Positions 1 to 64,000 of a stretch of DNA of 64,000 nt are shown piece after piece; the first letter of the stretch is position 1; each line of letters starts with the position of its first letter. The DNA is from Candidatus Wolfebacteria bacterium RIFCSPLOWO2_01_FULL_47_17b (GTDB lineage: Bacteria > Patescibacteriota > Minisyncoccia > UBA6257 > JAGOQP01), in NCBI GenBank assembly GCA_001793865.1, contig MGIS01000024.1, forward strand, positions 21,525 through 85,524, written 5' to 3'. The translations under genes were made by a program, and so were the position numbers. The notes under the pieces are model-generated. The model had not been told where the DNA came from. It saw nothing but the letters and a program-made list of their open reading frames with translations, and did no database searches.

Positions 1-1
1 G

Positions 2-1207
2 GGGTTAAAGGTTGTTACGACGCTTGATTGGCACCTACAGGAAGTTGCTGAACGAGTTGTAAAGGAAGGGGCCGTAAAAAATTCCGAGCGTTATGCCGGA
101 TCGAATGCCGCGCTTGTCGCCGAGGACCCGAAAACCGGCCAGATCCTTGCGCTTGTTGGCTCGGCTGATTATTTCAATGAGGATATTGACGGAAACTTCA
201 ACGTTATAACCCAGGGATTGCGCCAACCCGGCTCAACTATGAAGCCGATCGTGTACCTCGCCGCATTTATGAAAGGATATACGCCTGACACTGTGGTATT
301 TGATCTTCCAACACAATTTAATACCTCAGACGATCCGCGTTATAACTATAGCCCCGCGAACTTCGAGGGAACATTCCGAGGTCCGATAACGCTCAAACAA
401 GCGCTTTCACAGTCCATAAATGTGGCCGCGGTAAAAGTGTTATATCTGACCGGCGTATCACAAGCGCTCGATACCGCACAAAAGCTTGGCATTACCACCC
501 TTACCGATCCGTCCCGCTACGGCCTTTCGCTTGTTCTCGGAGGAGGAGAGGTTCGTCCGATAGAATTGGTGCATGCATACAGTGCGTTCGCACGGGACGG
601 CGTCCAACATATGCAATCCAATATTCTGCGCGTGGAAGACGCGCAAGGAAACACACTCGAAACATTCAAGGATGAGGCGGAGCAGGTGATTGACGCACAG
701 TATGCCAGAATGATAAATACTATTTTATCCGATATCGAACTGCGCTCGGGGTTATTAAGCGGCAGCTTGCCTCTTACTATATTCGAGGGGTATCAGGTCG
801 CGCTCAAAACGGGAACTACAAATGATTATCGCGATGCGTGGACAATCGGCTACGCGCCGTTTCTGACCGTCGGCGTATGGGCCGGAAACAGCAATAATCA
901 GGCGATGCGGCGCCAAGGAGGTAGCATCCTTGCCGCACTTCCTATGTGGAGCGAATTTATGCGTGAAGCAATACAATCATACCAACCAGAACCGTTTACG
1001 CCCGCACAGCCTGTTTTTGTAGAAAACAACCCCGTCCTTAATGGAGAGGCGCAAGAACACACTATTTTGTATTACATAGACAAAAACGATCCAAAATCGT
1101 TTAATCCTCCCAAAACCAGCGACTCCCAGTTTTTAAACTGGGATACGCCGGTGCGTGTGTGGATGTCCCAGCACAGCACCTCCACGCTTTCAGGCGGTCT
1201 TGATTGA
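2..1207 (+). CDS. penicillin-binding protein, transpeptidase domain (5' partial, continues upstream of window)
   Basis: Frame open from nt 2; SxxK 'STMKP', SxN 'SQSIN', KTG 'KTGTT' motifs of class A PBP transpeptidase. Confidence 0.8.
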   Translation, partial: GLKVVTTLDWHLQEVAERVVKEGAVKNSERYAGSNAALVAEDPKTGQILALVGSADYFNEDIDGNFNVITQGLRQPGSTMKPIVYLAAFMKGYTPDTVVFDLPTQFNTSDDPRYNYSPANFEGTFRGPITLKQALSQSINVAAVKVLYLTGVSQALDTAQKLGITTLTDPSRYGLSLVLGGGEVRPIELVHAYSAFARDGVQHMQSNILRVEDAQGNTLETFKDEAEQVIDAQYARMINTILSDIELRSGLLSGSLPLTIFEGYQVALKTGTTNDYRDAWTIGYAPFLTVGVWAGNSNNQAMRRQGGSILAALPMWSEFMREAIQSYQPEPFTPAQPVFVENNPVLNGEAQEHTILYYIDKNDPKSFNPPKTSDSQFLNWDTPVRVWMSQHSTSTLSGGLD

Positions 1208-2308
1208 CGTAAGTACGTATAAGAAGCCCTCGTCATCCGGCGCCTGCAGGATGCTCGGTTTTTGCTCCGAATTTATTCCAATAAATACCGTTTCGGTCGG
1301 CACCTGCTTCAGTCCGTCCAATAAAAACCGCCAGTTGAATGATATGACCAATGGGGATCCCTTGCTTTTTACGGATAGGATGTATTCACTCTCACCGAAT
1401 TCATGACTTGATGACAGGAGTTGTATATTTTTCATCGAATCATCTATTTTTATTCGCACCTCATTGAGCCGGTTGGCAAGCGAGCTGGTAAGCCGAAGCG
1501 CTTGTATGAGCTCATTTTTTTGAATCGTAAGTTCCGCTTCGAATGATTTTGGTATAACCATCGTGTAATCCGGGAATTTGCCCTCGATAAGGCGCGATAC
1601 AAGCCGTGTTGATTTGCTTTTCACCACGATCTGATTTTCGTCGAATAGCACCTGTATCACGTCGCTCTCTTGTGGAAATATGCGTATAATCTCCTGCGCC
1701 GTGCGTAACGGAATAATTATAGAAGCGGTAATAGAAGGGGATATATTCAGCTTTTTTTTGGGAATGATCGCTTTGGCGAGACGAAAACTGTCAGTCGCCA
1801 CCGCATACACAAATCCGTCGCGGATATCAAGAAGAATTCCGCTTAATTCAGGCCTGAATTCCGACGTGTGGCATGCGGTTGCCGTTGTCTGTAGTGCGTG
1901 CACGCACGATCCTGCATCAACCGAAAACTGCTGCGGCGTATCATCGGATAAGTTCGGAATGATCGGAAACTCGTCTTTCTGGGTAGCCGCTATTTTCGCG
2001 TTGTAGTTTTCCGTGGATATATGCAGCGCACTTCCTTTCAGCTCAAGCTCGATGCGCTCAGATGCCGCGTTTTGGATTATTTGCTGAAACACGCCGAAGG
2101 GAACGGTGCACGATCCCTTTAAAAGCACTTTTGCCGATAGGGAGTGTACGACTCCTATCTCAAGATCTGTTGCGGATAGGGTAAGCGCGGTATCATGCGC
2201 TTCAATAAGGATGTTTTTTAATGCAGGAAGCTGGGCACTTTCTTTTTTTGCGTTTGCGACCAGAGAGATTCCTTCTTTTAAATTATTTCGTAGAATGATG
2301 CAGTGCAT
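1190..2308 (-). CDS. dnaN: DNA polymerase III beta sliding clamp
   Basis: 372 aa, three-domain beta-clamp-like sequence, adjacent to dnaA in canonical order. Confidence 0.8.
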   Translation of the reverse strand: MHCIILRNNLKEGISLVANAKKESAQLPALKNILIEAHDTALTLSATDLEIGVVHSLSAKVLLKGSCTVPFGVFQQIIQNAASERIELELKGSALHISTENYNAKIAATQKDEFPIIPNLSDDTPQQFSVDAGSCVHALQTTATACHTSEFRPELSGILLDIRDGFVYAVATDSFRLAKAIIPKKKLNISPSITASIIIPLRTAQEIIRIFPQESDVIQVLFDENQIVVKSKSTRLVSRLIEGKFPDYTMVIPKSFEAELTIQKNELIQALRLTSSLANRLNEVRIKIDDSMKNIQLLSSSHEFGESEYILSVKSKGSPLVISFNWRFLLDGLKQVPTETVFIGINSEQKPSILQAPDDEGFLYVLTSIKTA

Positions 2309-2484
2309 TTGGGTAGTAGAAGTTTACTATTGCTATAAGTATAATTAATTATATATATAAATAGTAGTTGTAGTAGAGGATGTGGATAAGGGGATAAGTG
2401 GGTTATGGGTTATGGGTAGTGGGCGGTTTGTTTGCTATGTTCCGGTACAAGTACTGGATAGGGTGTGTACGAAGAGTGGATGAA
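2309..2484. promoter_or_regulatory. candidate oriC segment between dnaA and dnaN with perfect DnaA box TGTGGATAA (2381-2389) and AT-rich tract
   Basis: Consensus DnaA box plus degenerate boxes 'GGATAAGTGG', AT-rich 2340-2370. Confidence 0.5.
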
Positions 2485-3861
2485 TTAGGCAGGTGTTTTT
2501 TGGATTATTTCCTTCAACATTACAATTTTTTGGTTTAGCGCCTTATCTTTTATTATTCCTTGTGTTATTTTTTCAAAAGAATGTATCGCGGTCGTGTGAT
2601 CTTTCTTTCCCATCTTATCCCCAATATCTGGGTATGACATCCCCAGCATATCCCGCAAAAGATACATCGCGATTTGTCGCGGGATGACGATTTCTTTGCG
2701 CCGAGATTTATTTGTGAGATCCGATGTTTGTATCTCAAAAAACTGTGCGACACATTTGAGAAGATGTGTGGGGTTTATATTAATCATGTTCTGCTGCAGG
2801 GTGTTTTGTATGATTTCTTCAGCGACCCGGATGTCAATGGCTGAACCCTTTAATTCCTTATAAAATAACAGCTTGTTTATAATACCCTCTATTTCCCGTA
2901 CATTTCGCTGTATTTTTGTGGCTATAAGATGGGTAACGTCGTCTTGTATTTGGAGTTTTTTTTCTTGCACCTTGTTTTTTATGATTGCCAGCTTCATTTC
3001 GTAGTCGGGGTAGGTGATATCTACAATCATGCCCCCTTCAAACCGCGATCTGAGCCGATCTTCGAGTGTTGGAATTGCCGCGGGAGCGCGGTCGGATGAT
3101 ATGATTATCTGTTTATTGTTCTGGTACAGGATGTTGAATGTGTGGAAAAATTCCTCTTCGCTTCGCTCTTTTCCGCCAATGAACTGTATATCGTCGATGA
3201 TAAGCACATCCACGTTGCGGTACTTATTTTTTATGTCATCCATCCGTTTCGTGCGGATTGCCCATACAACGTCGTTTACAAACCGTTCGGATGGCACGTA
3301 TTTTACCCGCGTCCGTTTTTTAAAATTCTTTACAATCTCGTTTCCGATCGCTTGGATAAGGTGTGTTTTTCCGAGTCCGGTGCTGCCGTATACAAATAGC
3401 GGGTTGTATTTGGTTCCAACCTCTTTGGTGACCGCGCTTGCCGCCGCGAAGGCAAGTTCGTTTGATGATCCGACCACGAACGAGTCGAACGTATAGCGCG
3501 GATGGAGGTTTGTTTCGGGGTCCGCGGAGAATTCAATAAAACCCACTTGTGATGAGGGCTGCTCTTCGCGCGTCTGTTTTTGTTCAAATATCTTTTTTTC
3601 AGCCTCGGCGCTTGAGAGTACGATGTATTCTACCCGATTAATACTCGGTTCGTGGTTTTGAATTATTTCGATGATCGTCTTGTTGTATTTTGACTGTATC
3701 CACTCCTTTGCGAAGTTGCTTCCGACACCCACCACCACATGTCCGGTGTCGGTATTCTTTTCGATGAGCCTGCTGTTCTTAAACCACGTCAGGAAATTTG
3801 GTTTGGAGACTTGTAATTCTATCTCAGACAGTGTTTTTTCCCATAGTTTTTTTTCGTCCAT
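2485..3861 (-). CDS. dnaA: chromosomal replication initiator DnaA
   Basis: AAA+ Walker A 'GSTGLGKTHL', DnaA signature C-terminal DNA-binding domain. Confidence 0.9.
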   Translation of the reverse strand: MDEKKLWEKTLSEIELQVSKPNFLTWFKNSRLIEKNTDTGHVVVGVGSNFAKEWIQSKYNKTIIEIIQNHEPSINRVEYIVLSSAEAEKKIFEQKQTREEQPSSQVGFIEFSADPETNLHPRYTFDSFVVGSSNELAFAAASAVTKEVGTKYNPLFVYGSTGLGKTHLIQAIGNEIVKNFKKRTRVKYVPSERFVNDVVWAIRTKRMDDIKNKYRNVDVLIIDDIQFIGGKERSEEEFFHTFNILYQNNKQIIISSDRAPAAIPTLEDRLRSRFEGGMIVDITYPDYEMKLAIIKNKVQEKKLQIQDDVTHLIATKIQRNVREIEGIINKLLFYKELKGSAIDIRVAEEIIQNTLQQNMININPTHLLKCVAQFFEIQTSDLTNKSRRKEIVIPRQIAMYLLRDMLGMSYPDIGDKMGKKDHTTAIHSFEKITQGIIKDKALNQKIVMLKEIIQKTPA

Positions 3862-4014
3862 ATGAAGCGGGTTTTATTGCGAGTTATTGTAGACGAAACT
3901 GATTCTAATGCAAGCTGTGGAAAAATCAATTTTGTGCATAACTTGTGCATTACAAAATGTGGCACAGTGTCTTCACATATTGCTATATGCTTTCTTTTCT
4001 GATACGTTAACGAT
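3862..4014. promoter_or_regulatory. dnaA/rpmH divergent promoter region with degenerate DnaA boxes (TGTGCATAA, TGTGGAAAA)
   Basis: One-mismatch DnaA boxes upstream of dnaA start. Confidence 0.35.
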
Positions 4015-4149
4015 ATGTCAGTAACATTTCAGCCGAAAAAGAAGAAGAGGAAGAAATCGCATGGCTATTTGAAGAGGCGGCGAACCCCCGGAGGGAGACG
4101 TGTGCTTGCGCGAAGGCGCGCGAAAGGAAGAAAGAGACTTACTTCATAA
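4015..4149 (+). CDS. rpmH: 50S ribosomal protein L34
   Basis: 44-aa basic ORF '[44 protein letters not shown]' found by eye (not in ORF track); canonical position before rnpA. Confidence 0.85.
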
Positions 4150-4156
4150 TACATTG

Positions 4157-4501
4157 ATGATATCGCGAAAACATACATTGCCCGCTTCTTTTTTCAGAAA
4201 GATTCATCAAAAAAAAATTTCTCCCGATCGTGTTTTGTCGCTACACACGTGTCATGTGCGCTGTTACGCGTCTGGTCTCCGCTATAGCAGGTATGCGGTA
4301 GTGGTTCCCAATAGTGCGTTTTCGAGTGTGGTGTCCCGCAACGCATTCAGGAGAATGGCGTATGAGGTGATTCGCTCTGAAAAACTTACAGATGTTCTCG
4401 GTTATGATGTTGTGCTCTTGTTCGGAAAGATGGCGGGAACTTTCTCGAAGGAAGAAGTTAAAAAAGATATTTTAAAACTGCGTCATGTCATTTCTATTTA
4501 A
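4157..4501 (+). CDS. rnpA: ribonuclease P protein component
   Basis: Position after rpmH and before yidC; basic ~115 aa protein; start may be 4100. Confidence 0.65.
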   Translation: MISRKHTLPASFFRKIHQKKISPDRVLSLHTCHVRCYASGLRYSRYAVVVPNSAFSSVVSRNAFRRMAYEVIRSEKLTDVLGYDVVLLFGKMAGTFSKEEVKKDILKLRHVISI

Positions 4502-5231
4502 CGAAATTTTATATAAGCCCCTTTTGAACCTATTGATACTCATCTACGACCTTGTGGTGTCCGATTTCGGCGTTTCCATTATTCTTATTACGGTTCTCAT
4601 ACGCTTTGTTCTGCTTCCGATTTTTTATAAAAGCGCCAAGGACCAAACCATACTTCAGAAAATAGCGCCGCAGATCCGCGAAATACAAAAAAAGCACAAG
4701 GAAAACAAAGAAGAGCAGGTGCGCCAGATGATGGCGGTATATAAAGAGCATCGTGTCAATCCGTTTTCGAGCATACTTCTGCTTATTATCCAGCTTCCCA
4801 TATTGTTCGCTTTGTACCGTGTGTTTGTGGGCGGATTGCCGGAGGCGGGATCGGACAAGCTCTACTCGTTCGTGCATCTTCCCGAGGTTATCCACTACAC
4901 CTTCCTGGGATTTATAGATCTCAGCAGCCCGTTTTTGGCGCTTGTGATTATCACGGCGTTGGCGCAATTTACGCAGTCGTGGCTCTTACTGCGTGTTGCG
5001 AAAAAGCGCGCTCCCAATCCGGCCGCGGCGGGAGATAACCCGGCCATTCAGGCCGCCGAGCGGATGTCCCACAAGATGATATACTTTATGCCAGTCGTGA
5101 CTGCAATCATTCTATTTAATCTTCCCGCGGCAGTTGCGCTGTACTGGTTTACGACGTCGGTATTTTCCGCAATCCAGCAACTAGCCATCAACAAAAAGAT
5201 TCGGGAAAAAGAAATTATCAGCAATGCATAA
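4485..5231 (+). CDS. yidC: membrane protein insertase YidC/Oxa1 (short form)
   Basis: Multi-TM, conserved YidC core, synteny rpmH-rnpA-yidC-jag. Confidence 0.8.
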   Translation: MSFLFNEILYKPLLNLLILIYDLVVSDFGVSIILITVLIRFVLLPIFYKSAKDQTILQKIAPQIREIQKKHKENKEEQVRQMMAVYKEHRVNPFSSILLLIIQLPILFALYRVFVGGLPEAGSDKLYSFVHLPEVIHYTFLGFIDLSSPFLALVIITALAQFTQSWLLLRVAKKRAPNPAAAGDNPAIQAAERMSHKMIYFMPVVTAIILFNLPAAVALYWFTTSVFSAIQQLAINKKIREKEIISNA

Positions 5232-5658
5232 CGAAGCCAAGACAATTTTAGAGGAGATACTTTCCCGAATGGGCTTTTCGGATTTTTCGGTGCAACAAAG
5301 CGAGGACGGAAAGCGATGCGCGGTGTTTGTAAACGATGCTCCGTTTCTTTCTCGGCAGGTGGCTGGGTTTATGCTTGATCTGGATACGGTGCTACGGCTT
5401 ATACTCAAGAAAAAGAATCTGCCATTCGTATTTGTGGACGTGAATAACTACCGCAAGGAGCGTGAGGAGATTATTATAAAGCTTGCGAAGGCCGCTGCTC
5501 GAAAGGCGCTGGCCGAAAAAACCAATGTGCCACTTCCGCCCATGAATGCGTATGAACGCATGATTGTGCATACGGAATTATCGCTGCATCCGGAACTTAA
5601 GACCGAAAGCTTCGGCGAAGGGCCGAACCGACACGTTGTCATTCGTCCATTCCAATAA
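5224..5658 (+). CDS. jag: Jag/KhpB-like RNA-binding protein (KH/R3H)
   Basis: C-terminal R3H-like 'GEGPNRHVVIRP', synteny after yidC. Confidence 0.7.
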   Translation: MHNEAKTILEEILSRMGFSDFSVQQSEDGKRCAVFVNDAPFLSRQVAGFMLDLDTVLRLILKKKNLPFVFVDVNNYRKEREEIIIKLAKAAARKALAEKTNVPLPPMNAYERMIVHTELSLHPELKTESFGEGPNRHVVIRPFQ

Positions 5659-7690
5659 GATGGGGACACTGTAGCTTGTATAGTATTCCCGCTTCATCTT
5701 CATACACCCTCTCTGTTTGTGACAGGAAATTTTTTTGTATAAATGGCAGGTATTCTTGCTTAAATGGTTCATCCCAATACAGATATGTCGCTCCATTGGA
5801 GCAGAGGACGGTGGGATCGCCTGTTTGCAGAAATGAGCGTATGTTCTGGCGGCGCGCTGATCCGGTGTCCGCGCGGCCTTGTGTCCAGAGCCACCCCTCG
5901 AATCCTAAATATATAGGACGTCCTGTAAGCATGGGGATGAAATTGTTTGCTCCCGATGCGGATACGATAACGGCCGTGCTCGGTGTGTTGTTCCGTATAT
6001 ACTCAGCCGCTCCAAACTGCGTTTGTGAATAGTAGCCAAAATGCGATTTGTTTATGCGAGGACTTGTCCCAAGACTAATTCGTGCGAATACGTCCGCGGT
6101 TCCGGACGCGAGCGCTCCGAGTATGAAAATTATCGCAAGTGAAATAGGCGTGATTTTATACGGTGTACGATATACGATATTCGGCATACGGCCAATAAAT
6201 TTTTCTATAAGAAAAACAAAAACAAGCGTCGCGGCGAACCACCAGTAGAACAAAAGTTTGTTGTTATCGAATTCCCATGGCTGGAGCTTTACGAGATTTC
6301 CAACGGCAAAAATAATACTTCCGGCAATCCACGTTGCGAAAAGTGCGCTATGTTTTTTTATTTTTTTTATAAAAAAGAATGAAAGCAGCCATGCCCCAAA
6401 CAATACGCCGAAGTTTTTAAACCAAAACCACAGCGCATTCGCGTCGGTGCCCGAGGTATTGGGGTCGCACGCAAACCAGTTTGTGTTGTGTGCGCATGTC
6501 ATCCAGCCGAACCATAACGTGAGAGGTGAGACAGATGAAAAAATGGAATTTGAGAGGAGAAAATAAAGTTGCGGAGCGGCGATGAGGATGCCTATAAAGA
6601 TGGGGAGGAGTGCTTGTATACCGTATGCCGTATATTGTATATCGCGTACGCGGAACAAAAACACCACTAGCGCGAAAATTCCCATTGCAACGACCGTATG
6701 CAAGTGCGCTAAAGGAATGAATCCGACAAGCATGAACCAAAGCCATACCTTGTCTGTCTTCCAATATGCAAAAACTCCTGCAAGGAACAGGAACGCGAGC
6801 GCGGCGGCCGGCATAAACGATCGCTGGTGAGAAAAGAATGAAATAGCGGGCGTTATCCAGACAATATTCGCATCGTATTCCGCGCCGGACGGCTTTCCTC
6901 CTGTGCGGATATCCATGTGCGTGTATTCGAGTTGAGTGGTGAGTAGTGAGTAGTGAGTGGTGGGTTGTGAAAAATGCACGATGAATAGACCCAGGCCACC
7001 GCCAAACAAAACAATGGCGACAAATGATATTTGTAGAACAGGTTTCTTGACGGTGAGCTTTACGAGGTTCCACAATCCCGCTACGATGCCTGCGCCGTAT
7101 ATAAAGAGGGGCAGATGCCAAGCCAAGGCAAATGAACTCCCAAGCTTTAAAATCAACGCGCTGAGGAAGTTGATAAAAAATGTGTAGGTGAGCGGCGTGC
7201 CGCCGGCGATCGGGTGATTGAGCGCGAATGGATCCGATTCGGCCAACACTCGTATCATGTCCATGTGGTACGCGCCGTCTCCCCAGCCCTTGAGTATGCC
7301 GTAGGGAAATCCGTCCACCCAAATCATAGATTGGTACGCGAGAAGCAGGACAACGGCGGCTATTAATAGGATAGAAATACTTGTCGCTATCATTGCGAGC
7401 GACCAGCGGGAGCGCGGCAATCTCAAATAGTCAAGTGGATTGCTTCGCGTTGCTCGCAATGACAATAAAAACACTATCAGTGAAATTCCCAGAGTCGCCC
7501 ATGCCGCGAGCGTCAAATTTTTTGTGACCAGCGCACATACAAGCACAACAAACCCCTGTAAAGTTGTTCCAAGTACGAGCGAGAAAATCAAGCGCGAGAA
7601 AATACCGAATCGTTTTTCTTTATCCAAAAATGAAAGCGCAACCGCGCCTGATACTACTGAGAAAATACAAAACAACACCCCGTATATCAT
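5639..7690 (-). CDS. large polytopic membrane protein, possibly GT-C-fold glycosyltransferase (PMT/ArnT-like)
   Basis: 683 aa with >12 predicted TM helices; family assignment uncertain. Confidence 0.35.
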   Translation of the reverse strand: MIYGVLFCIFSVVSGAVALSFLDKEKRFGIFSRLIFSLVLGTTLQGFVVLVCALVTKNLTLAAWATLGISLIVFLLSLRATRSNPLDYLRLPRSRWSLAMIATSISILLIAAVVLLLAYQSMIWVDGFPYGILKGWGDGAYHMDMIRVLAESDPFALNHPIAGGTPLTYTFFINFLSALILKLGSSFALAWHLPLFIYGAGIVAGLWNLVKLTVKKPVLQISFVAIVLFGGGLGLFIVHFSQPTTHYSLLTTQLEYTHMDIRTGGKPSGAEYDANIVWITPAISFFSHQRSFMPAAALAFLFLAGVFAYWKTDKVWLWFMLVGFIPLAHLHTVVAMGIFALVVFLFRVRDIQYTAYGIQALLPIFIGILIAAPQLYFLLSNSIFSSVSPLTLWFGWMTCAHNTNWFACDPNTSGTDANALWFWFKNFGVLFGAWLLSFFFIKKIKKHSALFATWIAGSIIFAVGNLVKLQPWEFDNNKLLFYWWFAATLVFVFLIEKFIGRMPNIVYRTPYKITPISLAIIFILGALASGTADVFARISLGTSPRINKSHFGYYSQTQFGAAEYIRNNTPSTAVIVSASGANNFIPMLTGRPIYLGFEGWLWTQGRADTGSARRQNIRSFLQTGDPTVLCSNGATYLYWDEPFKQEYLPFIQKNFLSQTERVYEDEAGILYKLQCPHLIGMDE

Positions 7691-9942
7691 AGTTCTTTCC
7701 AGGTTTTACCTATTGATGCGGATACCGCAAGCGGCACCGAGAGTTTATACGCGGATTCCATTGTTTTTTTGATGTCCTGCACGATATCACTTTTGTCTCC
7801 GTTTTTGAGCATCGCATCCGGTATTTCGAATATGAGTTCGTCATGAATGGTGAGTATCATACGCGCTTTCGTGTGCACTTTCACCATCGCTAACTTCAGG
7901 ATGTCCGCGGCAAGTCCTTGGGTGGGCATATTGATGGCGGCGCGTTGGGCTTCGGACGCCATAAATTGATTTGACGCGTACAAGCCGGGCAGATGCCGAA
8001 TTCGTCCGCTCTCGTTTTGCACGTAGCCCTTTTTTCGCGCGCCGGTAAGTATTTTTTCCTGCCATTTTTTGATTGTTGCGAACTCCTCAAAATATTTTTG
8101 CATAAATTTCTTTGCCTCGTCGCCCGGAATGCCCGCCGATTGCGCGAACGCGCGATATCCCATGCCATACACCATGCCGAAGTTGAGCGTTTTTGCCATA
8201 CGGCGCATGGATTTGTCTACTTTTTCGTCGGGCACGCCGAATACGAATGCCGCCGTGCGGGTATGGATATCTTTTCCTTCGACGAATGCGTCCATCATCT
8301 GCTGGTCTTGCGTGAGGTGCGCGAGCACGCGAAGCTCGATTTGTGAGTAGTCACACGAAAGAAGCGAGTGGCCTTTGGCGGCCACGAACGCGCCGCGGAT
8401 TTCACCTGACCATTTTGATTCCTGCGGGATATTCTGCAGGTTTGGATTCGTGCAAGCGATGCGGCCCGTTGCCGCGCCTATTTGCAGGAACGTCGGATGT
8501 ATACGCCCGTCCTTTTGGACAAGGTCCTGCAAGGGATGCAGGTATGTTGTTCTGAGTTTGAATAATTCGCGGTATGCGAGCAGATCTTCGAGTGCTTTTG
8601 GCGGATCATTTATTTTTGCCAAAGCATCTGCAGATGTGGACTTGAGTTTGAGGCTGAATTTCGAGTTGAGCGCTTCAAGTACTTGCTTGGGCGAATTGAA
8701 ATTTATGTCGCTTATGGATTTTTTCAGCTTCTGTTCTTTCGTTTCAATCTCCTTTATGAGCTTGGTTTCAGTTTTTTTGAGGCGTGCTTTGTCTACCCGT
8801 ATTCCTGCTTTTTGCATATCTTCTAGGACCGGAATCAGCGGCCGTTCGATATTTTGCCATATGTCCCACAAGCCGCGCTTTTTCAGCTCTTTTTCGATTT
8901 GTGATTGCGGCATGCGCTTGTTCGGGTCCATTTCAAGAAGCTGGAGCATAATTTTTTCTTCCGGATTTAATTCGGAGTCGTGGGATTGTTTCCCCCGATT
9001 TTCCATCGGGGTCGCAATGACCGCGTGTGAACCCTCCAATCTTTTTATGAGCGATGTAAAGTTCTGTTCTTCAAAGAACGCGAGTGCTTTTTTGGGTGAA
9101 AATGAACACACAAGATCGGAGAGCTTGATGTCCACCGGTACGTTTTGGTCGATCGTCGCAAGCTCGCGCGAAAGGAATGCGATGTCTTTGTGAGATGATA
9201 TTTTTTCGTATGCCTTTTCGCCCCTTCCCTTGCTTAAAAAATCATCCAGTGTTCCGTACTTTTGTAGAATGGTTGCCGCGGTTTTGGGGCCCACGCCGGC
9301 AACGCCCGGGATATTGTCCGATGTATCTCCAACAAGCGCCTTGTAGTCTATGAGTTGGTCCGGCCTTAGGCCATAGCGTTCGTGTACGCGCGCTTCGTTG
9401 TATAGAAGCGTTTCGGAAACACCCTTTTTGAACGTTTCTACTTCCACCCCGTTAGAAGCAGATCGCCCCTCGGCGGTCGTAGCCATGCCTGCGGCAGGGC
9501 GGCTTCTAACGGGGTCCACGGCATCATCGTGCACCAATTGCAGCGAGTCAAGGTCTCCGGTGAGTATGCGCACCGGTTCCTGTTCTGAAAATTTTTTTGC
9601 GAGCGCACCAATGAGGTCATCTGCCTCGTAGCCCGCCTTTTCGATCCACGGTATCGAAAAGGCGTCGAATAAGTCATGGGCTTTTATTATCTGTGCGATG
9701 AGTTCATCGTCTGCCTTGGGCCGATGGATTTTATAGTCCGCAAATTTTTCCTTGCGGAATGTGGGTTCGGGCCGATCGAAGAGTGCCGCGCAATGCGCGG
9801 GTTTGGTTTGCTGGATGATTTTCAGCACAATGCCCGCTACACCGTATAAGGCGCCGGTTGGCTCGCCCTTTTTGTTCGTAAGCGGCGGGAGCGCATGGTA
9901 GCAGCGGTGTATTAGTGAATTGGCATCGATTAATAACAACAT
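7687..9942 (-). CDS. polA: DNA polymerase I (5'-3' exonuclease plus polymerase domains)
   Basis: Motif A 'DYSQIELRVLAHL', motif B 'RRMAKTLNFGMVYG', motif C 'HDELIFE', FEN-like N-terminus. Confidence 0.9.
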   Translation of the reverse strand: MLLLIDANSLIHRCYHALPPLTNKKGEPTGALYGVAGIVLKIIQQTKPAHCAALFDRPEPTFRKEKFADYKIHRPKADDELIAQIIKAHDLFDAFSIPWIEKAGYEADDLIGALAKKFSEQEPVRILTGDLDSLQLVHDDAVDPVRSRPAAGMATTAEGRSASNGVEVETFKKGVSETLLYNEARVHERYGLRPDQLIDYKALVGDTSDNIPGVAGVGPKTAATILQKYGTLDDFLSKGRGEKAYEKISSHKDIAFLSRELATIDQNVPVDIKLSDLVCSFSPKKALAFFEEQNFTSLIKRLEGSHAVIATPMENRGKQSHDSELNPEEKIMLQLLEMDPNKRMPQSQIEKELKKRGLWDIWQNIERPLIPVLEDMQKAGIRVDKARLKKTETKLIKEIETKEQKLKKSISDINFNSPKQVLEALNSKFSLKLKSTSADALAKINDPPKALEDLLAYRELFKLRTTYLHPLQDLVQKDGRIHPTFLQIGAATGRIACTNPNLQNIPQESKWSGEIRGAFVAAKGHSLLSCDYSQIELRVLAHLTQDQQMMDAFVEGKDIHTRTAAFVFGVPDEKVDKSMRRMAKTLNFGMVYGMGYRAFAQSAGIPGDEAKKFMQKYFEEFATIKKWQEKILTGARKKGYVQNESGRIRHLPGLYASNQFMASEAQRAAINMPTQGLAADILKLAMVKVHTKARMILTIHDELIFEIPDAMLKNGDKSDIVQDIKKTMESAYKLSVPLAVSASIGKTWKEL
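9447..9514. mobile_element. MITE-like palindromic element inserted in-frame in polA (TIR CCCCGTTAGAAGC / GCTTCTAACGGGG)
   Basis: 13-nt perfect terminal inverted repeats, 42-nt spacer, flanking TCCA direct repeat; element+TSD=72 nt=24 codons. Confidence 0.6.
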
Positions 9943-9998
9943 GATACGTTTATTTTATCACATATTTGGTCTGTCTTTCTTATTTGTTTGCTATACAC

Positions 9999-10100
9999 AA
10001 TTTCGAATTCTGAATTTCTAATTTCGATTCAATTTTGAATAACTGAAGTTTCGAAATTAATGCATTAGAAATTGATTCGAAATTCGGAATTGGAAATTAT
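9999..10100. repeat. AT-rich GAATTTCGAAT-type palindromic intergenic repeat, copy A (diverged)
   Basis: Shares 'gaatttc/gaaattc' motif architecture with copies at 25.9, 26.6/27.0, 41.6 and 45.1 kb. Confidence 0.6.
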
Positions 10101-10194
10101 AAATTATATGAATTATCCACACATCTTCGATTTGCGCGTAAATAATGTGTTATACTGTTTGAAAGGCCCTAAAAGCAATCACTAATTATTTATT

Positions 10195-11334
10195 ATGGAT
10201 CAAAACACGTCCTTCGATCCGATACAATCATCGGGTCAGCAAGATGATCGAAGTAAAGTTCCTCCTCCGCCCCCGTCATATGATCAACAGGTTGGGGTAC
10301 GAAGCATGGCTTCCGATATGCAGTCCATCCAGCAGTCCGGAGGCGAGTCGCCTCAGTCCCAGATACTCTCGGCACAGGATGTTTTCAAGTCGCCGCAGCA
10401 GGATCAGTCTCAATTTATTCCCCCAGCCACTCCGATGAGCGCGGTTCCTCCTCCACCGATGCCGGATATTCCCGGCATGATGCCGCAGGCACCCGATCAA
10501 CAGCAGGTAGTTATGGAACCTCCGGTGTCGCACGGATCGCCCCTCAAGACCATTCTTACGATATTCGGTATTGTTATCGTTGCGGCGGGCGTGGGATATG
10601 GAGTGTATTATCTTGTAAACTCGTTGAACTCTGGGCCAGCCGTTCCCGCGGTTCCTGCGTTTTCACCCAATCCGGCGCTTTCCGAGGAGCCGACGCCGGC
10701 CGCATCGACACCGTCTCCGCTAAGCCATTCATCGCTTATTCCCAACCCGGCAAAATCAGAGAGTATTCCGCTGACGATGATTGCGTTGGGAGATTTCAAA
10801 ACGGCTTTGTCGGCAGTATCAGCCCGGGAAAGCATGCTCGTGGGCACCGTAAAAGATCTTTCTTTTGTGACTGAAGCGGGGGTGCCGGTAAGTTCTGAAC
10901 AGTTTTTGACCGCGTTCTTTCCGTCAGCGGCCGCGAATATTTCATTTCTCTTTGAACAGGACTTTACCGCATGGTTGTATGGCGATCGTGTAGGCGGAAA
11001 TAAATTCGGTGTAGTGTTCGGGGTAAAGCAAGGAATCTCTGCTGAGCAATTAACCGCGTCACTCTCTCTTCTTGAGGGAAACACATCGGACATATCCAAT
11101 ATGTTTGTTTCATCGGTTTCGGCGGCAGGAACATCCGGTTTTGAAGGGGCTCCGATTGATGGCATTCCGGTTCGGTATCTGGTGCTTTCATCAAAGAATC
11201 AGCAGGTGTTTGAGTACGCGTCGGTGCAGATCGGCGGTAAGATGCACGTGATCATTACGACTTCCTACTATCAGATGCAGCACATACTTAATCTGCTCAA
11301 CGCCCAGCCGGTTGCCACAACTCCGACCGTGTAA
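10195..11334 (+). CDS. hypothetical Pro/Ser-rich membrane-anchored protein
   Basis: Long disordered P/Q/S-rich N-region, one TM helix, no recognised domain. Confidence 0.4.
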   Translation: MDQNTSFDPIQSSGQQDDRSKVPPPPPSYDQQVGVRSMASDMQSIQQSGGESPQSQILSAQDVFKSPQQDQSQFIPPATPMSAVPPPPMPDIPGMMPQAPDQQQVVMEPPVSHGSPLKTILTIFGIVIVAAGVGYGVYYLVNSLNSGPAVPAVPAFSPNPALSEEPTPAASTPSPLSHSSLIPNPAKSESIPLTMIALGDFKTALSAVSARESMLVGTVKDLSFVTEAGVPVSSEQFLTAFFPSAAANISFLFEQDFTAWLYGDRVGGNKFGVVFGVKQGISAEQLTASLSLLEGNTSDISNMFVSSVSAAGTSGFEGAPIDGIPVRYLVLSSKNQQVFEYASVQIGGKMHVIITTSYYQMQHILNLLNAQPVATTPTV

Positions 11335-12370
11335 GTTCTTGTAGCACCAACCCCAGTTCCTTTTGGGTGGTTTTGGTTTGGGAGAATATAATTATATTGC
11401 AACCTGCTTCAAGCGCGCGGAGGGCGCGGTCTTTGAGTGAGAATTGCGAGAATGCATCCATCTCCAAATCGTCGCTTATGGCCATGCCTTTGAATCCGAG
11501 TTCGTTTTGAAGCAAGGATTGTATGATTGTAGGAGAAAGGGCCGCGGGCAAAGAATCAAAGGCGGCGTATACGCTACCGCCGATCATGACCGCGGGGGGA
11601 TTGAAGCGTGAAATTATTTTTTTGAATGGCACAAGGTGCTTTTCGAGCTCTTGTTTGGAAGCAGGTACGGTTGCTATGGAATCGTGTGTGTCTACCGAGT
11701 CGTCGGTGTGGCCCGGAAAGTGTTTGAGCACCGGTATAACGCCGCCGTCTTCGTAACCTCGTAGCATCGCTCCCGCGAGCATCGTTATTATTTCGGGATC
11801 TTTTTGGAATGTTCGGTTATATAAAAAGGAATCTGGGTTCGTAATGTAATCAACAACGGGAGAAAAATTCATATCAATGCCGTACTCACGCAGCTGTTCG
11901 GCCCTCTTCCGCGCTATGAGGTACGCATCGGTTTCCGATGAAATGTCTTTTTGTGCCGTACTCTCCGTGCCGGGAAATGCTATGCGTGATACGTCGCCGC
12001 CTTCCTGGTCTATTGCGATTATAATTTCGGAATTGATCGCATGAATATCAGCGGTTAGTTTTTTCAATTGTGCGAGAGATTGGATGTTTCTGGATAGGAG
12101 TAAAATGCCGCCGATGTGATACGCGCGTATGAAATCGGCCGTTGTTTTGGAAAGCACCGTGTCGGTGACGCCGATCATCACTTGAGAAGGCGCGTGAGGT
12201 TCAACCTTGGTCTGGGAAGGTTGAACCTCGGCGATATTTAGTATGTTTGCCTGCAACGAAACAGAAGCCGTTGGGGTGGCTTTGGAAATGGCCGTGCAAG
12301 CGAACGCAAAAAATACCGAGAGCAGAATAAAGGAAAGTATATAGGGGGCGTGTATGAGCTTGCGGTTCAT
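11297..12370 (-). CDS. nagZ: beta-N-acetylhexosaminidase, glycoside hydrolase family 3 (NagZ-like), secreted
   Basis: GH3 motif 'KHFPGHTDDSVDTHDS', N-terminal signal peptide. Confidence 0.75.
   Translation of the reverse strand: MNRKLIHAPYILSFILLSVFFAFACTAISKATPTASVSLQANILNIAEVQPSQTKVEPHAPSQVMIGVTDTVLSKTTADFIRAYHIGGILLLSRNIQSLAQLKKLTADIHAINSEIIIAIDQEGGDVSRIAFPGTESTAQKDISSETDAYLIARKRAEQLREYGIDMNFSPVVDYITNPDSFLYNRTFQKDPEIITMLAGAMLRGYEDGGVIPVLKHFPGHTDDSVDTHDSIATVPASKQELEKHLVPFKKIISRFNPPAVMIGGSVYAAFDSLPAALSPTIIQSLLQNELGFKGMAISDDLEMDAFSQFSLKDRALRALEAGCNIIIFSQTKTTQKELGLVLQELTRSELWQPAGR
12198..12227. repeat. small palindromic element GGTTCAACC-TTGGTCTGGGAA-GGTTGAACC inserted in-frame in nagZ
   Basis: 9-bp perfect stem, 12-nt loop; same element in three other genes. 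Confidence 0.6.
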
Positions 12371-12396
12371 CGGTTACGAGTGTATACTATAAGCAT

Positions 12397-12738
12397 ATGT
12401 TAACAGCTCAGGAAGCACAAGAATTTAAAAAGATACTGCAAGAAGACAAGCATAAAACGCTTGCAGATCTTAAGGAGCTGGAATCGCCTCCCGATTTTGG
12501 AAATGAACCCGGGCCCGAGGACGAAATAGACGAGGCCAAACAGGCATTCGATAATGAAGGAAGCGCCAAAAGCTACCGCCGCCGCATATCGGAAATAGAT
12601 GCGGCACTTGCCCGCATTGAAAAAGGAACGTATGGAGTTTGCGAGAAAACAGGAAAGGAAATTCCCAAAGAGGTGCTGGAAATAAACCCGGTTGCTCGAT
12701 TCCACCCAGACTATCTGAAGCAATCCCACAACCCATAA
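12397..12738 (+). CDS. DksA/TraR-family C4 zinc-finger protein
   Basis: Coiled-coil N-terminus and C-terminal Cys-containing 'TYGVCEKTGKEIP...ARF' region. Confidence 0.65.
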   Translation: MLTAQEAQEFKKILQEDKHKTLADLKELESPPDFGNEPGPEDEIDEAKQAFDNEGSAKSYRRRISEIDAALARIEKGTYGVCEKTGKEIPKEVLEINPVARFHPDYLKQSHNP

Positions 12739-12772
12739 TTTACTCCGCCAGCTGGCGGATCACAACTTATCA

Positions 12773-14320
12773 ATGGCTGTCAAACATACAACTGCAAAAC
12801 TATACTGCGCCGAACTGGAGGGCGTTGTTTCTCGTTGTATTGAAGTTGAGGTGGACCTGCACCCTGGACTGAGCGCGTTTACAATTGTGGGACTTGGGGA
12901 CAAAGCCGTGTCCGAAGCGAAGGAACGCGTGCAAGCGGCTATAAAAAATTCCGGTATGAAGCCTCCCAACAAACAGAATCGCAAACTCACCGTAAATCTC
13001 GCTCCGGCGGACGTGAAGAAAAACGGATCGCAGTACGACATGGCTATCGCGCTCGGGTATTTGCTTGCGTCCGAACAGATGGCAGTATTCGATGCTTCCA
13101 AGAAACTCTTCTTGGGTGAGCTAGCTTTGGACGGCGCAATACGCCCAGTCCCGGGCGTGCTGAATGCATGTTTGATGGCCCGCGAACGCGGTATAGAGCA
13201 GGTATATGTGCCGCAGGGCAATGCGCCGGAAGTGAGGCACCTGTCTGAGCCTCGTGTTATTCCCGTCGGGCATATGCGTGGACTGGTTGCGCTGCTGGAG
13301 GGTAAGGTGCGTTACGCGTGCGCCGAGGCCGATCCGTTCGCGGCTGAGCAAACGCCCGGCGCAGTGGATATATCCGAGATACGCGGTCAGTCGGCGGCGA
13401 AGCGAACGCTTCTTGTCGCGGCGGCTGGAGGGCATAACCTGCTTATGTCAGGTCCGCCCGGCGCGGGTAAGACCATGCTGGCACAATCGCTTGTTTCTAT
13501 TCTGCCTGCTCTTGCGTTTGAAGAGGCGTTGGAATGCACGCAGATATACAGTGCGGCGGGACTTTTGCTGGATCGTCCGTTTATGTCGTATCGTCCGTTC
13601 CGATCTCCGCATCACAGCGCGTCGCTGGCGTCGGTGGTGGGAGGCGGAACAAATCCGCGGCCGGGTGAAGTTAGTTTGGCGCACCGGGGAGTGCTCTTTA
13701 TGGATGAATTTCCCGAATTCCATCGGGATGTACTGGAGGCGCTTCGCCAGCCGTTGGAACAAGGCACGGTTGTCGTGGCTCGCGCCAAGAGTACACATGT
13801 TTTTCCCTCCAAATTTATGCTTGTGGCCGCGGCAAATCCCTGCCCATGCGGTTACTACCAAGACGAGGAGAAGGAGTGCGTGTGCAGTCCTCGAGAAATT
13901 CACCGGTATTCCAAGAAATTGTCGGGGCCGTTGCTTGATCGTATAGACCTGCACATATGGGTACCGCGCCTTCGCTCCGAGGATCTGGTAAAGGATATCA
14001 ACGTCGCCGAATCCGACGCCGCGCGAGCACGTGTGCAGGAGGCTCGGGCGCGGCAAGCGGAACGATTTAGGCAAGCCGGACTTGGCCATTTTTCGAATTC
14101 CGAACTTACCTCAAAACAAGCGACGGAGCATATCCGTATCTCCCAGAGGGCAAAGGCCATGCTTGATCGGATGCTTGATGCGGCAAAGATCTCTGCACGC
14201 GGGTATTTTAAATCGATGAAAGTTGCTCAAACCATAGCGGACTTGGATGGTAGAGGTGAGGTTGACGAAGCGTGCATTCATGAAGCATTTTCGTATAGGA
14301 TACGTAATGTGGAGCACTGA
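12773..14320 (+). CDS. comM: YifB/ComM-family Mg-chelatase-like AAA+ ATPase
   Basis: Walker A 'GPPGAGKT', ChlI-like core, 'LFMDEFPEF' Walker B. Confidence 0.85.
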   Translation: MAVKHTTAKLYCAELEGVVSRCIEVEVDLHPGLSAFTIVGLGDKAVSEAKERVQAAIKNSGMKPPNKQNRKLTVNLAPADVKKNGSQYDMAIALGYLLASEQMAVFDASKKLFLGELALDGAIRPVPGVLNACLMARERGIEQVYVPQGNAPEVRHLSEPRVIPVGHMRGLVALLEGKVRYACAEADPFAAEQTPGAVDISEIRGQSAAKRTLLVAAAGGHNLLMSGPPGAGKTMLAQSLVSILPALAFEEALECTQIYSAAGLLLDRPFMSYRPFRSPHHSASLASVVGGGTNPRPGEVSLAHRGVLFMDEFPEFHRDVLEALRQPLEQGTVVVARAKSTHVFPSKFMLVAAANPCPCGYYQDEEKECVCSPREIHRYSKKLSGPLLDRIDLHIWVPRLRSEDLVKDINVAESDAARARVQEARARQAERFRQAGLGHFSNSELTSKQATEHIRISQRAKAMLDRMLDAAKISARGYFKSMKVAQTIADLDGRGEVDEACIHEAFSYRIRNVEH

Positions 14321-14342
14321 TTCTGTAACCTTTCAAATCCCC

Positions 14343-15106
14343 ACGAGGCTCAGCCTCGTAGAGAAAGTATGAGAAAGTTAGCTTTTGTAAATGGTGGTAT
14401 ATATCACATCTATAACCGCGGAGTTGAAAAACTCCCCGTTTTTCATGATAGTCATGATTGTTTCAGGTTTTTGTATGGCCTTTATGAATTTAATGACAAA
14501 AATCCTGCCGAAAATATTTACTTTAAAGAACCTTCTTTAAAGTCCTACGAGGCTGAGCCTCGTAGGGAGCTTATCCTTAAGGATCGCGAACAAGTTGTCC
14601 ATATATACGCGTATTGCCTTATAGATAATCACTTCCATCTTATGGCCAGGCAAATAGAAGAAGGGGGAATTGTAAAATTTATGCATAAATTAGGGACGGG
14701 GTATACTGGGTTTTCCAATAAAAAATATGAAAGGTCAGGGCATCTTTTTCAAGGAAGATTTAAAGCGGTTTCCATAGAGAAGGAATCTCAATTATTGTAT
14801 CTTCCATATTATATCCATGCGAATACACTTGATATGTATATGCCCGGATGGAGAGAGGATGGTGTTGCTAACCTCAATAAGGCAATGCAAATTCTTGAAA
14901 ACTATGAGTATAGCAGTTATTCGGAGTATGCATGCGAACAAGGGAATTATCGGAATCCTATTTTAGAAAAAGATTTTTTATCAGGAGTTTTAGGATCCCC
15001 AGAACAATATAAAAAAGATATGATGAAGTGGCTTAAGGAAAAAAATAGATTCGAAAAATTAGGCGGAGTAACGATAGAGTCATAGTTCTACGAGGCTGAG
15101 CCTCGT
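14343..15106. mobile_element. IS200-like unit / RAYT with REP-like palindromes ACGAGGCT(C/G)AGCCTCGT at 14343-14359, 14545-14565 (internal) and 15090-15106
   Basis: Three copies of the same perfect 17-nt palindrome bracketing and within the HuH gene. Confidence 0.55.
14369..15085 (+). CDS. IS200/IS605-like (RAYT-like) HuH Y1 transposase family protein
   Basis: HuH motif 'DNHFHLM', family resemblance to COG1943; flanked by REP-like palindromes. Confidence 0.6.
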   Translation: MRKLAFVNGGIYHIYNRGVEKLPVFHDSHDCFRFLYGLYEFNDKNPAENIYFKEPSLKSYEAEPRRELILKDREQVVHIYAYCLIDNHFHLMARQIEEGGIVKFMHKLGTGYTGFSNKKYERSGHLFQGRFKAVSIEKESQLLYLPYYIHANTLDMYMPGWREDGVANLNKAMQILENYEYSSYSEYACEQGNYRNPILEKDFLSGVLGSPEQYKKDMMKWLKEKNRFEKLGGVTIES

Positions 15107-15129
15107 GGAAACTATACACTCATCCTCTT

Positions 15130-16929
15130 TTGCTTTACACTGGCGTTATGTTTTCGGACTTGAACGACAAACAAAGAGAGGCGGTGTTTGCGGGGGATGG
15201 GCCGCTTTTGATAGTGGCGGGCGCGGGATCTGGCAAAACCAAAACACTTATTTCTCGGATCTTGTATTTTATTGCCGAGAAAAAGATCGAGCCGGCGAGG
15301 ATACTTGCTATTACGTTTACAAACAAGGCGGCTGATGAAATGAAATCCCGCGTGCTCGCCGCGCTCAAAAAAAGCGGTATCGGTATCCATTCCGAGCCGC
15401 GATTGAGCACCTTCCATTCATTCGGCGCGGCGTTGCTGCGTGATATGTGCGAGTACGCGGGTCGCACGAAGACTTTTTCCATATACGACGATGATGACTC
15501 GATCAAGCTTCTGCGCGACATAGTGAAACATAAAAATCTTGAAAAAGGAAAAGGAGCCGGCTACTTTGTGCGTGAAATATCCCGCATAAAAAGTGAGTTA
15601 GTCGGCAAAGCTGAATTCAGCGGGGAGGATGTTGTGCGGGAGGTATATGAGGAATACGAAGCTATGCTTAAAAAAAACAATGCGTTTGATTTTGATGATC
15701 TGATTGAAAAAGTGGTGCGCATATTTCAGGTCCACCGTGACGTGCTGGAGGAATATCAGAAGCGCTATACCCATGTGCTTGTGGACGAATACCAGGACGT
15801 GAATACCTCGCAGTATTGGATGCTGAAATTACTCGCGCAGAAACACGCCAACGTGACGGTCGTCGGAGACGATGCGCAATCCATATACCGGTTCCGATTC
15901 TCTGATTTTAGGAATTTTTTGAACTTCGAACAAAGTTGGCCGAATGCGAAGGTAATTTTTTTGGAGCAGAACTACCGTTCTTCTAAAAATATCATTGAGG
16001 CATCTTCGGATCTGATCGCAAAGAATACACAACAAAAGAAAAAGAATTTATGGACCGAGAATAGCCAAGGCGTGCCGGTGCAAGTCGTTGAGCATTCCGA
16101 TGAATTTAGCGAGGCTGATTTTATTGTCACCAAGGGGCGCGATCTTCAGAAGCTTACGAAGCATATCGGGATTCTGTTCCGTACAAACGCGCAGTCGCGC
16201 GCGCTGGAGCAGATGCTTATTGAATACGGCGTGGAGTACCGCCTATTCGGGGCGGTGAGTTTTTATGAGCGTAAGGAGATACGCGATGTGGTAGCGGCGC
16301 TGCGGTACGCGCACAATCCCGCCGATGAAGTCGCGCTTGATCGGCTGAAAAAGAACCTGTACAAAAAGCATTTTGTCTTGCTACGTGACGAGCTGCCGCA
16401 AAGAGCGCATGGAGTTTCTCCGACGAAGGTTATTTCGTATTTTATGGACGCGGTTTCGTATCCCGCGTATCTGCAGTCGGAATTTTCAAATTTTACTGAG
16501 CGGTTGGAAAACGTGCAGGAGCTTTTAAATTTTGCCGAGCAATTCGATTCTCTTGGGGCGTTTTTGGAAAAAATAGCGTTGGTGGATGCTTTTGATTCGG
16601 GGCGAAGGAAAAAGAAGTCTCGGCATGAACAGGGACCGACCATCGATTTAATGACTATACACCTCGCAAAAGGGCTTGAATTCGATGTGGTTCTGGTGGC
16701 GGGGGTCAATGAGGGAACGCTGCCGCATAGCCGGTCGTATTATTCGATGGACGAATTGGAGGAAGAACGGCGGCTGATGTATGTGGCGATGACGCGGGCC
16801 AAAGAGCAGTTGTATTTGAATTTCTATCACACGCCTTCGCGATTCCTATTTGAACTTCCGGGTAATAAGATTGTGTTCCATGGAGAAAAATCACTTGAGG
16901 ATGAAGAACGGTATATAGAATATGACTAA
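15130..16929 (+). CDS. UvrD/PcrA-family ATP-dependent DNA helicase (short)
   Basis: Walker A 'GAGSGKTKTL', 'VLVDEYQDVN' motif II, UvrD C-terminal motifs. Confidence 0.85.
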   Translation: MLYTGVMFSDLNDKQREAVFAGDGPLLIVAGAGSGKTKTLISRILYFIAEKKIEPARILAITFTNKAADEMKSRVLAALKKSGIGIHSEPRLSTFHSFGAALLRDMCEYAGRTKTFSIYDDDDSIKLLRDIVKHKNLEKGKGAGYFVREISRIKSELVGKAEFSGEDVVREVYEEYEAMLKKNNAFDFDDLIEKVVRIFQVHRDVLEEYQKRYTHVLVDEYQDVNTSQYWMLKLLAQKHANVTVVGDDAQSIYRFRFSDFRNFLNFEQSWPNAKVIFLEQNYRSSKNIIEASSDLIAKNTQQKKKNLWTENSQGVPVQVVEHSDEFSEADFIVTKGRDLQKLTKHIGILFRTNAQSRALEQMLIEYGVEYRLFGAVSFYERKEIRDVVAALRYAHNPADEVALDRLKKNLYKKHFVLLRDELPQRAHGVSPTKVISYFMDAVSYPAYLQSEFSNFTERLENVQELLNFAEQFDSLGAFLEKIALVDAFDSGRRKKKSRHEQGPTIDLMTIHLAKGLEFDVVLVAGVNEGTLPHSRSYYSMDELEEERRLMYVAMTRAKEQLYLNFYHTPSRFLFELPGNKIVFHGEKSLEDEERYIEYD

Positions 16930-17719
16930 CAAACGACTCGGTCAGCATTTTTTACAGAATGGAGCTAAGCTACAAAAGATTGCAGACGCTCTTGAGATAC
17001 AAAAAGGGGATGTGATAATCGAGATTGGCCCCGGTAGAGGCGAACTTACTGAAAAACTTCTTGCCGCGGGCGCACGTGTGATTGCTATTGAAAAGGATGT
17101 ATTGTTGTGGTCAAGGCCGGGTCTCGACCACCTCGAGATGGTGTACGGCGATGTGCGAGAAAAGCTTTCGGTTGTTGTGAAATCTTTAGAAAAGAAACCC
17201 TACTTTCTTGCAGGAAATATCCCTTACTATCTGACGGGGTATTTGTTGCGAATGATAGGAGATATTGAGCACAAGCCGGTGCGGACAGTTTTTACGATTC
17301 AAAAGGAAGTTGCTGAGCGAATATGTAAAACCGAGGAGGTTGGCATGAATATATTAGCGGCTTCCATTTTGTGGTGGGCTGACGCGGCATACATTACCAC
17401 AATTCCGCGAAAAATGTTCAATCCTCCGCCGAAGATTGATTCCGCCGTAATCTTACTGAAAACAAAGCCAGCTTTCATAAAGGGTGGAACGAGGCAGCTC
17501 CGTGACCACGCTGATTATATGAAATTCGTGAAAGTTTTATTCGCGCATCCACGCAAAACAGCGCTATCGAATCTCCTCGCATTGTATAAAAAGAAGGCCG
17601 TGTTGGTCACCTTTACTGCATTGGATATTAGTGCGAATATTCGTCCCGAAAGACTCTCATTTGAGAAAATTTTAGAATTATATAAAACATTGCCCTCACT
17701 TAAGGACGATCGTCCTTAA
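16922..17719 (+). CDS. rsmA: 16S rRNA (adenine1518/1519-N6)-dimethyltransferase
   Basis: 'LGQHFLQN' and SAM-binding 'IEIGPGRGELT' KsgA motifs. Confidence 0.85.
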   Translation: MTNKRLGQHFLQNGAKLQKIADALEIQKGDVIIEIGPGRGELTEKLLAAGARVIAIEKDVLLWSRPGLDHLEMVYGDVREKLSVVVKSLEKKPYFLAGNIPYYLTGYLLRMIGDIEHKPVRTVFTIQKEVAERICKTEEVGMNILAASILWWADAAYITTIPRKMFNPPPKIDSAVILLKTKPAFIKGGTRQLRDHADYMKFVKVLFAHPRKTALSNLLALYKKKAVLVTFTALDISANIRPERLSFEKILELYKTLPSLKDDRP

Positions 17720-17725
17720 GTGAGG
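17694..17725. repeat. perfect 32-nt palindrome CCTCACTTAAGGACGATCGTCCTTAAGTGAGG overlapping rsmA 3' end
   Basis: Exact palindrome between convergent genes; related copies at 18383-18424 and 19650-19691. Confidence 0.7.
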
Positions 17726-17727
17726 AA

Positions 17728-18300
17728 CTAAATTCCAAAGTGATATTTAAGTTTATCTTCTCCTTCAAAATGATCCACATACGCAATAAGTATGTGATCT
17801 CGAATTGCGTAAAACGACGCGATGAAATCTATTTCGTCTTCGCACGAGTACGGAATAATAGCCACGCTCCTTTGGAGGAAATAAAAACCCATTCGATAAA
17901 GATGCCTTCGTAGAGCATTCCGCGCGGTTTTGTATTTTTCAGGAACGTCGAATGAAACAATTCGCCATTTTTTGTCCCATCGTCCCGCCGTCTTCAGCTC
18001 TATGTGTTCAATATCAAATTGCAAAACTTTTTCTTTTCCGGTTTTCAGTATTTTTATCTCTATGTTGCCATCCGCGAGTTCTTTGTAATCAACCATCTCT
18101 CGTTTCTGGAGGACGCGCAGATCCCGCATGAATTTATCTTTTTCAAAACACCTTTTTCGATAATAGATTTTTGCCAGTTCCGAGAGGATACGCGCGCCGC
18201 CAGCTGGATTGGTAAGTGAGACAACGGCAATTCCCGTGCCGATTGCAAGGTATTTCAATATAAGATGCGAGCGAGAGTTTCTATATATATTTTTTGCCAT
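17728..18300 (-). CDS. hypothetical protein with PaaX-C-like 'RWDKKWRIVSFDVPE' motif, possible regulator
   Basis: Weak motif resemblance only. Confidence 0.3.
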   Translation of the reverse strand: MAKNIYRNSRSHLILKYLAIGTGIAVVSLTNPAGGARILSELAKIYYRKRCFEKDKFMRDLRVLQKREMVDYKELADGNIEIKILKTGKEKVLQFDIEHIELKTAGRWDKKWRIVSFDVPEKYKTARNALRRHLYRMGFYFLQRSVAIIPYSCEDEIDFIASFYAIRDHILIAYVDHFEGEDKLKYHFGI

Positions 18301-18382
18301 AACAGCCGAGCACTATTCGTGCTCCTATTATCACTCCCTCTGTATATAAAATCAACCCCCAGTTAGGCGATTGTCAGATGTT

Positions 18383-18424
18383 CTGCCCCCACTTAAGAAC
18401 GATCGTTCATAAGTGAGGGCAGGG
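18383..18424. repeat. imperfect palindrome with ACGATCGT core (family copy 2)
   Basis: 'CTGCCCCCACTTAAGAACGATCGTTCATAAGTGAGGGCAGGG'. Confidence 0.6.
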
Positions 18425-18461
18425 AGAGTGGCGGGAAGAGAATTTAAAAGAGTCAGGGCGG

Positions 18462-18800
18462 CTAGAAAGGAAATAGGCCGCAACGTATGACTCCGTCCGC
18501 AAGCTCATGACAGGTAAAAAATAATTCTATGACGGTTTCGTATAGAAAGTAGATAAGCAGACATCCATATGCGGCAAGCGTTCCTATTCCCGTCCATTTT
18601 AAGAAGTTATTTCCATTTTTTCTGGATTTTGATATGAGGATTATGGGCACAGAAATGAAAGCGATTAAGAATAGAAGCGACAGATTTGCCCCGACTGATC
18701 CGAGTCCGAGAATTCCTGAAAGGCGAAACAAACCCAATACAGCAGCAAAAATGGCAATGCCGGTTATAACTCCGCTGATCTTTTGATATGCGTTCTTCAT
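18462..18800 (-). CDS. small integral membrane protein, hypothetical
   Basis: 112 aa, 3-4 TM helices. Confidence 0.4.
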   Translation of the reverse strand: MKNAYQKISGVITGIAIFAAVLGLFRLSGILGLGSVGANLSLLFLIAFISVPIILISKSRKNGNNFLKWTGIGTLAAYGCLLIYFLYETVIELFFTCHELADGVIRCGLFPF

Positions 18801-18836
18801 TTTTAAATTTGGTTATAATGTAGTATCAGCCGCCAT

Positions 18837-19601
18837 TTAGCGGTAGATACAATAGGGATTTGGGGAGATGGCGCAGGGATCGTTTTTCTCTTTTGCCGTA
18901 ATACATGATTCGTTTTTGTTTGTCGTATACACATATCTTTGCGAGCCCGTGTATTCGGCGGGTTTTGGCACCGGAAAAGTGTCCAATTTTTTTTCTAGCT
19001 CCATCAGGTTATTCGCGTATACTCCGAATTTTGTAAAATACAGTACCTGAAGAGCCTCTATTTTTTGTATATCCGCTTTTGCGCGTGCGGTGCTTGCGGT
19101 TGATTTGCAATATACACCCGGAATACTTTCCCAGATTGAAGCGATAATAATCACGTAGCTGACAACGTTTATGATCGTCATAAGCACGAGGGCTTGATTT
19201 TGCGTGAAATTATATTTTTCTTTGATCTTTTTTGTGAAGAATGCGAGTTCGAAAAATACGGTGAATATAAAGAATATTGGGAAGAGAATGTATATAGATT
19301 GCTTGTCGGGTCGGGCGATAATAGAAGTCGCAAAAAATCCGAGGATGGATGTTACGAAATTCCCAAGAATGATAATGAATAGAATGTGTTTTACCGCAAG
19401 CCATTTTTTGTATATGAACTTTGAAGCGATAATGAGCGTGATTGCTTCGGATATAACCACCACAGCAAAGAGAACGAACACATTTCCGAATGCTTCTATG
19501 ATAGTTGGAGACATGCCAACGATCATATCTGCATATGCAAAGGATGTGGACAGCAGGATTCCGGCCGCAATAAGAGTTGGTAGAAGCGGGGCTTTTTTCA
19601 T
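18837..19601 (-). CDS. polytopic membrane protein with C-terminal pilin-like Cys-containing segment, hypothetical
   Basis: Multiple TMs; C-terminal 'ARAKADIQKIEALQVLYFTKFGVYA' resembles type IV pilin post-helix region. Confidence 0.35.
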   Translation of the reverse strand: MKKAPLLPTLIAAGILLSTSFAYADMIVGMSPTIIEAFGNVFVLFAVVVISEAITLIIASKFIYKKWLAVKHILFIIILGNFVTSILGFFATSIIARPDKQSIYILFPIFFIFTVFFELAFFTKKIKEKYNFTQNQALVLMTIINVVSYVIIIASIWESIPGVYCKSTASTARAKADIQKIEALQVLYFTKFGVYANNLMELEKKLDTFPVPKPAEYTGSQRYVYTTNKNESCITAKEKNDPCAISPNPYCIYR

Positions 19602-19649
19602 GTTGCTTTAAGTATAAGTCGTGTCTGCGAAAGTTCAAGCTATACGTGT

Positions 19650-19691
19650 CCCTGCCTTCACTTATGAACGATCGTCCATAAGCGAGGGCAG
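19650..19691. repeat. imperfect palindrome with ACGATCGT core (family copy 3, inverted relative to copy 2)
   Basis: 'CCCTGCCTTCACTTATGAACGATCGTCCATAAGCGAGGGCAGG'. Confidence 0.6.
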
Positions 19692-19779
19692 GTAGAGGGG
19701 GCGGTTGGTGAGGGGGATTTTATGCACATTTTTCGTTTGTATAAAGACCTCCACTAGTAGTATACTTATATTGTATGAA

Positions 19780-19909
19780 CCCCGCTAGAAGCCCTTGGCT
19801 GAAAATTTTTAACGAAATTTTCTGCGGGGCGCGAGCGGGGAGTTGTGCTATGGATAATCAAGTCACCCGAAATGAGCATGGGCTCTATAAGGACAGGCTT
19901 CTAACGGGG
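19780..19909. mobile_element. MITE-like element (TIR CCCCGCTAGAAG / CTTCTAACGGGG) immediately upstream of and overlapping start of ORF 19909
   Basis: Terminal inverted repeats with one mismatch; homologous to 58508-58634 copy; flanking TGAA direct repeat. Confidence 0.6.
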
Positions 19910-20685
19910 TGAATCGCTCGCGGACATACTTTTCCGTGTTTTTAGGCATAGTGATACTTTTTGTATCCTATTATGTTTCGCAATCTCTCTTTTTTTCGCG
20001 AAATAACGACAAGGATGCTCCTATCTCAAAAATTTTCAGTAGTGGAACGACTCCGAAGTTCGCCGAATCAATATCGGCAGGAAGTGTTTCCAATGTAAAT
20101 CTTACGCAGGCGCTCGTGAGCGATATAAGTGAGGATTTTTATACCAAAGTTGAAGGTCTCGACGCGCAAGGGCGTGAAGATCTATTCGCGCAAATTAAAG
20201 CGGGAAACGCGGAAAGTCTTAGCTTTGCGAATGTCGATCCCGATACGTTTGCGCAGCAGTTAACTCCCGAGCTTATCGGTATTCGTAACGAGATTTCGGA
20301 CGATGAAATAAAGTCAGATCCGAAGAATGATGTGGAAGCGTATAAAAAGCGTTACTTGCTTGCGGTAACCGATGTGCAGCTGCTTGTTTCTTCGCAAGAT
20401 GCAGCCGGAGTACTGCAATCCTTTATGGATCAAGGGGATGTCTCTGGACTGAACGCGATTGTGAACGCACATCGGGAGACATACGGCGCTTTACTGGACA
20501 TTCCGGTTCCCAAGAATGCGCTTGAATTCCATAAAAAGAATTTATTGTATTTTTCCAATTCTGCCGCTATCTACACTGCGCTTGGGCAATACCAATCCGA
20601 TCCTTTAAAAGGATACCTTGCGGTGCAGTATATGGGATCCATTTATCGGTTGTGGGATGAAATTTATTCAAGCGGCATTTTATGA
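19909..20685 (+). CDS. hypothetical secreted/membrane-anchored protein (GTG start inside MITE terminus)
   Basis: N-terminal TM/signal; first gene of T4SS-like cluster. Confidence 0.4.
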   Translation: MNRSRTYFSVFLGIVILFVSYYVSQSLFFSRNNDKDAPISKIFSSGTTPKFAESISAGSVSNVNLTQALVSDISEDFYTKVEGLDAQGREDLFAQIKAGNAESLSFANVDPDTFAQQLTPELIGIRNEISDDEIKSDPKNDVEAYKKRYLLAVTDVQLLVSSQDAAGVLQSFMDQGDVSGLNAIVNAHRETYGALLDIPVPKNALEFHKKNLLYFSNSAAIYTALGQYQSDPLKGYLAVQYMGSIYRLWDEIYSSGIL

Positions 20686-22679
20686 AACGGACTATTTTGA
20701 TTTTAATAATATGTACGGTTGTGGGATCGACCCTTGGTTTTCTGGTCCCGCCTCGGCGTGTGCACGCCCAAGCCGACGGTTCAGGGTGGGCGATATTCGG
20801 GGAAATGCTTGCGGAATGGGGCAAGACGATTTTGAAGTGGGTCGAGGATGAATTATGGCCGGTGCTTCGTGACCAAGCGGTGAAGCGGATAGTTGATGAT
20901 CTTACCGATCAGATAATAGATTCAATAGAAAACGGAGGAGAACCATTGTTTATACAGGATCCGCTGGGTGAATTACAGAGGGTGGGAGATATTACGTTTG
21001 ATACGTTTAATTCATATCTGGGAAGTGAAACGGGTGTAAACTTATGTGCGCCTTTTCAGGCTGAACTTTCATTATATTTTCAAACAACATTTCAACGAGA
21101 GCAGCCATTTGGGCTTCCTGTGCAATGTACATTTAGCGAATTTCAGCAGGCGTTGCAGGATAGCGCCCATTTGATTGAACGTGGTGGATGGGTGACGTTC
21201 CAGCAGGCATTTATTCCGAGTAATAATTTCTTCGGGGCATCTCTTCTTGTCGATCAAGCGTATATGAATGAGACACAGCGAAAGCTTAAAGAAGCAAGCG
21301 ACAGAATGAATAGAAATTTAGGATTTGACGATGTGAGTCTTTGTACCCAGTGGCGTAATCCTCGCTCAGGAGATCTGGCCGTTTCTGAGAACGAGGCGTA
21401 TAGCATGGCGCTTGAAATGAGTGGATACGCGATGCCGCTGACTCAAGACCAGGATCAACAAGTACAGAACATAATGGAAGGCCTTTGTACAAGACGCGAA
21501 ACGCTTACGCCCGGAAGCATTGTAGCGGAAGCTGCTACAAAAGGAGTTTTGAAAGATTTTGAATACGCGGCGAATGTGCAGAGTATCATATCCGCGCTTA
21601 TCAACACCGCGTTAAGCAAGGTGTTTGATAAAGACAAGGGAGGGCTGCTTGCGGCGCATAGTTCGGTGCGAGGGACGAGCTTTGGTTACGAGTCATATAC
21701 CGGCAAGACGTTCAAAGATCAGGTTGACGCGGCTATACGTGATTTGGAGGCGAAAAAAGAATCGTACTACGGGATCAACGCATACCTGCAGGTCCTGGAG
21801 CCGAAGATACTACATGCAAGAAGAGGCGCCCTTTCGGCAATAGCCCTATGTACGAACTGGTATGATACAAATAAAAATAATAACGAAGGGGGCGCTATCG
21901 GCTATCCACATTTCGGATATGTTATTTATGATCCGCAAGAAGGCATGCGTGTAACGGCAACTTTGGGAGATTTAGTTGAAATTCCGTTCGCGTCTTCCTC
22001 GCCTCTTTTTGCCGATTCGTGGGAAACGCTTTTTGACAGCAGTCCGGACAGCAACGGAGGGTTTTTTATGCGGGATCCTACGATGGGCGAGCCCCTCGCA
22101 CATGAAGGATACTTCACTGGGCTTGAGCGCGCGAGACGCGCCGCGCGGGACGCATTAAACGGCACCCCTGAGAATCCCGAAGGTATTTCGCGGCGTCTTG
22201 AGGGATACCTTGCCGAATTGCGGGCGATTCAAACCAATCCTGAAACCGGAATAAAGAATGCTGTTATCGCGTCATTGCAAGCGGGACCGCCGTCTTTGAC
22301 GGCAGACGAAGCGCGGGCAATATTCGAATCCGCGAGCTCCACTTTTGTTCTTGAATATATCGCGGATTCGACCGACCGCATGAACAGGATTCTTGGCATT
22401 GCGACAAGGGAATTCTCAGATTACACAAGCGAATTTTCTGTTGTGGTCAGCGATGCCGTAAGGCAAAGTTCATACGGGTCTGGGCCAGGAAACCTGAATA
22501 TAGCCAACCTTTCGCTCTCCGCGACACTCGATTCCCTTATCCAGGGATTCACAACCACTCCGTACGGGGCGTTTGTTGATTCCCGTCCGTGGACCGGGTC
22601 GCTTCATATAAAGAATCTTATCCGTAATAGTATTCCTGGAGAATATTCCCCCATGTTTTTCTGTGAAAATAGGACATGA
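20682..22679 (+). CDS. large hypothetical secreted protein
   Basis: 665 aa with N-terminal signal peptide; 4-nt overlaps with both neighbours (operon). Confidence 0.45.
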   Translation: MKRTILILIICTVVGSTLGFLVPPRRVHAQADGSGWAIFGEMLAEWGKTILKWVEDELWPVLRDQAVKRIVDDLTDQIIDSIENGGEPLFIQDPLGELQRVGDITFDTFNSYLGSETGVNLCAPFQAELSLYFQTTFQREQPFGLPVQCTFSEFQQALQDSAHLIERGGWVTFQQAFIPSNNFFGASLLVDQAYMNETQRKLKEASDRMNRNLGFDDVSLCTQWRNPRSGDLAVSENEAYSMALEMSGYAMPLTQDQDQQVQNIMEGLCTRRETLTPGSIVAEAATKGVLKDFEYAANVQSIISALINTALSKVFDKDKGGLLAAHSSVRGTSFGYESYTGKTFKDQVDAAIRDLEAKKESYYGINAYLQVLEPKILHARRGALSAIALCTNWYDTNKNNNEGGAIGYPHFGYVIYDPQEGMRVTATLGDLVEIPFASSSPLFADSWETLFDSSPDSNGGFFMRDPTMGEPLAHEGYFTGLERARRAARDALNGTPENPEGISRRLEGYLAELRAIQTNPETGIKNAVIASLQAGPPSLTADEARAIFESASSTFVLEYIADSTDRMNRILGIATREFSDYTSEFSVVVSDAVRQSSYGSGPGNLNIANLSLSATLDSLIQGFTTTPYGAFVDSRPWTGSLHIKNLIRNSIPGEYSPMFFCENRT

Positions 22680-24880
22680 AAAACCGCGCATTTAAAGTTT
22701 TTCTTATAAGCTGTATCATCTTTACACTGATTGTGGTGCCGTTTTTCGCGCAGGGACAGGTGCAGAATGCTCCTTCGGGGCTTCAGGATGTGGGGAGCAT
22801 AAACATCCCCATTATCGGGTTTGTGGTTAAGGCAATTCTGTATCTTGGTCTTGTTATTGAGGGACTTTTTATAGCGCTTGTGGGACAGTTTGTCGGGATA
22901 GCGCTTGGATTTAATGCAACGATTCTGAATTTTGATCCTCCCTTTATTACTATCGGATGGAGTTTGTTCAGGGACATCGCAAACCTTGGATTTGTCATCG
23001 GTATTGTGGTGATAGCGGTGATGACCATATTGCGGGTAAAAGGGTATCAGGCGCAGCAAATTTTGTGGAAGCTTGTTGTGGCGGCGCTTGTGGTGAACTT
23101 CAGCTTGCTTATAGGAGGCGCTATTATAGCTCCCGCGAACGCAATCTCGTGTTTTATTCTTTCATATTTTGGTCCGGGGGGAGAATGTACCGATGGAGCC
23201 ATGTACTCCGCGCAGATCGGGGACTCTTTTAGGTTTATCGATATTTCGACAAACGTTGCGCGGTGGTCCGATGGGCTTCTCTCGAATCTTGGTTCGATTG
23301 TTGGCATAGGAGACAGTGCGAGTTTGCTGGTGATCGCGAGCATGGCCGTAGTACTTATATTCGGGCTTGTGATGTTTCTTACGCTGCTCGCCATAGCGGG
23401 GATGCTCTTTCTGCGCTATTTTTATCTCTCGTTTTTACTTATTATTTCTCCAGTTGTGTGGCTGTTGTGGATATTTCCACATACAAAACAGCATTTCAGG
23501 AAATGGTGGAGTAAATTTATACACTGGGTTCTGTACGCGCCGTTTATGCTCCTTTTTATATATCTCGCGCTGCGGGTGCTGGACTTGTACGCGGATTCTC
23601 CTAATGGTGTGCTTAAAAACGCAACGGCGAGCGATTTTACGTGGATCGCGGGTGGGGATAATACCGGTATAAACTTTGGACTCCTGATGACAAGCATATT
23701 TGCGTCGGCGATTCTGATAGGCGGGCTGAAGCTTGCTGCGGAAATGGGGCACGGCGGGACGACGCTTGCATTGGGTGCGGTAACTGGAATGCAGAAGTGG
23801 GGGAAGAATTATATAAAGACAAAATCACAGCGGGCAGGAGCGCGGGCTGGAGTTGTCACAGCTGGAAAAGCATCAGCGGGATTGCGGGGGACTATGCAGA
23901 AGTGGTCTGAAAAATCTGGAACTTGGGGGAAGGTTGGTAAGGTTGCGTCAAAGATGACAGCACCTTTGCAACGTGGAGGCATACAGATGGAAGCAGCTCT
24001 TCAGAAAAAAGCATACGAAGGCATAGAAGAAAAGAAGAAGACATACGCAAAACTGTCCACGGATCAGCAAATTGCAATGTTGAAAACGACGGGAGGTGTT
24101 GAGGGACGAGCGGCCTTGCTCGAATTACTTGAAGGAGCGGATCAGTTGAGTGTCAAGAATACCGCTGGAATTGATACGTCCGCTGTCATAGCGGACATGG
24201 CGAAGAAAGGTAGAGGGAAAGAAGCTGCTAAGGTTGCAAAAAAGTTAGGCAAGAGCATTGATGTTGCGCGTCTTGAGACGGAAGGAAAGCAAGATGAAAA
24301 TGGCTGGTACATTGAATCAAAAACAGAATTTGGGCCTGATGGTAAAACGCCGAAAAGGGTATATGAAGGAGAAATATTTGATAAGGTGTTCGAGGGATTT
24401 TCGAAAGACGATATACAAAATTTTGTCAAAAATAATAAGGATTCATTTACAAAGGATCCTCTTGGCACAAACACACAGGTTTCAGACCGGCATCGAGACG
24501 CATATCGGGAGCGTTTGAGAGCTCAGATATTAAACCCACTTTCAAACTTTTCACAAAATATTTCGCTCGTGCTTAAGGGCGCGAAAGATAAAATGGCATT
24601 TTATGAGCAGATGGTTAAGGAATTGGTTCAGGAAGTGGGAAGGGAAACTGTTAAGATAAATGGCCTGAATGTAAATCTTTCCAAAATGGCCTCTCAGCGT
24701 TTTGCGCAGGGTGATGTCGATGGAGCATTTGAGTTGCTTGAGCAATCACAACATGAAAATGTCTCAAAGATGGCTAAGAAGTTAGGTAAAACTATGGGAG
24801 CACAGCTTATATCCGCGTTTGAAGGCGCTAGGGCTCCAGGTGAGCCAGAAGGAGAAAAGAAAGCAGAAAAAGAAAAATAG
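22676..24880 (+). CDS. VirB6/TrbL-like polytopic membrane protein with long Lys-rich C-terminal tail
   Basis: ~7 TM helices in first 330 aa, hydrophilic K/E-rich C-terminus; context with VirB4/PrgI-like genes. Confidence 0.4.
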   Translation: MKNRAFKVFLISCIIFTLIVVPFFAQGQVQNAPSGLQDVGSINIPIIGFVVKAILYLGLVIEGLFIALVGQFVGIALGFNATILNFDPPFITIGWSLFRDIANLGFVIGIVVIAVMTILRVKGYQAQQILWKLVVAALVVNFSLLIGGAIIAPANAISCFILSYFGPGGECTDGAMYSAQIGDSFRFIDISTNVARWSDGLLSNLGSIVGIGDSASLLVIASMAVVLIFGLVMFLTLLAIAGMLFLRYFYLSFLLIISPVVWLLWIFPHTKQHFRKWWSKFIHWVLYAPFMLLFIYLALRVLDLYADSPNGVLKNATASDFTWIAGGDNTGINFGLLMTSIFASAILIGGLKLAAEMGHGGTTLALGAVTGMQKWGKNYIKTKSQRAGARAGVVTAGKASAGLRGTMQKWSEKSGTWGKVGKVASKMTAPLQRGGIQMEAALQKKAYEGIEEKKKTYAKLSTDQQIAMLKTTGGVEGRAALLELLEGADQLSVKNTAGIDTSAVIADMAKKGRGKEAAKVAKKLGKSIDVARLETEGKQDENGWYIESKTEFGPDGKTPKRVYEGEIFDKVFEGFSKDDIQNFVKNNKDSFTKDPLGTNTQVSDRHRDAYRERLRAQILNPLSNFSQNISLVLKGAKDKMAFYEQMVKELVQEVGRETVKINGLNVNLSKMASQRFAQGDVDGAFELLEQSQHENVSKMAKKLGKTMGAQLISAFEGARAPGEPEGEKKAEKEK

Positions 24881-24885
24881 CACAC

Positions 24886-25923
24886 ATGATTCAGATTTCT
24901 CAACAACAACTTGAACGACGATGGGATGAGGCGCCAGACGAGATTCGGGACGGCATATTTTCGGATGAAAATAATGATGAGTTGGACAGGATAGGAGTCA
25001 CATATACTTTGAATCGTCAGCAGGAAAAAGATCTGGCATATCTGTGCCTGGTTACGTTCTTGGGATTCATCACCACGAAAGATGTATACAACCAGTTGCT
25101 GGAATTTTTCGGAGGAAATGCAAAGAGTGCGTACGATGTGTATGTGCTGTTGGATGTGAAGCTGTTCGGGCCGGTAAAGGGGCAAATAGAGGCGTTTCGG
25201 AAGACGCACTGGATTCCGGATGAGCAGGCCGATGTTCAACTTTCCCAGACCAAGGTTGAACCTCCACGCATGGAACAGAGGGTGGATTTGAAGAAGAGAC
25301 CGGAGAAAGATGCGGTCAATTTAAAAACAGAAGAGATTAAAAAGGTGGAGTCGGAGCCTGGACCGGTGGTGGTGTCACAAGTTAGAAGTGAGAAGCTAGA
25401 AGTGAGAAGTGAACAAAAAGAGCAAGTCCCCGCTGCTGTTCTTCCAACCTCCAACTTCCAACCCCTAACTTCTCAACCGAAATTGTTTTCGCCACACGAT
25501 TTTCACTTGAGAGGTGAGAAGTGGGCTGTGAGTAGTGAGAAAACTCAGTCTTCACAATCCGTAACTCAAAACCCACAACCCACTACTCAAAACCTAGACG
25601 AAGGGCCCATCATTCTTCACAAAAAGGAGGAATCTATTCCGATTGCGGAAGCGAATAGGTATAAAGAATATAAAAATATATCGGCGGGAGGATTTTTGGG
25701 GTCGTTTGGAAGCATATTCAACAGGAAGCGGGAACAGCAGAATCAGGCGCCGAGGGCGAGCGTGGAGATACCGGAGGCGTATACCGAAAACCGTATACCG
25801 TATACCGAATCAGGGAAGGTAGGGGAGAAAGTTCCGGTGAAGGTGAAGAATTTCGGAGATGAGCGAAGCAATGTGCAGTACAGTGATTATAGGACATATC
25901 TAAAACAAAGAGACCAGAGTTAA
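24886..25923 (+). CDS. hypothetical protein with internal short tandem repeats
   Basis: Repeats 'agaagtgagaag' x2, 'cgtataccg' x3, plus in-frame palindromic element 25234-25261. Confidence 0.4.
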   Translation: MIQISQQQLERRWDEAPDEIRDGIFSDENNDELDRIGVTYTLNRQQEKDLAYLCLVTFLGFITTKDVYNQLLEFFGGNAKSAYDVYVLLDVKLFGPVKGQIEAFRKTHWIPDEQADVQLSQTKVEPPRMEQRVDLKKRPEKDAVNLKTEEIKKVESEPGPVVVSQVRSEKLEVRSEQKEQVPAAVLPTSNFQPLTSQPKLFSPHDFHLRGEKWAVSSEKTQSSQSVTQNPQPTTQNLDEGPIILHKKEESIPIAEANRYKEYKNISAGGFLGSFGSIFNRKREQQNQAPRASVEIPEAYTENRIPYTESGKVGEKVPVKVKNFGDERSNVQYSDYRTYLKQRDQS

Positions 25924-26030
25924 TTTTTAATTATGATTTTCGAATTTCGAATCAATTTTAAATGACTGAATTTCTAAAATCAATACATTCGAGTTTGACT
26001 CGAAATTCAAAATTAGAAATTCGGGATTAT
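25924..26030. repeat. AT-rich GAATTTCGAAT-type palindromic intergenic repeat, copy B (solo)
   Basis: ~90% identical to copies D and E. Confidence 0.7.
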
Positions 26031-26039
26031 ACCTAAAAC

Positions 26040-26558
26040 ATGCAATTTTCAGTACCACAATTCATTGATGTTGAAAGCAAGATTGTCGGGCCGCTGACCA
26101 TCAAGCAATTTGTGCTGGTGGCGGTGCCGGCATTGTTGACATTTGTGCTCTTTTTCGTACTGCACATTGCCTTCTGGATTCCGATCGCGGCAATCTTGGT
26201 TGGCGTTGGTGTATCGTTTGCTTTCATAAAAGTAGACTCCCGTCCTTTGTATATGATTGCGCTCTATGCCCTCAAATTCTTTTGGCAGCCGAAACTGTAT
26301 TTATGGAAGCCGGCGGTTATAACCGAGAAAGTTATTATTCCCGAGATACAAAAGAAACGATTCGAGCTTAAGACACTTATACCCGATTTTTCGAAGGTCA
26401 ATAAGCTATGGCAGGACATGACCACGACTAAAAACCCCATTCCGAAGCGCGAAAAAATACTTCCCAAAGCGATGCTGCAAGAAGTGCAAGAACAGTACCA
26501 GGTGTTTAGAAAATTGAGCGGCGAACGGGAGATAGCGAAGAGAGTGGACTTTAGATGA
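26040..26558 (+). CDS. PrgI/TcpE/VirB3-like small conjugation membrane protein
   Basis: Two adjacent TM helices after 'IVGPLTIKQFVLVAV' segment, precedes VirB4. Confidence 0.45.
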   Translation: MQFSVPQFIDVESKIVGPLTIKQFVLVAVPALLTFVLFFVLHIAFWIPIAAILVGVGVSFAFIKVDSRPLYMIALYALKFFWQPKLYLWKPAVITEKVIIPEIQKKRFELKTLIPDFSKVNKLWQDMTTTKNPIPKREKILPKAMLQEVQEQYQVFRKLSGEREIAKRVDFR

Positions 26559-27016
26559 AAATTTTGAATTTCGAGTTCTGAATTTCGAATCAATTTTAAA
26601 TTATTGAATTATGAAGAACAGGCTGTCAGATACAACATATAACCTTGAAGAGCGAACCGCCGCATTTGGTGAAAAGATTATTAAACTCTGCAGAAGCATC
26701 CCGCAAGATGTTATCACGAAACCAATCATTAATCAGCTCATCCGTTCCGGGACGAGTATAGGTGCAAATTATATGGAAGCGAATGCCGCTAGCTCAAGGA
26801 AAGATTTCAAGAACAAGATTTTTATCTGTAAGAAAGAATCTCAAGAAACGCAGCATTGGCTTAGGATGATGGCACAATGCGTGCCGGGAAAGAAGGAGGA
26901 AATTAGAAATTTATGGAAGGAAGTGCATGAGTTGATATTAATATTTGGAAAAATTGTTTCAACATTAAGAAATTAGAATTTGAATCGAAATTCAAAATCA
27001 AGAATTCGAAATTCCC
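26557..27016. mobile_element. loaded copy of AT-rich palindromic repeat carrying a four-helix-bundle gene between its arms
   Basis: Left arm 26560-26610 and right arm 26977-27016 match left and right halves of solo copies B/D/E. Confidence 0.6.
26611..26976 (+). CDS. four-helix-bundle protein (23S rRNA IVS-protein / Avd-like family)
   Basis: 'QLIRSGTSIGANYMEANAASSRKDFKNKIFICKKESQETQHWL' matches TIGR02436-type consensus. Confidence 0.7.
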   Translation: MKNRLSDTTYNLEERTAAFGEKIIKLCRSIPQDVITKPIINQLIRSGTSIGANYMEANAASSRKDFKNKIFICKKESQETQHWLRMMAQCVPGKKEEIRNLWKEVHELILIFGKIVSTLRN

Positions 27017-27075
27017 AAGGAGTATCAAAACATAATTGCTTTATTAAACATAGTTTTTGCACTATACTACTATAC

Positions 27076-27738
27076 ATGGCAGAGGTGACATACGCTCCGA
27101 ACTCCACTCAGCAGTTTGTGGATGTGGAGCGGATCAAAAACGGAATTGTGGAGCTACGGAGCGGATCCATTCGGTCCGTTATTATGGTTGGCGGCGTAAA
27201 CTTCGAGCTGAAATCTGAAGAAGAACAAAACAGCATAATCGCCGCGTATCAGAATTTTTTGAACGCGCTCGATTTTTCTCTGCAGATACTGGTTCATTCG
27301 CGCAAGCTGAACATCGATCGATACCTGGATAAGATGCAAGGGATTCACGAAAAAGAGCAAAACGATCTTCTGCGCAATCAGATAGCCGAATATATCGAAT
27401 TTGTACGGGGGTTTGTGAAAGAAAATGAGATTATGGCAAAAAACTTTTTTGTCGTAGTGCCGTATGACGGAGGCGGCGTCGCGGAGCTCAAAAAAGGCAT
27501 TTCGAGCGTGCTACCGTTTTTCGGTAAGAAGAAGAATGCTGCAAAGGGAAAACAGGAGACCTATGAGCAGAAAGTGGTGCAGCTTAAGCAGCGCGTGGAT
27601 GAGGTGGTAAGCGGGCTTGAGCGGATCGGTCTGCGGGCAATCCCGTTGCAGGACGATGAGCTCACGGAGCTATATTACAATTTATACAATCCGGAAACAG
27701 TCGAAAAAGAACTGAAAAAACATGGAGCAGAAGATTAG
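27076..27738 (+). CDS. VirB4/TraC-like conjugation ATPase, N-terminal portion (split gene)
   Basis: N-terminal VirB4 region 'ELRSGSIRSVIMVGGVNFELKSEEEQNSIIAAYQNFLNALDF'; ends at A6 tract 27731-27736. Confidence 0.6.
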   Translation: MAEVTYAPNSTQQFVDVERIKNGIVELRSGSIRSVIMVGGVNFELKSEEEQNSIIAAYQNFLNALDFSLQILVHSRKLNIDRYLDKMQGIHEKEQNDLLRNQIAEYIEFVRGFVKENEIMAKNFFVVVPYDGGGVAELKKGISSVLPFFGKKKNAAKGKQETYEQKVVQLKQRVDEVVSGLERIGLRAIPLQDDELTELYYNLYNPETVEKELKKHGAED

Positions 27739-29476
27739 GATTTCACAAAAGAATATTTCGGAGGACAGTGAAGTGAAAAATCTTATCGCTCCGGCGGCAA
27801 TCCAGTCCAATCAGTCGCACTTGAAGGTGGGAAATAAATTTGCGAAGACGTTTTTTGTTTTTTCGTACCCACGGTATCTTTCGAGCGGATGGTTTTCGCC
27901 GATTATCAATCTCGCGAAGTTGTTTGATATATCCATTTTTGTGCACCCGGTGGATACCGCGTTGGCGCTTCGCAATTTGCGCAAAAAAGCGGCGCAGGTT
28001 GAAGCCGAGATTCTGGACAGGCAGGAAAAGGGATATGTGCGGGACCCCATGCTTGAAACCGCGTTCGGCGACATCGAGGGCTTGCGGGATAATCTTCAAC
28101 AGGCGCAGGAGCGGTTGTTCGATACGGCGGTGTACGTAACCATCTATGCCGAGACGCTTGAAAAATTGCAGGAATTGGAGGATACACTGGTGAACTTATT
28201 TGAGAGCAAGCTCATATACATCAAACCGGCAATTTTCCAGCAGGTGGAGGGCCTCGTGTCTACGTTGCCGCTCGCGCAAGACAAGCTTGCGATTCATACG
28301 CCTCTGAATTCCGGCCCGGTATCGTCGTTTTTTCCGTTCACGTCCATGGATCTTACGTCGGAGAACGGGATAATGTATGGCATAAATTTGCACAATAATT
28401 CGCTTGTGCTCTTCGATCGATTTTCTTTGGAAAACGCGAACCAGGTTGTGTTCGCCAAGTCGGGAAGCGGAAAATCGTACGCAACGAAGCTGGAAATTTT
28501 GCGTACGCTTATGATGGGGACCGAGGTAATCGTGGTGGATCCGGAAAAAGAGTACAAGAATTTGTGTGATACCGTTGGAGGCACGTATTTCAATGTATCG
28601 CTTACGTCGGATCAGCACATAAATCCTTTCGACATACCATTCGTACCGGAAGGAGAAGATCCGGCAGATGTATTTCGTTCACACATACTGACGATGGCGG
28701 GGCTTTTGAAGATTATGTTGGGAGATATTGCCGTGGAAGAAGAAGCTCTTCTGGACCGGGCTATAAGTGAAACATACTCGTCGTTCGACATTACACCGGA
28801 TAATCCTAACTTTTTAAAACTGGATGCGCCTCTTCTGTCCGATTTTGAGACCGTTTTGCGAAATATGGAGGGCGGAAAAGATATGGCGGAACGATTGTAT
28901 AAATATACACAAGGAAGCTACGCGGGGTTCGTGAATCAAAAGACAAATATAGATGTGCAGAACCGGCTGGTTGCGTTTTCAATACGAGATTTGGAGGACG
29001 AGCTGCGGCCGATTGCCATGTATGTCATCCTTAACTTTATTTGGAACTTGGTGCGGTCGCAGATGAAACGGCGCATACTTGTGATAGATGAAGCATGGGT
29101 GATGATGAAATACCCCGAAGGGGCAGCCTTTTTGTTCGGGATGGCGAAGCGCGGGCGTAAATATTACCTAGGCCTTACCACTATCACGCAGGAAGTTGAC
29201 GACTTTCTGAATTCGCCGTATGGGAAGCCTATTATCACCAACTCGTCGTTACAGCTTCTTTTGAAGCAAGCACCAGCGACCATAGATACGGTTGCAAAGA
29301 CGTTCAACCTGACCGAAGCGGAGAAGAATCTTTTGCTTGAGGCGGGCGTGGGACAGGGAGTGTTTTTCGCGGGATTGAAGCATGTTGCCATGCAGGTGGT
29401 GGCCTCGTACTTTGAGGATAAAATTATTACGACCAAGCCGCAACAATTATTATCGGAAGAGGAGCCACTCGTATAA
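27722..29476 (+). CDS. VirB4/TraC-like conjugation ATPase, C-terminal ATPase portion
   Basis: Walker A 'AKSGSGKSYATK', Walker B 'RRILVIDEAWVMM'; overlaps upstream ORF in +1 frame. Confidence 0.8.
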   Translation: MEQKIRISQKNISEDSEVKNLIAPAAIQSNQSHLKVGNKFAKTFFVFSYPRYLSSGWFSPIINLAKLFDISIFVHPVDTALALRNLRKKAAQVEAEILDRQEKGYVRDPMLETAFGDIEGLRDNLQQAQERLFDTAVYVTIYAETLEKLQELEDTLVNLFESKLIYIKPAIFQQVEGLVSTLPLAQDKLAIHTPLNSGPVSSFFPFTSMDLTSENGIMYGINLHNNSLVLFDRFSLENANQVVFAKSGSGKSYATKLEILRTLMMGTEVIVVDPEKEYKNLCDTVGGTYFNVSLTSDQHINPFDIPFVPEGEDPADVFRSHILTMAGLLKIMLGDIAVEEEALLDRAISETYSSFDITPDNPNFLKLDAPLLSDFETVLRNMEGGKDMAERLYKYTQGSYAGFVNQKTNIDVQNRLVAFSIRDLEDELRPIAMYVILNFIWNLVRSQMKRRILVIDEAWVMMKYPEGAAFLFGMAKRGRKYYLGLTTITQEVDDFLNSPYGKPIITNSSLQLLLKQAPATIDTVAKTFNLTEAEKNLLLEAGVGQGVFFAGLKHVAMQVVASYFEDKIITTKPQQLLSEEEPLV

Positions 29477-29895
29477 TGGAAGAGGTACAAGAAGGAATTG
29501 AACAAGTAGATGAATCGGTGGAATTGTCCGAAGAAACTGAAGAAGATGAGCTGAATCGTCCGCGGTTTGATATTATAGAATCGTTTTTTTTAATAGCGTT
29601 TAATGCCCTGGGGGATATTGCGGAGCTTCTCGATATAACGGGTGTCGGCGTCGTGGTGGGGCTCGCTGTTGATTTTATAAATGGACCTCTTACCGTGATG
29701 TATTTGTGGATTAAGGGCGTGCCTCGGACAGTAGGCAAAAACGCGCTTGCGCAGACGGTTGAGCTTTTCCCTTTTATCGATATTCTTCCGATACGTACCG
29801 TCGCGATAGTATATACGATATTAATTACCAATCATCCCGAGCGTTTTCGGAAACTACAGTCGGCGCTTTCTTTCGCAAAAAAGGTTAAAAAGTGA
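29476..29895 (+). CDS. hypothetical acidic small membrane protein
   Basis: Acidic N-terminus, two hydrophobic segments; start overlaps VirB4 stop. Confidence 0.35.
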   Translation: MEEVQEGIEQVDESVELSEETEEDELNRPRFDIIESFFLIAFNALGDIAELLDITGVGVVVGLAVDFINGPLTVMYLWIKGVPRTVGKNALAQTVELFPFIDILPIRTVAIVYTILITNHPERFRKLQSALSFAKKVKK

Positions 29896-29906
29896 CGGCG
29901 ATGCCG

Positions 29907-29962
29907 TCATCCTGAGCGAAGCGAAGGATCTCATGAAAACGAGGAGATTGCTTCGCTTCACT
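29907..29962. repeat. imperfect inverted repeat GTCATCCTGAGCGAAGCGAAGGATCTC...GAGATTGCTTCGCTTCACTCGCAATGAC
   Basis: ~27-nt arms, ~80% complementary, 11-nt loop. Confidence 0.5.
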
Positions 29963-29966
29963 CGCA

Positions 29967-30671
29967 ATGACAAGATGTATGTTATATACTATGTGCATGA
30001 ATAAAAGGTTTCCGCACCTTTTTGTGCCCGTATTTTTTACCTTCCTTTTTGCCGTCTTGGCGTTGTCCGCACAAGCGGCGGATCCGCAGTTTTTGGTGAC
30101 GTGGAAAGCACAGACGAAGGTTCCGGTGTGGTATGAAGGCAAAGCGCTTGCGGTGCAGAACAGCTCGGTGCTTGTGTCGCTTGCGATGGTAGAGCAGAGC
30201 GGGAAACTCCTTAATCTTAGCGGATCTGAAATCCGATGGTATCTGAAAGGGGAATTGGTGCAGAAAGGGACGGGACTCACGTCCATTTCGGTTCTGAATA
30301 AGGACTTTTCGGGAAACTATATAGATCTGAAAGTTTCGGTTGAATATGCCGATCAGCAGAGCGGCAGGCGGTTTATTGATGCGTACTACACTATTCCTAT
30401 CGTAAGTCCCAAAGCGGTGGTAGAGTATAAGAATCTTCAACCCTCATACGTTGCCGGATCCGATCTTTTGGTGAAAGGCTATCCGTTCTTCTTCACAAAT
30501 TCGTATCTGAAGTCCGAATGGGACCTCGGCGGATCGCAAAAAGTGCAAGATTCATATGAACTTCGCATTGAACAGGCGCCAGCGGGAATACGCAGTATTC
30601 AATTTGCCGTATGGAACCCGAGCAGGGTGCTCGAAAAGGCGCAGAGCACGCTTTATTTACAGAGCAACTAG
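29967..30671 (+). CDS. hypothetical secreted protein
   Basis: N-terminal signal peptide ending 'ALSAQA'. Confidence 0.45.
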   Translation: MTRCMLYTMCMNKRFPHLFVPVFFTFLFAVLALSAQAADPQFLVTWKAQTKVPVWYEGKALAVQNSSVLVSLAMVEQSGKLLNLSGSEIRWYLKGELVQKGTGLTSISVLNKDFSGNYIDLKVSVEYADQQSGRRFIDAYYTIPIVSPKAVVEYKNLQPSYVAGSDLLVKGYPFFFTNSYLKSEWDLGGSQKVQDSYELRIEQAPAGIRSIQFAVWNPSRVLEKAQSTLYLQSN

Positions 30672-30776
30672 AGTAATGACAAATCCGCCAGCTGGCGGAC
30701 CAATTTCCAATGTCAAATCAAGTCCAAAGGTCAAGATCCAAATGACAAGGCGGCTGTTTCGTTGTAGTATATATAC

Positions 30777-31058
30777 ATGGATGTTGAACAGATAAAAGTG
30801 AAAATCGTGCCAATACTCAAATCCGCTGGGGTTACGCGGTCGTCTTTGTTCGGCTCGGTCGTGCGGGGCGAAGCGACGGAATCCAGCGACGTTGATGTAC
30901 TGGTTGAATTTCCAAAAGGGAAAACGCTCCTTGATTTGGTGCGCCTGCAGAATGAGTTGGAGGGCGCACTTGACAGACGGGTTGATGTTTTGACGTATAA
31001 GTCACTACATCACTTGTTTCGAGACGAAGTTCTTAAAAGCCAAGTCCCCATACTATGA
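30777..31058 (+). CDS. mntA: MntA-like nucleotidyltransferase antitoxin
   Basis: 'LFGSVVRGEATESSDVDVLVEF' minimal nucleotidyltransferase motif. Confidence 0.75.
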   Translation: MDVEQIKVKIVPILKSAGVTRSSLFGSVVRGEATESSDVDVLVEFPKGKTLLDLVRLQNELEGALDRRVDVLTYKSLHHLFRDEVLKSQVPIL

Positions 31059-31396
31059 GAAAAGATCCTCAAACGCTCCTTAAACACATTAAAGAGAGTA
31101 TCGAATGGGTTGAATCATATGTTGCAGGACTTTCGTTTGAAGATTTTTTTAGATCGCAGGAAAAACAGGATGCCGTTTCAAAACGATTGGAGATAATCGG
31201 CGAAGCGGTGAAAAATCTTCCGCAAGAAATACGGGATGCACACACAGAGATTCCGTGGAAAGAAATAACAGGTATGCGGGATCGGCTTATACATGAGTAC
31301 TTTAGCATTGATGCGGAATTGGTGTGGGATACGATTGGATCTGATATGACGAAGTTAAAAAAATGGGTTGTGGAATTCTTGAATAAAAAGGAATAA
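31055..31396 (+). CDS. hepT: HepT-like HEPN (DUF86) toxin
   Basis: HEPN R-x4-6-H motif 'RDRLIHEY'; 4-nt overlap with mntA. Confidence 0.75.
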   Translation: MRKDPQTLLKHIKESIEWVESYVAGLSFEDFFRSQEKQDAVSKRLEIIGEAVKNLPQEIRDAHTEIPWKEITGMRDRLIHEYFSIDAELVWDTIGSDMTKLKKWVVEFLNKKE

Positions 31397-33240
31397 TGAA
31401 AACAATTTTTATAATTTTATTTGTGCTCCCCATCTTTTCTTTCGGTACCGTTGTATATGCGCAGACGACGACGATATCAAGTAGTTCGCTTGCGCTGGAT
31501 CAGATACCCGGAGACCCAACCAACCCGCAGGGGCCGGCGGATCTGGTGCAGAAGATATTTGCGTTCGCGATATACATTGCAGGCACGCTTGCGGTCATTA
31601 TGATCGTATACGGCGGCGTGCGGTATGTGGTTGAAGCGGGCAATACCGCGTCGCAGACCGAAGCCAAGGAAGTATTGAAAGGAGCGGTATGGGGAATTAT
31701 CCTGCTTGCCGGCGGTTGGCTGATACTCAATACCATAAATCCCCAGCTTACCAATCTTTCGAACCTGGGCTTGCAAAACGTGACGATACACGGGAATACG
31801 TCGCAGTTAGAGCCGCCCGAGGGGCAGTTTGATACGGGTGGTAATCTTGGTGATAATACTCTCGGGTGTACGGTTGAAAATATAGGGATGTCGTACAATG
31901 ATCCAAACAGTGGATTGCAAAAGATTGCTATTGATTACCTTGCTACCACTCCAAATCTGGATTCTGGTGGAGATTGTGGCGTGAATACGAGTCCGAGAAA
32001 CATTGTTAATGCGGTTGCGGGCGGTACCATCCCGCAGGTATGTGATCGGAGCGACAAAAATCAATCATGTAGTTGCGAGCAAGGAGGTGATACGAATAAA
32101 AAAACGCTCTGTCCACTTCTTTTGCAGCGGCTTACTATTCTTCAGCAGAATGCAAGCGTGCTTCCATCATTCACAATTGAGAGTTTGACGGGGGGAGATC
32201 ATTCGCCGGGATCAACTCATTATCAGGGAAGAGGTGTTGATATTACTGTGCCGGGAGGCAGTATTGGTGACTGGCAGAATGTGCGTGCGGCAATGGTGCA
32301 AGCCGGATTTCGGTCTGCAAAATTTGAATACAATAGGAATGGCAGACCATACTTTTCTCCAGGAAGTGGAAATGACGGCGACTTCCTCGCATCAGGGAGT
32401 ACAAACCAGCATATACATGCTGAATCAGGAGGAGCAGGAAGCCCTCCTCCAGGTAGTGAAAATCAATTATTGGAAGATTTGAAGAATCTTGCATTGCAAC
32501 TTGACTTGAATAAATTTAAGGGCGATATGTCCTGGGGGCTTCCATCGAGTACCCTTGATCCTACGTATACATGTAATGCGGGATCCGATCCGCGCTCAAT
32601 TATCAGCGAGACCTCAAAGATGAATCTTCCGATGGTGTGTGATACAAGCGCGTACGGGACGATCCCGGGAACCGATAACGTTTTTTCGGTTGACTGTTCA
32701 TGTAATGTTGGCGGTAAAGATGGAGTTCGTGTGTTGGATAAGCGTTTGCTCCAGAAACTCGTTTCCCTACAAGAAAGCGGTATTGACTATAGGGTCGTTT
32801 CCTTAACGGGAGGCGTACATAAAAATGACGGAATTGCGAGTAGTCACCATTATAGCGGTACCGCGCTGGATGTGGTTCCAATGAGCGGCTCGGTAATATC
32901 TCAAAATCAATCTGATTGGATTGCGCTGTATAATGCTGTCAAATCTGCTCAGCCGATCGCCGGAATCGTTGATTATATATACGATGAGGTGAACACGGAT
33001 TCCAAGATCGTATTTGAAGGGGTTACGCCGATTGAGTATAGGTGGATTGATAGTATTATTACAAAGCCTACTAATGATACTTTGGCATTGCTTCAGTGCC
33101 CCACAATGAATTTCAGCGGGAGCAGTCCAACACATTTGTACAGCATATTTGAGATTAAAAATCCCATCGCAGATTCACGCTTTCATACCGAGATTATAGG
33201 GAGGTGCTACAATCCGCGTATTCGAGCAGTCGTGAATTAA
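31396..33240 (+). CDS. VirB2/TrbC-pilin-like N-terminal domain fused to large Cys-rich extracellular region with two M15/LAS-peptidase-like repeats
   Basis: Signal peptide plus two TMs; repeats 'HSPGSTHYQGRGVDI' and 'ASSHHYSGTALDV' resemble 'SxHxxGxAxD' Zn-site of M15 peptidases. Confidence 0.4.
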   Translation: MKTIFIILFVLPIFSFGTVVYAQTTTISSSSLALDQIPGDPTNPQGPADLVQKIFAFAIYIAGTLAVIMIVYGGVRYVVEAGNTASQTEAKEVLKGAVWGIILLAGGWLILNTINPQLTNLSNLGLQNVTIHGNTSQLEPPEGQFDTGGNLGDNTLGCTVENIGMSYNDPNSGLQKIAIDYLATTPNLDSGGDCGVNTSPRNIVNAVAGGTIPQVCDRSDKNQSCSCEQGGDTNKKTLCPLLLQRLTILQQNASVLPSFTIESLTGGDHSPGSTHYQGRGVDITVPGGSIGDWQNVRAAMVQAGFRSAKFEYNRNGRPYFSPGSGNDGDFLASGSTNQHIHAESGGAGSPPPGSENQLLEDLKNLALQLDLNKFKGDMSWGLPSSTLDPTYTCNAGSDPRSIISETSKMNLPMVCDTSAYGTIPGTDNVFSVDCSCNVGGKDGVRVLDKRLLQKLVSLQESGIDYRVVSLTGGVHKNDGIASSHHYSGTALDVVPMSGSVISQNQSDWIALYNAVKSAQPIAGIVDYIYDEVNTDSKIVFEGVTPIEYRWIDSIITKPTNDTLALLQCPTMNFSGSSPTHLYSIFEIKNPIADSRFHTEIIGRCYNPRIRAVVN

Positions 33241-33244
33241 TATC

Positions 33245-34423
33245 ATGAGAAGAGTAATTATCATACTTATCATAGTTGTTATTATCGCGATCATTGCGGG
33301 TGTTGTATTCGCGCTGTTGGACTCCGGTAACGGAGATGGTGAAGATTCTCCGTTGAAAAACGTATTTCCAATTTCTCTCCTGTATCCCGATACATCTTCT
33401 ACTCCCGGTGTCTTCATTCCAGGAAGTGGCGGAGGAAGCGGTGGGTACACTGAGGAGACCGATGAATACGCGGAAGGTTCTGCTGTGCATCCGATCCCAC
33501 TTTCACAGGAAGAGATATATGGATACTGGGTTTCGAGCAGTACGGCATTCTTTTTGACCAAAGACGGGGACCTGAAGAAAAACGACGGGACTGGAGAATT
33601 TTCACTTCTGTCGCATTCATACGGCATACCGCTTAGGGTAAAGCAAAATCTCGCTGGGACCGCCGCCGCGGTGAAGTTTGATTCCGGATCCACGTATCTA
33701 TATATAGAAAGCCGCAATGCGTGGGAGTTTTTGGGCAATGCCATAAGCGACTTTGCATTTTCGCCGGACGGCAACAGTTTATTGGCGCTTGAAGAACGGG
33801 GAAGTGAAATGTCCATGGTGCGACACGAGCCATTTACAACACCGAAGCGCGCCGTGACGCTGCTTCGTATGAGTGGTGTGGATTTGCGCGTGCAGTGGCC
33901 GAGCGCAAATCGGGCGGTGCTTTCATCGGTGCCTTCATACTATGCCGAAAGTCAGATATGGGAAATAAACCTGCAAACGCAGACATTTAGAAAAATAGCA
34001 GTGGGAAGCGGTATGAGCGCAATTACCTCGCCGTTCGTCACGCGCACGGTTGTCTTTACGCCCGAATCGAAACAGAAAATGGTTGCACGTTTGTATGCCT
34101 CGGATGGAACTCAGGTGAATTCTTATTCCAGAATGCTTCTTGAGGCAAAGTGCGGTGCATCGCTGAGTGATCCCATTGTGTGGTGCGGCGCCCCTCAGCT
34201 TGTACCTGCCGATGCTCACGTGTTTCCCGATGATTATCTTCAGCGTGAGGTATTTACGCACGATGAACTCGCGGGCATCGCGCTTGATACGGGAGAATTT
34301 TTCACGATTCCGTTCAGGTCCGACTCATATGTGGATATGTCTGGAGTCAAACATAGTAATGGTGTTGTGTATTTTATAAACCGACTTGATGATAGATTAT
34401 ATAAACTAGAAGTTGGACTTTAG
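33245..34423 (+). CDS. membrane-anchored beta-propeller-like protein (TolB-like repeats), hypothetical
   Basis: N-terminal TM, 'DFAFSPDGNSLLA' repeat. Confidence 0.35.
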   Translation: MRRVIIILIIVVIIAIIAGVVFALLDSGNGDGEDSPLKNVFPISLLYPDTSSTPGVFIPGSGGGSGGYTEETDEYAEGSAVHPIPLSQEEIYGYWVSSSTAFFLTKDGDLKKNDGTGEFSLLSHSYGIPLRVKQNLAGTAAAVKFDSGSTYLYIESRNAWEFLGNAISDFAFSPDGNSLLALEERGSEMSMVRHEPFTTPKRAVTLLRMSGVDLRVQWPSANRAVLSSVPSYYAESQIWEINLQTQTFRKIAVGSGMSAITSPFVTRTVVFTPESKQKMVARLYASDGTQVNSYSRMLLEAKCGASLSDPIVWCGAPQLVPADAHVFPDDYLQREVFTHDELAGIALDTGEFFTIPFRSDSYVDMSGVKHSNGVVYFINRLDDRLYKLEVGL

Positions 34424-34478
34424 GAGTTACGAGGTGGAACCTCGGTTTGGGGAGGTTCTACCTCTAATACAATTAACT

Positions 34479-35639
34479 ATGTTTTCCCTATTCAAAAAAA
34501 AAGAGACCAAGACGCCGTATGAGCGGCAGGCGGATATCATTATACGGAATCTTCCGGTTGGCGTTGTTGTATATGATGCGGACTTTGAGGTACAGATATT
34601 CAACCCTGCCGCAGAAGATATATTTGGCATTACCGTGCAGGAGGCAATGGCGCAAAAACTGGATGCGTCACTTACCATGGATCCAAAACTGCAGCTGTTT
34701 GTGCGGGTTGTTTTCTCCACGCTGGCGCCGGTCGTCATCAAGCGGTCCGATCCGGGAAAATATCCGCAGATCGCCGATATCATATTCGACGACCCGCATG
34801 TAGAACTTAATGTGGTGACCGATACCGTCTATGAAGAACTTCCCGATGGAACTCGGGGAAAGCCGAACGGGTTCATTAAGCTTATTGTCAATAAAACACG
34901 TGAAGCGAACCTCATTCAATCAAAGGCGGAATTCATTACGGTCGCCGCGCATCAATTGCGTACACCGCTTACCGCCGTTAACTGGGCGCTCGAGGCGCTT
35001 GAGGGAAGCATTACCGATCCCGGACAAAAAGAATTGTTGGACACCGGTTTTGGAGCGGTCAAGAATTCTTTGAAAATCGTCAATGATCTTCTGGACGTTT
35101 CGAAGATCGAAGAAGGACGGTTTGGATATGAATTTCATAAAGTAAGCATGGTTGATTTTCTGGAACGGGCGCTTATGCAAGTTGCGGATATTGCAAAACA
35201 ATATGGAGTTAAGTTTTATTTTGATCATAGTCAGCAATCGCAGGTGGAAGTTTCCATTGATGAGCAAAAAATGGGAATTGTATTCTTTAATCTTTTTGAC
35301 AACGCGATTCAGTACAATGTGGAGAATGGGCAGGTGACGGTACGCGTGAAGCGGGATATGACGAAAAATTCGGTAGTGGTGAGCGTGGAGGATACCGGTA
35401 TCGGCATCCCACAGGAGGAGATTAATAAGGTATTCTCAAAATTTTTTCGTGCCGAGAACGCCAAGAAAACCATCGCCAACGGAAATGGGCTTGGCTTGTA
35501 TATCGCCCGCAATATTGTTCGGGCGCACGGGGGAGATATGTGGGTGGAGTCGGAGGTGAACCGCGGCACGACGTTTTACGTGTCCATACCAGTTGAGCGC
35601 CAGGCCGCGAGCGAGGAATTATTGGGGGGAAATAGTTAG
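34479..35639 (+). CDS. sensor histidine kinase (PAS-HisKA-HATPase_c), orphan
   Basis: H-box 'HQLRTPLTAVNWALE', G2 box 'GLGLYIARNIVRAHGG'; alternative start 34413. Confidence 0.75.
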   Translation: MFSLFKKKETKTPYERQADIIIRNLPVGVVVYDADFEVQIFNPAAEDIFGITVQEAMAQKLDASLTMDPKLQLFVRVVFSTLAPVVIKRSDPGKYPQIADIIFDDPHVELNVVTDTVYEELPDGTRGKPNGFIKLIVNKTREANLIQSKAEFITVAAHQLRTPLTAVNWALEALEGSITDPGQKELLDTGFGAVKNSLKIVNDLLDVSKIEEGRFGYEFHKVSMVDFLERALMQVADIAKQYGVKFYFDHSQQSQVEVSIDEQKMGIVFFNLFDNAIQYNVENGQVTVRVKRDMTKNSVVVSVEDTGIGIPQEEINKVFSKFFRAENAKKTIANGNGLGLYIARNIVRAHGGDMWVESEVNRGTTFYVSIPVERQAASEELLGGNS

Positions 35640-35698
35640 GCGTCAAACGCGCTGACTCCATTAGACATTTTCGTACTTTCTCATTTATACTGTATGCA

Positions 35699-37321
35699 AT
35701 GAGAAAGTATGTCTTTGTGGTGGGAGGGGTTATGTCCGGCGTAGGCAAGGGCGTGGCTTCGTCTTCCATTGCACGCATCCTCAAAGACGGCGGATACCGC
35801 GTAACAGCGGTAAAAATCGATCCCTATGTGAACGTAGACGCCGGGACGATGAATCCGACCGAACATGGGGAGGTTTTTGTGCTTGACGATGGTACCGAAT
35901 GTGATCAGGACATGGGCAACTATGAACGATTCTTGCACACCAATCTGTCCGGTTATAACTATATGACTACGGGCAGTGTGTACTTATCCGTTATCCAAAA
36001 GGAGCGAAATCTTGAGTATCATGGCAAATGTGTGGAAGTGGTTCCGCACGTTCCGCTTGCTGTTCTGGATACCATCAATGGCGCCTTGAAGCATACGAAA
36101 TCCGAGATCGTGGTTGTTGAAATTGGCGGCACGATCGGCGAGTACCAAAATCTCATCTTTCTTGAAGCTGTGCGTATGCTCAAACAGAAGCATCCCGACG
36201 ATGTTGCTCTGGTTCTTGTCAGCTATCTCCCGCTTTTGAATAAAGACAACGAACTCAAAACAAAGCCGACGCAATACGCGGTTCGCACGCTGAACTCCGC
36301 CGGTTTGCAGCCGGATATCATACTTGCCCGTTCCGCTCAGTCGATTGACGATAAGCGCAAAGAAAAGATCGCGTTCAACTGCAATATACCGAAACATTCT
36401 GTGGTTGCGGCGCCCGATGTTAAAAATATATATGAAATTCCGGTCAACTTGCGGAAAGGGAAGATAGATATGCTTCTTCTGAAGAAACTTGGTTTGCGTA
36501 AACGAGAAAACGCGTCGGCACAGTGGCGGAAGTTCGCATTGTCTTTGGACGGCGTCCAGAAAACGGTGCGCATTGGGATAGTGGGAAAATATTTTTCGTC
36601 CGGATCGTTTGTCCTTGCCGATTCCTACCGCTCGGTCATCGAGGCGTTGCGCCATGCGGCTCATCAGGAGAAGATTAAATTGGAACTTGATTGGATTGAT
36701 TCGGAACAGGTACAGAAAAAACCCTCTTTAATCGGGCAGTACGATGGCATTCTGGTCCCTGGCGGATTCGGAGCGCGCGGTATTGAGGGGAAGATCAAAG
36801 CGATTGAATACGCCCGTACGCATAAAATCCCCTATTTCGGGCTGTGCTATGGTATGCAGCTTGCGGTGGTGGAATTTACCCGTAATGTGGTGGGCCTTAA
36901 AAAAGCCCATACCACCGAGGCGGATCCCAAGACGCCGTATCCGGTCATCGCGGTGCTTCCTGAACAAAAAGAATATTTGGCTTTAAAAAAATATGGCGCA
37001 ACTATGCGCCTAGGAGGATATCCTGCCGTGTTGCAGAAGAATACGATCGCTCGTGAAGCGTACGGAAAACCGAATATTCGTGAACGCCATCGGCATCGTT
37101 ATGAAGTGAACCCCGATTATCTGAAGGTGTTAGCGGACGCGGGCTTGGTGATATCCGGCATTTCTCCATCGCAGGAACTTGCGGAAATCATCGAACTGCC
37201 GCGGACGGTTCATCCGTTTTTCGTCGGCACGCAGTTTCATCCGGAGCTTACGAGTCGTCCCCTTGAGCCGCATCCGCTCTTCTGTGCCTTTATGAAAGCC
37301 GCAAAAAGAGAGAGTTTATAG
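35699..37321 (+). CDS. pyrG: CTP synthase
   Basis: N-terminal synthetase domain, GATase 'GLCYGMQLAVVEF'. Confidence 0.9.
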   Translation: MRKYVFVVGGVMSGVGKGVASSSIARILKDGGYRVTAVKIDPYVNVDAGTMNPTEHGEVFVLDDGTECDQDMGNYERFLHTNLSGYNYMTTGSVYLSVIQKERNLEYHGKCVEVVPHVPLAVLDTINGALKHTKSEIVVVEIGGTIGEYQNLIFLEAVRMLKQKHPDDVALVLVSYLPLLNKDNELKTKPTQYAVRTLNSAGLQPDIILARSAQSIDDKRKEKIAFNCNIPKHSVVAAPDVKNIYEIPVNLRKGKIDMLLLKKLGLRKRENASAQWRKFALSLDGVQKTVRIGIVGKYFSSGSFVLADSYRSVIEALRHAAHQEKIKLELDWIDSEQVQKKPSLIGQYDGILVPGGFGARGIEGKIKAIEYARTHKIPYFGLCYGMQLAVVEFTRNVVGLKKAHTTEADPKTPYPVIAVLPEQKEYLALKKYGATMRLGGYPAVLQKNTIAREAYGKPNIRERHRHRYEVNPDYLKVLADAGLVISGISPSQELAEIIELPRTVHPFFVGTQFHPELTSRPLEPHPLFCAFMKAAKRESL

Positions 37322-37329
37322 GAGTGGGT

Positions 37330-37413
37330 GTAGCAGCTTGTATGGTCTAAAGTCTATGGGTAAGAGCATGCGGACCCGTAACTATCCCCACGGACCATAC
37401 TAGCGTCCATACC
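37330..37413. repeat. solo palindromic element with termini GTAGCAGCTTGTATGGT ... ACCATACTAGCGTCCATACC
   Basis: Termini match those flanking the four-helix-bundle gene at 40797-41259. Confidence 0.6.
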
Positions 37414-37485
37414 CATGCCTATATCAAAATCAACAGTGGGGAGTGGTGTATAAGTTCTAGAATTGATGTATTATATATTTATTAT

Positions 37486-38502
37486 ATGAAAATAAACCCT
37501 ATTGATATCACCTGGTCGTCGCTTTTTAGGATTCTTGCGGTTCTGATTTTGGCTGTGACGGCATATTATATCCGCGAGGTGTTTGTTATTCTTTTTATCG
37601 CCATTATCATATCGTCCGCGCTTCATACGCCGGTACAGTACCTTGAACGAAAGAAGATTCCCCGAGTGCTGAGCGTATTGATGATATTTTTGATCGCACT
37701 TGCGATCGTATCACTTATTGTATACGCGGTAGCGCCGGTACTCATTATCCAGCTTAAGTATTTTCTCTCGAATATCAACGAGCTTCGTATTCCGCTTTTG
37801 GATTCGTTCGGCACTTCGGATGCCGTTTCACAGCTTAATGGCCAGCTTAACCAGTGGCTAAATAATTTATTCTACGGCGGGTCAGACATTGTCGGATTTA
37901 TAACTTCGTTCGCGGGCAACGTATTGTTTGTGTTTGTGGCGGTTGTGCTTTCATTTTACCTTTCGATTAGTAAGGGTGGCATTCAGCGTTTCATCCGTTC
38001 TGTTATGCCGATCGAAAAAGAAGAGTATGCCATAGATTTGTACAAGCGCACGAGGCGAAAGATTGGCAGGTGGTTTACGAGTCAGATTATTATCAGTTTT
38101 TTTGTGGGATCGCTCACGTTTATCAGCCTGCTTATCCTAGGGACTGATTACGCTCTTTTACTCGGCATACTGGCCGCGGTCCTTGAAATCGTGCCGTACG
38201 TCGGGCCGATTGTCGTGGGAATTGTGAGTTTTGTAGTGATCCTGCCGGAATCTGCGACGTTGGCATTCATTGCGGTGATTATATTCTTTCTTATCCAGCA
38301 ACTTGAAAACCATGTGCTTGTGCCGCTTATTGTCGGCCGAGCTATCGGCATTGACCCCGTTATGATTGTAATCGCTATTCTTGCGGGAGGTGAACTCGCG
38401 GGCCTTACTGGCGCGCTTGTCGCGATCCCAGTTGCTATTATCCTGCAAGAGATTATAGACGACTGGAGTCTCAAGAAGACGCAGAAATTAAAGTCTTCTT
38501 GA
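37486..38502 (+). CDS. AI-2E family transporter (PerM/UPF0118)
   Basis: 8 TM topology and conserved C-terminal region of PF01594. Confidence 0.65.
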   Translation: MKINPIDITWSSLFRILAVLILAVTAYYIREVFVILFIAIIISSALHTPVQYLERKKIPRVLSVLMIFLIALAIVSLIVYAVAPVLIIQLKYFLSNINELRIPLLDSFGTSDAVSQLNGQLNQWLNNLFYGGSDIVGFITSFAGNVLFVFVAVVLSFYLSISKGGIQRFIRSVMPIEKEEYAIDLYKRTRRKIGRWFTSQIIISFFVGSLTFISLLILGTDYALLLGILAAVLEIVPYVGPIVVGIVSFVVILPESATLAFIAVIIFFLIQQLENHVLVPLIVGRAIGIDPVMIVIAILAGGELAGLTGALVAIPVAIILQEIIDDWSLKKTQKLKSS

Positions 38503-39977
38503 GCATGAAGGAGAAATATTATATTACCACCGCCATTGACTATGTGAATGCGCCACCGCATATCGGGCATGCGCTTGAAAAAATACAGGCGGATGTGCTT
38601 GCTCGCTACGCGCGTCTCAAGGGGATGGATGTGTATTTTTTGACTGGAACAGACGAGCATGGTTCCAAGATAGCCCGTACTGCCCGTGAGGCTGGTGCGG
38701 AGGTAAAGAAATTCGCTGCCCAGAACAGTAAAACCTTTAAGGAGCTCAAAGAGATCCTGAACCTATCATGGAACCAATTTATACGGACAAGTGACCAAAA
38801 AAAGCACTGGCCCGGTGTCATAAAAATGTGGAATGCTCTTGCCGCCGCGGGCGACCTGTACAAGAAGACGTATCGTGGGCTGTACTGTGCCGGCTGTGAA
38901 GGATTTTTAACAGAAAAAGATTTGGTAGATGGTCTGTGCCCGATACACAAAAAAGAGCCCGAACTTGTGGAGGAGGAGAATTATTTTTTTCGCCTCTCTG
39001 CATACGGCAAACAGATAAAACAGGCAATCCAAAACAAGGATATACGCGTGATTCCTGAATCACGCGAGCGCGAAATTCTTTCTCTTATTAATACTGGACT
39101 TGAGGATGTGAGCTTCTCTAGGTCAAAGGAGAAACTTGCGTGGGGGATTCCGGTTCCGGGTGATGATTCTCAGACGATGTATGTCTGGGCGGACGCTCTT
39201 ACAAATTACATTTCCGCGATCGGATATGGTCAGTCCGATGTCTTGATGTCTCGGAATTTTGAAAAATGGTGGCCGGCAGACGTACACGTGGTAGGTAAAG
39301 ATATTCTGCGATTTCATGCGGCTATCTGGCCCGCGATGCTTCTTTCGGCAAAACTGCCGCTTCCTAGGGTGCTTTTTGTGCACGGATTTGTGAATGCCGA
39401 GGGGCAGAAAATATCCAAATCTTTGGGAAATGTTATAGCGCCTCAGGATATTGTTTCCGCGTACGGCACTGACCCATTCCGATACTACTTTTTACGGGAG
39501 ATATCACCCACCGAGGACGGGGATTTTTCTCAGACCCGGTTCTTGGAGCGATACAATGCTGACTTGGCCAATGGCTTGGGGAATTTTACCGCGCGTGTTG
39601 CGACGCTCGTTTCGAAAAGAGAGCTCAAAAAGGACTTCAAACTTATGGACCTTATTGTTGAACAGCGTATCAAGACGGTGCAGAAGAATATAGATGAAGC
39701 GATGCGGGCGTTTCGGTTCAATGACGCCCTCGCCGAGCTCTGGGAATTAATTTCGTTTGGTGACGGCTATCTGAACGAAAAACAACCATGGGCGAAACAG
39801 GCGGTTGATGTAGATAACGCACTTTTTTCCCTTTCGGTGCTTGTGACAAGCATCGCGGTTCTACTTGAGCCTTTTTTGCCGAAAACGGCCAAAAAAATAT
39901 CTGACGCCATTTCTCTTAAAGGAAAGATGGTTGAAGTAAAAGAAGTTCCAAAATTATTTCCGAGATTAGAGCAATAA
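38499..39977 (+). CDS. metG: methionine--tRNA ligase
   Basis: HIGH-like 'PPHIGHALE', 'KISKSLGN' KMSKS, Zn knuckle CxxC. Confidence 0.9.
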   Translation: MSMKEKYYITTAIDYVNAPPHIGHALEKIQADVLARYARLKGMDVYFLTGTDEHGSKIARTAREAGAEVKKFAAQNSKTFKELKEILNLSWNQFIRTSDQKKHWPGVIKMWNALAAAGDLYKKTYRGLYCAGCEGFLTEKDLVDGLCPIHKKEPELVEEENYFFRLSAYGKQIKQAIQNKDIRVIPESREREILSLINTGLEDVSFSRSKEKLAWGIPVPGDDSQTMYVWADALTNYISAIGYGQSDVLMSRNFEKWWPADVHVVGKDILRFHAAIWPAMLLSAKLPLPRVLFVHGFVNAEGQKISKSLGNVIAPQDIVSAYGTDPFRYYFLREISPTEDGDFSQTRFLERYNADLANGLGNFTARVATLVSKRELKKDFKLMDLIVEQRIKTVQKNIDEAMRAFRFNDALAELWELISFGDGYLNEKQPWAKQAVDVDNALFSLSVLVTSIAVLLEPFLPKTAKKISDAISLKGKMVEVKEVPKLFPRLEQ

Positions 39978-39978
39978 T

Positions 39979-40785
39979 ATGACTATTTTACTGTATGGGC
40001 CTGATACGTATTCCAGACAATGCAAGCTTGTCCAGTTTCGTGAAGGAGTCGTGAAGCGCAATCCTGATGTGGTGCAGGGCTCGTTTGATTTGAGTGAAGA
40101 TGGCACGCTGTATACGCTACACGAGTTTGCATCGGTGCGGGGGCTCTTTTCGCAAGGAAAGCGCATTGCGGTTGTGCGCGGCGCTCTTGGTTTTTTTGGC
40201 AATGAAGCTTTTGTCCGAATCGTATCCCGCGCGGCGCATGATCCAGACGTGCTTTTGCTTTTGCAGGAAGACCGGGACAGAAAATTAGACCGAAAGACGG
40301 AATCGTTCTGCAAAAAGAATGATATACAGGTGCAATATTTTGCAAAACCGACCGTTGCAACAGTGCGTACACGGGTGCAGGAGCACGCTGTATCAATCGG
40401 TGTTACGATCGATTCTCGGGCGCTTGATTTTCTGATTGAAGCGCGTGGGCAGGATATATACGCGTTAGTATCGGACATTGATAAATGGTCCGCCGTCAGC
40501 ACGAAAATCGATGTACCGTTTCTTTCAAAGACGGGCGAGTATGCTGCGGGAATAGGCGTATTCGATTTTTCTCAATCGGTGTTGTACCGAAAACCGCTTG
40601 CGGAGCGGCTCTCGCTGTTTGAGCGCGTTTCTTCACAAGGGATTGATCTATACGCGGCGTTCAACATTATCGCGAAAATGACCGCTTCCAAGGATCTTAT
40701 TGATTTGCTTGCCGCCGCGGATCTGAAAATAAAAAAAGGCCTTTTGGATATACAGCAAGCGATGCTTGCTGTGGTTATAGATTAG
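39979..40785 (+). CDS. holA: DNA polymerase III delta subunit-like
   Basis: Size/N-terminal pattern 'LLYGPDTYSRQ'; weak. Confidence 0.4.
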   Translation: MTILLYGPDTYSRQCKLVQFREGVVKRNPDVVQGSFDLSEDGTLYTLHEFASVRGLFSQGKRIAVVRGALGFFGNEAFVRIVSRAAHDPDVLLLLQEDRDRKLDRKTESFCKKNDIQVQYFAKPTVATVRTRVQEHAVSIGVTIDSRALDFLIEARGQDIYALVSDIDKWSAVSTKIDVPFLSKTGEYAAGIGVFDFSQSVLYRKPLAERLSLFERVSSQGIDLYAAFNIIAKMTASKDLIDLLAAADLKIKKGLLDIQQAMLAVVID

Positions 40786-41218
40786 GGGTTTTGGCGTAGA
40801 AGCTTGTATGGTTGAGGGGCTTTGTTTGATGTTTGTCTTTAAACGAATTCCACGCAGTGGCAAGGTTGAATAGTTGTCTCGATGTAATGTCGTAGACGGT
40901 GATGAGTTCAGTGCAGAGCGAAATTTCAATCCTGTAGATATCCTTGATTTGTTCAAGTCCCACGATTGTTTCGTTGCTTTCGGCCATTGCGTCATCAAGA
41001 TATTTTTGAAACCCGCGTTTTTGATGACGTTTTGCATAACCTTCTGCGATAAGACGAGGCACAGCTTTGCATGATCGTGATAGCTGATCTTTTAAATCAT
41101 ACCTTTCGTTAAGAGGTAGTTTTGGAATAATTTTAGTCATCAAAATAACACAGGCGTTGTAGCTGTTTTTATATACTTCTAAGTCCCGAAAACTTCTTAT
41201 GGGTTTTTTTATTTCCAT
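40775..41218 (-). CDS. four-helix-bundle protein (23S rRNA IVS-protein family)
   Basis: 'FRDLEVYKNSYNACVIL...QLSRSCKAVPRLIAEGYAKRHQKRGFQKYLDDA' classic TIGR02436-type pattern. Confidence 0.8.
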   Translation of the reverse strand: MEIKKPIRSFRDLEVYKNSYNACVILMTKIIPKLPLNERYDLKDQLSRSCKAVPRLIAEGYAKRHQKRGFQKYLDDAMAESNETIVGLEQIKDIYRIEISLCTELITVYDITSRQLFNLATAWNSFKDKHQTKPLNHTSFYAKTPNL

Positions 41219-41259
41219 ACGACAACCTTTTGACGCTATACCATACTAGCGTCTATACC
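40797..41259. mobile_element. loaded copy of the 37.3-kb palindromic element carrying a four-helix-bundle gene
   Basis: Left terminus GTAGAAGCTTGTATGGT (40797-40813), right ACCATACTAGCGTCTATACC (41240-41259). Confidence 0.6.
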
Positions 41260-41531
41260 TAAGCCTTTGTAAAAGTCTTTGTATATAACCTGCTGGCCCG
41301 TGATTTAATGCGACTCGCTTTATTGCGGTGAATGAAGTTGGACTTGGATGTCTTGTCCGCGGTCTTGTACAGCTTGGTAAGCGCGGCGGCTGCTTCGTCT
41401 TTTTTCTGCGCGGCGGCAAGTTTCTTGAATTCTTTAGCGGCGCTTTTGAGGGCGGTTTTCCGCTCCAGATTGCGCTCCCGCCGGCGGATATTCTGCCGGT
41501 TCGCTTTTATGGCTGATTTCGTGTTTGGCAT
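41259..41531 (-). CDS. rpsT: 30S ribosomal protein S20
   Basis: 'MPNTKSAIKANRQNIRRRERN' typical S20. Confidence 0.85.
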   Translation of the reverse strand: MPNTKSAIKANRQNIRRRERNLERKTALKSAAKEFKKLAAAQKKDEAAAALTKLYKTADKTSKSNFIHRNKASRIKSRASRLYTKTFTKA

Positions 41532-41599
41532 GATACGCGTGATAGTAGCATGACAATTTTATAAAATCAAGCTACACATGTTTCTTTGCGGTCAAGATT

Positions 41600-41720
41600 T
41601 AATATATTTAATTTTTAATTTTGACTTTCGAATTTCGAATCAATTTTTAATGATTGAATTTTCAAAATTAATACATTCGAGCTTGATTCGAAATTCAAAA
41701 TTAGAAATTCGAAATTATTA
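41600..41720. repeat. AT-rich GAATTTCGAAT-type palindromic intergenic repeat, copy D
   Basis: Near-identical to copy E including upstream 'tatatttaatttttaattttga'. Confidence 0.7.
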
Positions 41721-41762
41721 TTGATTTTGATACGGTGTATGGAATGCGGTATACTACTACAT

Positions 41763-42344
41763 ATGTTATATTCACTCAGCGGAGTCATAACCCACATCCG
41801 AGATGATTTTTTTGTGCTAGAAACAGCGGGAATAGGGTTTCGCATTCGCGCCACGCAGGGACTTCGCCAAAAAGCAGTTGTCGGGAAGAATTTATCCATT
41901 TTTTGTAACTGGCAGGTGGAGCAGGGCGATATATATGGCTTTGAGGCTTCGGAGGAGCTTTCGCTTTTTGAAACGCTCATTATGGTGTCGGGAGTAGGGC
42001 CGAAAATGGCGCTGAAACTTCTCAATAGCATGCCCGCCGCGCAGCTAGCGTCATTAATTCTGCTTGAGAAGCGTGACGATCTTTCGAATTTTTCGGGTAT
42101 AAGCGAAAAAACCGCGTCCAAGATCATTATTGAGCTTAAAGAAAAACTTCGAAAAAGCTCATTTTCCAAGACTTCTGATACTGCCCGCTCGCTTGAGCTT
42201 GAGGAACTTTTACGGATGTTGGGGTATGCCCACAAAGACATTGAGGCGGTGTGCAAGGATATGGACACACGTACCGGTAAGATTGAAGTTCACCTTAAGA
42301 ACGCGTTGAAGGAGCTATCAAAGAACAAACTTCGAAAAGTATGA
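41763..42344 (+). CDS. ruvA: Holliday junction DNA helicase RuvA
   Basis: OB-fold N-terminus, HhH 'GVGPKMALKLL'; ORF-track start 41721 lies in repeat. Confidence 0.8.
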   Translation: MLYSLSGVITHIRDDFFVLETAGIGFRIRATQGLRQKAVVGKNLSIFCNWQVEQGDIYGFEASEELSLFETLIMVSGVGPKMALKLLNSMPAAQLASLILLEKRDDLSNFSGISEKTASKIIIELKEKLRKSSFSKTSDTARSLELEELLRMLGYAHKDIEAVCKDMDTRTGKIEVHLKNALKELSKNKLRKV

Positions 42345-43564
42345 TGTTATTTGTGTATTCACTGTACCATTTGCTATGGAGCGTTGTGGGGGCATTTTTA
42401 TACCGGCATCCTTCCAGGAAATTGTGCGTGATTGGCGTTACCGGCACCAAGGGAAAATCAACAACGCTTGCGCTCTTATCGCATATTTTTTCATACGCAG
42501 GCAAAAAGACGGCGCTCGTGTCTTCTTCGTACGTGCAGATCGGCGCGCGCACCGAACGGAATGAGTCCGGCAATTCCATGCCCGGCAGGTTTTTTTTGCA
42601 GAGGTTTTTGCACCGCGCGCACAAAGAGGGATGTGAGTATGTATTTTTGGAGGTAACGTCGCAGGGGGTGTTGCAGCACCGGCATCGCTTCATTCATTGG
42701 GACAGTGCGGTGTTTTTGGATATCCATCCCGAGCACATTGAAGCGCACGGGTCGTTTCGGAATTATCTGCGCGCGAAAGTATCCTTTTTCACCTATGTAG
42801 CGAAATTTACTTTAAAAAAGCCAACTTTTTTTGCTTACGCGCATGATCCCCACACGCATGCATTCGAGTACGCGGCTCGGCCGTATCCGGTCACGCTTTT
42901 TTCAGAGTCGGTTATACGCGAGAAAAAGATTGAGATTCCCGAAACACTTCCCGGAGACTTTAATCGGATTAACGTTGCGGCGGCGTATGCGATTGCCCGC
43001 ACGCATGGTATTTCGGGTGCCGAGGTTCGCGAAGCGATCGCTTCATTCCCCGGCTTGCTTGGGCGTATGACAATTGTTTCGAAACGTCCTGTGTATGCAG
43101 TTGTGGATTACGCGCATACTCCCGATTCCCTGCAGGCAGTGTATGAATTTTTAAACTCAAAACTCAAAACTCAAAACTCAAAACTCATATGTGTTCTGGG
43201 GGCTGCGGGTGGAGGACGAGACAAATGGAAGCGGCCGATTATGGGCGGCGTCGCGGGACGTTATTGCTCTACTATTATTCTGACAAATGAAGATCCCTAT
43301 AATGAAGATCCGAAAAAAATTATGTATGATGTGGAAAGGGGAATACGGGAGAGCAATTTCATCGGTGAGCTGCACATCATAGAAGATCGAATGATGGCGA
43401 TTATGAAAGCAATATCGCTTGCCACAGACGGGGATACACTCGTGTGTACCGGTAAAGGGGCCGAAGGCTCCATACATATCGCGGGAGGAAAAAAAATTCC
43501 TTGGTCGGAGAGCGAGTTTGTGTTTACGGAATTACAACGACAGGGAAAATATTACAAAACGTGA
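42341..43564 (+). CDS. murE: Mur ligase family protein (MurE-like UDP-N-acetylmuramoyl-tripeptide ligase)
   Basis: P-loop 'GVTGTKGKSTT', Mur ligase middle and C domains. Confidence 0.6.
   Translation: MMLFVYSLYHLLWSVVGAFLYRHPSRKLCVIGVTGTKGKSTTLALLSHIFSYAGKKTALVSSSYVQIGARTERNESGNSMPGRFFLQRFLHRAHKEGCEYVFLEVTSQGVLQHRHRFIHWDSAVFLDIHPEHIEAHGSFRNYLRAKVSFFTYVAKFTLKKPTFFAYAHDPHTHAFEYAARPYPVTLFSESVIREKKIEIPETLPGDFNRINVAAAYAIARTHGISGAEVREAIASFPGLLGRMTIVSKRPVYAVVDYAHTPDSLQAVYEFLNSKLKTQNSKLICVLGAAGGGRDKWKRPIMGGVAGRYCSTIILTNEDPYNEDPKKIMYDVERGIRESNFIGELHIIEDRMMAIMKAISLATDGDTLVCTGKGAEGSIHIAGGKKIPWSESEFVFTELQRQGKYYKT
43153..43187. repeat. heptanucleotide tandem repeat (AAACTCA)x5 inside Mur ligase CDS
   Basis: Five perfect copies, encodes 'LNSKLKTQNSKL' insertion. 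Confidence 0.9.
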
Positions 43565-43662
43565 TAGGTTAAAGGGTGTGGCAACCCGTGTCGGCGTGGG
43601 AATGGTTATACGTCAGACAAAATCCCTAGACGATACTGGTTGCGATACCTACAACTACAACT

Positions 43663-45015
43663 ATGACATTGCAATTTCTAGGCGGAGCAAAAAGCGTAAC
43701 GGGGGCGCAATACCTTTTGGAACACGAGGGAACCCGCGTACTCGTGGATTGCGGACTATTTCAAGGAGGTGCGGCAACAGAACAGCTGAATGCCGAACCG
43801 TTTGGGTTTGATCCCGCGACGGTTACGGCGCTTTTTGTGACACACTCGCATATCGATCATATGGGTCGGGTGCCCATGCTCGTGAAGAACGGGTTTCATG
43901 GAGAGATTTATTCTACGCCTCCGGCACGTGACGTGTCGCACGAACTTCTGCTTGACGCGCATTCGCTTATGACTCACCAGTTAAGTCAAGGTACCTTGCC
44001 GCTCTATGAGATTGATGATATTGATCGCGCAATGGGGCTGTGGAGGGGAGTCGCGTACCATGAGCCGTTTTCTGTTGGGCCGTTTCGAGTCGAATTTTTC
44101 AATTCCGGGCATATTCTGGGATCCGCGTGCGTGCGCATTGAGGCAGGAGGCAGAACGATTGTATTTTCGGGAGATCTTGGAAATTCTCCGGCGCCGCTTT
44201 TAAAGGATACCGAACGGATCGAATTTGCGGACTATGCGGTGGTAGAATCCGCGTATGGAGGGCGGGTGCACGAACCAAAAGAACAGGGCAAGCATGTATT
44301 GGAAGATCTTATTGAAGATACGGTCAGATTAAAGGGGACGCTTATGATTCCGGCGTTTGCGATGGAGCGCACGCAGGAACTATTGTATGAATTGAACGAT
44401 TTGGTGGAGCACGGGCGCATTCCGCGTATTCCTGTGTTTATTGATAGCCCCTTGGCCATCCGCCTTACGGCGGTGTACGAGAAATATATCCATGATTCTG
44501 ATTATTTTGACGAGGAAGTTCAAAGGCTTCTTGAGCGGGGTGATGAAATATTCAACTTTTCGGGACTTCGATTAACGCTAACCAAAGAGGAGTCCAAACA
44601 AATAAATGTGGTACCGTCGCCTAAGATGATTATTGCAGGGGCCGGAAATTCGCAGGGAGGGCGGATTTTGCATCATGAACGCAGATATTTATCCGATCCA
44701 AACAGTACGCTCCTTTTTGTCGGATATCAGACCGAGGGATCGTTGGGTAGGCGCATTCTTGACGGTGTTACGGAGGTGACGATTATGAGTGAAAAAATCC
44801 CGGTTCGCGCGCGGGTACAAGAAATCGAATCATTCTCGGCGCACGCGGACCAGCCGCAGTTGGTGGGATGGATTAAGTCGATGCGCGCTTCTCTAAAAAA
44901 GGTATTTGTGGTGCAAGGTGAGGAAGAACAAAGTGAAGCGCTCGCGCACAAGATTTCGGATGAGTTGGCGGTGGACGCTGTCGTTCCGGAGCGCGGTGGT
45001 ATATATGAGCTTTGA
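43663..45015 (+). CDS. MBL-fold beta-CASP family RNA-metabolising hydrolase
   Basis: 'HSHIDHMGRVPML' HxHxDH motif, beta-CASP and RMMBL-like C-terminus. Confidence 0.7.
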   Translation: MTLQFLGGAKSVTGAQYLLEHEGTRVLVDCGLFQGGAATEQLNAEPFGFDPATVTALFVTHSHIDHMGRVPMLVKNGFHGEIYSTPPARDVSHELLLDAHSLMTHQLSQGTLPLYEIDDIDRAMGLWRGVAYHEPFSVGPFRVEFFNSGHILGSACVRIEAGGRTIVFSGDLGNSPAPLLKDTERIEFADYAVVESAYGGRVHEPKEQGKHVLEDLIEDTVRLKGTLMIPAFAMERTQELLYELNDLVEHGRIPRIPVFIDSPLAIRLTAVYEKYIHDSDYFDEEVQRLLERGDEIFNFSGLRLTLTKEESKQINVVPSPKMIIAGAGNSQGGRILHHERRYLSDPNSTLLFVGYQTEGSLGRRILDGVTEVTIMSEKIPVRARVQEIESFSAHADQPQLVGWIKSMRASLKKVFVVQGEEEQSEALAHKISDELAVDAVVPERGGIYEL

Positions 45016-45049
45016 TGTGCAGTGTGATATAGTTATGTATTATAGGAAT

Positions 45050-45165
45050 ATATTTAATTTTTAATTTTGATTTTCGAATTTCGATTCAATTTTAAATGAC
45101 TGAATTTCTAAAACTAATACATTCGAATTTGACTCGAAATTCAAAATTAGAAATTGGAAATTTTT
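45050..45165. repeat. AT-rich GAATTTCGAAT-type palindromic intergenic repeat, copy E
   Basis: Sequence near-identical to copies B and D. Confidence 0.7.
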
Positions 45166-45171
45166 AAACCC

Positions 45172-45804
45172 ATGCAACGAGGAACTAAAACGCCCAAAAA
45201 AATAGAAACCCATCTGTCGAATAACCTAGAGCCCCTTACCTGTTCGATTGATACCAAATACAAGATATGTGTCTCGGGGGCCGCGGATACGACGTATTGC
45301 GGAGATAAGGCGTTTGATGTGGCTATGGAGCTTGGGCGTGAAATCGTTCGCCACCAAGCGGTGCTTGTGGATGGTGCTACAACGGGGTTTCCTTTCTGGG
45401 CTTCGAAGGGGGCTAAAGAAGAGGGAGGTATGGTCATTGGGTTTTCGCCCGCCGCGACCGAGCTTGAACACATAAAATCATACCGTCTGCCGATCGAATA
45501 CCATGATGTCATCGTGTATACCGGATCAAACTACTCCGGCCGCAATCTCCAGCTGACTCGTTCGGCTGACGCGGTTATCATCGGATGCGGGCGGTTGGGC
45601 ACGTTGAACGAATTTACGATCGCGTTTGAAGACCAGAAGCCCATTGGGGTTTTAGAGGGCGCGTGGGAAATGGATGATCTTATCAAGGAGATCATTGCCA
45701 AGGGGCACCGAGGCCCCGGGAAGATTGTGTATGCGCAGTCGCCAAAGGAGCTTTTAGACAAGCTTGTTGAGCTTATCGAAAAAGAGAAAGGAAATGTGGA
45801 ATAA
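45172..45804 (+). CDS. TIGR00725/LOG-like Rossmann-fold protein
   Basis: 'KICVSGAADTTYCGDKAFDVAMELGREIV' SLOG-type N-terminus. Confidence 0.45.
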   Translation: MQRGTKTPKKIETHLSNNLEPLTCSIDTKYKICVSGAADTTYCGDKAFDVAMELGREIVRHQAVLVDGATTGFPFWASKGAKEEGGMVIGFSPAATELEHIKSYRLPIEYHDVIVYTGSNYSGRNLQLTRSADAVIIGCGRLGTLNEFTIAFEDQKPIGVLEGAWEMDDLIKEIIAKGHRGPGKIVYAQSPKELLDKLVELIEKEKGNVE

Positions 45805-46987
45805 AACGGTACTTCCTATATCTCTGCTTGCCGGTACCGTTATTGGTGCCGGAGTATTTTCACTTCCGTATGTATTCAAAACGACCGGATTTTGGCTGAG
45901 CGTCGCGTATGGCGCTCTTTTTTGTTGTGTGGCAATCAGTACCTTTCTGATGTACGCGGATCTTCTGCGACAGCATCCGGGGATGCGGTATGTGGGGCTT
46001 ATGCGCTCATACTTCGGTGCGCGGGGGTATTATATGTCGTTTTTGCTGGACACGGTCCAGCTTTTTTTGGCGCTCACGGTATATGTGGTTCTTTCCGAAA
46101 GTTTTTTGCGGCTCATCCTACCGGGGTACAGCGGAGGCGTGTACGCGATTGGATTCTGGCTTCTGGGATCACTGGCGCTTTTTGTCCGTAATAAAAAAGA
46201 GGCGCTGGAAGAATTTTTTGCCTTGCTGGGGGTGCTTATTATTATGCTCGTCATCGCGATTCTTGGTATAAAAGGATTTGTGCAGTCGGGCATAGCGGAT
46301 CAACCTTTTTCGTACGAATTCATATTCCTTCCGTTCGGGGCGCTTTTATTTTCGTTCAGCGGCCGATCGGTCATACCCGATCTTGTTTCGCTTACGCGAG
46401 GAAATCGGCGTGTTCTGAAACGATCAATCATTGCAGGCATCAGTATTCCGCTTGTACTGTATCTGCTTTTTGTCGTGGGAGTGCTGGGGCTCAGTTCGGA
46501 GGTCTCATCGGACGCGGTTACTGGGCTTCTGGGGCAGGTATACCCCTCTCTTTTGATCTGTATCGGTGTGCTTGGAGCACTTACGCTGTGGAGTTCGTAT
46601 GTGGCGATAGGAGAAAATATCCGCAGGACGCTTGCGGGAGATGTCGGTATTCCGAAGTACATGGCGGGACTTTTTGTGGTCATGGTACCGATTATTCTGT
46701 TCGCGTTTGGATTGCAGAATTTTATCGTGCTCATCGCTTTAATCGGAGGACTTTTGACCGCGACCGAATGGGCGTGTGTTGCCTTGATGTGGCGGAAGTC
46801 GTTTAAGAGAGATTCTATAATGCGAATGCCGCGAATGCAGAATGCGAATGCCGCGAAAGAAGCTGTCATTCCTGCGGAAGCAGGAATCCATTTGCTATTG
46901 CCGCGTTTCTCGTACCCGCTTTTCCTCGGGGTTTTAGGCGTGCTTTCTATCGCGTTCGTGTACACGCTTGTTGAGTTTGTGTTTTAA
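45764..46987 (+). CDS. polytopic membrane transporter, amino-acid-permease-like
   Basis: ~11 TM helices; contains 15-nt tandem duplicate 'AATGCGAATGCCGCG' near 3' end. Confidence 0.4.
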   Translation: MLSLSKKRKEMWNKTVLPISLLAGTVIGAGVFSLPYVFKTTGFWLSVAYGALFCCVAISTFLMYADLLRQHPGMRYVGLMRSYFGARGYYMSFLLDTVQLFLALTVYVVLSESFLRLILPGYSGGVYAIGFWLLGSLALFVRNKKEALEEFFALLGVLIIMLVIAILGIKGFVQSGIADQPFSYEFIFLPFGALLFSFSGRSVIPDLVSLTRGNRRVLKRSIIAGISIPLVLYLLFVVGVLGLSSEVSSDAVTGLLGQVYPSLLICIGVLGALTLWSSYVAIGENIRRTLAGDVGIPKYMAGLFVVMVPIILFAFGLQNFIVLIALIGGLLTATEWACVALMWRKSFKRDSIMRMPRMQNANAAKEAVIPAEAGIHLLLPRFSYPLFLGVLGVLSIAFVYTLVEFVF

Positions 46988-46996
46988 AGTTATATA

Positions 46997-48487
46997 ATGA
47001 ATATAATGCGAATGTTACGAAATCGGAGCCCAAAGCTCGTAAGGTTTGGCCTTGGTTTGCGAAGGCCGAACCTTGGTTTTACGAGCTTTGGATGTAAGAA
47101 TTCTTTCACCCTGATTGAGCTCCTCATCGTCATAGGCATCCTCGCCATCCTCACCGCCGCAGTCGTCATCCTCCTCAACCCAGCAGAAATGCTCAAAAAA
47201 GGACGGGATGGTACCCGTATGCAGGACATTGCTTCGCTTGATACAACCATATCACTTCTTGAAACACAGGTATCCAATCTTGATCTGGGCATCGCCCAAA
47301 CCCTCTATATATCCATTCCCGATCCATCCCTATCAGGATCATCTACATCCACCTGTTCCTCACTTGGACTTCCAACACTTCCGAGCGGTTATACCTACCA
47401 CTGCGTATCCCAAGACAATCTCCGAAACGTAGATGGTACTGGCTGGCTCCCCGTGGACTTTACCCAATCGGGCATCACCTCTCTTCCCGCGCTTCCCATC
47501 GATCCTACCAACAGCACCTCTACAGGTCTTTTCTATCGCTACATACCCGGAGGCAGTTATCACTTGGAAGCACTACTTGAATCAAACAGCTATCTAGCTA
47601 CCGCTCAAAGTGATGGTGGCTCTTCTCCCTCTGCATTTGAAAAAGGATCCAACCTTACTCTTATGCCTCCCACCTTTCCTACCGGCTATGTGAAAGTACC
47701 AGGCAACTCAACCTTCGGTACCTCTGATTTCTATGTCATGCAGTATGAGGCGAAGTGTTTTGATGAAAACAACCAACCTCTTCCCTATACCACCGGAGAT
47801 GGAGGTGAGGGAGCAACGTACAACATATATCGAGACCTTTCATTCCCCTGCACATCCGCAAACAACAAGTATGTAGGATCCGCACCCACCGGAGCTCCTA
47901 TTACCCGCGTATCCCAAACAAACGCAATTGCCCGATGTGAAGCATCGGGTGCACATCTCATCACCAATAATGAATGGCAGACCATCGCGTGGAACATACA
48001 AAATAACGCAGTCAACTGGAGCGGCGGATCGGTGGGATCTGGTACCGTACCTCGTGGAAATTCAAACACGTCCGCGGCCATGAGTGACGCCTCTACATTG
48101 AGCGGAGTCAATTATCGAAAGCACATACTTTCAAACGGAAATGAGGTGTGGGATATGGCAGGAAATGTCTGGGATTGGACAAGCGATACCATTGTGGGAA
48201 CTAACAAACCCGCAGGCACGGCAGGTTCGTGGGTTGAATTTACCGCCGTATCAAATTACGGGACACTCTCCCGCTCACAGTTTGGTCCCGTTGACAGCTC
48301 GTGGAGTGCTACGCAAGGTCTTGGTCGCTACTATATGGGAACCGCCGATGGAACAACTTACGCCTTTCTACGCGGCGGCGATTGGGGTGATAGCACGAAC
48401 GCGGGGGTTGAGACGCTGTACCTGACCTACACGCCGGGCTATACGGAGAAGCTACATCGGGTTCCGTTGCGCGAGGTAGTCGTGTAG
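46997..48487 (+). CDS. DGR target protein: type IV pilin-like N-terminus plus C-terminal C-type-lectin/FGE-fold variable region
   Basis: Prepilin-type helix 'FTLIELLIVIGILAILTAAVVILL'; C-terminal VR (48360-48480) matches TR with A-specific differences. Confidence 0.8.
   Translation: MNIMRMLRNRSPKLVRFGLGLRRPNLGFTSFGCKNSFTLIELLIVIGILAILTAAVVILLNPAEMLKKGRDGTRMQDIASLDTTISLLETQVSNLDLGIAQTLYISIPDPSLSGSSTSTCSSLGLPTLPSGYTYHCVSQDNLRNVDGTGWLPVDFTQSGITSLPALPIDPTNSTSTGLFYRYIPGGSYHLEALLESNSYLATAQSDGGSSPSAFEKGSNLTLMPPTFPTGYVKVPGNSTFGTSDFYVMQYEAKCFDENNQPLPYTTGDGGEGATYNIYRDLSFPCTSANNKYVGSAPTGAPITRVSQTNAIARCEASGAHLITNNEWQTIAWNIQNNAVNWSGGSVGSGTVPRGNSNTSAAMSDASTLSGVNYRKHILSNGNEVWDMAGNVWDWTSDTIVGTNKPAGTAGSWVEFTAVSNYGTLSRSQFGPVDSSWSATQGLGRYYMGTADGTTYAFLRGGDWGDSTNAGVETLYLTYTPGYTEKLHRVPLREVVV
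48360..48480 (+). repeat. DGR variable repeat (VR)
   Basis: ~120 nt aligned to TR 48942-49060; about 10 of about 13 mismatches at TR adenines. Confidence 0.8.
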
Positions 48488-48496
48488 CAACCCCGC

Positions 48497-48526
48497 ACCA
48501 GAGCGAAGCTCGGTGCGGGGCGCAGT
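48497..48526. other. GC-rich hairpin CCCCGCACC-N-GGTGCGGGG immediately 3' of VR
   Basis: 9-10-bp perfect stem; position analogous to DGR homing hairpin. Confidence 0.5.
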
Positions 48527-48556
48527 CTGAAATCTCTCCTCTCGATCAAACAACAT

Positions 48557-48928
48557 ATGTTGCAAAATCTTGTCATCTACCAAAAGACGTATGATCTGCT
48601 GCTCTGGCTGTATCCGGTTGTAAATAAATTTCCCAAAAGCCAGCGGTTCGTGCTCGGACAGCATATTGAAAACAAAGCGCTTGATCTGCTGCAGCTTTTG
48701 ATCCGCGCGCAAGCGGCAATGGACAAGAAAACATATTTGCGGGGCATAAGCATTGCATTGGACGAACTGCGCACACTCGTGCGTTTGGCAAAAGATCTCA
48801 AGTTTATGCAATTGAAACAATATGAACAGGCGGCGGATAGGCTGAATGAGATTGCGAAACTACTCTGCGGACTTATGAAAAGGTTTATTCCGGAGTATAC
48901 TGAGAGCGCTTATCAAAAGCAGGGGTAA
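48557..48928 (+). CDS. avd: DGR accessory variability determinant (Avd), four-helix-bundle protein
   Basis: 123 aa helical, Avd/four-helix-bundle pattern, between target and TR/RT. Confidence 0.75.
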   Translation: MLQNLVIYQKTYDLLLWLYPVVNKFPKSQRFVLGQHIENKALDLLQLLIRAQAAMDKKTYLRGISIALDELRTLVRLAKDLKFMQLKQYEQAADRLNEIAKLLCGLMKRFIPEYTESAYQKQG

Positions 48929-48941
48929 GACTGCACAATGG

Positions 48942-49060
48942 ACGCCTTTCAACGCGGCGGCGATTGGAATAATAGCACGAACGCGGGGGTTGAGACGCTG
49001 AACCTGAACAACACGCCGGGCAATACGAACAACAACATCGGGTTCCGTTGCGCGAGGTAC
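48942..49060 (+). repeat. DGR template repeat (TR)
   Basis: Adenine-rich relative to VR (AAC/AAT codons). Confidence 0.8.
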
Positions 49061-49211
49061 TCATTACTTTTTGGCCCGAATGAAGCGTGTACGCACACTT
49101 CATCTGAGCCGGACGACTACTGCCTTATTCCTTCTCCAAAAGAGTAAATACACATCCCATTCTCCGCGCTGTTGCATATGCTCCGGCGCGGAGGTGGAGG
49201 GATGTTTTATT

Positions 49212-50210
49212 ATGTTTGATCAACTCACTTCATTTCAAAATCTGCACCAAGCGTATCGGGATGCGAGAAAAGCAAAAAGATATCGCCCCGCTATCCTGCG
49301 ATTTGGATGCATGCTTGAAAAGGAACTTCCAATACTGCGGGATGCATTGCGCAACGGGACGTATGTACACGGCACCTACAGGACATTTATTGTTTCCGAT
49401 TCCAAAAAACGAATCATTCAAGCAGCTCCATTTCGCGATCGAGTGGTGCACCACGCGGTGTGCAATGTGATAGAGCCATTGTTCGAGCGTACCTTTATAC
49501 ACGACTCATACGCGTGCCGAAAGGACAAGGGGACGCATGCGGCGGTCAAACGATTGCGTTCGTTCATGCAAAGTTGCGGGGGGGGGGGGTCCAGGGTCTT
49601 CTGCCTGAAATGCGACATATCCAAATACTTCGATTCCATAGATCACGGAATATTATTGGGGCTACTGAAGAAGGGGCTACGAAAAGAAACCAAGGTTGAA
49701 CCTTCGCAGACCAAGGTTCAACCTTGGTCACTTCTCAATCTCTGCGAGCAGATCATCCGAAGCGTTCCTTCGGGCGTACCCATAGGCAATCTCACGAGTC
49801 AATTATTCGCAAACATCTATCTCAATGAACTTGACCAGTATGTGAAACGCGTACTCAAAGAACGATACTATATCCGCTATATGGATGATTTTCTTATTTT
49901 GAGTACGGATGCAGAGCATTTGTACAAACAACGAGAGTGCATACGCGCATTTTTGCGGGATCGATTGAAGCTTGTTTTGCATCCAAAAAAATCATCCATA
50001 TTTCCAATCATGCCCAACGGCATAGATTTTCTAGGATATCGTGTGTTCACGCACCATGTGGAATTGCGGAGATCTACCGTACAAAGGTGGAAGAGAAAAT
50101 TCAAAAATCTTCCGGCGGATCTCAGATCGGACGCGATTCGTGATTGGAAAGGATACACGAAGCATGCGAAATCGTGGAAGACGGTTCAAGGATTGCGGAT
50201 TTTGAAGTAA
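49212..50210 (+). CDS. DGR reverse transcriptase
   Basis: 'IGNLTSQLFANIYLNELD' and 'YIRYMDDFLIL' (YxDD) motifs; upstream ORF-track start 49071 overlaps TR. Confidence 0.85.
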   Translation: MFDQLTSFQNLHQAYRDARKAKRYRPAILRFGCMLEKELPILRDALRNGTYVHGTYRTFIVSDSKKRIIQAAPFRDRVVHHAVCNVIEPLFERTFIHDSYACRKDKGTHAAVKRLRSFMQSCGGGGSRVFCLKCDISKYFDSIDHGILLGLLKKGLRKETKVEPSQTKVQPWSLLNLCEQIIRSVPSGVPIGNLTSQLFANIYLNELDQYVKRVLKERYYIRYMDDFLILSTDAEHLYKQRECIRAFLRDRLKLVLHPKKSSIFPIMPNGIDFLGYRVFTHHVELRRSTVQRWKRKFKNLPADLRSDAIRDWKGYTKHAKSWKTVQGLRILK

Positions 50211-51253
50211 TTGCGCGCGACGAACTCGTATTGCTTCATAAATAATTCTTTGAAATACGAAAGGTTGTTTTGTTCGTCAAAAAGCAGGATTGCTTTTTTG
50301 TACTCTTCCTCGTCCGTCGCGCGGTATGAAAGCGGCAATTTGTTATACGCGAGCAAGAGCGCGTTGCCGACCATTCTGCTTGTACGCTTGTTTCCATCCT
50401 CAAACGGTTGGATGTACGCAAGCAACGATATCGCAACGATTGTCTTTTCAAACGGATTTTTTATCTTATTCACCGTATTGCACGCATCTTTTATCGCTTC
50501 CTGAATTTGATATAGATTATCCAGCGGACGGTAATATGTTCCAGTTATTCCTACCGCCGTTTTGCGGATGTTGCCGGATATTTCCAAATTCTTTGTAAGG
50601 ATTTCGTGCAGATATTCGATATCCGCTATCGAAAGTTTTCTGAATTTTTTTGGATGCGATAAAACAAACGTCATTGCGTCTTTATGATTTAAAATCATCC
50701 GCGCCTCTTCGATTTTCTTGCCCTTTGCAGAAGTGTGTTTTTTGATGAGATTTTCGGTTTCGAGCAGGGTATAGGTATTTCCTTCTATTCGCGATGATTT
50801 CCAGCTGAACTCGATAATAAACCGTTCCAGCTCCTGTTTTTTGATTGCGGGAGGCACGTACTTTTTTCGTGTACGCGCGGCATCGGTTGTATTTTGAAGC
50901 ATTTTTCTCTCCTGGGTATTCAGTAGTGCCGTCTTTTGCAGTATTGAAAATATGCTCTGATTGAATCGCGTTTGAATTTCTTCAGCCCTTCGTTCGCCGG
51001 AGAAATATTTCGATATCTGTACGGGCTTCATAAGCTTGTATAGAGGTGTTATGGAATATGTGCGAGCCCGCGCAGAGCCTGTGCAGGCAATAAATCTATT
51101 CTTTTTCAGGAATGCCAAATCACGCTTTAGTGTCACGAATGATGCGCTGTGCACTGAATTGGTAAGTATTTTTTGAATTTCTCCAGAAGAAACAGGTTGG
51201 TTCGCGGGGATTATGTGGAGTATTTCAGTTTGTCTTTCATTTATTTTGACCAT
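50186..51253 (-). CDS. Fic/DOC family protein
   Basis: Fic motif 'HPFEDGNKRTSRMVGNALLL'. Confidence 0.8.
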   Translation of the reverse strand: MVKINERQTEILHIIPANQPVSSGEIQKILTNSVHSASFVTLKRDLAFLKKNRFIACTGSARARTYSITPLYKLMKPVQISKYFSGERRAEEIQTRFNQSIFSILQKTALLNTQERKMLQNTTDAARTRKKYVPPAIKKQELERFIIEFSWKSSRIEGNTYTLLETENLIKKHTSAKGKKIEEARMILNHKDAMTFVLSHPKKFRKLSIADIEYLHEILTKNLEISGNIRKTAVGITGTYYRPLDNLYQIQEAIKDACNTVNKIKNPFEKTIVAISLLAYIQPFEDGNKRTSRMVGNALLLAYNKLPLSYRATDEEEYKKAILLFDEQNNLSYFKELFMKQYEFVARNYFKIRNP

Positions 51254-51273
51254 ATTTTATGCCGTTCTATCTT

Positions 51274-51319
51274 AAATCGTATCATTCTAACATAAAAATC
51301 GTATCATATATGATACGAT
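51274..51319. promoter_or_regulatory. candidate operator upstream of fic: 24-nt perfect palindrome AATCGTATCATATATGATACGATT plus extra half-site
   Basis: Exact palindrome 51296-51319, half-site copy 51274-51284, -10-like 'TAGAAT' nearby on minus strand. Confidence 0.45.
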
Positions 51320-51444
51320 TACGCAATTGTACGTGGAAGCGTACGGTATACACGGAATGAAACCGCGCGCAGGCTGACGAGCCGAGTGCAGGGAGTTTGC
51401 GAGCACGCAAAACTCCCGAGTTGAATGGAGTGTATAACCGTACG

Positions 51445-53184
51445 CTACACCTCTATCACAACCGGAAGCACCATCGGGCGGCGCTTGGTTTTGGAATAGA
51501 GGAATGAGCCGAGCTGGTCGCGGATGAGCGCTTTGAGGTAGTCGGGCTCTATGGACTGCGCCCGCGGAATTCGGTTGACGATCACTTTGATTCGCTTGCG
51601 GATATCTTCCACAAACTCTTTGTTCATTTTCAGGTTAATAAATCCCCGCGAGATGATGTCGGGATTTTTCAAAAATCTTCCGGTGCGGCGATCGAGCGTG
51701 GAAATGACCACAATCATTCCTTCGCTTGAAAGTGCCTGGCGGTCGCGCAGAACCACTTCTTCCACGTCCCCGACACCCAGTCCGTCCACCATCACATAGT
51801 TTGCCGGTACCATCATGTCTGTTGCGATGACTTTGTCCGGCAAAAGATCCACGATCTGACCATTGTCCACGAGTATACAATTTTTCTCGGGCACTCCCAT
51901 TTCTTGCGCGTTTTCGCAGTTTGCCGAACGCATATAATACATACCGTGGATGGGAAGGAAAAACTTCGGCTGTACGGTCTTAATCATAAGTTTGAGGTCT
52001 TCGGCGGGGCCATGGCCTCCGGAGTGCACATCGATATCCTGCGTCTGGATGACTTTGGCGCCCTGGCGCGTGAGGTTGTCTTTGAGTGTCTGGATCGCCA
52101 TTTCATTTCCGGGAATAATTGACGATGAAAAGATAATCGTATCTCCTTTTTTGACGGATACGTACCTGTTTTCGCCGTTCGCGATCTTCATCATACTCGC
52201 GCGCGGCTCTCCCTGGGCTCCGGTGCTGAGGATGAGAACCTTGTCATCTTTATATTTCCGTATTTCTTCTACAGGAACGATGGTTCCTTTTTTTACTTTT
52301 ATGTAGCCGAGATTCTGCGCAATTTGGAAGTTTGTTTTGAGTGAAAAGCCGCTCAGGATGACTTTTTTGTCGAGCTTTTCGGCTATCTTTACGATCTCGC
52401 CGGCGCGCGTCAGTAAAGACGCGAACATACCGACAATAATCCGCCCCTTTGCTTTGGCGAGGATGTCCTCGATGTTCTTTTGTACGATTTCTTCGGAAAG
52501 CGATTTGCCCTGCTTCCACGCGGAGGTGCTATCCAGAAAAAGCGTATGGATGCCGTGCTTTTTCATCTTTTCGAATGAGCCGAGGTCTTTTGGATTTCCT
52601 TTCGCGTCAAAATCAATTTTGAGGTCGGTGCAGTACGCGAAATTTCCGACAGGGGTTTCGATGACCAAGCCGATCGAGTCGGGGATCGTATGCTCGATCT
52701 CGTAGAAATGCACCTTGATATGCTCGGATATCTGCATGCTTTGCCCGTCTTTTATACTGTGGATGATGGGCTTGGCCGCGTGAGAATAATCCTCCTGCCG
52801 CCTTTTTATGATTTCGCGGGTGAGGTCGGTTGCGTAGATGGGTATTGAGGCGCCAAGTTTATCCAGCAAGTGAGGAATGCCGCCGATGTGATCATAGTGC
52901 CCGTGTGTAATGATGATTCCCTTTATGTTGTGGCGCTTGGGGAGCAGTGATTCCACGTTGGGAATAATGTAGTCAATCCCTGGCGTGTTTTCTTCGGGGA
53001 ACTGCAGCCCCATGTCTATGAGCAGTATTTCGTTTTTATATTCGAACACGGACATATTGCGCCCGATTTCCTCAAGCCCGCCCAGCCCGATAAAACGAAC
53101 GCCGTCGCCAGAGGATCGCGGAGCTTGTTTACCGACAGTGGAATGAAGAGGTCGCCGTAGCGTTCTTTTTTTAGTAGTTTGCAT
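51445..53184 (-). CDS. rnj: ribonuclease J
   Basis: 'ITHGHYDHIGGIPHL' MBL motif, beta-CASP plus C-terminal domain, 579 aa. Confidence 0.85.
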   Translation of the reverse strand: MQTTKKRTLRRPLHSTVGKQAPRSSGDGVRFIGLGGLEEIGRNMSVFEYKNEILLIDMGLQFPEENTPGIDYIIPNVESLLPKRHNIKGIIITHGHYDHIGGIPHLLDKLGASIPIYATDLTREIIKRRQEDYSHAAKPIIHSIKDGQSMQISEHIKVHFYEIEHTIPDSIGLVIETPVGNFAYCTDLKIDFDAKGNPKDLGSFEKMKKHGIHTLFLDSTSAWKQGKSLSEEIVQKNIEDILAKAKGRIIVGMFASLLTRAGEIVKIAEKLDKKVILSGFSLKTNFQIAQNLGYIKVKKGTIVPVEEIRKYKDDKVLILSTGAQGEPRASMMKIANGENRYVSVKKGDTIIFSSSIIPGNEMAIQTLKDNLTRQGAKVIQTQDIDVHSGGHGPAEDLKLMIKTVQPKFFLPIHGMYYMRSANCENAQEMGVPEKNCILVDNGQIVDLLPDKVIATDMMVPANYVMVDGLGVGDVEEVVLRDRQALSSEGMIVVISTLDRRTGRFLKNPDIISRGFINLKMNKEFVEDIRKRIKVIVNRIPRAQSIEPDYLKALIRDQLGSFLYSKTKRRPMVLPVVIEV

Positions 53185-53203
53185 AGTTATTAATGATTAT
53201 TTG

Positions 53204-53284
53204 TGGGCGAGAGAGGATTTGAACCTCCATGGATTGCTCCACACGCTCCTGAAGCGTGCGCGTCTGCCATTTCGCCACTCGCCC
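53204..53284 (-). tRNA. tRNA-Leu (anticodon CAG), type II with long variable arm
   Basis: Manual fold: acceptor GGGCGAG/CTCGCCC, anticodon loop TTCAGGA, T-loop GGAGGTTCAAATCCTCT. Confidence 0.75.
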
Positions 53285-53288
53285 ATGG

Positions 53289-53966
53289 TTATTCAAATGG
53301 GTATAGCGGGTCGTTATTCTTTGGTGCGGTTATTTTTTTGGCCGTATAGCCGGACAGCCGGGGATTTTTTTTGAATGTCAGTTTTTGTTTATCCCATACG
53401 GGGAACAGTGCGGGGCCGTGTGTGCGTCGAAAAAAATCGTAGTCTGAAGAGTGCTTTTTTGCTGTGAAAATATTTGCAATAACAAGTGGTGTGCCGCGGG
53501 ATGCCTGTATGGTTATATGTCCGTACACGCCGGGAATATGTACATACGATCCTTCCTCTGCGCGTACGAGTATGATTTCTTTTTTAGTAGCGTGCTGCAG
53601 GTAGAACAGACCTTGTCCGTGAAGTACCTGGTACAGTTCGGCTGGCCGAGTACTACCGATTCGTTTGTGTATGTGGCCTATGGTCCGTACGGCTTCCGGG
53701 CCGATGGTTCCATACTGCAGGACGGTTATATCGTATCGAATGCCCTGTTTTCTGAACAGTTGCGTATGCGAAGGGAATCGAACGTTACGGTAAATATAAT
53801 ACAATGGTTTGGGAATTGCAAGTGTCCGGGTGTGCGGCATAAAAAATTCTTCATTTCCAGCGTAGTGCCGTTTTTCCACTGGGTCGTGCTCCAGCTTGGA
53901 AGAAAATATAAGGCCGCGCTTCGTGAGTGTTATTGGAAGGCCTGAGATGTGTTGTAGGGAAATCAT
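53289..53966 (-). CDS. cupin-type glucose-6-phosphate isomerase-like protein
   Basis: 'TIGHIHKRIGSTRPAELYQVLHGQGLFYLQ' matches cPGI metal-binding pattern. Confidence 0.5.
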   Translation of the reverse strand: MISLQHISGLPITLTKRGLIFSSKLEHDPVEKRHYAGNEEFFMPHTRTLAIPKPLYYIYRNVRFPSHTQLFRKQGIRYDITVLQYGTIGPEAVRTIGHIHKRIGSTRPAELYQVLHGQGLFYLQHATKKEIILVRAEEGSYVHIPGVYGHITIQASRGTPLVIANIFTAKKHSSDYDFFRRTHGPALFPVWDKQKLTFKKNPRLSGYTAKKITAPKNNDPLYPFE

Positions 53967-53984
53967 GAGAGAATTATAAATTTT

Positions 53985-54060
53985 AAATTATAAATCAGTT
54001 TTTAATTACTAAATTATAAAATTCAGACCTTGATTTTAAATTTATAATTTATAATTGGAA
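53985..54060. repeat. AT-rich hairpin (ATAAATTTTAAATTATAAATCA / TGATTTTAAATTTATAATTTAT), distinct from GAATTTC family
   Basis: ~22-nt inverted arms between convergently ordered minus-strand genes. Confidence 0.5.
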
Positions 54061-54061
54061 A

Positions 54062-55732
54062 TTAACGTGATACCCGTTTTGTCTTCGCATACCATTCGGT
54101 GATGCGGACAAAGCGGGCGTCGGGCGTCGCGATGGTGTCTATGGGAGCGCCGATTGTATGCGCTTGCGTGAGATATATGTACTGCGGGGAAGCTATGAAG
54201 AGTGCGGGTGTTTGGGAGACGATCTCTTGTGCAAGAATCGCCAGCGTTTCATTCCTGGATTGCGATTGAGGATCGATGGATCGCAGCTGCAAAAGTAGTT
54301 CATCTATGGTGCCGCTTTCATAAAGCGAGAAGTTAAGTCCCGGGTAAAACCGTTCGTTTGAATGCCAGAACGATGTAAGATCCGGCATAGGGAGTAGAAT
54401 ATTCCCATATATGATCATTTCGTAGTTTCTAGTTTTCAGTACATCTTCGGAAAAGAGATTTGCGTCGGTTGTTTCAATCTTCGTTTTGATCCCGACGGTT
54501 TCCCATTGGTTCCGCACCGATTCGGCGATTTGCCGCACGATCGGAGAGTCGGGGATTTTTATGGTGAACATAAGTTGCGCGAGCGTTTCATCGTCGGTTA
54601 CCGTATTCCATGTGCGAGTTTCGTCGTCAAAGAACCACCCGTTGTCTTCAAGCAGGCGATGGGCTTCATCGGTATTTCCTTGGGCTGGTACGGGGTTTTG
54701 AAGCGCGGTATCTTGGTATGCCGGCAACGGTCCTTGTTGAACCACTGCGTGTCCCGCGAAAACATCTTGTATAAGTGCTTCGCGGTCCACAAAGAGCCAT
54801 AGTGCGCGTCGTACCGCGGGTGACGCCAGGGCGGAATGCGCATTCTGGTTCAGGAACACCGCGTAGTATCGGGACGTTGAAATATTGTTTTGTTGGGTGT
54901 TTATTTCGGCGTATTCGGCAATGCGAGGCGTAAAACTGCCGAATCCGTCTATCAGTCCCTTATTGAACGAACGCATGAGTAAATCTTCGTTTTCAAAGTA
55001 CAGCATTACGAATCGATCCAGGTGTGGCAGTGTGCCGATCGCGTGGTACCGTTCGTTTTTCTTCATAAATATGCTTGTAATAAAGCCGTCCGCGCGCTTT
55101 TCGAGCTCCTCGAATACGAATGGTCCGCTTCCGATAGGCTTGAGGTTAAATGCCGAAAGCCGAATATTCGCAGGAGAAAGATCGGCAAAGTATTTCTTCG
55201 GGATGGGGCGAAGATCGTGCAGGAGATTTTCGAAGAGCGCGTAGGTATTGACTGTTTCAAAGAGAACTTCCCGTTCGCTGACGCGCTCAACGCTTACGTT
55301 CTGCCAGTTGGAAAAATGCGGACTTGCCGCGTCTGTGTTTTGGATGATTTGTACGGTGAATACAATGTCGTCGCTTGTAACGGGGGTGTTGTCGTGCCAA
55401 ACGGCTTCCTCTTTCAAGCGCAGACTCCAGCTCCTGAACTCCTCATCGTGTTCAATAAGCTCGGCAAGATCGTAGACTGAGGCAAACAGGAGTGCTACCG
55501 CGTCCCGGTCCGCGCTGCCTTCCCGCGCAAGCACGGGATTGAGGTAGGCGACCTGTCCGACAACTCCTTCGGTGAACGTACCACCCTGTGCCGGTACCGA
55601 CACGGTGTAGGTGTTGATAAGCTGGATGATCAAAAGCACGCCCGTTAGGAGTACGAGCGCCGAACACACCAGAAAGATCGTGAACTCTTTGGGTGAGAAA
55701 GATTTGATAGCGGACAAAAACGTGTGAAGCAT
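54062..55732 (-). CDS. extracellular solute-binding protein, family-5 (peptide/nickel ABC SBP-like), membrane-anchored
   Basis: N-terminal TM anchor, size/pattern of SBP_bac_5; no adjacent ABC permease. Confidence 0.45.
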   Translation of the reverse strand: MLHTFLSAIKSFSPKEFTIFLVCSALVLLTGVLLIIQLINTYTVSVPAQGGTFTEGVVGQVAYLNPVLAREGSADRDAVALLFASVYDLAELIEHDEEFRSWSLRLKEEAVWHDNTPVTSDDIVFTVQIIQNTDAASPHFSNWQNVSVERVSEREVLFETVNTYALFENLLHDLRPIPKKYFADLSPANIRLSAFNLKPIGSGPFVFEELEKRADGFITSIFMKKNERYHAIGTLPHLDRFVMLYFENEDLLMRSFNKGLIDGFGSFTPRIAEYAEINTQQNNISTSRYYAVFLNQNAHSALASPAVRRALWLFVDREALIQDVFAGHAVVQQGPLPAYQDTALQNPVPAQGNTDEAHRLLEDNGWFFDDETRTWNTVTDDETLAQLMFTIKIPDSPIVRQIAESVRNQWETVGIKTKIETTDANLFSEDVLKTRNYEMIIYGNILLPMPDLTSFWHSNERFYPGLNFSLYESGTIDELLLQLRSIDPQSQSRNETLAILAQEIVSQTPALFIASPQYIYLTQAHTIGAPIDTIATPDARFVRITEWYAKTKRVSR

Positions 55733-55948
55733 TTATAACAACAAATTTGCCAATGACGTAGCGATAAACAAGACCAAACCCACAATAGTTGCGGTGTGAA
55801 GGTATTTTTCGATGCCTCTGCGCTGGGTGGTAAATTCCGCTCCTCCTCCAAACGCTTCTCCGACTCCGCCGCCCCGTTCTTGCACGAGCACGAGTATGAT
55901 GAGTATGACCGCAATTGCCAGTTGCGCAACTGATAAAATGGTGGACAT
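55733..55948 (-). CDS. secG: preprotein translocase subunit SecG
   Basis: 71 aa, two TMs with Gly-rich 'ERGGGVGEAFGGGAEF' loop. Confidence 0.75.
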   Translation of the reverse strand: MSTILSVAQLAIAVILIILVLVQERGGGVGEAFGGGAEFTTQRRGIEKYLHTATIVGLVLFIATSLANLLL

Positions 55949-55961
55949 AAAAATAATTTAA

Positions 55962-56405
55962 TCACTCCTTTTTCTTAGAGGACTTTGATGTAAGATAGTT
56001 AGCCACACTTATGATTACTGTAGCATAGACGAGCGGAAAAAGTCCAGCAATGGTGATTTCTGTTAGTACAAAGTCTACGCCATAGAGTAAAAGCGCGTTT
56101 ACCACAAGTACACCCAGCCCCAGCGTGATGAATATGACTGGGCTGAAGATGAGCTTGAGTATGGGCCGGATAAAGATGTTTACGAGCGTCAGTACCGCGG
56201 CGACCTTGAGGTATGCCTCAACGCTTGGCACGACGTCAAAACCGTCGATGAAATACTGCGATACATACAGTGCCGCGCCGTTTGCAAGCAATTGGATCAG
56301 TATTCGGGAGATGAATGACATGGCTCTAGTATATCCCATTGTATTCCTATTTTCCACATGCAATGAGTTTAGATGTGCTATACTGAAGAGGTAATTCATT
56401 AGCAT
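55962..56405 (-). CDS. PF04020-family (phage holin 4_2-like) 4-TM membrane protein
   Basis: 'IRPILKLIFSPVIFITLGLGVLVVNALLLY' pattern. Confidence 0.5.
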   Translation of the reverse strand: MLMNYLFSIAHLNSLHVENRNTMGYTRAMSFISRILIQLLANGAALYVSQYFIDGFDVVPSVEAYLKVAAVLTLVNIFIRPILKLIFSPVIFITLGLGVLVVNALLLYGVDFVLTEITIAGLFPLVYATVIISVANYLTSKSSKKKE

Positions 56406-56445
56406 TTAAAGGTCGCTTTTGTTTATCGTATATTGATTTAACCAT

Positions 56446-57114
56446 ATGTGGACAGATATCATAACTCAGTCGTTTCAAAACGCATGGGTCGTGGTTGTGA
56501 ATTTTTTGCCGTCGTTTATCGCGGCTTTGATCATCCTCATCATCGGTCTTTTGGTAGCATCGGTGCTGCGGACGATTTTCGAGCGGATTATAACTGTGTT
56601 GCAACTTGATTCGGTTTTGCGCAAGCTTGGACTTGAAGCGGCATTGCAACGCGGCGGCCTCGCGCTTAATAGCGCACGGTTTATCGGCGCGCTGGTGTAT
56701 TGGTTCTTTGTCGTTGTGACGGTGCTTGCAGCATCAGATATTCTTGGATTGTGGGGTCTTTCTTCGTTCCTGAACGAAGTACTGCTCTACTTCCCGAATG
56801 TGATCGCCGCGGTGCTCATCTTGGTGGCGGCGATACTGGTTGCCAACTTCCTTCGCTCGCTCGTACGCGCGTCGGTCAAGGGCGCGAAACTGCATGGTGC
56901 CAAGTTTCTTGGTACGCTCACCTGGTGGATAGTCGTAGTATTCGGATTTCTGGCAGCGCTTCTGCAGCTGGGAGTCGCGACCGAACTTATCCAGTCAGTT
57001 GTTGTCGGCGTCATCGGCATGTTTGCGCTCGCCGGGGGTCTTGCATTCGGACTTGGTGGCAAGGATTACGCGGCGGCGTGGATCTCAAAATTCAAAAGCC
57101 ATACCGAAGAATAA
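56446..57114 (+). CDS. membrane protein with MscS-N-terminal-like TM helix repeats
   Basis: Repeated TM hairpins; weak family assignment. Confidence 0.35.
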   Translation: MWTDIITQSFQNAWVVVVNFLPSFIAALIILIIGLLVASVLRTIFERIITVLQLDSVLRKLGLEAALQRGGLALNSARFIGALVYWFFVVVTVLAASDILGLWGLSSFLNEVLLYFPNVIAAVLILVAAILVANFLRSLVRASVKGAKLHGAKFLGTLTWWIVVVFGFLAALLQLGVATELIQSVVVGVIGMFALAGGLAFGLGGKDYAAAWISKFKSHTEE

Positions 57115-57120
57115 TTCAGT

Positions 57121-57176
57121 AAAACACCGCTGGTCTGCCATCCGTCAGCGGATGGAGGCGAAGCGGTGTTTTTGTA
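57121..57176 (+). terminator. rho-independent terminator (compound hairpin followed by T5)
   Basis: AAAACACCGCT...AGCGGTGTTTTT outer stem with inner CCATCCG-TCAG-CGGATGG hairpin. Confidence 0.6.
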
Positions 57177-57247
57177 CTTGCATTTCCCATTTACGATGCT
57201 AGAATAATTCTATTCAGATCCGCTGCTCAGCGGATTTATTTAAGGAC

Positions 57248-58483
57248 ATGCTCGATATCAAAATGGTGCAAAAGGCGGTCGAACAGCTGGCCGCGGAAAA
57301 GGATCTTGATCCGAAGCAAATTATGGAGGCGCTCGAAGCGGCGCTTGTTTCCGCGTATAAAAAAGAATACAACAAGCGCGGTGAAGTGATCCGCTGCAAT
57401 TTGGACACCAAGACCGGCGATATGCATTTCTACCAGATAAAGACCGTGGTAGATGATACGCTTGTGAGGTTCCCGGTAGAGGGGGAGGAAGAAGAACAGC
57501 AACGCGTTGAGGAGCCACGGCGTGAAGTCGGGGTTCCGGCCGAAACTTCGGAAGAGCAACTGCCGTTGTTTAACGAAGAGCGCCACATGACGCTTGATGA
57601 GGCAAAAAAGGTAAAGAAAGACGCCGCTGTGGGCGACGAGTTTACATTTGATCTCGAGACTCCTTCTATGGATTTCGGGCGCATTGCCGCGCAGACCGCA
57701 AAGCAGGTCATTATGCAGAAATTGCGCGAGATCGAAAAAGACGCCATTAAAAAGGAGTTTGAGGGTCGCGTTGGAGAGCTTGTGACTGGTGTTTTACAGC
57801 GCATCGAACGGGGGAATGTATTTGTGGATTTAGGGCGCGCGTCTGGTGTTATGTTTTTTTCAGAGGCGATCCCCGGCGAGCATTACCGTATCGGCGAGCG
57901 GCTGAAGTTTTATCTTTTGCAGGCGCAGGAGAGCGGCCGGGGGCCGAATCTGCTGTTATCCCGCTCGCATCCCCGCTTTGTTACAAAACTTTTTGAACTT
58001 GAAGTTCCCGAAATCGCGGATGGCGTGGTACAAATAAAGGGTATTGTGCGGGAGCCGGGTAGCCGGTCCAAGATTGCGGTTGCGACCGAGGAGGACGGCG
58101 TGGATCCGGTTGGATCGTGCGTGGGTCAGCGAGGCGCGCGCGTGCTTGCGGTAACCAGCGAACTTGGAAGCGAAAAAACCGATATTATCGAATGGTCTGC
58201 GGATCCAGAAAAATATGTGTCGGCAGCTTTGAGTCCAGCGACCGTTACGGCGGTTGAGCGCACCGGAGACCGTGAGGTCCGCGTACTTGTTCCTGAGGAT
58301 CAGCTGAGTCTTGCGATCGGCAAAGGGGGGCAAAATGCCCGCCTCGCGGCGCAGCTGACCGGTATGAAAATCGATATTCGTTCGCAATCCCGCCCCGAAG
58401 AGAAGCAGGAGGGAGGGGTCGCCGAAGTGCCCGAAGGCGAAGAGGCTATGTCTGAGGAGAAAAATGAGGACGCCGAAGAGTAA
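57248..58483 (+). CDS. nusA: transcription termination/antitermination factor NusA
   Basis: N-terminal domain, S1 'GELVTGVLQRIERGNVFVDLG', two KH domains, acidic tail. Confidence 0.9.
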   Translation: MLDIKMVQKAVEQLAAEKDLDPKQIMEALEAALVSAYKKEYNKRGEVIRCNLDTKTGDMHFYQIKTVVDDTLVRFPVEGEEEEQQRVEEPRREVGVPAETSEEQLPLFNEERHMTLDEAKKVKKDAAVGDEFTFDLETPSMDFGRIAAQTAKQVIMQKLREIEKDAIKKEFEGRVGELVTGVLQRIERGNVFVDLGRASGVMFFSEAIPGEHYRIGERLKFYLLQAQESGRGPNLLLSRSHPRFVTKLFELEVPEIADGVVQIKGIVREPGSRSKIAVATEEDGVDPVGSCVGQRGARVLAVTSELGSEKTDIIEWSADPEKYVSAALSPATVTAVERTGDREVRVLVPEDQLSLAIGKGGQNARLAAQLTGMKIDIRSQSRPEEKQEGGVAEVPEGEEAMSEEKNEDAEE

Positions 58484-58507
58484 ATAATGTATACTACACA
58501 TATGAAT

Positions 58508-58634
58508 CCCGTTAGAAGTTCTTGGCTGGAAAAATTTGTAAAATTTTTCTCGGCGCATACAATACGGGATATATTAATAAATAAAGTTTTCTAAAAATGA
58601 TTTCTGTATCATATAAGGATAAACTTCTAACGGG
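58508..58634. mobile_element. MITE-like element (TIR CCCGTTAGAAGTT / AACTTCTAACGGG) abutting clpP start codon
   Basis: 13-bp perfect stem; ATGAAT direct repeats flank it (58502-58507 and 58635-58640). Confidence 0.6.
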
Positions 58635-59225
58635 ATGAATCTCGTACCAATGGTCATAGACAAGTCCCAGTTCGGTGAACGGGCATACGATATTTTTTCC
58701 CGCCTTTTGAAGGAGAGGATTATTTTTGTCGGCGGGCCGATCAGCGATGAAGTTGCCAATCTTGTGATTGCCCAGCTTCTGTTTTTGGACCATGAAGATC
58801 CGAAAAAAGATATTCAAATGTACATCAACAGCCCTGGGGGATCGGTTACGGCTGGGCTTGCTATCTATGATACGATGCAGCATGTGCGCCCCGATGTATC
58901 TACAATTAGCGTGGGGATCGCCGCCTCCATGGCATCGGTGCTTTTGGCGTCCGGCAAAAAAGGTAAGCGCTACGCATTACCCAATTCCGAGATTCTTTTG
59001 CATCAAGTGATGGTGGAAGGGATCGGTGGTCAGGCAAGTGAAATTGAAATCGGAGCCAAGCAAATTTTGAAACTTAAACAGCGGCTCAATGAGATGCTTG
59101 CAAAACACACGGGCCAAACGCTTACCAAGATCGAAAAAGACACCGATCGCGATTTTTATCTTACGGCGGATGAGGCCAAGGCATACGGCATCATTGATAG
59201 CATCATCAAGTCAAAAATAAAATAA
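58635..59225 (+). CDS. clpP: ATP-dependent Clp protease proteolytic subunit
   Basis: '[19 protein letters not shown]', catalytic Ser in '[11 protein letters not shown]'. Confidence 0.9.
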
Positions 59226-60241
59226 TGGCGAACATCGCCCTTTTTCACATATCCGGCTGGGAACGGGAATATCTGACAAAGAAGCTTACCGATGCGGGAC
59301 ATTCGGTAGATGTGTATGACCACTCCCTTGATGCAGAGCACCTCCCCGACAAGCGGGACTACGAGGTGCTTTCTGTTTTTGTGGGATCGGCGGTGACTCC
59401 GGATGTGATCGATGCGTTTGGGAGCGTAAAGCTGATCACAACCCGTTCGACTGGATACGATCATGTGGACATTGCACATGCTCGGCAGAAAGGGATTTCG
59501 GTGGGATACGTACCGCATTACGGCGAAAACACCGTCGCGGAGTTTGCGATGGGGCTTTTGCTTACGCTGTCCCGCAAGCTGTATCTGGGTATTGACCGCA
59601 TTAAGGAGACGGCGCAATTTTCATATGAAGGACTGGAAGGTTTTGATTTGAAAGGAAAGACCGTTGGCGTAATAGGAACGGGCAGGATCGGCAAGCATTT
59701 CATACAGATGCTGAAGGGATTTGATGCGCGGGTTGTGGCGTACGATGTGTATCCGAACAAAGAGCTTGCCGCGGAGCTTGGCTATACAATGGTCTCACTG
59801 GATGAGCTGTATGCCGCAAGCGACATTATTTCCCTGCATTGCCCCTGCACGCCCAAAACAACGCACTTGCTCAATAAAGAAGCATTTTCAAAGATGAAAA
59901 AAGGAGTTGTGCTTATAAATACAGCGCGCGGCGCGCTCATTCAGACCGAAGCGCTCGTGGCCGCCCTGCAGAACGGCACGGTGGCCGGCGCAGGGTTGGA
60001 CGTACTGGAGGAGGAGGGAGTTGCATCGGATGAAATGGGCTATGTTATGCACGGCGGAAGTTTGGACAAGGCCCGTACGATGCTTGCGAACCATATCCTT
60101 ATGGATCATCCCAATGTGGTCATCACGCCGCATAACGCGTTCAATACCAAAGAAGCAAAAACCCGCATTTTAGACGCTGATTTCGAAAACATCACTTCGT
60201 TTCTCACCTCCTCCGTCCCGGCCTTTCCGGTCAAGATTTAA
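59225..60241 (+). CDS. D-isomer-specific 2-hydroxyacid dehydrogenase (NAD-binding)
   Basis: 'GVIGTGRIGKHFIQMLKGFDARVVAYD' Rossmann motif, catalytic His region. Confidence 0.8.
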   Translation: MANIALFHISGWEREYLTKKLTDAGHSVDVYDHSLDAEHLPDKRDYEVLSVFVGSAVTPDVIDAFGSVKLITTRSTGYDHVDIAHARQKGISVGYVPHYGENTVAEFAMGLLLTLSRKLYLGIDRIKETAQFSYEGLEGFDLKGKTVGVIGTGRIGKHFIQMLKGFDARVVAYDVYPNKELAAELGYTMVSLDELYAASDIISLHCPCTPKTTHLLNKEAFSKMKKGVVLINTARGALIQTEALVAALQNGTVAGAGLDVLEEEGVASDEMGYVMHGGSLDKARTMLANHILMDHPNVVITPHNAFNTKEAKTRILDADFENITSFLTSSVPAFPVKI

Positions 60242-61004
60242 TCTTGCACGGTGTTGTTTGTGCAAGATTAAATCTTGGACATTTTTGAATACAAGGATTG
60301 AATTTCGTTTGCATTTGGGTTTTGAAGCCAATTCGTTATTTCTTTCTCATATTTATCTGGCCCATTAAAAAAATCCATAAGAAATTTTCTATTTGTAACA
60401 AGTGGGAAGTTTGGTGTTCCGATATAATCTAGATGGCTACTCCATCTATACCCACTCAAATACTCCATTGCTTTTCGGGGATTCTCAACGCCTCCATTCC
60501 TCCATTCTGGAAATTTTAAATCGAGAGGATTTAGGTGGATGTAATACGGTAGGTGGAGAAGGTGTGCGTCTTTTTTAACTTCCGCAGATTTATATGTCCC
60601 TTGAAACAGTGAGCCAGATCGTTCGTATTTTATGTTGAAATACATCGTGTATGCTATTCCTATCTTCTGCATGAATTTTTGAATTCCATCTTTCTTAATT
60701 TCTTGTAGCATAAGGTGGAAGTGGTTTGGCATCAGGCAAAAAGCAAGAATGTTCACTAAGGGACTTCCTTTTCTCTCCTTTTTTAGGTTTTCTTCGTCTA
60801 TGTCTTCTATTCTTCGTTTAGTATTTTTCTCTGATGTTTCTGTTGAATTGAATTCAAATAAATCTAGGACAAGTCGTATCCTATCTTTATCTTCTTGAAA
60901 TATGTTTCTTTTATCTACACCTCTGTTGTATATATGGAAGATTTTATTCATTTTATTTTAATTCAAGATTAAATCTTGCACATGATGTGCAAGATTTAAT
61001 CTTG
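60232..61004. mobile_element. IS200/IS605-like unit: HuH gene flanked by subterminal hairpins (60232-60277 and 60964-61004)
   Basis: Left CAAGATTTAATCTTGCAC-N10-GTGCAAGATTAAATCTTG; right perfect 20-nt-arm palindrome CAAGATTAAATCTTGCACAT/ATGTGCAAGATTTAATCTTG. Confidence 0.65.
60268..60951 (-). CDS. IS200/IS605-like (RAYT-like) HuH Y1 transposase family protein, second paralog
   Basis: 'MPNHFHLML' HuH; clearly homologous to 14369-15085 product ('IYHIYNRGV', 'ERSG-LFQG-K', 'LPYYIH-N-LD'). Confidence 0.6.
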   Translation of the reverse strand: MNKIFHIYNRGVDKRNIFQEDKDRIRLVLDLFEFNSTETSEKNTKRRIEDIDEENLKKERKGSPLVNILAFCLMPNHFHLMLQEIKKDGIQKFMQKIGIAYTMYFNIKYERSGSLFQGTYKSAEVKKDAHLLHLPYYIHLNPLDLKFPEWRNGGVENPRKAMEYLSGYRWSSHLDYIGTPNFPLVTNRKFLMDFFNGPDKYEKEITNWLQNPNANEIQSLYSKMSKI

Positions 61005-61012
61005 AACGCCGG

Positions 61013-64000
61013 CTATTCCTGGAAGTAATATCGGGTGGGGTCGGTTGCGGCGAGGTAGTAGGTTTGGCCGCCGGCGCTGGAAAAGCCGAGTACATAATAC
61101 GCGACGGTGAGGAAATCGTTTGGTGATAGTGTGCCAACCTGTTCTTTGATGAGGTCTATGTGGATCGAACTGGCGCCTACGCTGTTTGGATGAATATAGT
61201 TTTGATTAACGGGGCAAGATGCGGCGTTGTCGTTCAGCACAAGCGCGGGCGCGGTGGTTTGTTTGTTGTTGCATTTACGATATGAGACGGGCAGGGCGGA
61301 TGCGCGCATGTCTTCGCTCCACTCTGCATCAAGTGCTTGACCCCCTCCGACGTGGAATGAGCTCATTGTGGCTGGGTCGCTATTCAAGAAGAAGATGACA
61401 AGCTTGGCAGAGCCGCTTCCAGTATTTTGTGTGTATAGATCCGGTATAAAAGGATATGCATCATATTGCAGTTCAACAGTAGGGGATTCTTGGCTGGTGA
61501 ATAAGATATTTGATACATATGCGGGTATGTCGATATCCCCTTTGTATGAGACGCCGACCGTTGTTGCAGTTAGTGCGGTTGCGCGGATGGCGTAAGTTCG
61601 CCCAACTTCTGATATTTGGAAGCGGTAATAATCAACATCGGCTGTACCCATCTTGACAGGATTATCGGGATCGGATACATCTTCTATAAGATAGTGTTCA
61701 TTTTCCTGTAGTTCTCCTTGCCAGCTCGCGACAAGCGCAGGCGCGAACCGTTGCATGTCGCGTTCCTCTTCGGGCGTATCCTGTAAACTCGCGAGGTATT
61801 CAAGAGTAAGTGTTGACGTGTCTGTGGTCTCGTCTTCCCCAACTTCTTCCGGGGGACCACATATATTTATTTCTCCCGGTGTCGGAGCCCCTGGGCACCA
61901 CACACTTTCCGTAATCTGCAAAGAGTTTCCGGTTTCACTTGCTCCCCATGAAGAATCAAACTCCACTGAATCAATTTTTAAGTCACTGTTATACAAGGCA
62001 AGCGTGTCTGATTCGTTTTTTATGGAGCAGGATGGGCAGGAGCTTTGTAAAAGCATGCCCGAAAAGCCTGGAAATTCTTCCAGGAATCCATTTGTGTCAT
62101 ATGCGATGATCGCATATTCGCCTGGAGACAATACTGCGTCTCCTTGCGCTGGCGTTATCGTGTGTTTTGTACCCTCTTTCTCGGTATGTTTCCAGTTCAG
62201 CAGGTCGGCGTTAGTTGTATCTTCATTAAAAATTTCTATCCATTCCCGACCATTATCTGCTCCAATCGGGTCGTAATATATTTCGGTAATCGTAACCGCA
62301 GTAAATATGGGCGAGGGGCTTGGTGAGGTGGATGGGAACGGTGAGATGGTTGGGGATGCTGACGCGGCTGGTGAGGACGAAGGTGAGGGCGAAAGTGTTG
62401 GATCGGCGTCGTTTGCTTCACTCCCTCCTACCCCTCCGCCGGAGGATGATCCCCCAGTCTGTGATGGAGTAGAATTTGTCCTTTTAGGCGTGCCGTCGGT
62501 TATCGAGGATGTGTACCATACGCGGGTCGATTCATTACGCTCCATTGTTTTACGGCTCGAAGCATTTCCCGCTTGCCACTTTGTGTTTGTAAGTGCGTCT
62601 ATGATGCCGCATGCGGCATTGAACAGGTATAGTTTCTCTCCTTCATTTGCCAACGTGCCAGTATATATTATATCTGCTTTGATCCCCGGCATAGAAGTAT
62701 CATCCGTGCGCTCAAGCAGGGCATAGGCGTCTGCCTGGATTGTTATGCTTGGAAACGACATATCCACCGATCCGTCAGCTGTTTTTAGCCCCCAACCGGA
62801 AAGGTTTATGCTTGAGTTGGAGATATTTTTCAGCTCGATCCACTCGTTTGCCGCGCTTTTGGTTGTTCCCATCCATGCGATTTCGGTTATGAGAATTGGG
62901 GAATAGGTGGGTGTCGCGTTTGTTGGAATGGAGCAGGTGTTTGGTACGGGGGATGGTGACGGAGTTGGTTTAGGCGAGAGCGTTGCTTTTAGTGTTGGCG
63001 TTGGCTTTGGTGATGCTTTTGCTTGCGGTAAGCTTGTTGAAGCCGGAGATGTTTTTGGCGAGGAAGAGGGTCTATATGTTGGGGTGGGAGATTTTTGAGG
63101 TGCAACCTCCCCGGACCGAGGTTGAATATCGGTGACAGGCGATGTGACAATCTTAGGCGAACTTATAGGAATCGTAATAATCTGCTCATTATTCGACGAC
63201 CCTCCGCCGAAGATCGAATTGATTGTATTTTCGGCGAATTCAATTATTTGGCCTATAAATGTTTTCTTTTTGGTGAGGAATTCGGGATTATTTTTATTTT
63301 TCTCGGCTTCTTGAAAGAAGAGATCTATGACTCCCGCGCTGTATTCTATTGCTTTTTTTGAAAGCAGGTTCCAGTAGTCGTTCATTACGACATTGTTTTC
63401 TAGAGTAAAATCTTTTTTTGTTGTTATTAGAGCACTTGAACCACTTACCTGTGTATAGAGGTGAAGTTCTTTTCCAGATTCGTCTTTCCCTATTCCATAT
63501 AATAGATTTCCAATCTGTATTACATCGGTTGGTTGTGGTTTACTATAACCGCTTTGAATTCCGATCGTATCTTTGCTGTAGAAATTATTATTTGAATATA
63601 CAGCGAGATCGGTGAAGAATGAGTCAAGGTTGGGGAGTATTTTTGGCGTCAAGCCTGCGTTTCTGGGTGCGTTTGCGTAGTCGGGAGCGTCGGGATTGAA
63701 TCGCTTTGCGTAATTTTCATACGGACTTCCTTCGGGATGTGTATCGTTTCGGGTATGGTCTGGCACGGATGTGTCTTCCATAAGGTGCAGAATGTGCCCG
63801 AGGGTGAATAGCGCCATTTCTTTTTCACCTTGTATCCAGTATCTCAAGGCCTCGTTCCATGTAAAATCGGATGTGGGGAAGTACGGCTGTATTTTCCCAG
63901 ACTGCATAGCGGAAAGAACCGTGGCGATGACGGGTGAATACACAAAAGATGTTTGGTTCTTGGAATCTTGCGCCCAATCCTTTGATTTCTGCCAGTTTCC
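61013..64000 (-). CDS. very large secreted protein with Zn-phospholipase-C/P1-nuclease-like N-domain, Pro/Ser/Thr linkers and two lamin-tail domains (5' end beyond window)
   Basis: 'LGHILHLMEDTSVPDHTRNDTH' Zn site-like; LTD motifs 'ILITEIAWMG...EWIELKN' and 'VTITEIYYDP...EWIEIFN'; frame open to window edge. Confidence 0.55.
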   Translation of the reverse strand, partial: GNWQKSKDWAQDSKNQTSFVYSPVIATVLSAMQSGKIQPYFPTSDFTWNEALRYWIQGEKEMALFTLGHILHLMEDTSVPDHTRNDTHPEGSPYENYAKRFNPDAPDYANAPRNAGLTPKILPNLDSFFTDLAVYSNNNFYSKDTIGIQSGYSKPQPTDVIQIGNLLYGIGKDESGKELHLYTQVSGSSALITTKKDFTLENNVVMNDYWNLLSKKAIEYSAGVIDLFFQEAEKNKNNPEFLTKKKTFIGQIIEFAENTINSIFGGGSSNNEQIITIPISSPKIVTSPVTDIQPRSGEVAPQKSPTPTYRPSSSPKTSPASTSLPQAKASPKPTPTLKATLSPKPTPSPSPVPNTCSIPTNATPTYSPILITEIAWMGTTKSAANEWIELKNISNSSINLSGWGLKTADGSVDMSFPSITIQADAYALLERTDDTSMPGIKADIIYTGTLANEGEKLYLFNAACGIIDALTNTKWQAGNASSRKTMERNESTRVWYTSSITDGTPKRTNSTPSQTGGSSSGGGVGGSEANDADPTLSPSPSSSPAASASPTISPFPSTSPSPSPIFTAVTITEIYYDPIGADNGREWIEIFNEDTTNADLLNWKHTEKEGTKHTITPAQGDAVLSPGEYAIIAYDTNGFLEEFPGFSGMLLQSSCPSCSIKNESDTLALYNSDLKIDSVEFDSSWGASETGNSLQITESVWCPGAPTPGEINICGPPEEVGEDETTDTSTLTLEYLASLQDTPEEERDMQRFAPALVASWQGELQENEHYLIEDVSDPDNPVKMGTADVDYYRFQISEVGRTYAIRATALTATTVGVSYKGDIDIPAYVSNILFTSQESPTVELQYDAYPFIPDLYTQNTGSGSAKLVIFFLNSDPATMSSFHVGGGQALDAEWSEDMRASALPVSYRKCNNKQTTAPALVLNDNAASCPVNQNYIHPNSVGASSIHIDLIKEQVGTLSPNDFLTVAYYVLGFSSAGGQTYYLAATDPTRYYFQE

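Follow-up and report, generated by a model that had tools for sequence, protein, structure and literature searches.

A MITE-like element on the clpP start codon of a Wolfebacteria bacterium belongs to a Patescibacteria-wide family with a GIY-YIG coding form

Why should the clpP gene of a Candidatus Wolfebacteria bacterium have the first six nucleotides of its reading frame twice, with a hairpin-forming stretch between the two copies? In the DNA analysed here, 64,000 nucleotides of one contig (hereafter the window), ATGAAT stands at 58502-58507 and again at 58635-58640, and the DNA in between is closed by a perfect 13-bp terminal stem (CCCGTTAGAAGTT, 58508-58520; AACTTCTAACGGG, 58622-58634), between whose arms there are 101 A+T-rich nucleotides. 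An ORF of 196 aa starts with the second ATGAAT; its product is 100% identical to an annotated ClpP from a Candidatus Wolfebacteria genome and has the canonical N-terminus MNLVPMV. An earlier note on this locus described the 127-nt stretch with its stem and the flanking hexamers, the downstream one being the clpP start, and interpreted it as a member of a multi-copy element family inserted exactly at the start codon. The description is confirmed by the sequence. In what follows we ask whether the stretch is an insertion, where its boundaries are, what it was derived from and why it lies on a start codon.

The clpP element and its empty site

The stretch differs from its surroundings in base composition (G+C approximately 30% vs. 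approximately 52%), and as RNA it is predicted to fold at -38 kcal/mol (z = -5.7). Its terminal 13-mer, with up to two mismatches allowed, occurs eight times in the window, where 1.38 occurrences are expected and none of 100 shuffled sequences reached eight; the outcome with the 11-mer core of the terminus was the same. Searches for known signals were negative. Rfam 15 had nothing at the gathering thresholds in the whole window and gave chance-level matches only (E > 1) between 58400 and 58750, a terminator scan of 58300-58800 found none, and a consensus promoter scan of the same interval found one weak promoter-like site inside the element, which was no better than those in shuffled sequences.

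The clpP element is an insertion, because a relative with 92% identical ClpP has an empty site. In the two contigs that represent it (L009 and L010) nusA and clpP are separated by 50 nt, reading cctTTATACTatcgttATGAATtta, and the arrangement is TATACT-atcgtt-ATGAAT-clpP, with a single ATGAAT located 6 nt past a -10-like hexamer and no element. In the window, where nusA ends at 58483, the filled site reads TATACT-acacat-ATGAAT-(element)-ATGAAT-ctc. This comparison of clpP upstream regions bears out the view of the earlier note that the clpP start was the site of an insertion.

The element is absent also from a more distant relative (ClpP 88%), and it is present in 19 of the 19 contigs of the window's own species. 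A third lineage (ClpP 90-91%) reads TATACT-acgcgt-ATAAAT; between this and ATGAAT-clpP there are about 124 nt of a different sequence, ending in TATATAAGGA. The alignment of these ~124 nt with the window element is weak (score 76 vs. 50 ± 7 for shuffled sequences), and they may be a decayed copy of the element. The DNA identity of clpP among the three lineages is 78-83%, i.e. the distances are about equal, and the history of this site may have involved either one old insertion and a precise loss, or two independent insertions. The features of the locus, and the further copies found in the window, are collected in Table 1.

Table 1. Features of the clpP locus and further copies of the element in the window
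Feature	Position	Strand	Remarks
-10-like hexamer TATACT	58490..58495	+	6 nt 5' of the original start codon; also at the empty site of L009 and L010
Original A of the clpP start codon (58502) and first TGAA copy (58503-58506)	58502..58506	+	now opens a junk uORF
uORF resulting from the insertion, MNPVRSSWLEKFVKFFSAHTIRDILINKVF followed by stop, 30 codons	58502..58594	+	ends 40 nt 5' of the clpP start
Element proper, 129 nt, ends T...A	58507..58635	.	nhmmer E = 4e-20 to the subfamily profile
Left terminal inverted repeat TCCCGTTAGAAGTT	58507..58520	+	codes for P-V-R-S in full-length elements
Inner A/T hairpin GCTGGAAAAATTT-GTA-AAATTTTTCTCGGC	58525..58554	+	conserved across the subfamily
Right terminal inverted repeat AACTTCTAACGGGA	58622..58635	+	the family's built-in TAA at 58628-58630
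clpP, 196 aa	58635..59225	+	first base of the start codon is the element's terminal A
Second TGAA copy of the 4-bp target duplication	58636..58639	+	
Second copy, 130 nt, ends C...G	19780..19909	.	E = 4e-23; target duplication TGAA at 19776-19779 and 19910-19913
Third copy, short, 68 nt	9447..9514	.	target duplication TCCA at 9443-9446 and 9515-9518 (TGGA on the coding strand)

The earlier note had foreseen that such an insertion would leave a decoy ATG upstream of clpP and a structured 5' leader on its message, and both do arise from it. TATACT-N6-ATG is a leaderless-type promoter context, in which TATACT would act as the promoter hexamer. The old start codon now opens an upstream ORF (uORF), for which a Pfam search found no match. 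Read-through from this uORF into ClpP was considered and rejected: the two ATGs are 133 nt apart and out of frame, and the uORF has its stop codon at 58592. Across the family the ATG-to-ATG distance represents all three classes modulo 3.

A search of the window with a subfamily profile found exactly three copies, which agrees with the multi-copy family assumed in the earlier note. Partial termini at 55374, 55641, 57472 and 57812 were taken as chance occurrences, being either wrongly ordered or excessively degenerate. The second copy is placed on the start of an ORF for a 258-aa membrane-type protein, with ATGAAC before and GTGAAT after it, the upstream codon thus being ATG and the regenerated start GTG. 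The two long copies are 74% identical, and their stems differ by a double compensatory change (GTT/AAC vs. GCC/GGC). The third copy lies inside polA, which is on the minus strand; there the element together with its duplication amounts to 72 nt, i.e. 24 in-frame codons without a stop. All three copies, at the clpP start, at the start of another gene and in the interior of polA, are non-coding derivatives, and a full-length copy of the kind described below was not found within the window.

Common ends, a 4-bp duplication and start codons

A scan of one genome per species with the pattern CCCGYTAGAAG-N85-115-CTTCTAACGGG gave at least 120 loci, with the family termini YCCCGTTAGAAG...CTTCTAACGGGR; judged by record title, almost all of those listed are from Patescibacteria. 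The lineages among the listed matches include Kaiser-, Nealson-, Nomura-, Staskawicz-, Jorgensen-, Falkow-, Moran-, Lipton-, Sungii- and Levyi-bacteria and Kazan, and many listed matches are in bins labelled Saccharibacteria. It must be noted that the scans demanded exact termini, thus decayed copies are under-sampled. The pattern excluded the flanks, and a test of the positions of the copies is therefore free of bias. The interiors fall into many subfamilies, the termini being the sole part that all of them share.

The comparison of these copies defines the boundaries of the element. Among the start-codon copies in the matches listed, 94 had enough flanking sequence, and the bases adjoining CCCG and CGGG are complementary in 92 of the 94 (T.A in 73, C.G in 19). 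The flank from -5 to -2 matches +2 to +5 in approximately 80% of the copies listed, whereas -1 matches +6 in only 19%. In 50 pairs of related copies the closing base pair was constant in every pair, while the 4-nt flank differed in 30. As the closing pair is inherited with the element and the 4-nt flank varies, T58507 and A58635 are owned by the element, and the clpP ATG is chimeric: its A is the final base of the right terminal inverted repeat. With these two bases the terminal stem of the clpP copy lengthens to 14 bp. By this comparison the elements of the family end in Y...R and the target duplication is 4 bp. The duplication reported at clpP in the earlier note is thus real, but its size was overestimated; it is not the 6-bp ATGAAT but the 4-bp TGAA, and the element is 129 nt long. 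A perfect 4-nt duplication was found in 92 of the 131 copies among the matches listed. Of the duplications in these 92 listed copies, 89 begin with T and 70 have A as their fourth base; TGAA accounts for 41 copies and TGGA for 12.

Most copies lie on start codons. Among the 131 copies in the matches listed, 95 (73%) are directly followed by an RTG with which an ORF of 60 codons or more begins, a cut-off that may admit some internal RTGs, and in about 10 further listed copies there is an ATG 2 nt further on. The neutral expectation, calculated from the same loci, is that 2.3% of the TNNA sites are in such a register, or 13% if sites internal to ORFs are discarded. Insertion at the start codon, which the earlier note reported for clpP, is correct for that gene, but it is not a one-off; it is the rule for the whole family. 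The terminal purine of the element regenerates the host start as ATG or GTG, and the upstream codon remains ATG. The copies that are not on start codons are flanked by promoter-like hexamers, e.g. GTTGAC or GTATAC(T), which are also rebuilt by the duplication.

An SD-like 4-mer was found at only 3 of 63 host genes of the family, and TAnnnT is located 5-8 nt 5' of the ATG in 24 of the 63, with a peak at 6 nt; judged by these counts, the host starts have a leaderless-type context. The uORF ends at or before the host start in all 63 cases analysed. Both orientations were found in the subfamily to which the window copies belong, and in one non-coding subfamily the orientation with respect to the host gene is strict (32:0). 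Peptide ORFs of at least 10 codons that end at the TAA of the right terminus are present in 53% of the non-coding copies, compared to 15% on the reverse strand. The idea that the non-coding copies encode a small peptide reaching to this TAA was rejected: the conservation of the peptides does not exceed that of the nucleotides, and no such peptide is encoded in the clpP copy.

The stability of the hairpin (z = -5.7), the double compensatory change in the stems of the two long window copies and the placement at translation starts would also be expected of a conserved cis-regulatory RNA, i.e. a leader, a thermometer or a riboswitch-like hairpin, which is not mobile and controls clpP along with other genes. 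We regard this as very unlikely. It is largely refuted by the empty site, as close relatives do not have the element at the same position, and it does not explain why elements precede unrelated genes and occur even inside polA. In addition, the interiors of the subfamilies are unrelated and the termini alone are conserved, the subfamily of the window occurs in both orientations, Rfam has no match, and there are full-length forms that are coding.

The full-length form and its GIY-YIG gene

Elements of approximately 280 bp with the same ends and flanks consist of a single ORF. It begins at the host ATG, and its stop codon, a TAA, is part of the right terminus; the regenerated start of the host gene follows 4 nt later. 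The first such element, on a Jorgensenbacteria contig (L058), was reached via an unpaired terminus and reads ATGAAC-CCCGTTAGAAG...CTTCTAACGGG-GTGAAC; its ORF has 93 codons between the upstream ATG and the TAA of the right terminus. The GIY-YIG ORF of the full-length element is without a start codon of its own. The 93-aa protein matches the Pfam GIY-YIG family (PF01541) with 63.6 bits, the cut-off being 22.6 (E = 2e-17). A protein search yielded 956 homologues, mostly of 93 aa, in which the M-(N/S)-PVRS N-terminus and the (D/G)F C-terminus are conserved. The consensus of 24 aligned homologues is, in its N-terminal part, M(N/S)PVRS..WYVYVL...WYIGST..KRIL.HN.GKN.STK..PWK.IYCE, and, after IYCE, ...DARAREKYLKSGMGRRYLKNRLKFFFA.(D/G)F in its C-terminal part. 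From the ends of this consensus it follows that the left repeat codes for P-V-R-S and the right repeat for x-F-stop. When a profile of the 24 members was compared with structures, the nearest were those of UPF0213 proteins (1zg2, E = 9e-7, and 1ywl), followed by SLX1 (7wme and 4xlg), and the product of the full-length element is predicted to be a GIY-YIG nuclease of the UPF0213/Slx1 type.

Other full-length copies show variations of the same architecture. One of them (L108) has the variant termini CCCGTTAGAGAC/GTCTCTAACGGG, and its stop codon, TGA, overlaps the host ATG. Another (L135) is located between hisF-like and hisH-like genes, with the element's ATG overlapping the upstream stop codon (ATGA), and two more (L137 and L140) are within another small operon. 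We had considered that the elements insert into the open promoter complex of leaderless genes; this idea was dropped because the full-length copies L135 and L137 are on operon-internal starts that overlap an upstream stop codon. A metagenome scan for termini 245-275 nt apart yielded 88 loci, in which 56 of the 90 elements were GIY-YIG-like; 50 of them were non-redundant, and 24 of these intact. Of the 24 intact copies, 13 are preceded by an in-frame ATG at -6 and followed by a host ORF that starts at the rebuilt RTG. The remaining metagenome copies are frameshifted relics or are at non-start sites, and among the oriented copies none had flanks that would place the host gene on the opposite strand.

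The clpP element has terminal inverted repeats, a duplication verified by the empty site and 129 nt of non-coding sequence; it has counterparts at multiple unrelated sites, and a longer coding element with the same termini exists in the form of the 280-bp GIY-YIG cassettes, whose protein presumably mobilises it. We class it as MITE-like, a small transposable element of a known kind, which derives from the GIY-YIG cassette family and is itself non-coding. Its promoter-side arm (58525-58554) resembles the reverse complement of the 3' subterminal region of the nuclease gene (z = 2.8), and the same resemblance, although weak, was seen in seven of seven subfamily members (z = 2.5-4.2). This hints weakly that derivatives of the window type have kept a remnant of the 3' end of the nuclease gene. 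Aligned globally, the window element and the nuclease gene gave no informative signal.

It could be argued that the elements are moved by another enzyme. Terminal inverted repeats together with a short duplication are a hallmark of DDE transposition, a Y1_Tnp gene is located at 60268-60951, 1.6 kb downstream of the clpP element, and, to our knowledge, GIY-YIG nucleases do not carry out transposition. The element would then be an ordinary MITE that depends on an unrelated transposase acting in trans (of the DDE type or the nearby IS200/RAYT-like Y1), and the GIY-YIG ORF would be a passenger captured between the same ends. This seems improbable to us. In the 280-bp form there is no room beyond the GIY-YIG ORF, which spans both repeats, and the PVRS and F-stop ends encoded there are conserved in hundreds of proteins. 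In 0.94 Mb of family loci no larger autonomous element, defined by termini 250-5000 nt apart with matching duplications, was found, nor any pair of termini enclosing a larger gene. As to the Y1 enzyme, its gene in the window is flanked by hairpins of a different repeat, CAAGATTWAATCTTG (family D6), not by CCCGTTAGAAG, and elements of the IS200/IS605 type and REP elements produce no target duplication. These two points led us to reject also a REP/REPIN-RAYT system, which our elements resemble in that REPINs are hairpin doublets of approximately 100 nt that depend on a Y1 HUH protein, and such a gene is found 1.6 kb off; REPINs, however, match the hairpins flanking their own RAYT gene and have no target duplication.

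The sequences on the two sides of the hairpin are identical, like the take-off and landing sites of T4 gene 60 bypassing, and the upstream ATG retains its promoter context. One could therefore take the upstream ATG for the real clpP start, and suppose that the element is removed by intron-like excision or is skipped by ribosomes that bypass it between the ATGAA repeats. We find this hardly credible in view of the full-length forms, whose interior is translated as a nuclease ORF and has a stop codon of its own, and of the C.G elements, which have ATG upstream and GTG downstream. No ribozyme or intron model matches, and the interiors are not conserved. A bulge-helix-bulge intron was ruled out on sequence logic: the flanks are direct repeats, which do not extend the helix into such a motif. 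Integron attC sites were rejected as well. The order of attC cores is RYYYAAC ... GTTRRRY, and the termini of the element, GTTAGAA ... TTCTAAC, have the opposite order on either strand.

Known systems, a proposed mechanism and its implications

The family shares properties with several known systems. Like the bacterial MITEs Correia (Neisseria) and ERIC (enterobacteria), which are 100-150 bp long and have terminal inverted repeats and a short target duplication, the non-coding copies are multi-copy, would form hairpins on the transcripts of neighbouring genes and show presence/absence polymorphism between relatives. Correia and ERIC elements are, however, lineage-restricted and intergenic, without a fixed relation to start codons, whereas the 11-12-nt termini described here are common to many Patescibacteria lineages, and about three quarters of the listed copies are exactly on a start codon, which is rebuilt by the terminal purine. 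The Rickettsia palindromic elements are of similar size, palindromic, and occur in frame within proteins, as does the 72-nt polA copy (9447-9514). They have no known coding parent and follow no start-codon rule, and in the family studied here an in-frame internal copy is the exception.

The full-length form is reminiscent of the free-standing GIY-YIG homing endonuclease genes (T4 seg, I-TevI family), in that its sole product is a nuclease, it is selfish and the host gene is spared. Homing endonucleases have large DNA-binding domains and one long cognate site, they rely on recombinational repair, and their genes have neither inverted repeats nor duplications. The element described here encodes a bare 93-aa catalytic domain; it is bounded by inverted repeats, duplicates 4 bp of its target and is found at many unrelated genes, hence we rejected its classification as a homing endonuclease gene. 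The same small GIY-YIG core is present in UPF0213/YhbQ and in eukaryotic Slx1, the closest solved structures by profile, but the genes for these proteins are ordinary genes of the cell: they have start codons of their own, lack bounding repeats and do not occur in multiple copies. GIY-YIG ORFs have been described in non-intron insertions of rRNA genes of CPR bacteria (PMC11270868). Compared by their description, those insertions share with our elements the bacterial radiation and the presence of GIY-YIG ORFs outside introns; they are in rRNA genes, and the passages of that paper on GIY-YIG ORFs contain no mention of terminal repeats, of duplications, of the capture of start codons or of derivatives without coding capacity.

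In the open-access full texts searched there was no description of the terminal motif or of the element, no prokaryotic GIY-YIG element with inverted repeats, and no report of MITEs on start codons in Patescibacteria. Judged by these texts, a minimal nuclease gene that captures and rebuilds start codons across Patescibacteria does not belong to a known family.

We think it likely that the clpP element belongs to a selfish family distributed across the Patescibacteria, in which it is a non-autonomous member with a degraded interior, and that the full-length form of this family is a start-codon-capturing GIY-YIG element. This form consists of approximately 280 bp, with a 93-aa GIY-YIG ORF within 12-14-bp terminal inverted repeats (YCCCGTTAGAAG...CTTCTAACGGGR). 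Its target is 4 bp, mostly TGNA, overlapping the host start codon (A/TGNN). After insertion, the host ATG and the host's expression signals would drive the nuclease ORF; the 4-bp duplication together with the terminal purine rebuilds the host RTG, 4 nt past the stop codon of the nuclease. The start-codon position of the family would be explained by this architecture, in which the GIY-YIG ORF lacks its own ATG. The window copy has lost the coding interior, leaving a 129-nt hairpin between the old leaderless-type start and the rebuilt clpP ATG. The clpP mRNA would begin at or near A58502, transcribed from TATACT, and ribosomes starting at the old ATG would translate the 30-codon junk uORF and in doing so melt the stem on its 5' side. 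The clpP ATG, otherwise paired, would become available for reinitiation, and clpP, and likewise the other host genes, would be translated by termination-reinitiation after the uORF.

The mobilising enzyme is presumably the GIY-YIG protein. Its relative Slx1 cleaves branched and stem-loop DNA, and an Slx1-like cleavage would fit the palindromic ends of the element. As far as we know, the GIY-YIG domain only hydrolyses DNA, and we know of no strand-transfer or ligation activity in this family, thus the chemistry of insertion would need host repair or a ligase. The nuclease could also be a passenger rather than the mobiliser.

The enrichment at start codons could have arisen from selection after insertion rather than from targeting. 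Insertion at TNNA would then be random, and the link to start codons would come wholly from purifying selection in compact genomes, a reading that concerns targeting and not mobility. The survivors would be those insertions that rebuild a start codon, a -35 or a -10 box, in keeping with the GTTGAC or GTATAC(T) that flank non-start copies, and a coding element, whose ORF is without a start codon, can be expressed, and hence propagated, only behind an in-frame ATG. The non-coding derivatives, however, gain nothing from an ATG, yet 73% of the listed copies are on one, compared to the 13% expected, and the 32:0 orientation of one non-coding subfamily to the host gene favours a directional mechanism. 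We consider selection alone a serious candidate, but on balance doubtful. The 32:0 orientation, for its part, is left unexplained also by start-codon capture. That the full-length elements constitute a new class of prokaryotic mobile elements, with a start-codon-less ORF for a minimal, structure-specific GIY-YIG nuclease in inverted repeats, which integrate specifically at start codons and have spawned non-coding derivatives at the starts of many genes, essential genes like clpP among them, is a tentative proposal, to which we give somewhat less than an even chance.

If the proposed mechanism is correct, a design that does next to no harm would explain why the Patescibacteria, whose genomes are among the most reduced known, put up with a parasite found throughout the radiation: it would insert where the 4-bp duplication and the element's last base restore the host start codon. 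Besides introns and inteins, nuclease genes would have a third means of leaving the host unharmed, and no smaller mobility enzyme would be known than this GIY-YIG domain of 93 aa, which would act on palindromic ends of 12 bp and might serve as a tool. Gene callers and expression models would be affected, as the true start of hundreds of genes would lie behind a decoy ATG with its junk uORF and behind a stable hairpin, and many annotated 'GIY-YIG nuclease family proteins' would in fact be element ORFs. The family makes start-site selection in the SD-poor, leaderless-type genes of uncultured bacteria, and also reinitiation after a uORF, accessible to testing.

The clpP start site and its surroundings in relatives

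In the clpP relative L007 (2860-3006) ATAAAT and a stretch of about 124 nt that lacks the family termini precede ATGAAT-clpP, exactly at the clpP start site, and the same arrangement was found in L011, L012 and L014 of this sister lineage. The ATAAAT is a mutated decoy; the approximately 124 nt are either a degraded descendant of the insertion seen in the window or the result of an independent event at this position. Downstream of clpP, an LTD-domain gene occupies in the relatives L007, L008 and L012 the position held in the window by the Y1_Tnp gene, thus the Y1_Tnp unit (60228-61007) is a separate recent insertion.

Other repeats in the window

In the second copy of the GIY-YIG family (19775-19913) the uORF, starting from the old ATG at 19775, spans the entire element, and its TGA stop codon overlaps the rebuilt GTG start (GTGA, 19909-19912). 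This stop/start overlap is a classical coupling arrangement. One of the CTGCCC(C/T)CACTTAAGRACGATCGTYCWTAAGTGAGGGCAG palindromes lies a short distance upstream of this element. The short copy in polA (9447-9514, minus strand) would add 24 in-frame residues, DPVRSRPAAGMATTAEGRSASNGV, to DNA polymerase I, within its 5'-3' exonuclease domain.

The window also contains other repeats (see the table). The A+T-rich palindromic units are built of AATTTCGAATT-like words, show 73-90% identity, and probably represent a second MITE-like family; they are unrelated to the CCCGTTAGAAG termini. The GAGGTTCAACCTTGG...CCAAGGTTGAACCTC palindromes may be REP-like hairpins or terminators, and the duplicated G+C-rich segment is probably a repeated domain inside one gene.

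Repeats and the Y1_Tnp gene in the window, and example family copies away from start codons
Feature	Position	Strand	Remarks
A+T-rich palindromic units, ~120 nt	9990-10115, 25913-26032, 26555-26615, 26957-27013, 41600-41721, 45047-45166, 53965-54063	both orientations	
35-39-nt palindrome GAGGTTCAACCTTGG...CCAAGGTTGAACCTC	12194-12232, 25228-25264, 47041-47079, 49687-49725, 63095-63129		five copies
35-43-nt palindrome CTGCCC(C/T)CACTTAAGRACGATCGTYCWTAAGTGAGGGCAG	17691-17725, 18383-18425, 19649-19691		three copies
98-nt G+C-rich segment	48353-48450, 48935-49032		two copies, 87% identity, 582 nt apart
Y1_Tnp (IS200/RAYT-like) gene, 227 aa	60268-60951	minus	~33% G+C, A+T-rich
Paired hairpin repeats CAAGATTWAATCTTG	60228-60280, 60960-61007		one set either side of Y1_Tnp gene
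Non-start family copies	L028 5657; L091 985; L023 2119; L078 3394; L041 544 and 1248		GTNNAC flanks

Biases and non-start copies in the family

ORFs and orientations were counted in the family loci found by the genome scan for termini (L015-L134), with the copies oriented by the host gene. Among the matches listed, 53% of the non-coding copies had an ATG-started ORF of 10-32 codons whose stop is the TAA within the right terminus, vs. 15% with a comparable ORF on the reverse strand, and the orientation of the CGCGATC-type subfamily relative to the host gene was 32:0. Neither bias is accounted for by the model, in which the element borrows the host ATG and the host start is rebuilt by a 4-bp target duplication and a terminal purine.

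Among the family loci listed, copies that do not sit on a start codon have on both sides a 6-nt repeat with the pattern GTNNAC (GTTGAC, GTATAC, GTAAAC, GTTTAC). Some of these flanks look like -35 or -10 boxes, which the duplication would preserve. A few matches, every one of them at a non-start site, are in bins not labelled Patescibacteria (L030, L074 and L090, with the titles Syntrophobacter, delta proteobacterium and Bdellovibrionales); these matches could reflect mis-binning or spread of the family beyond the radiation.
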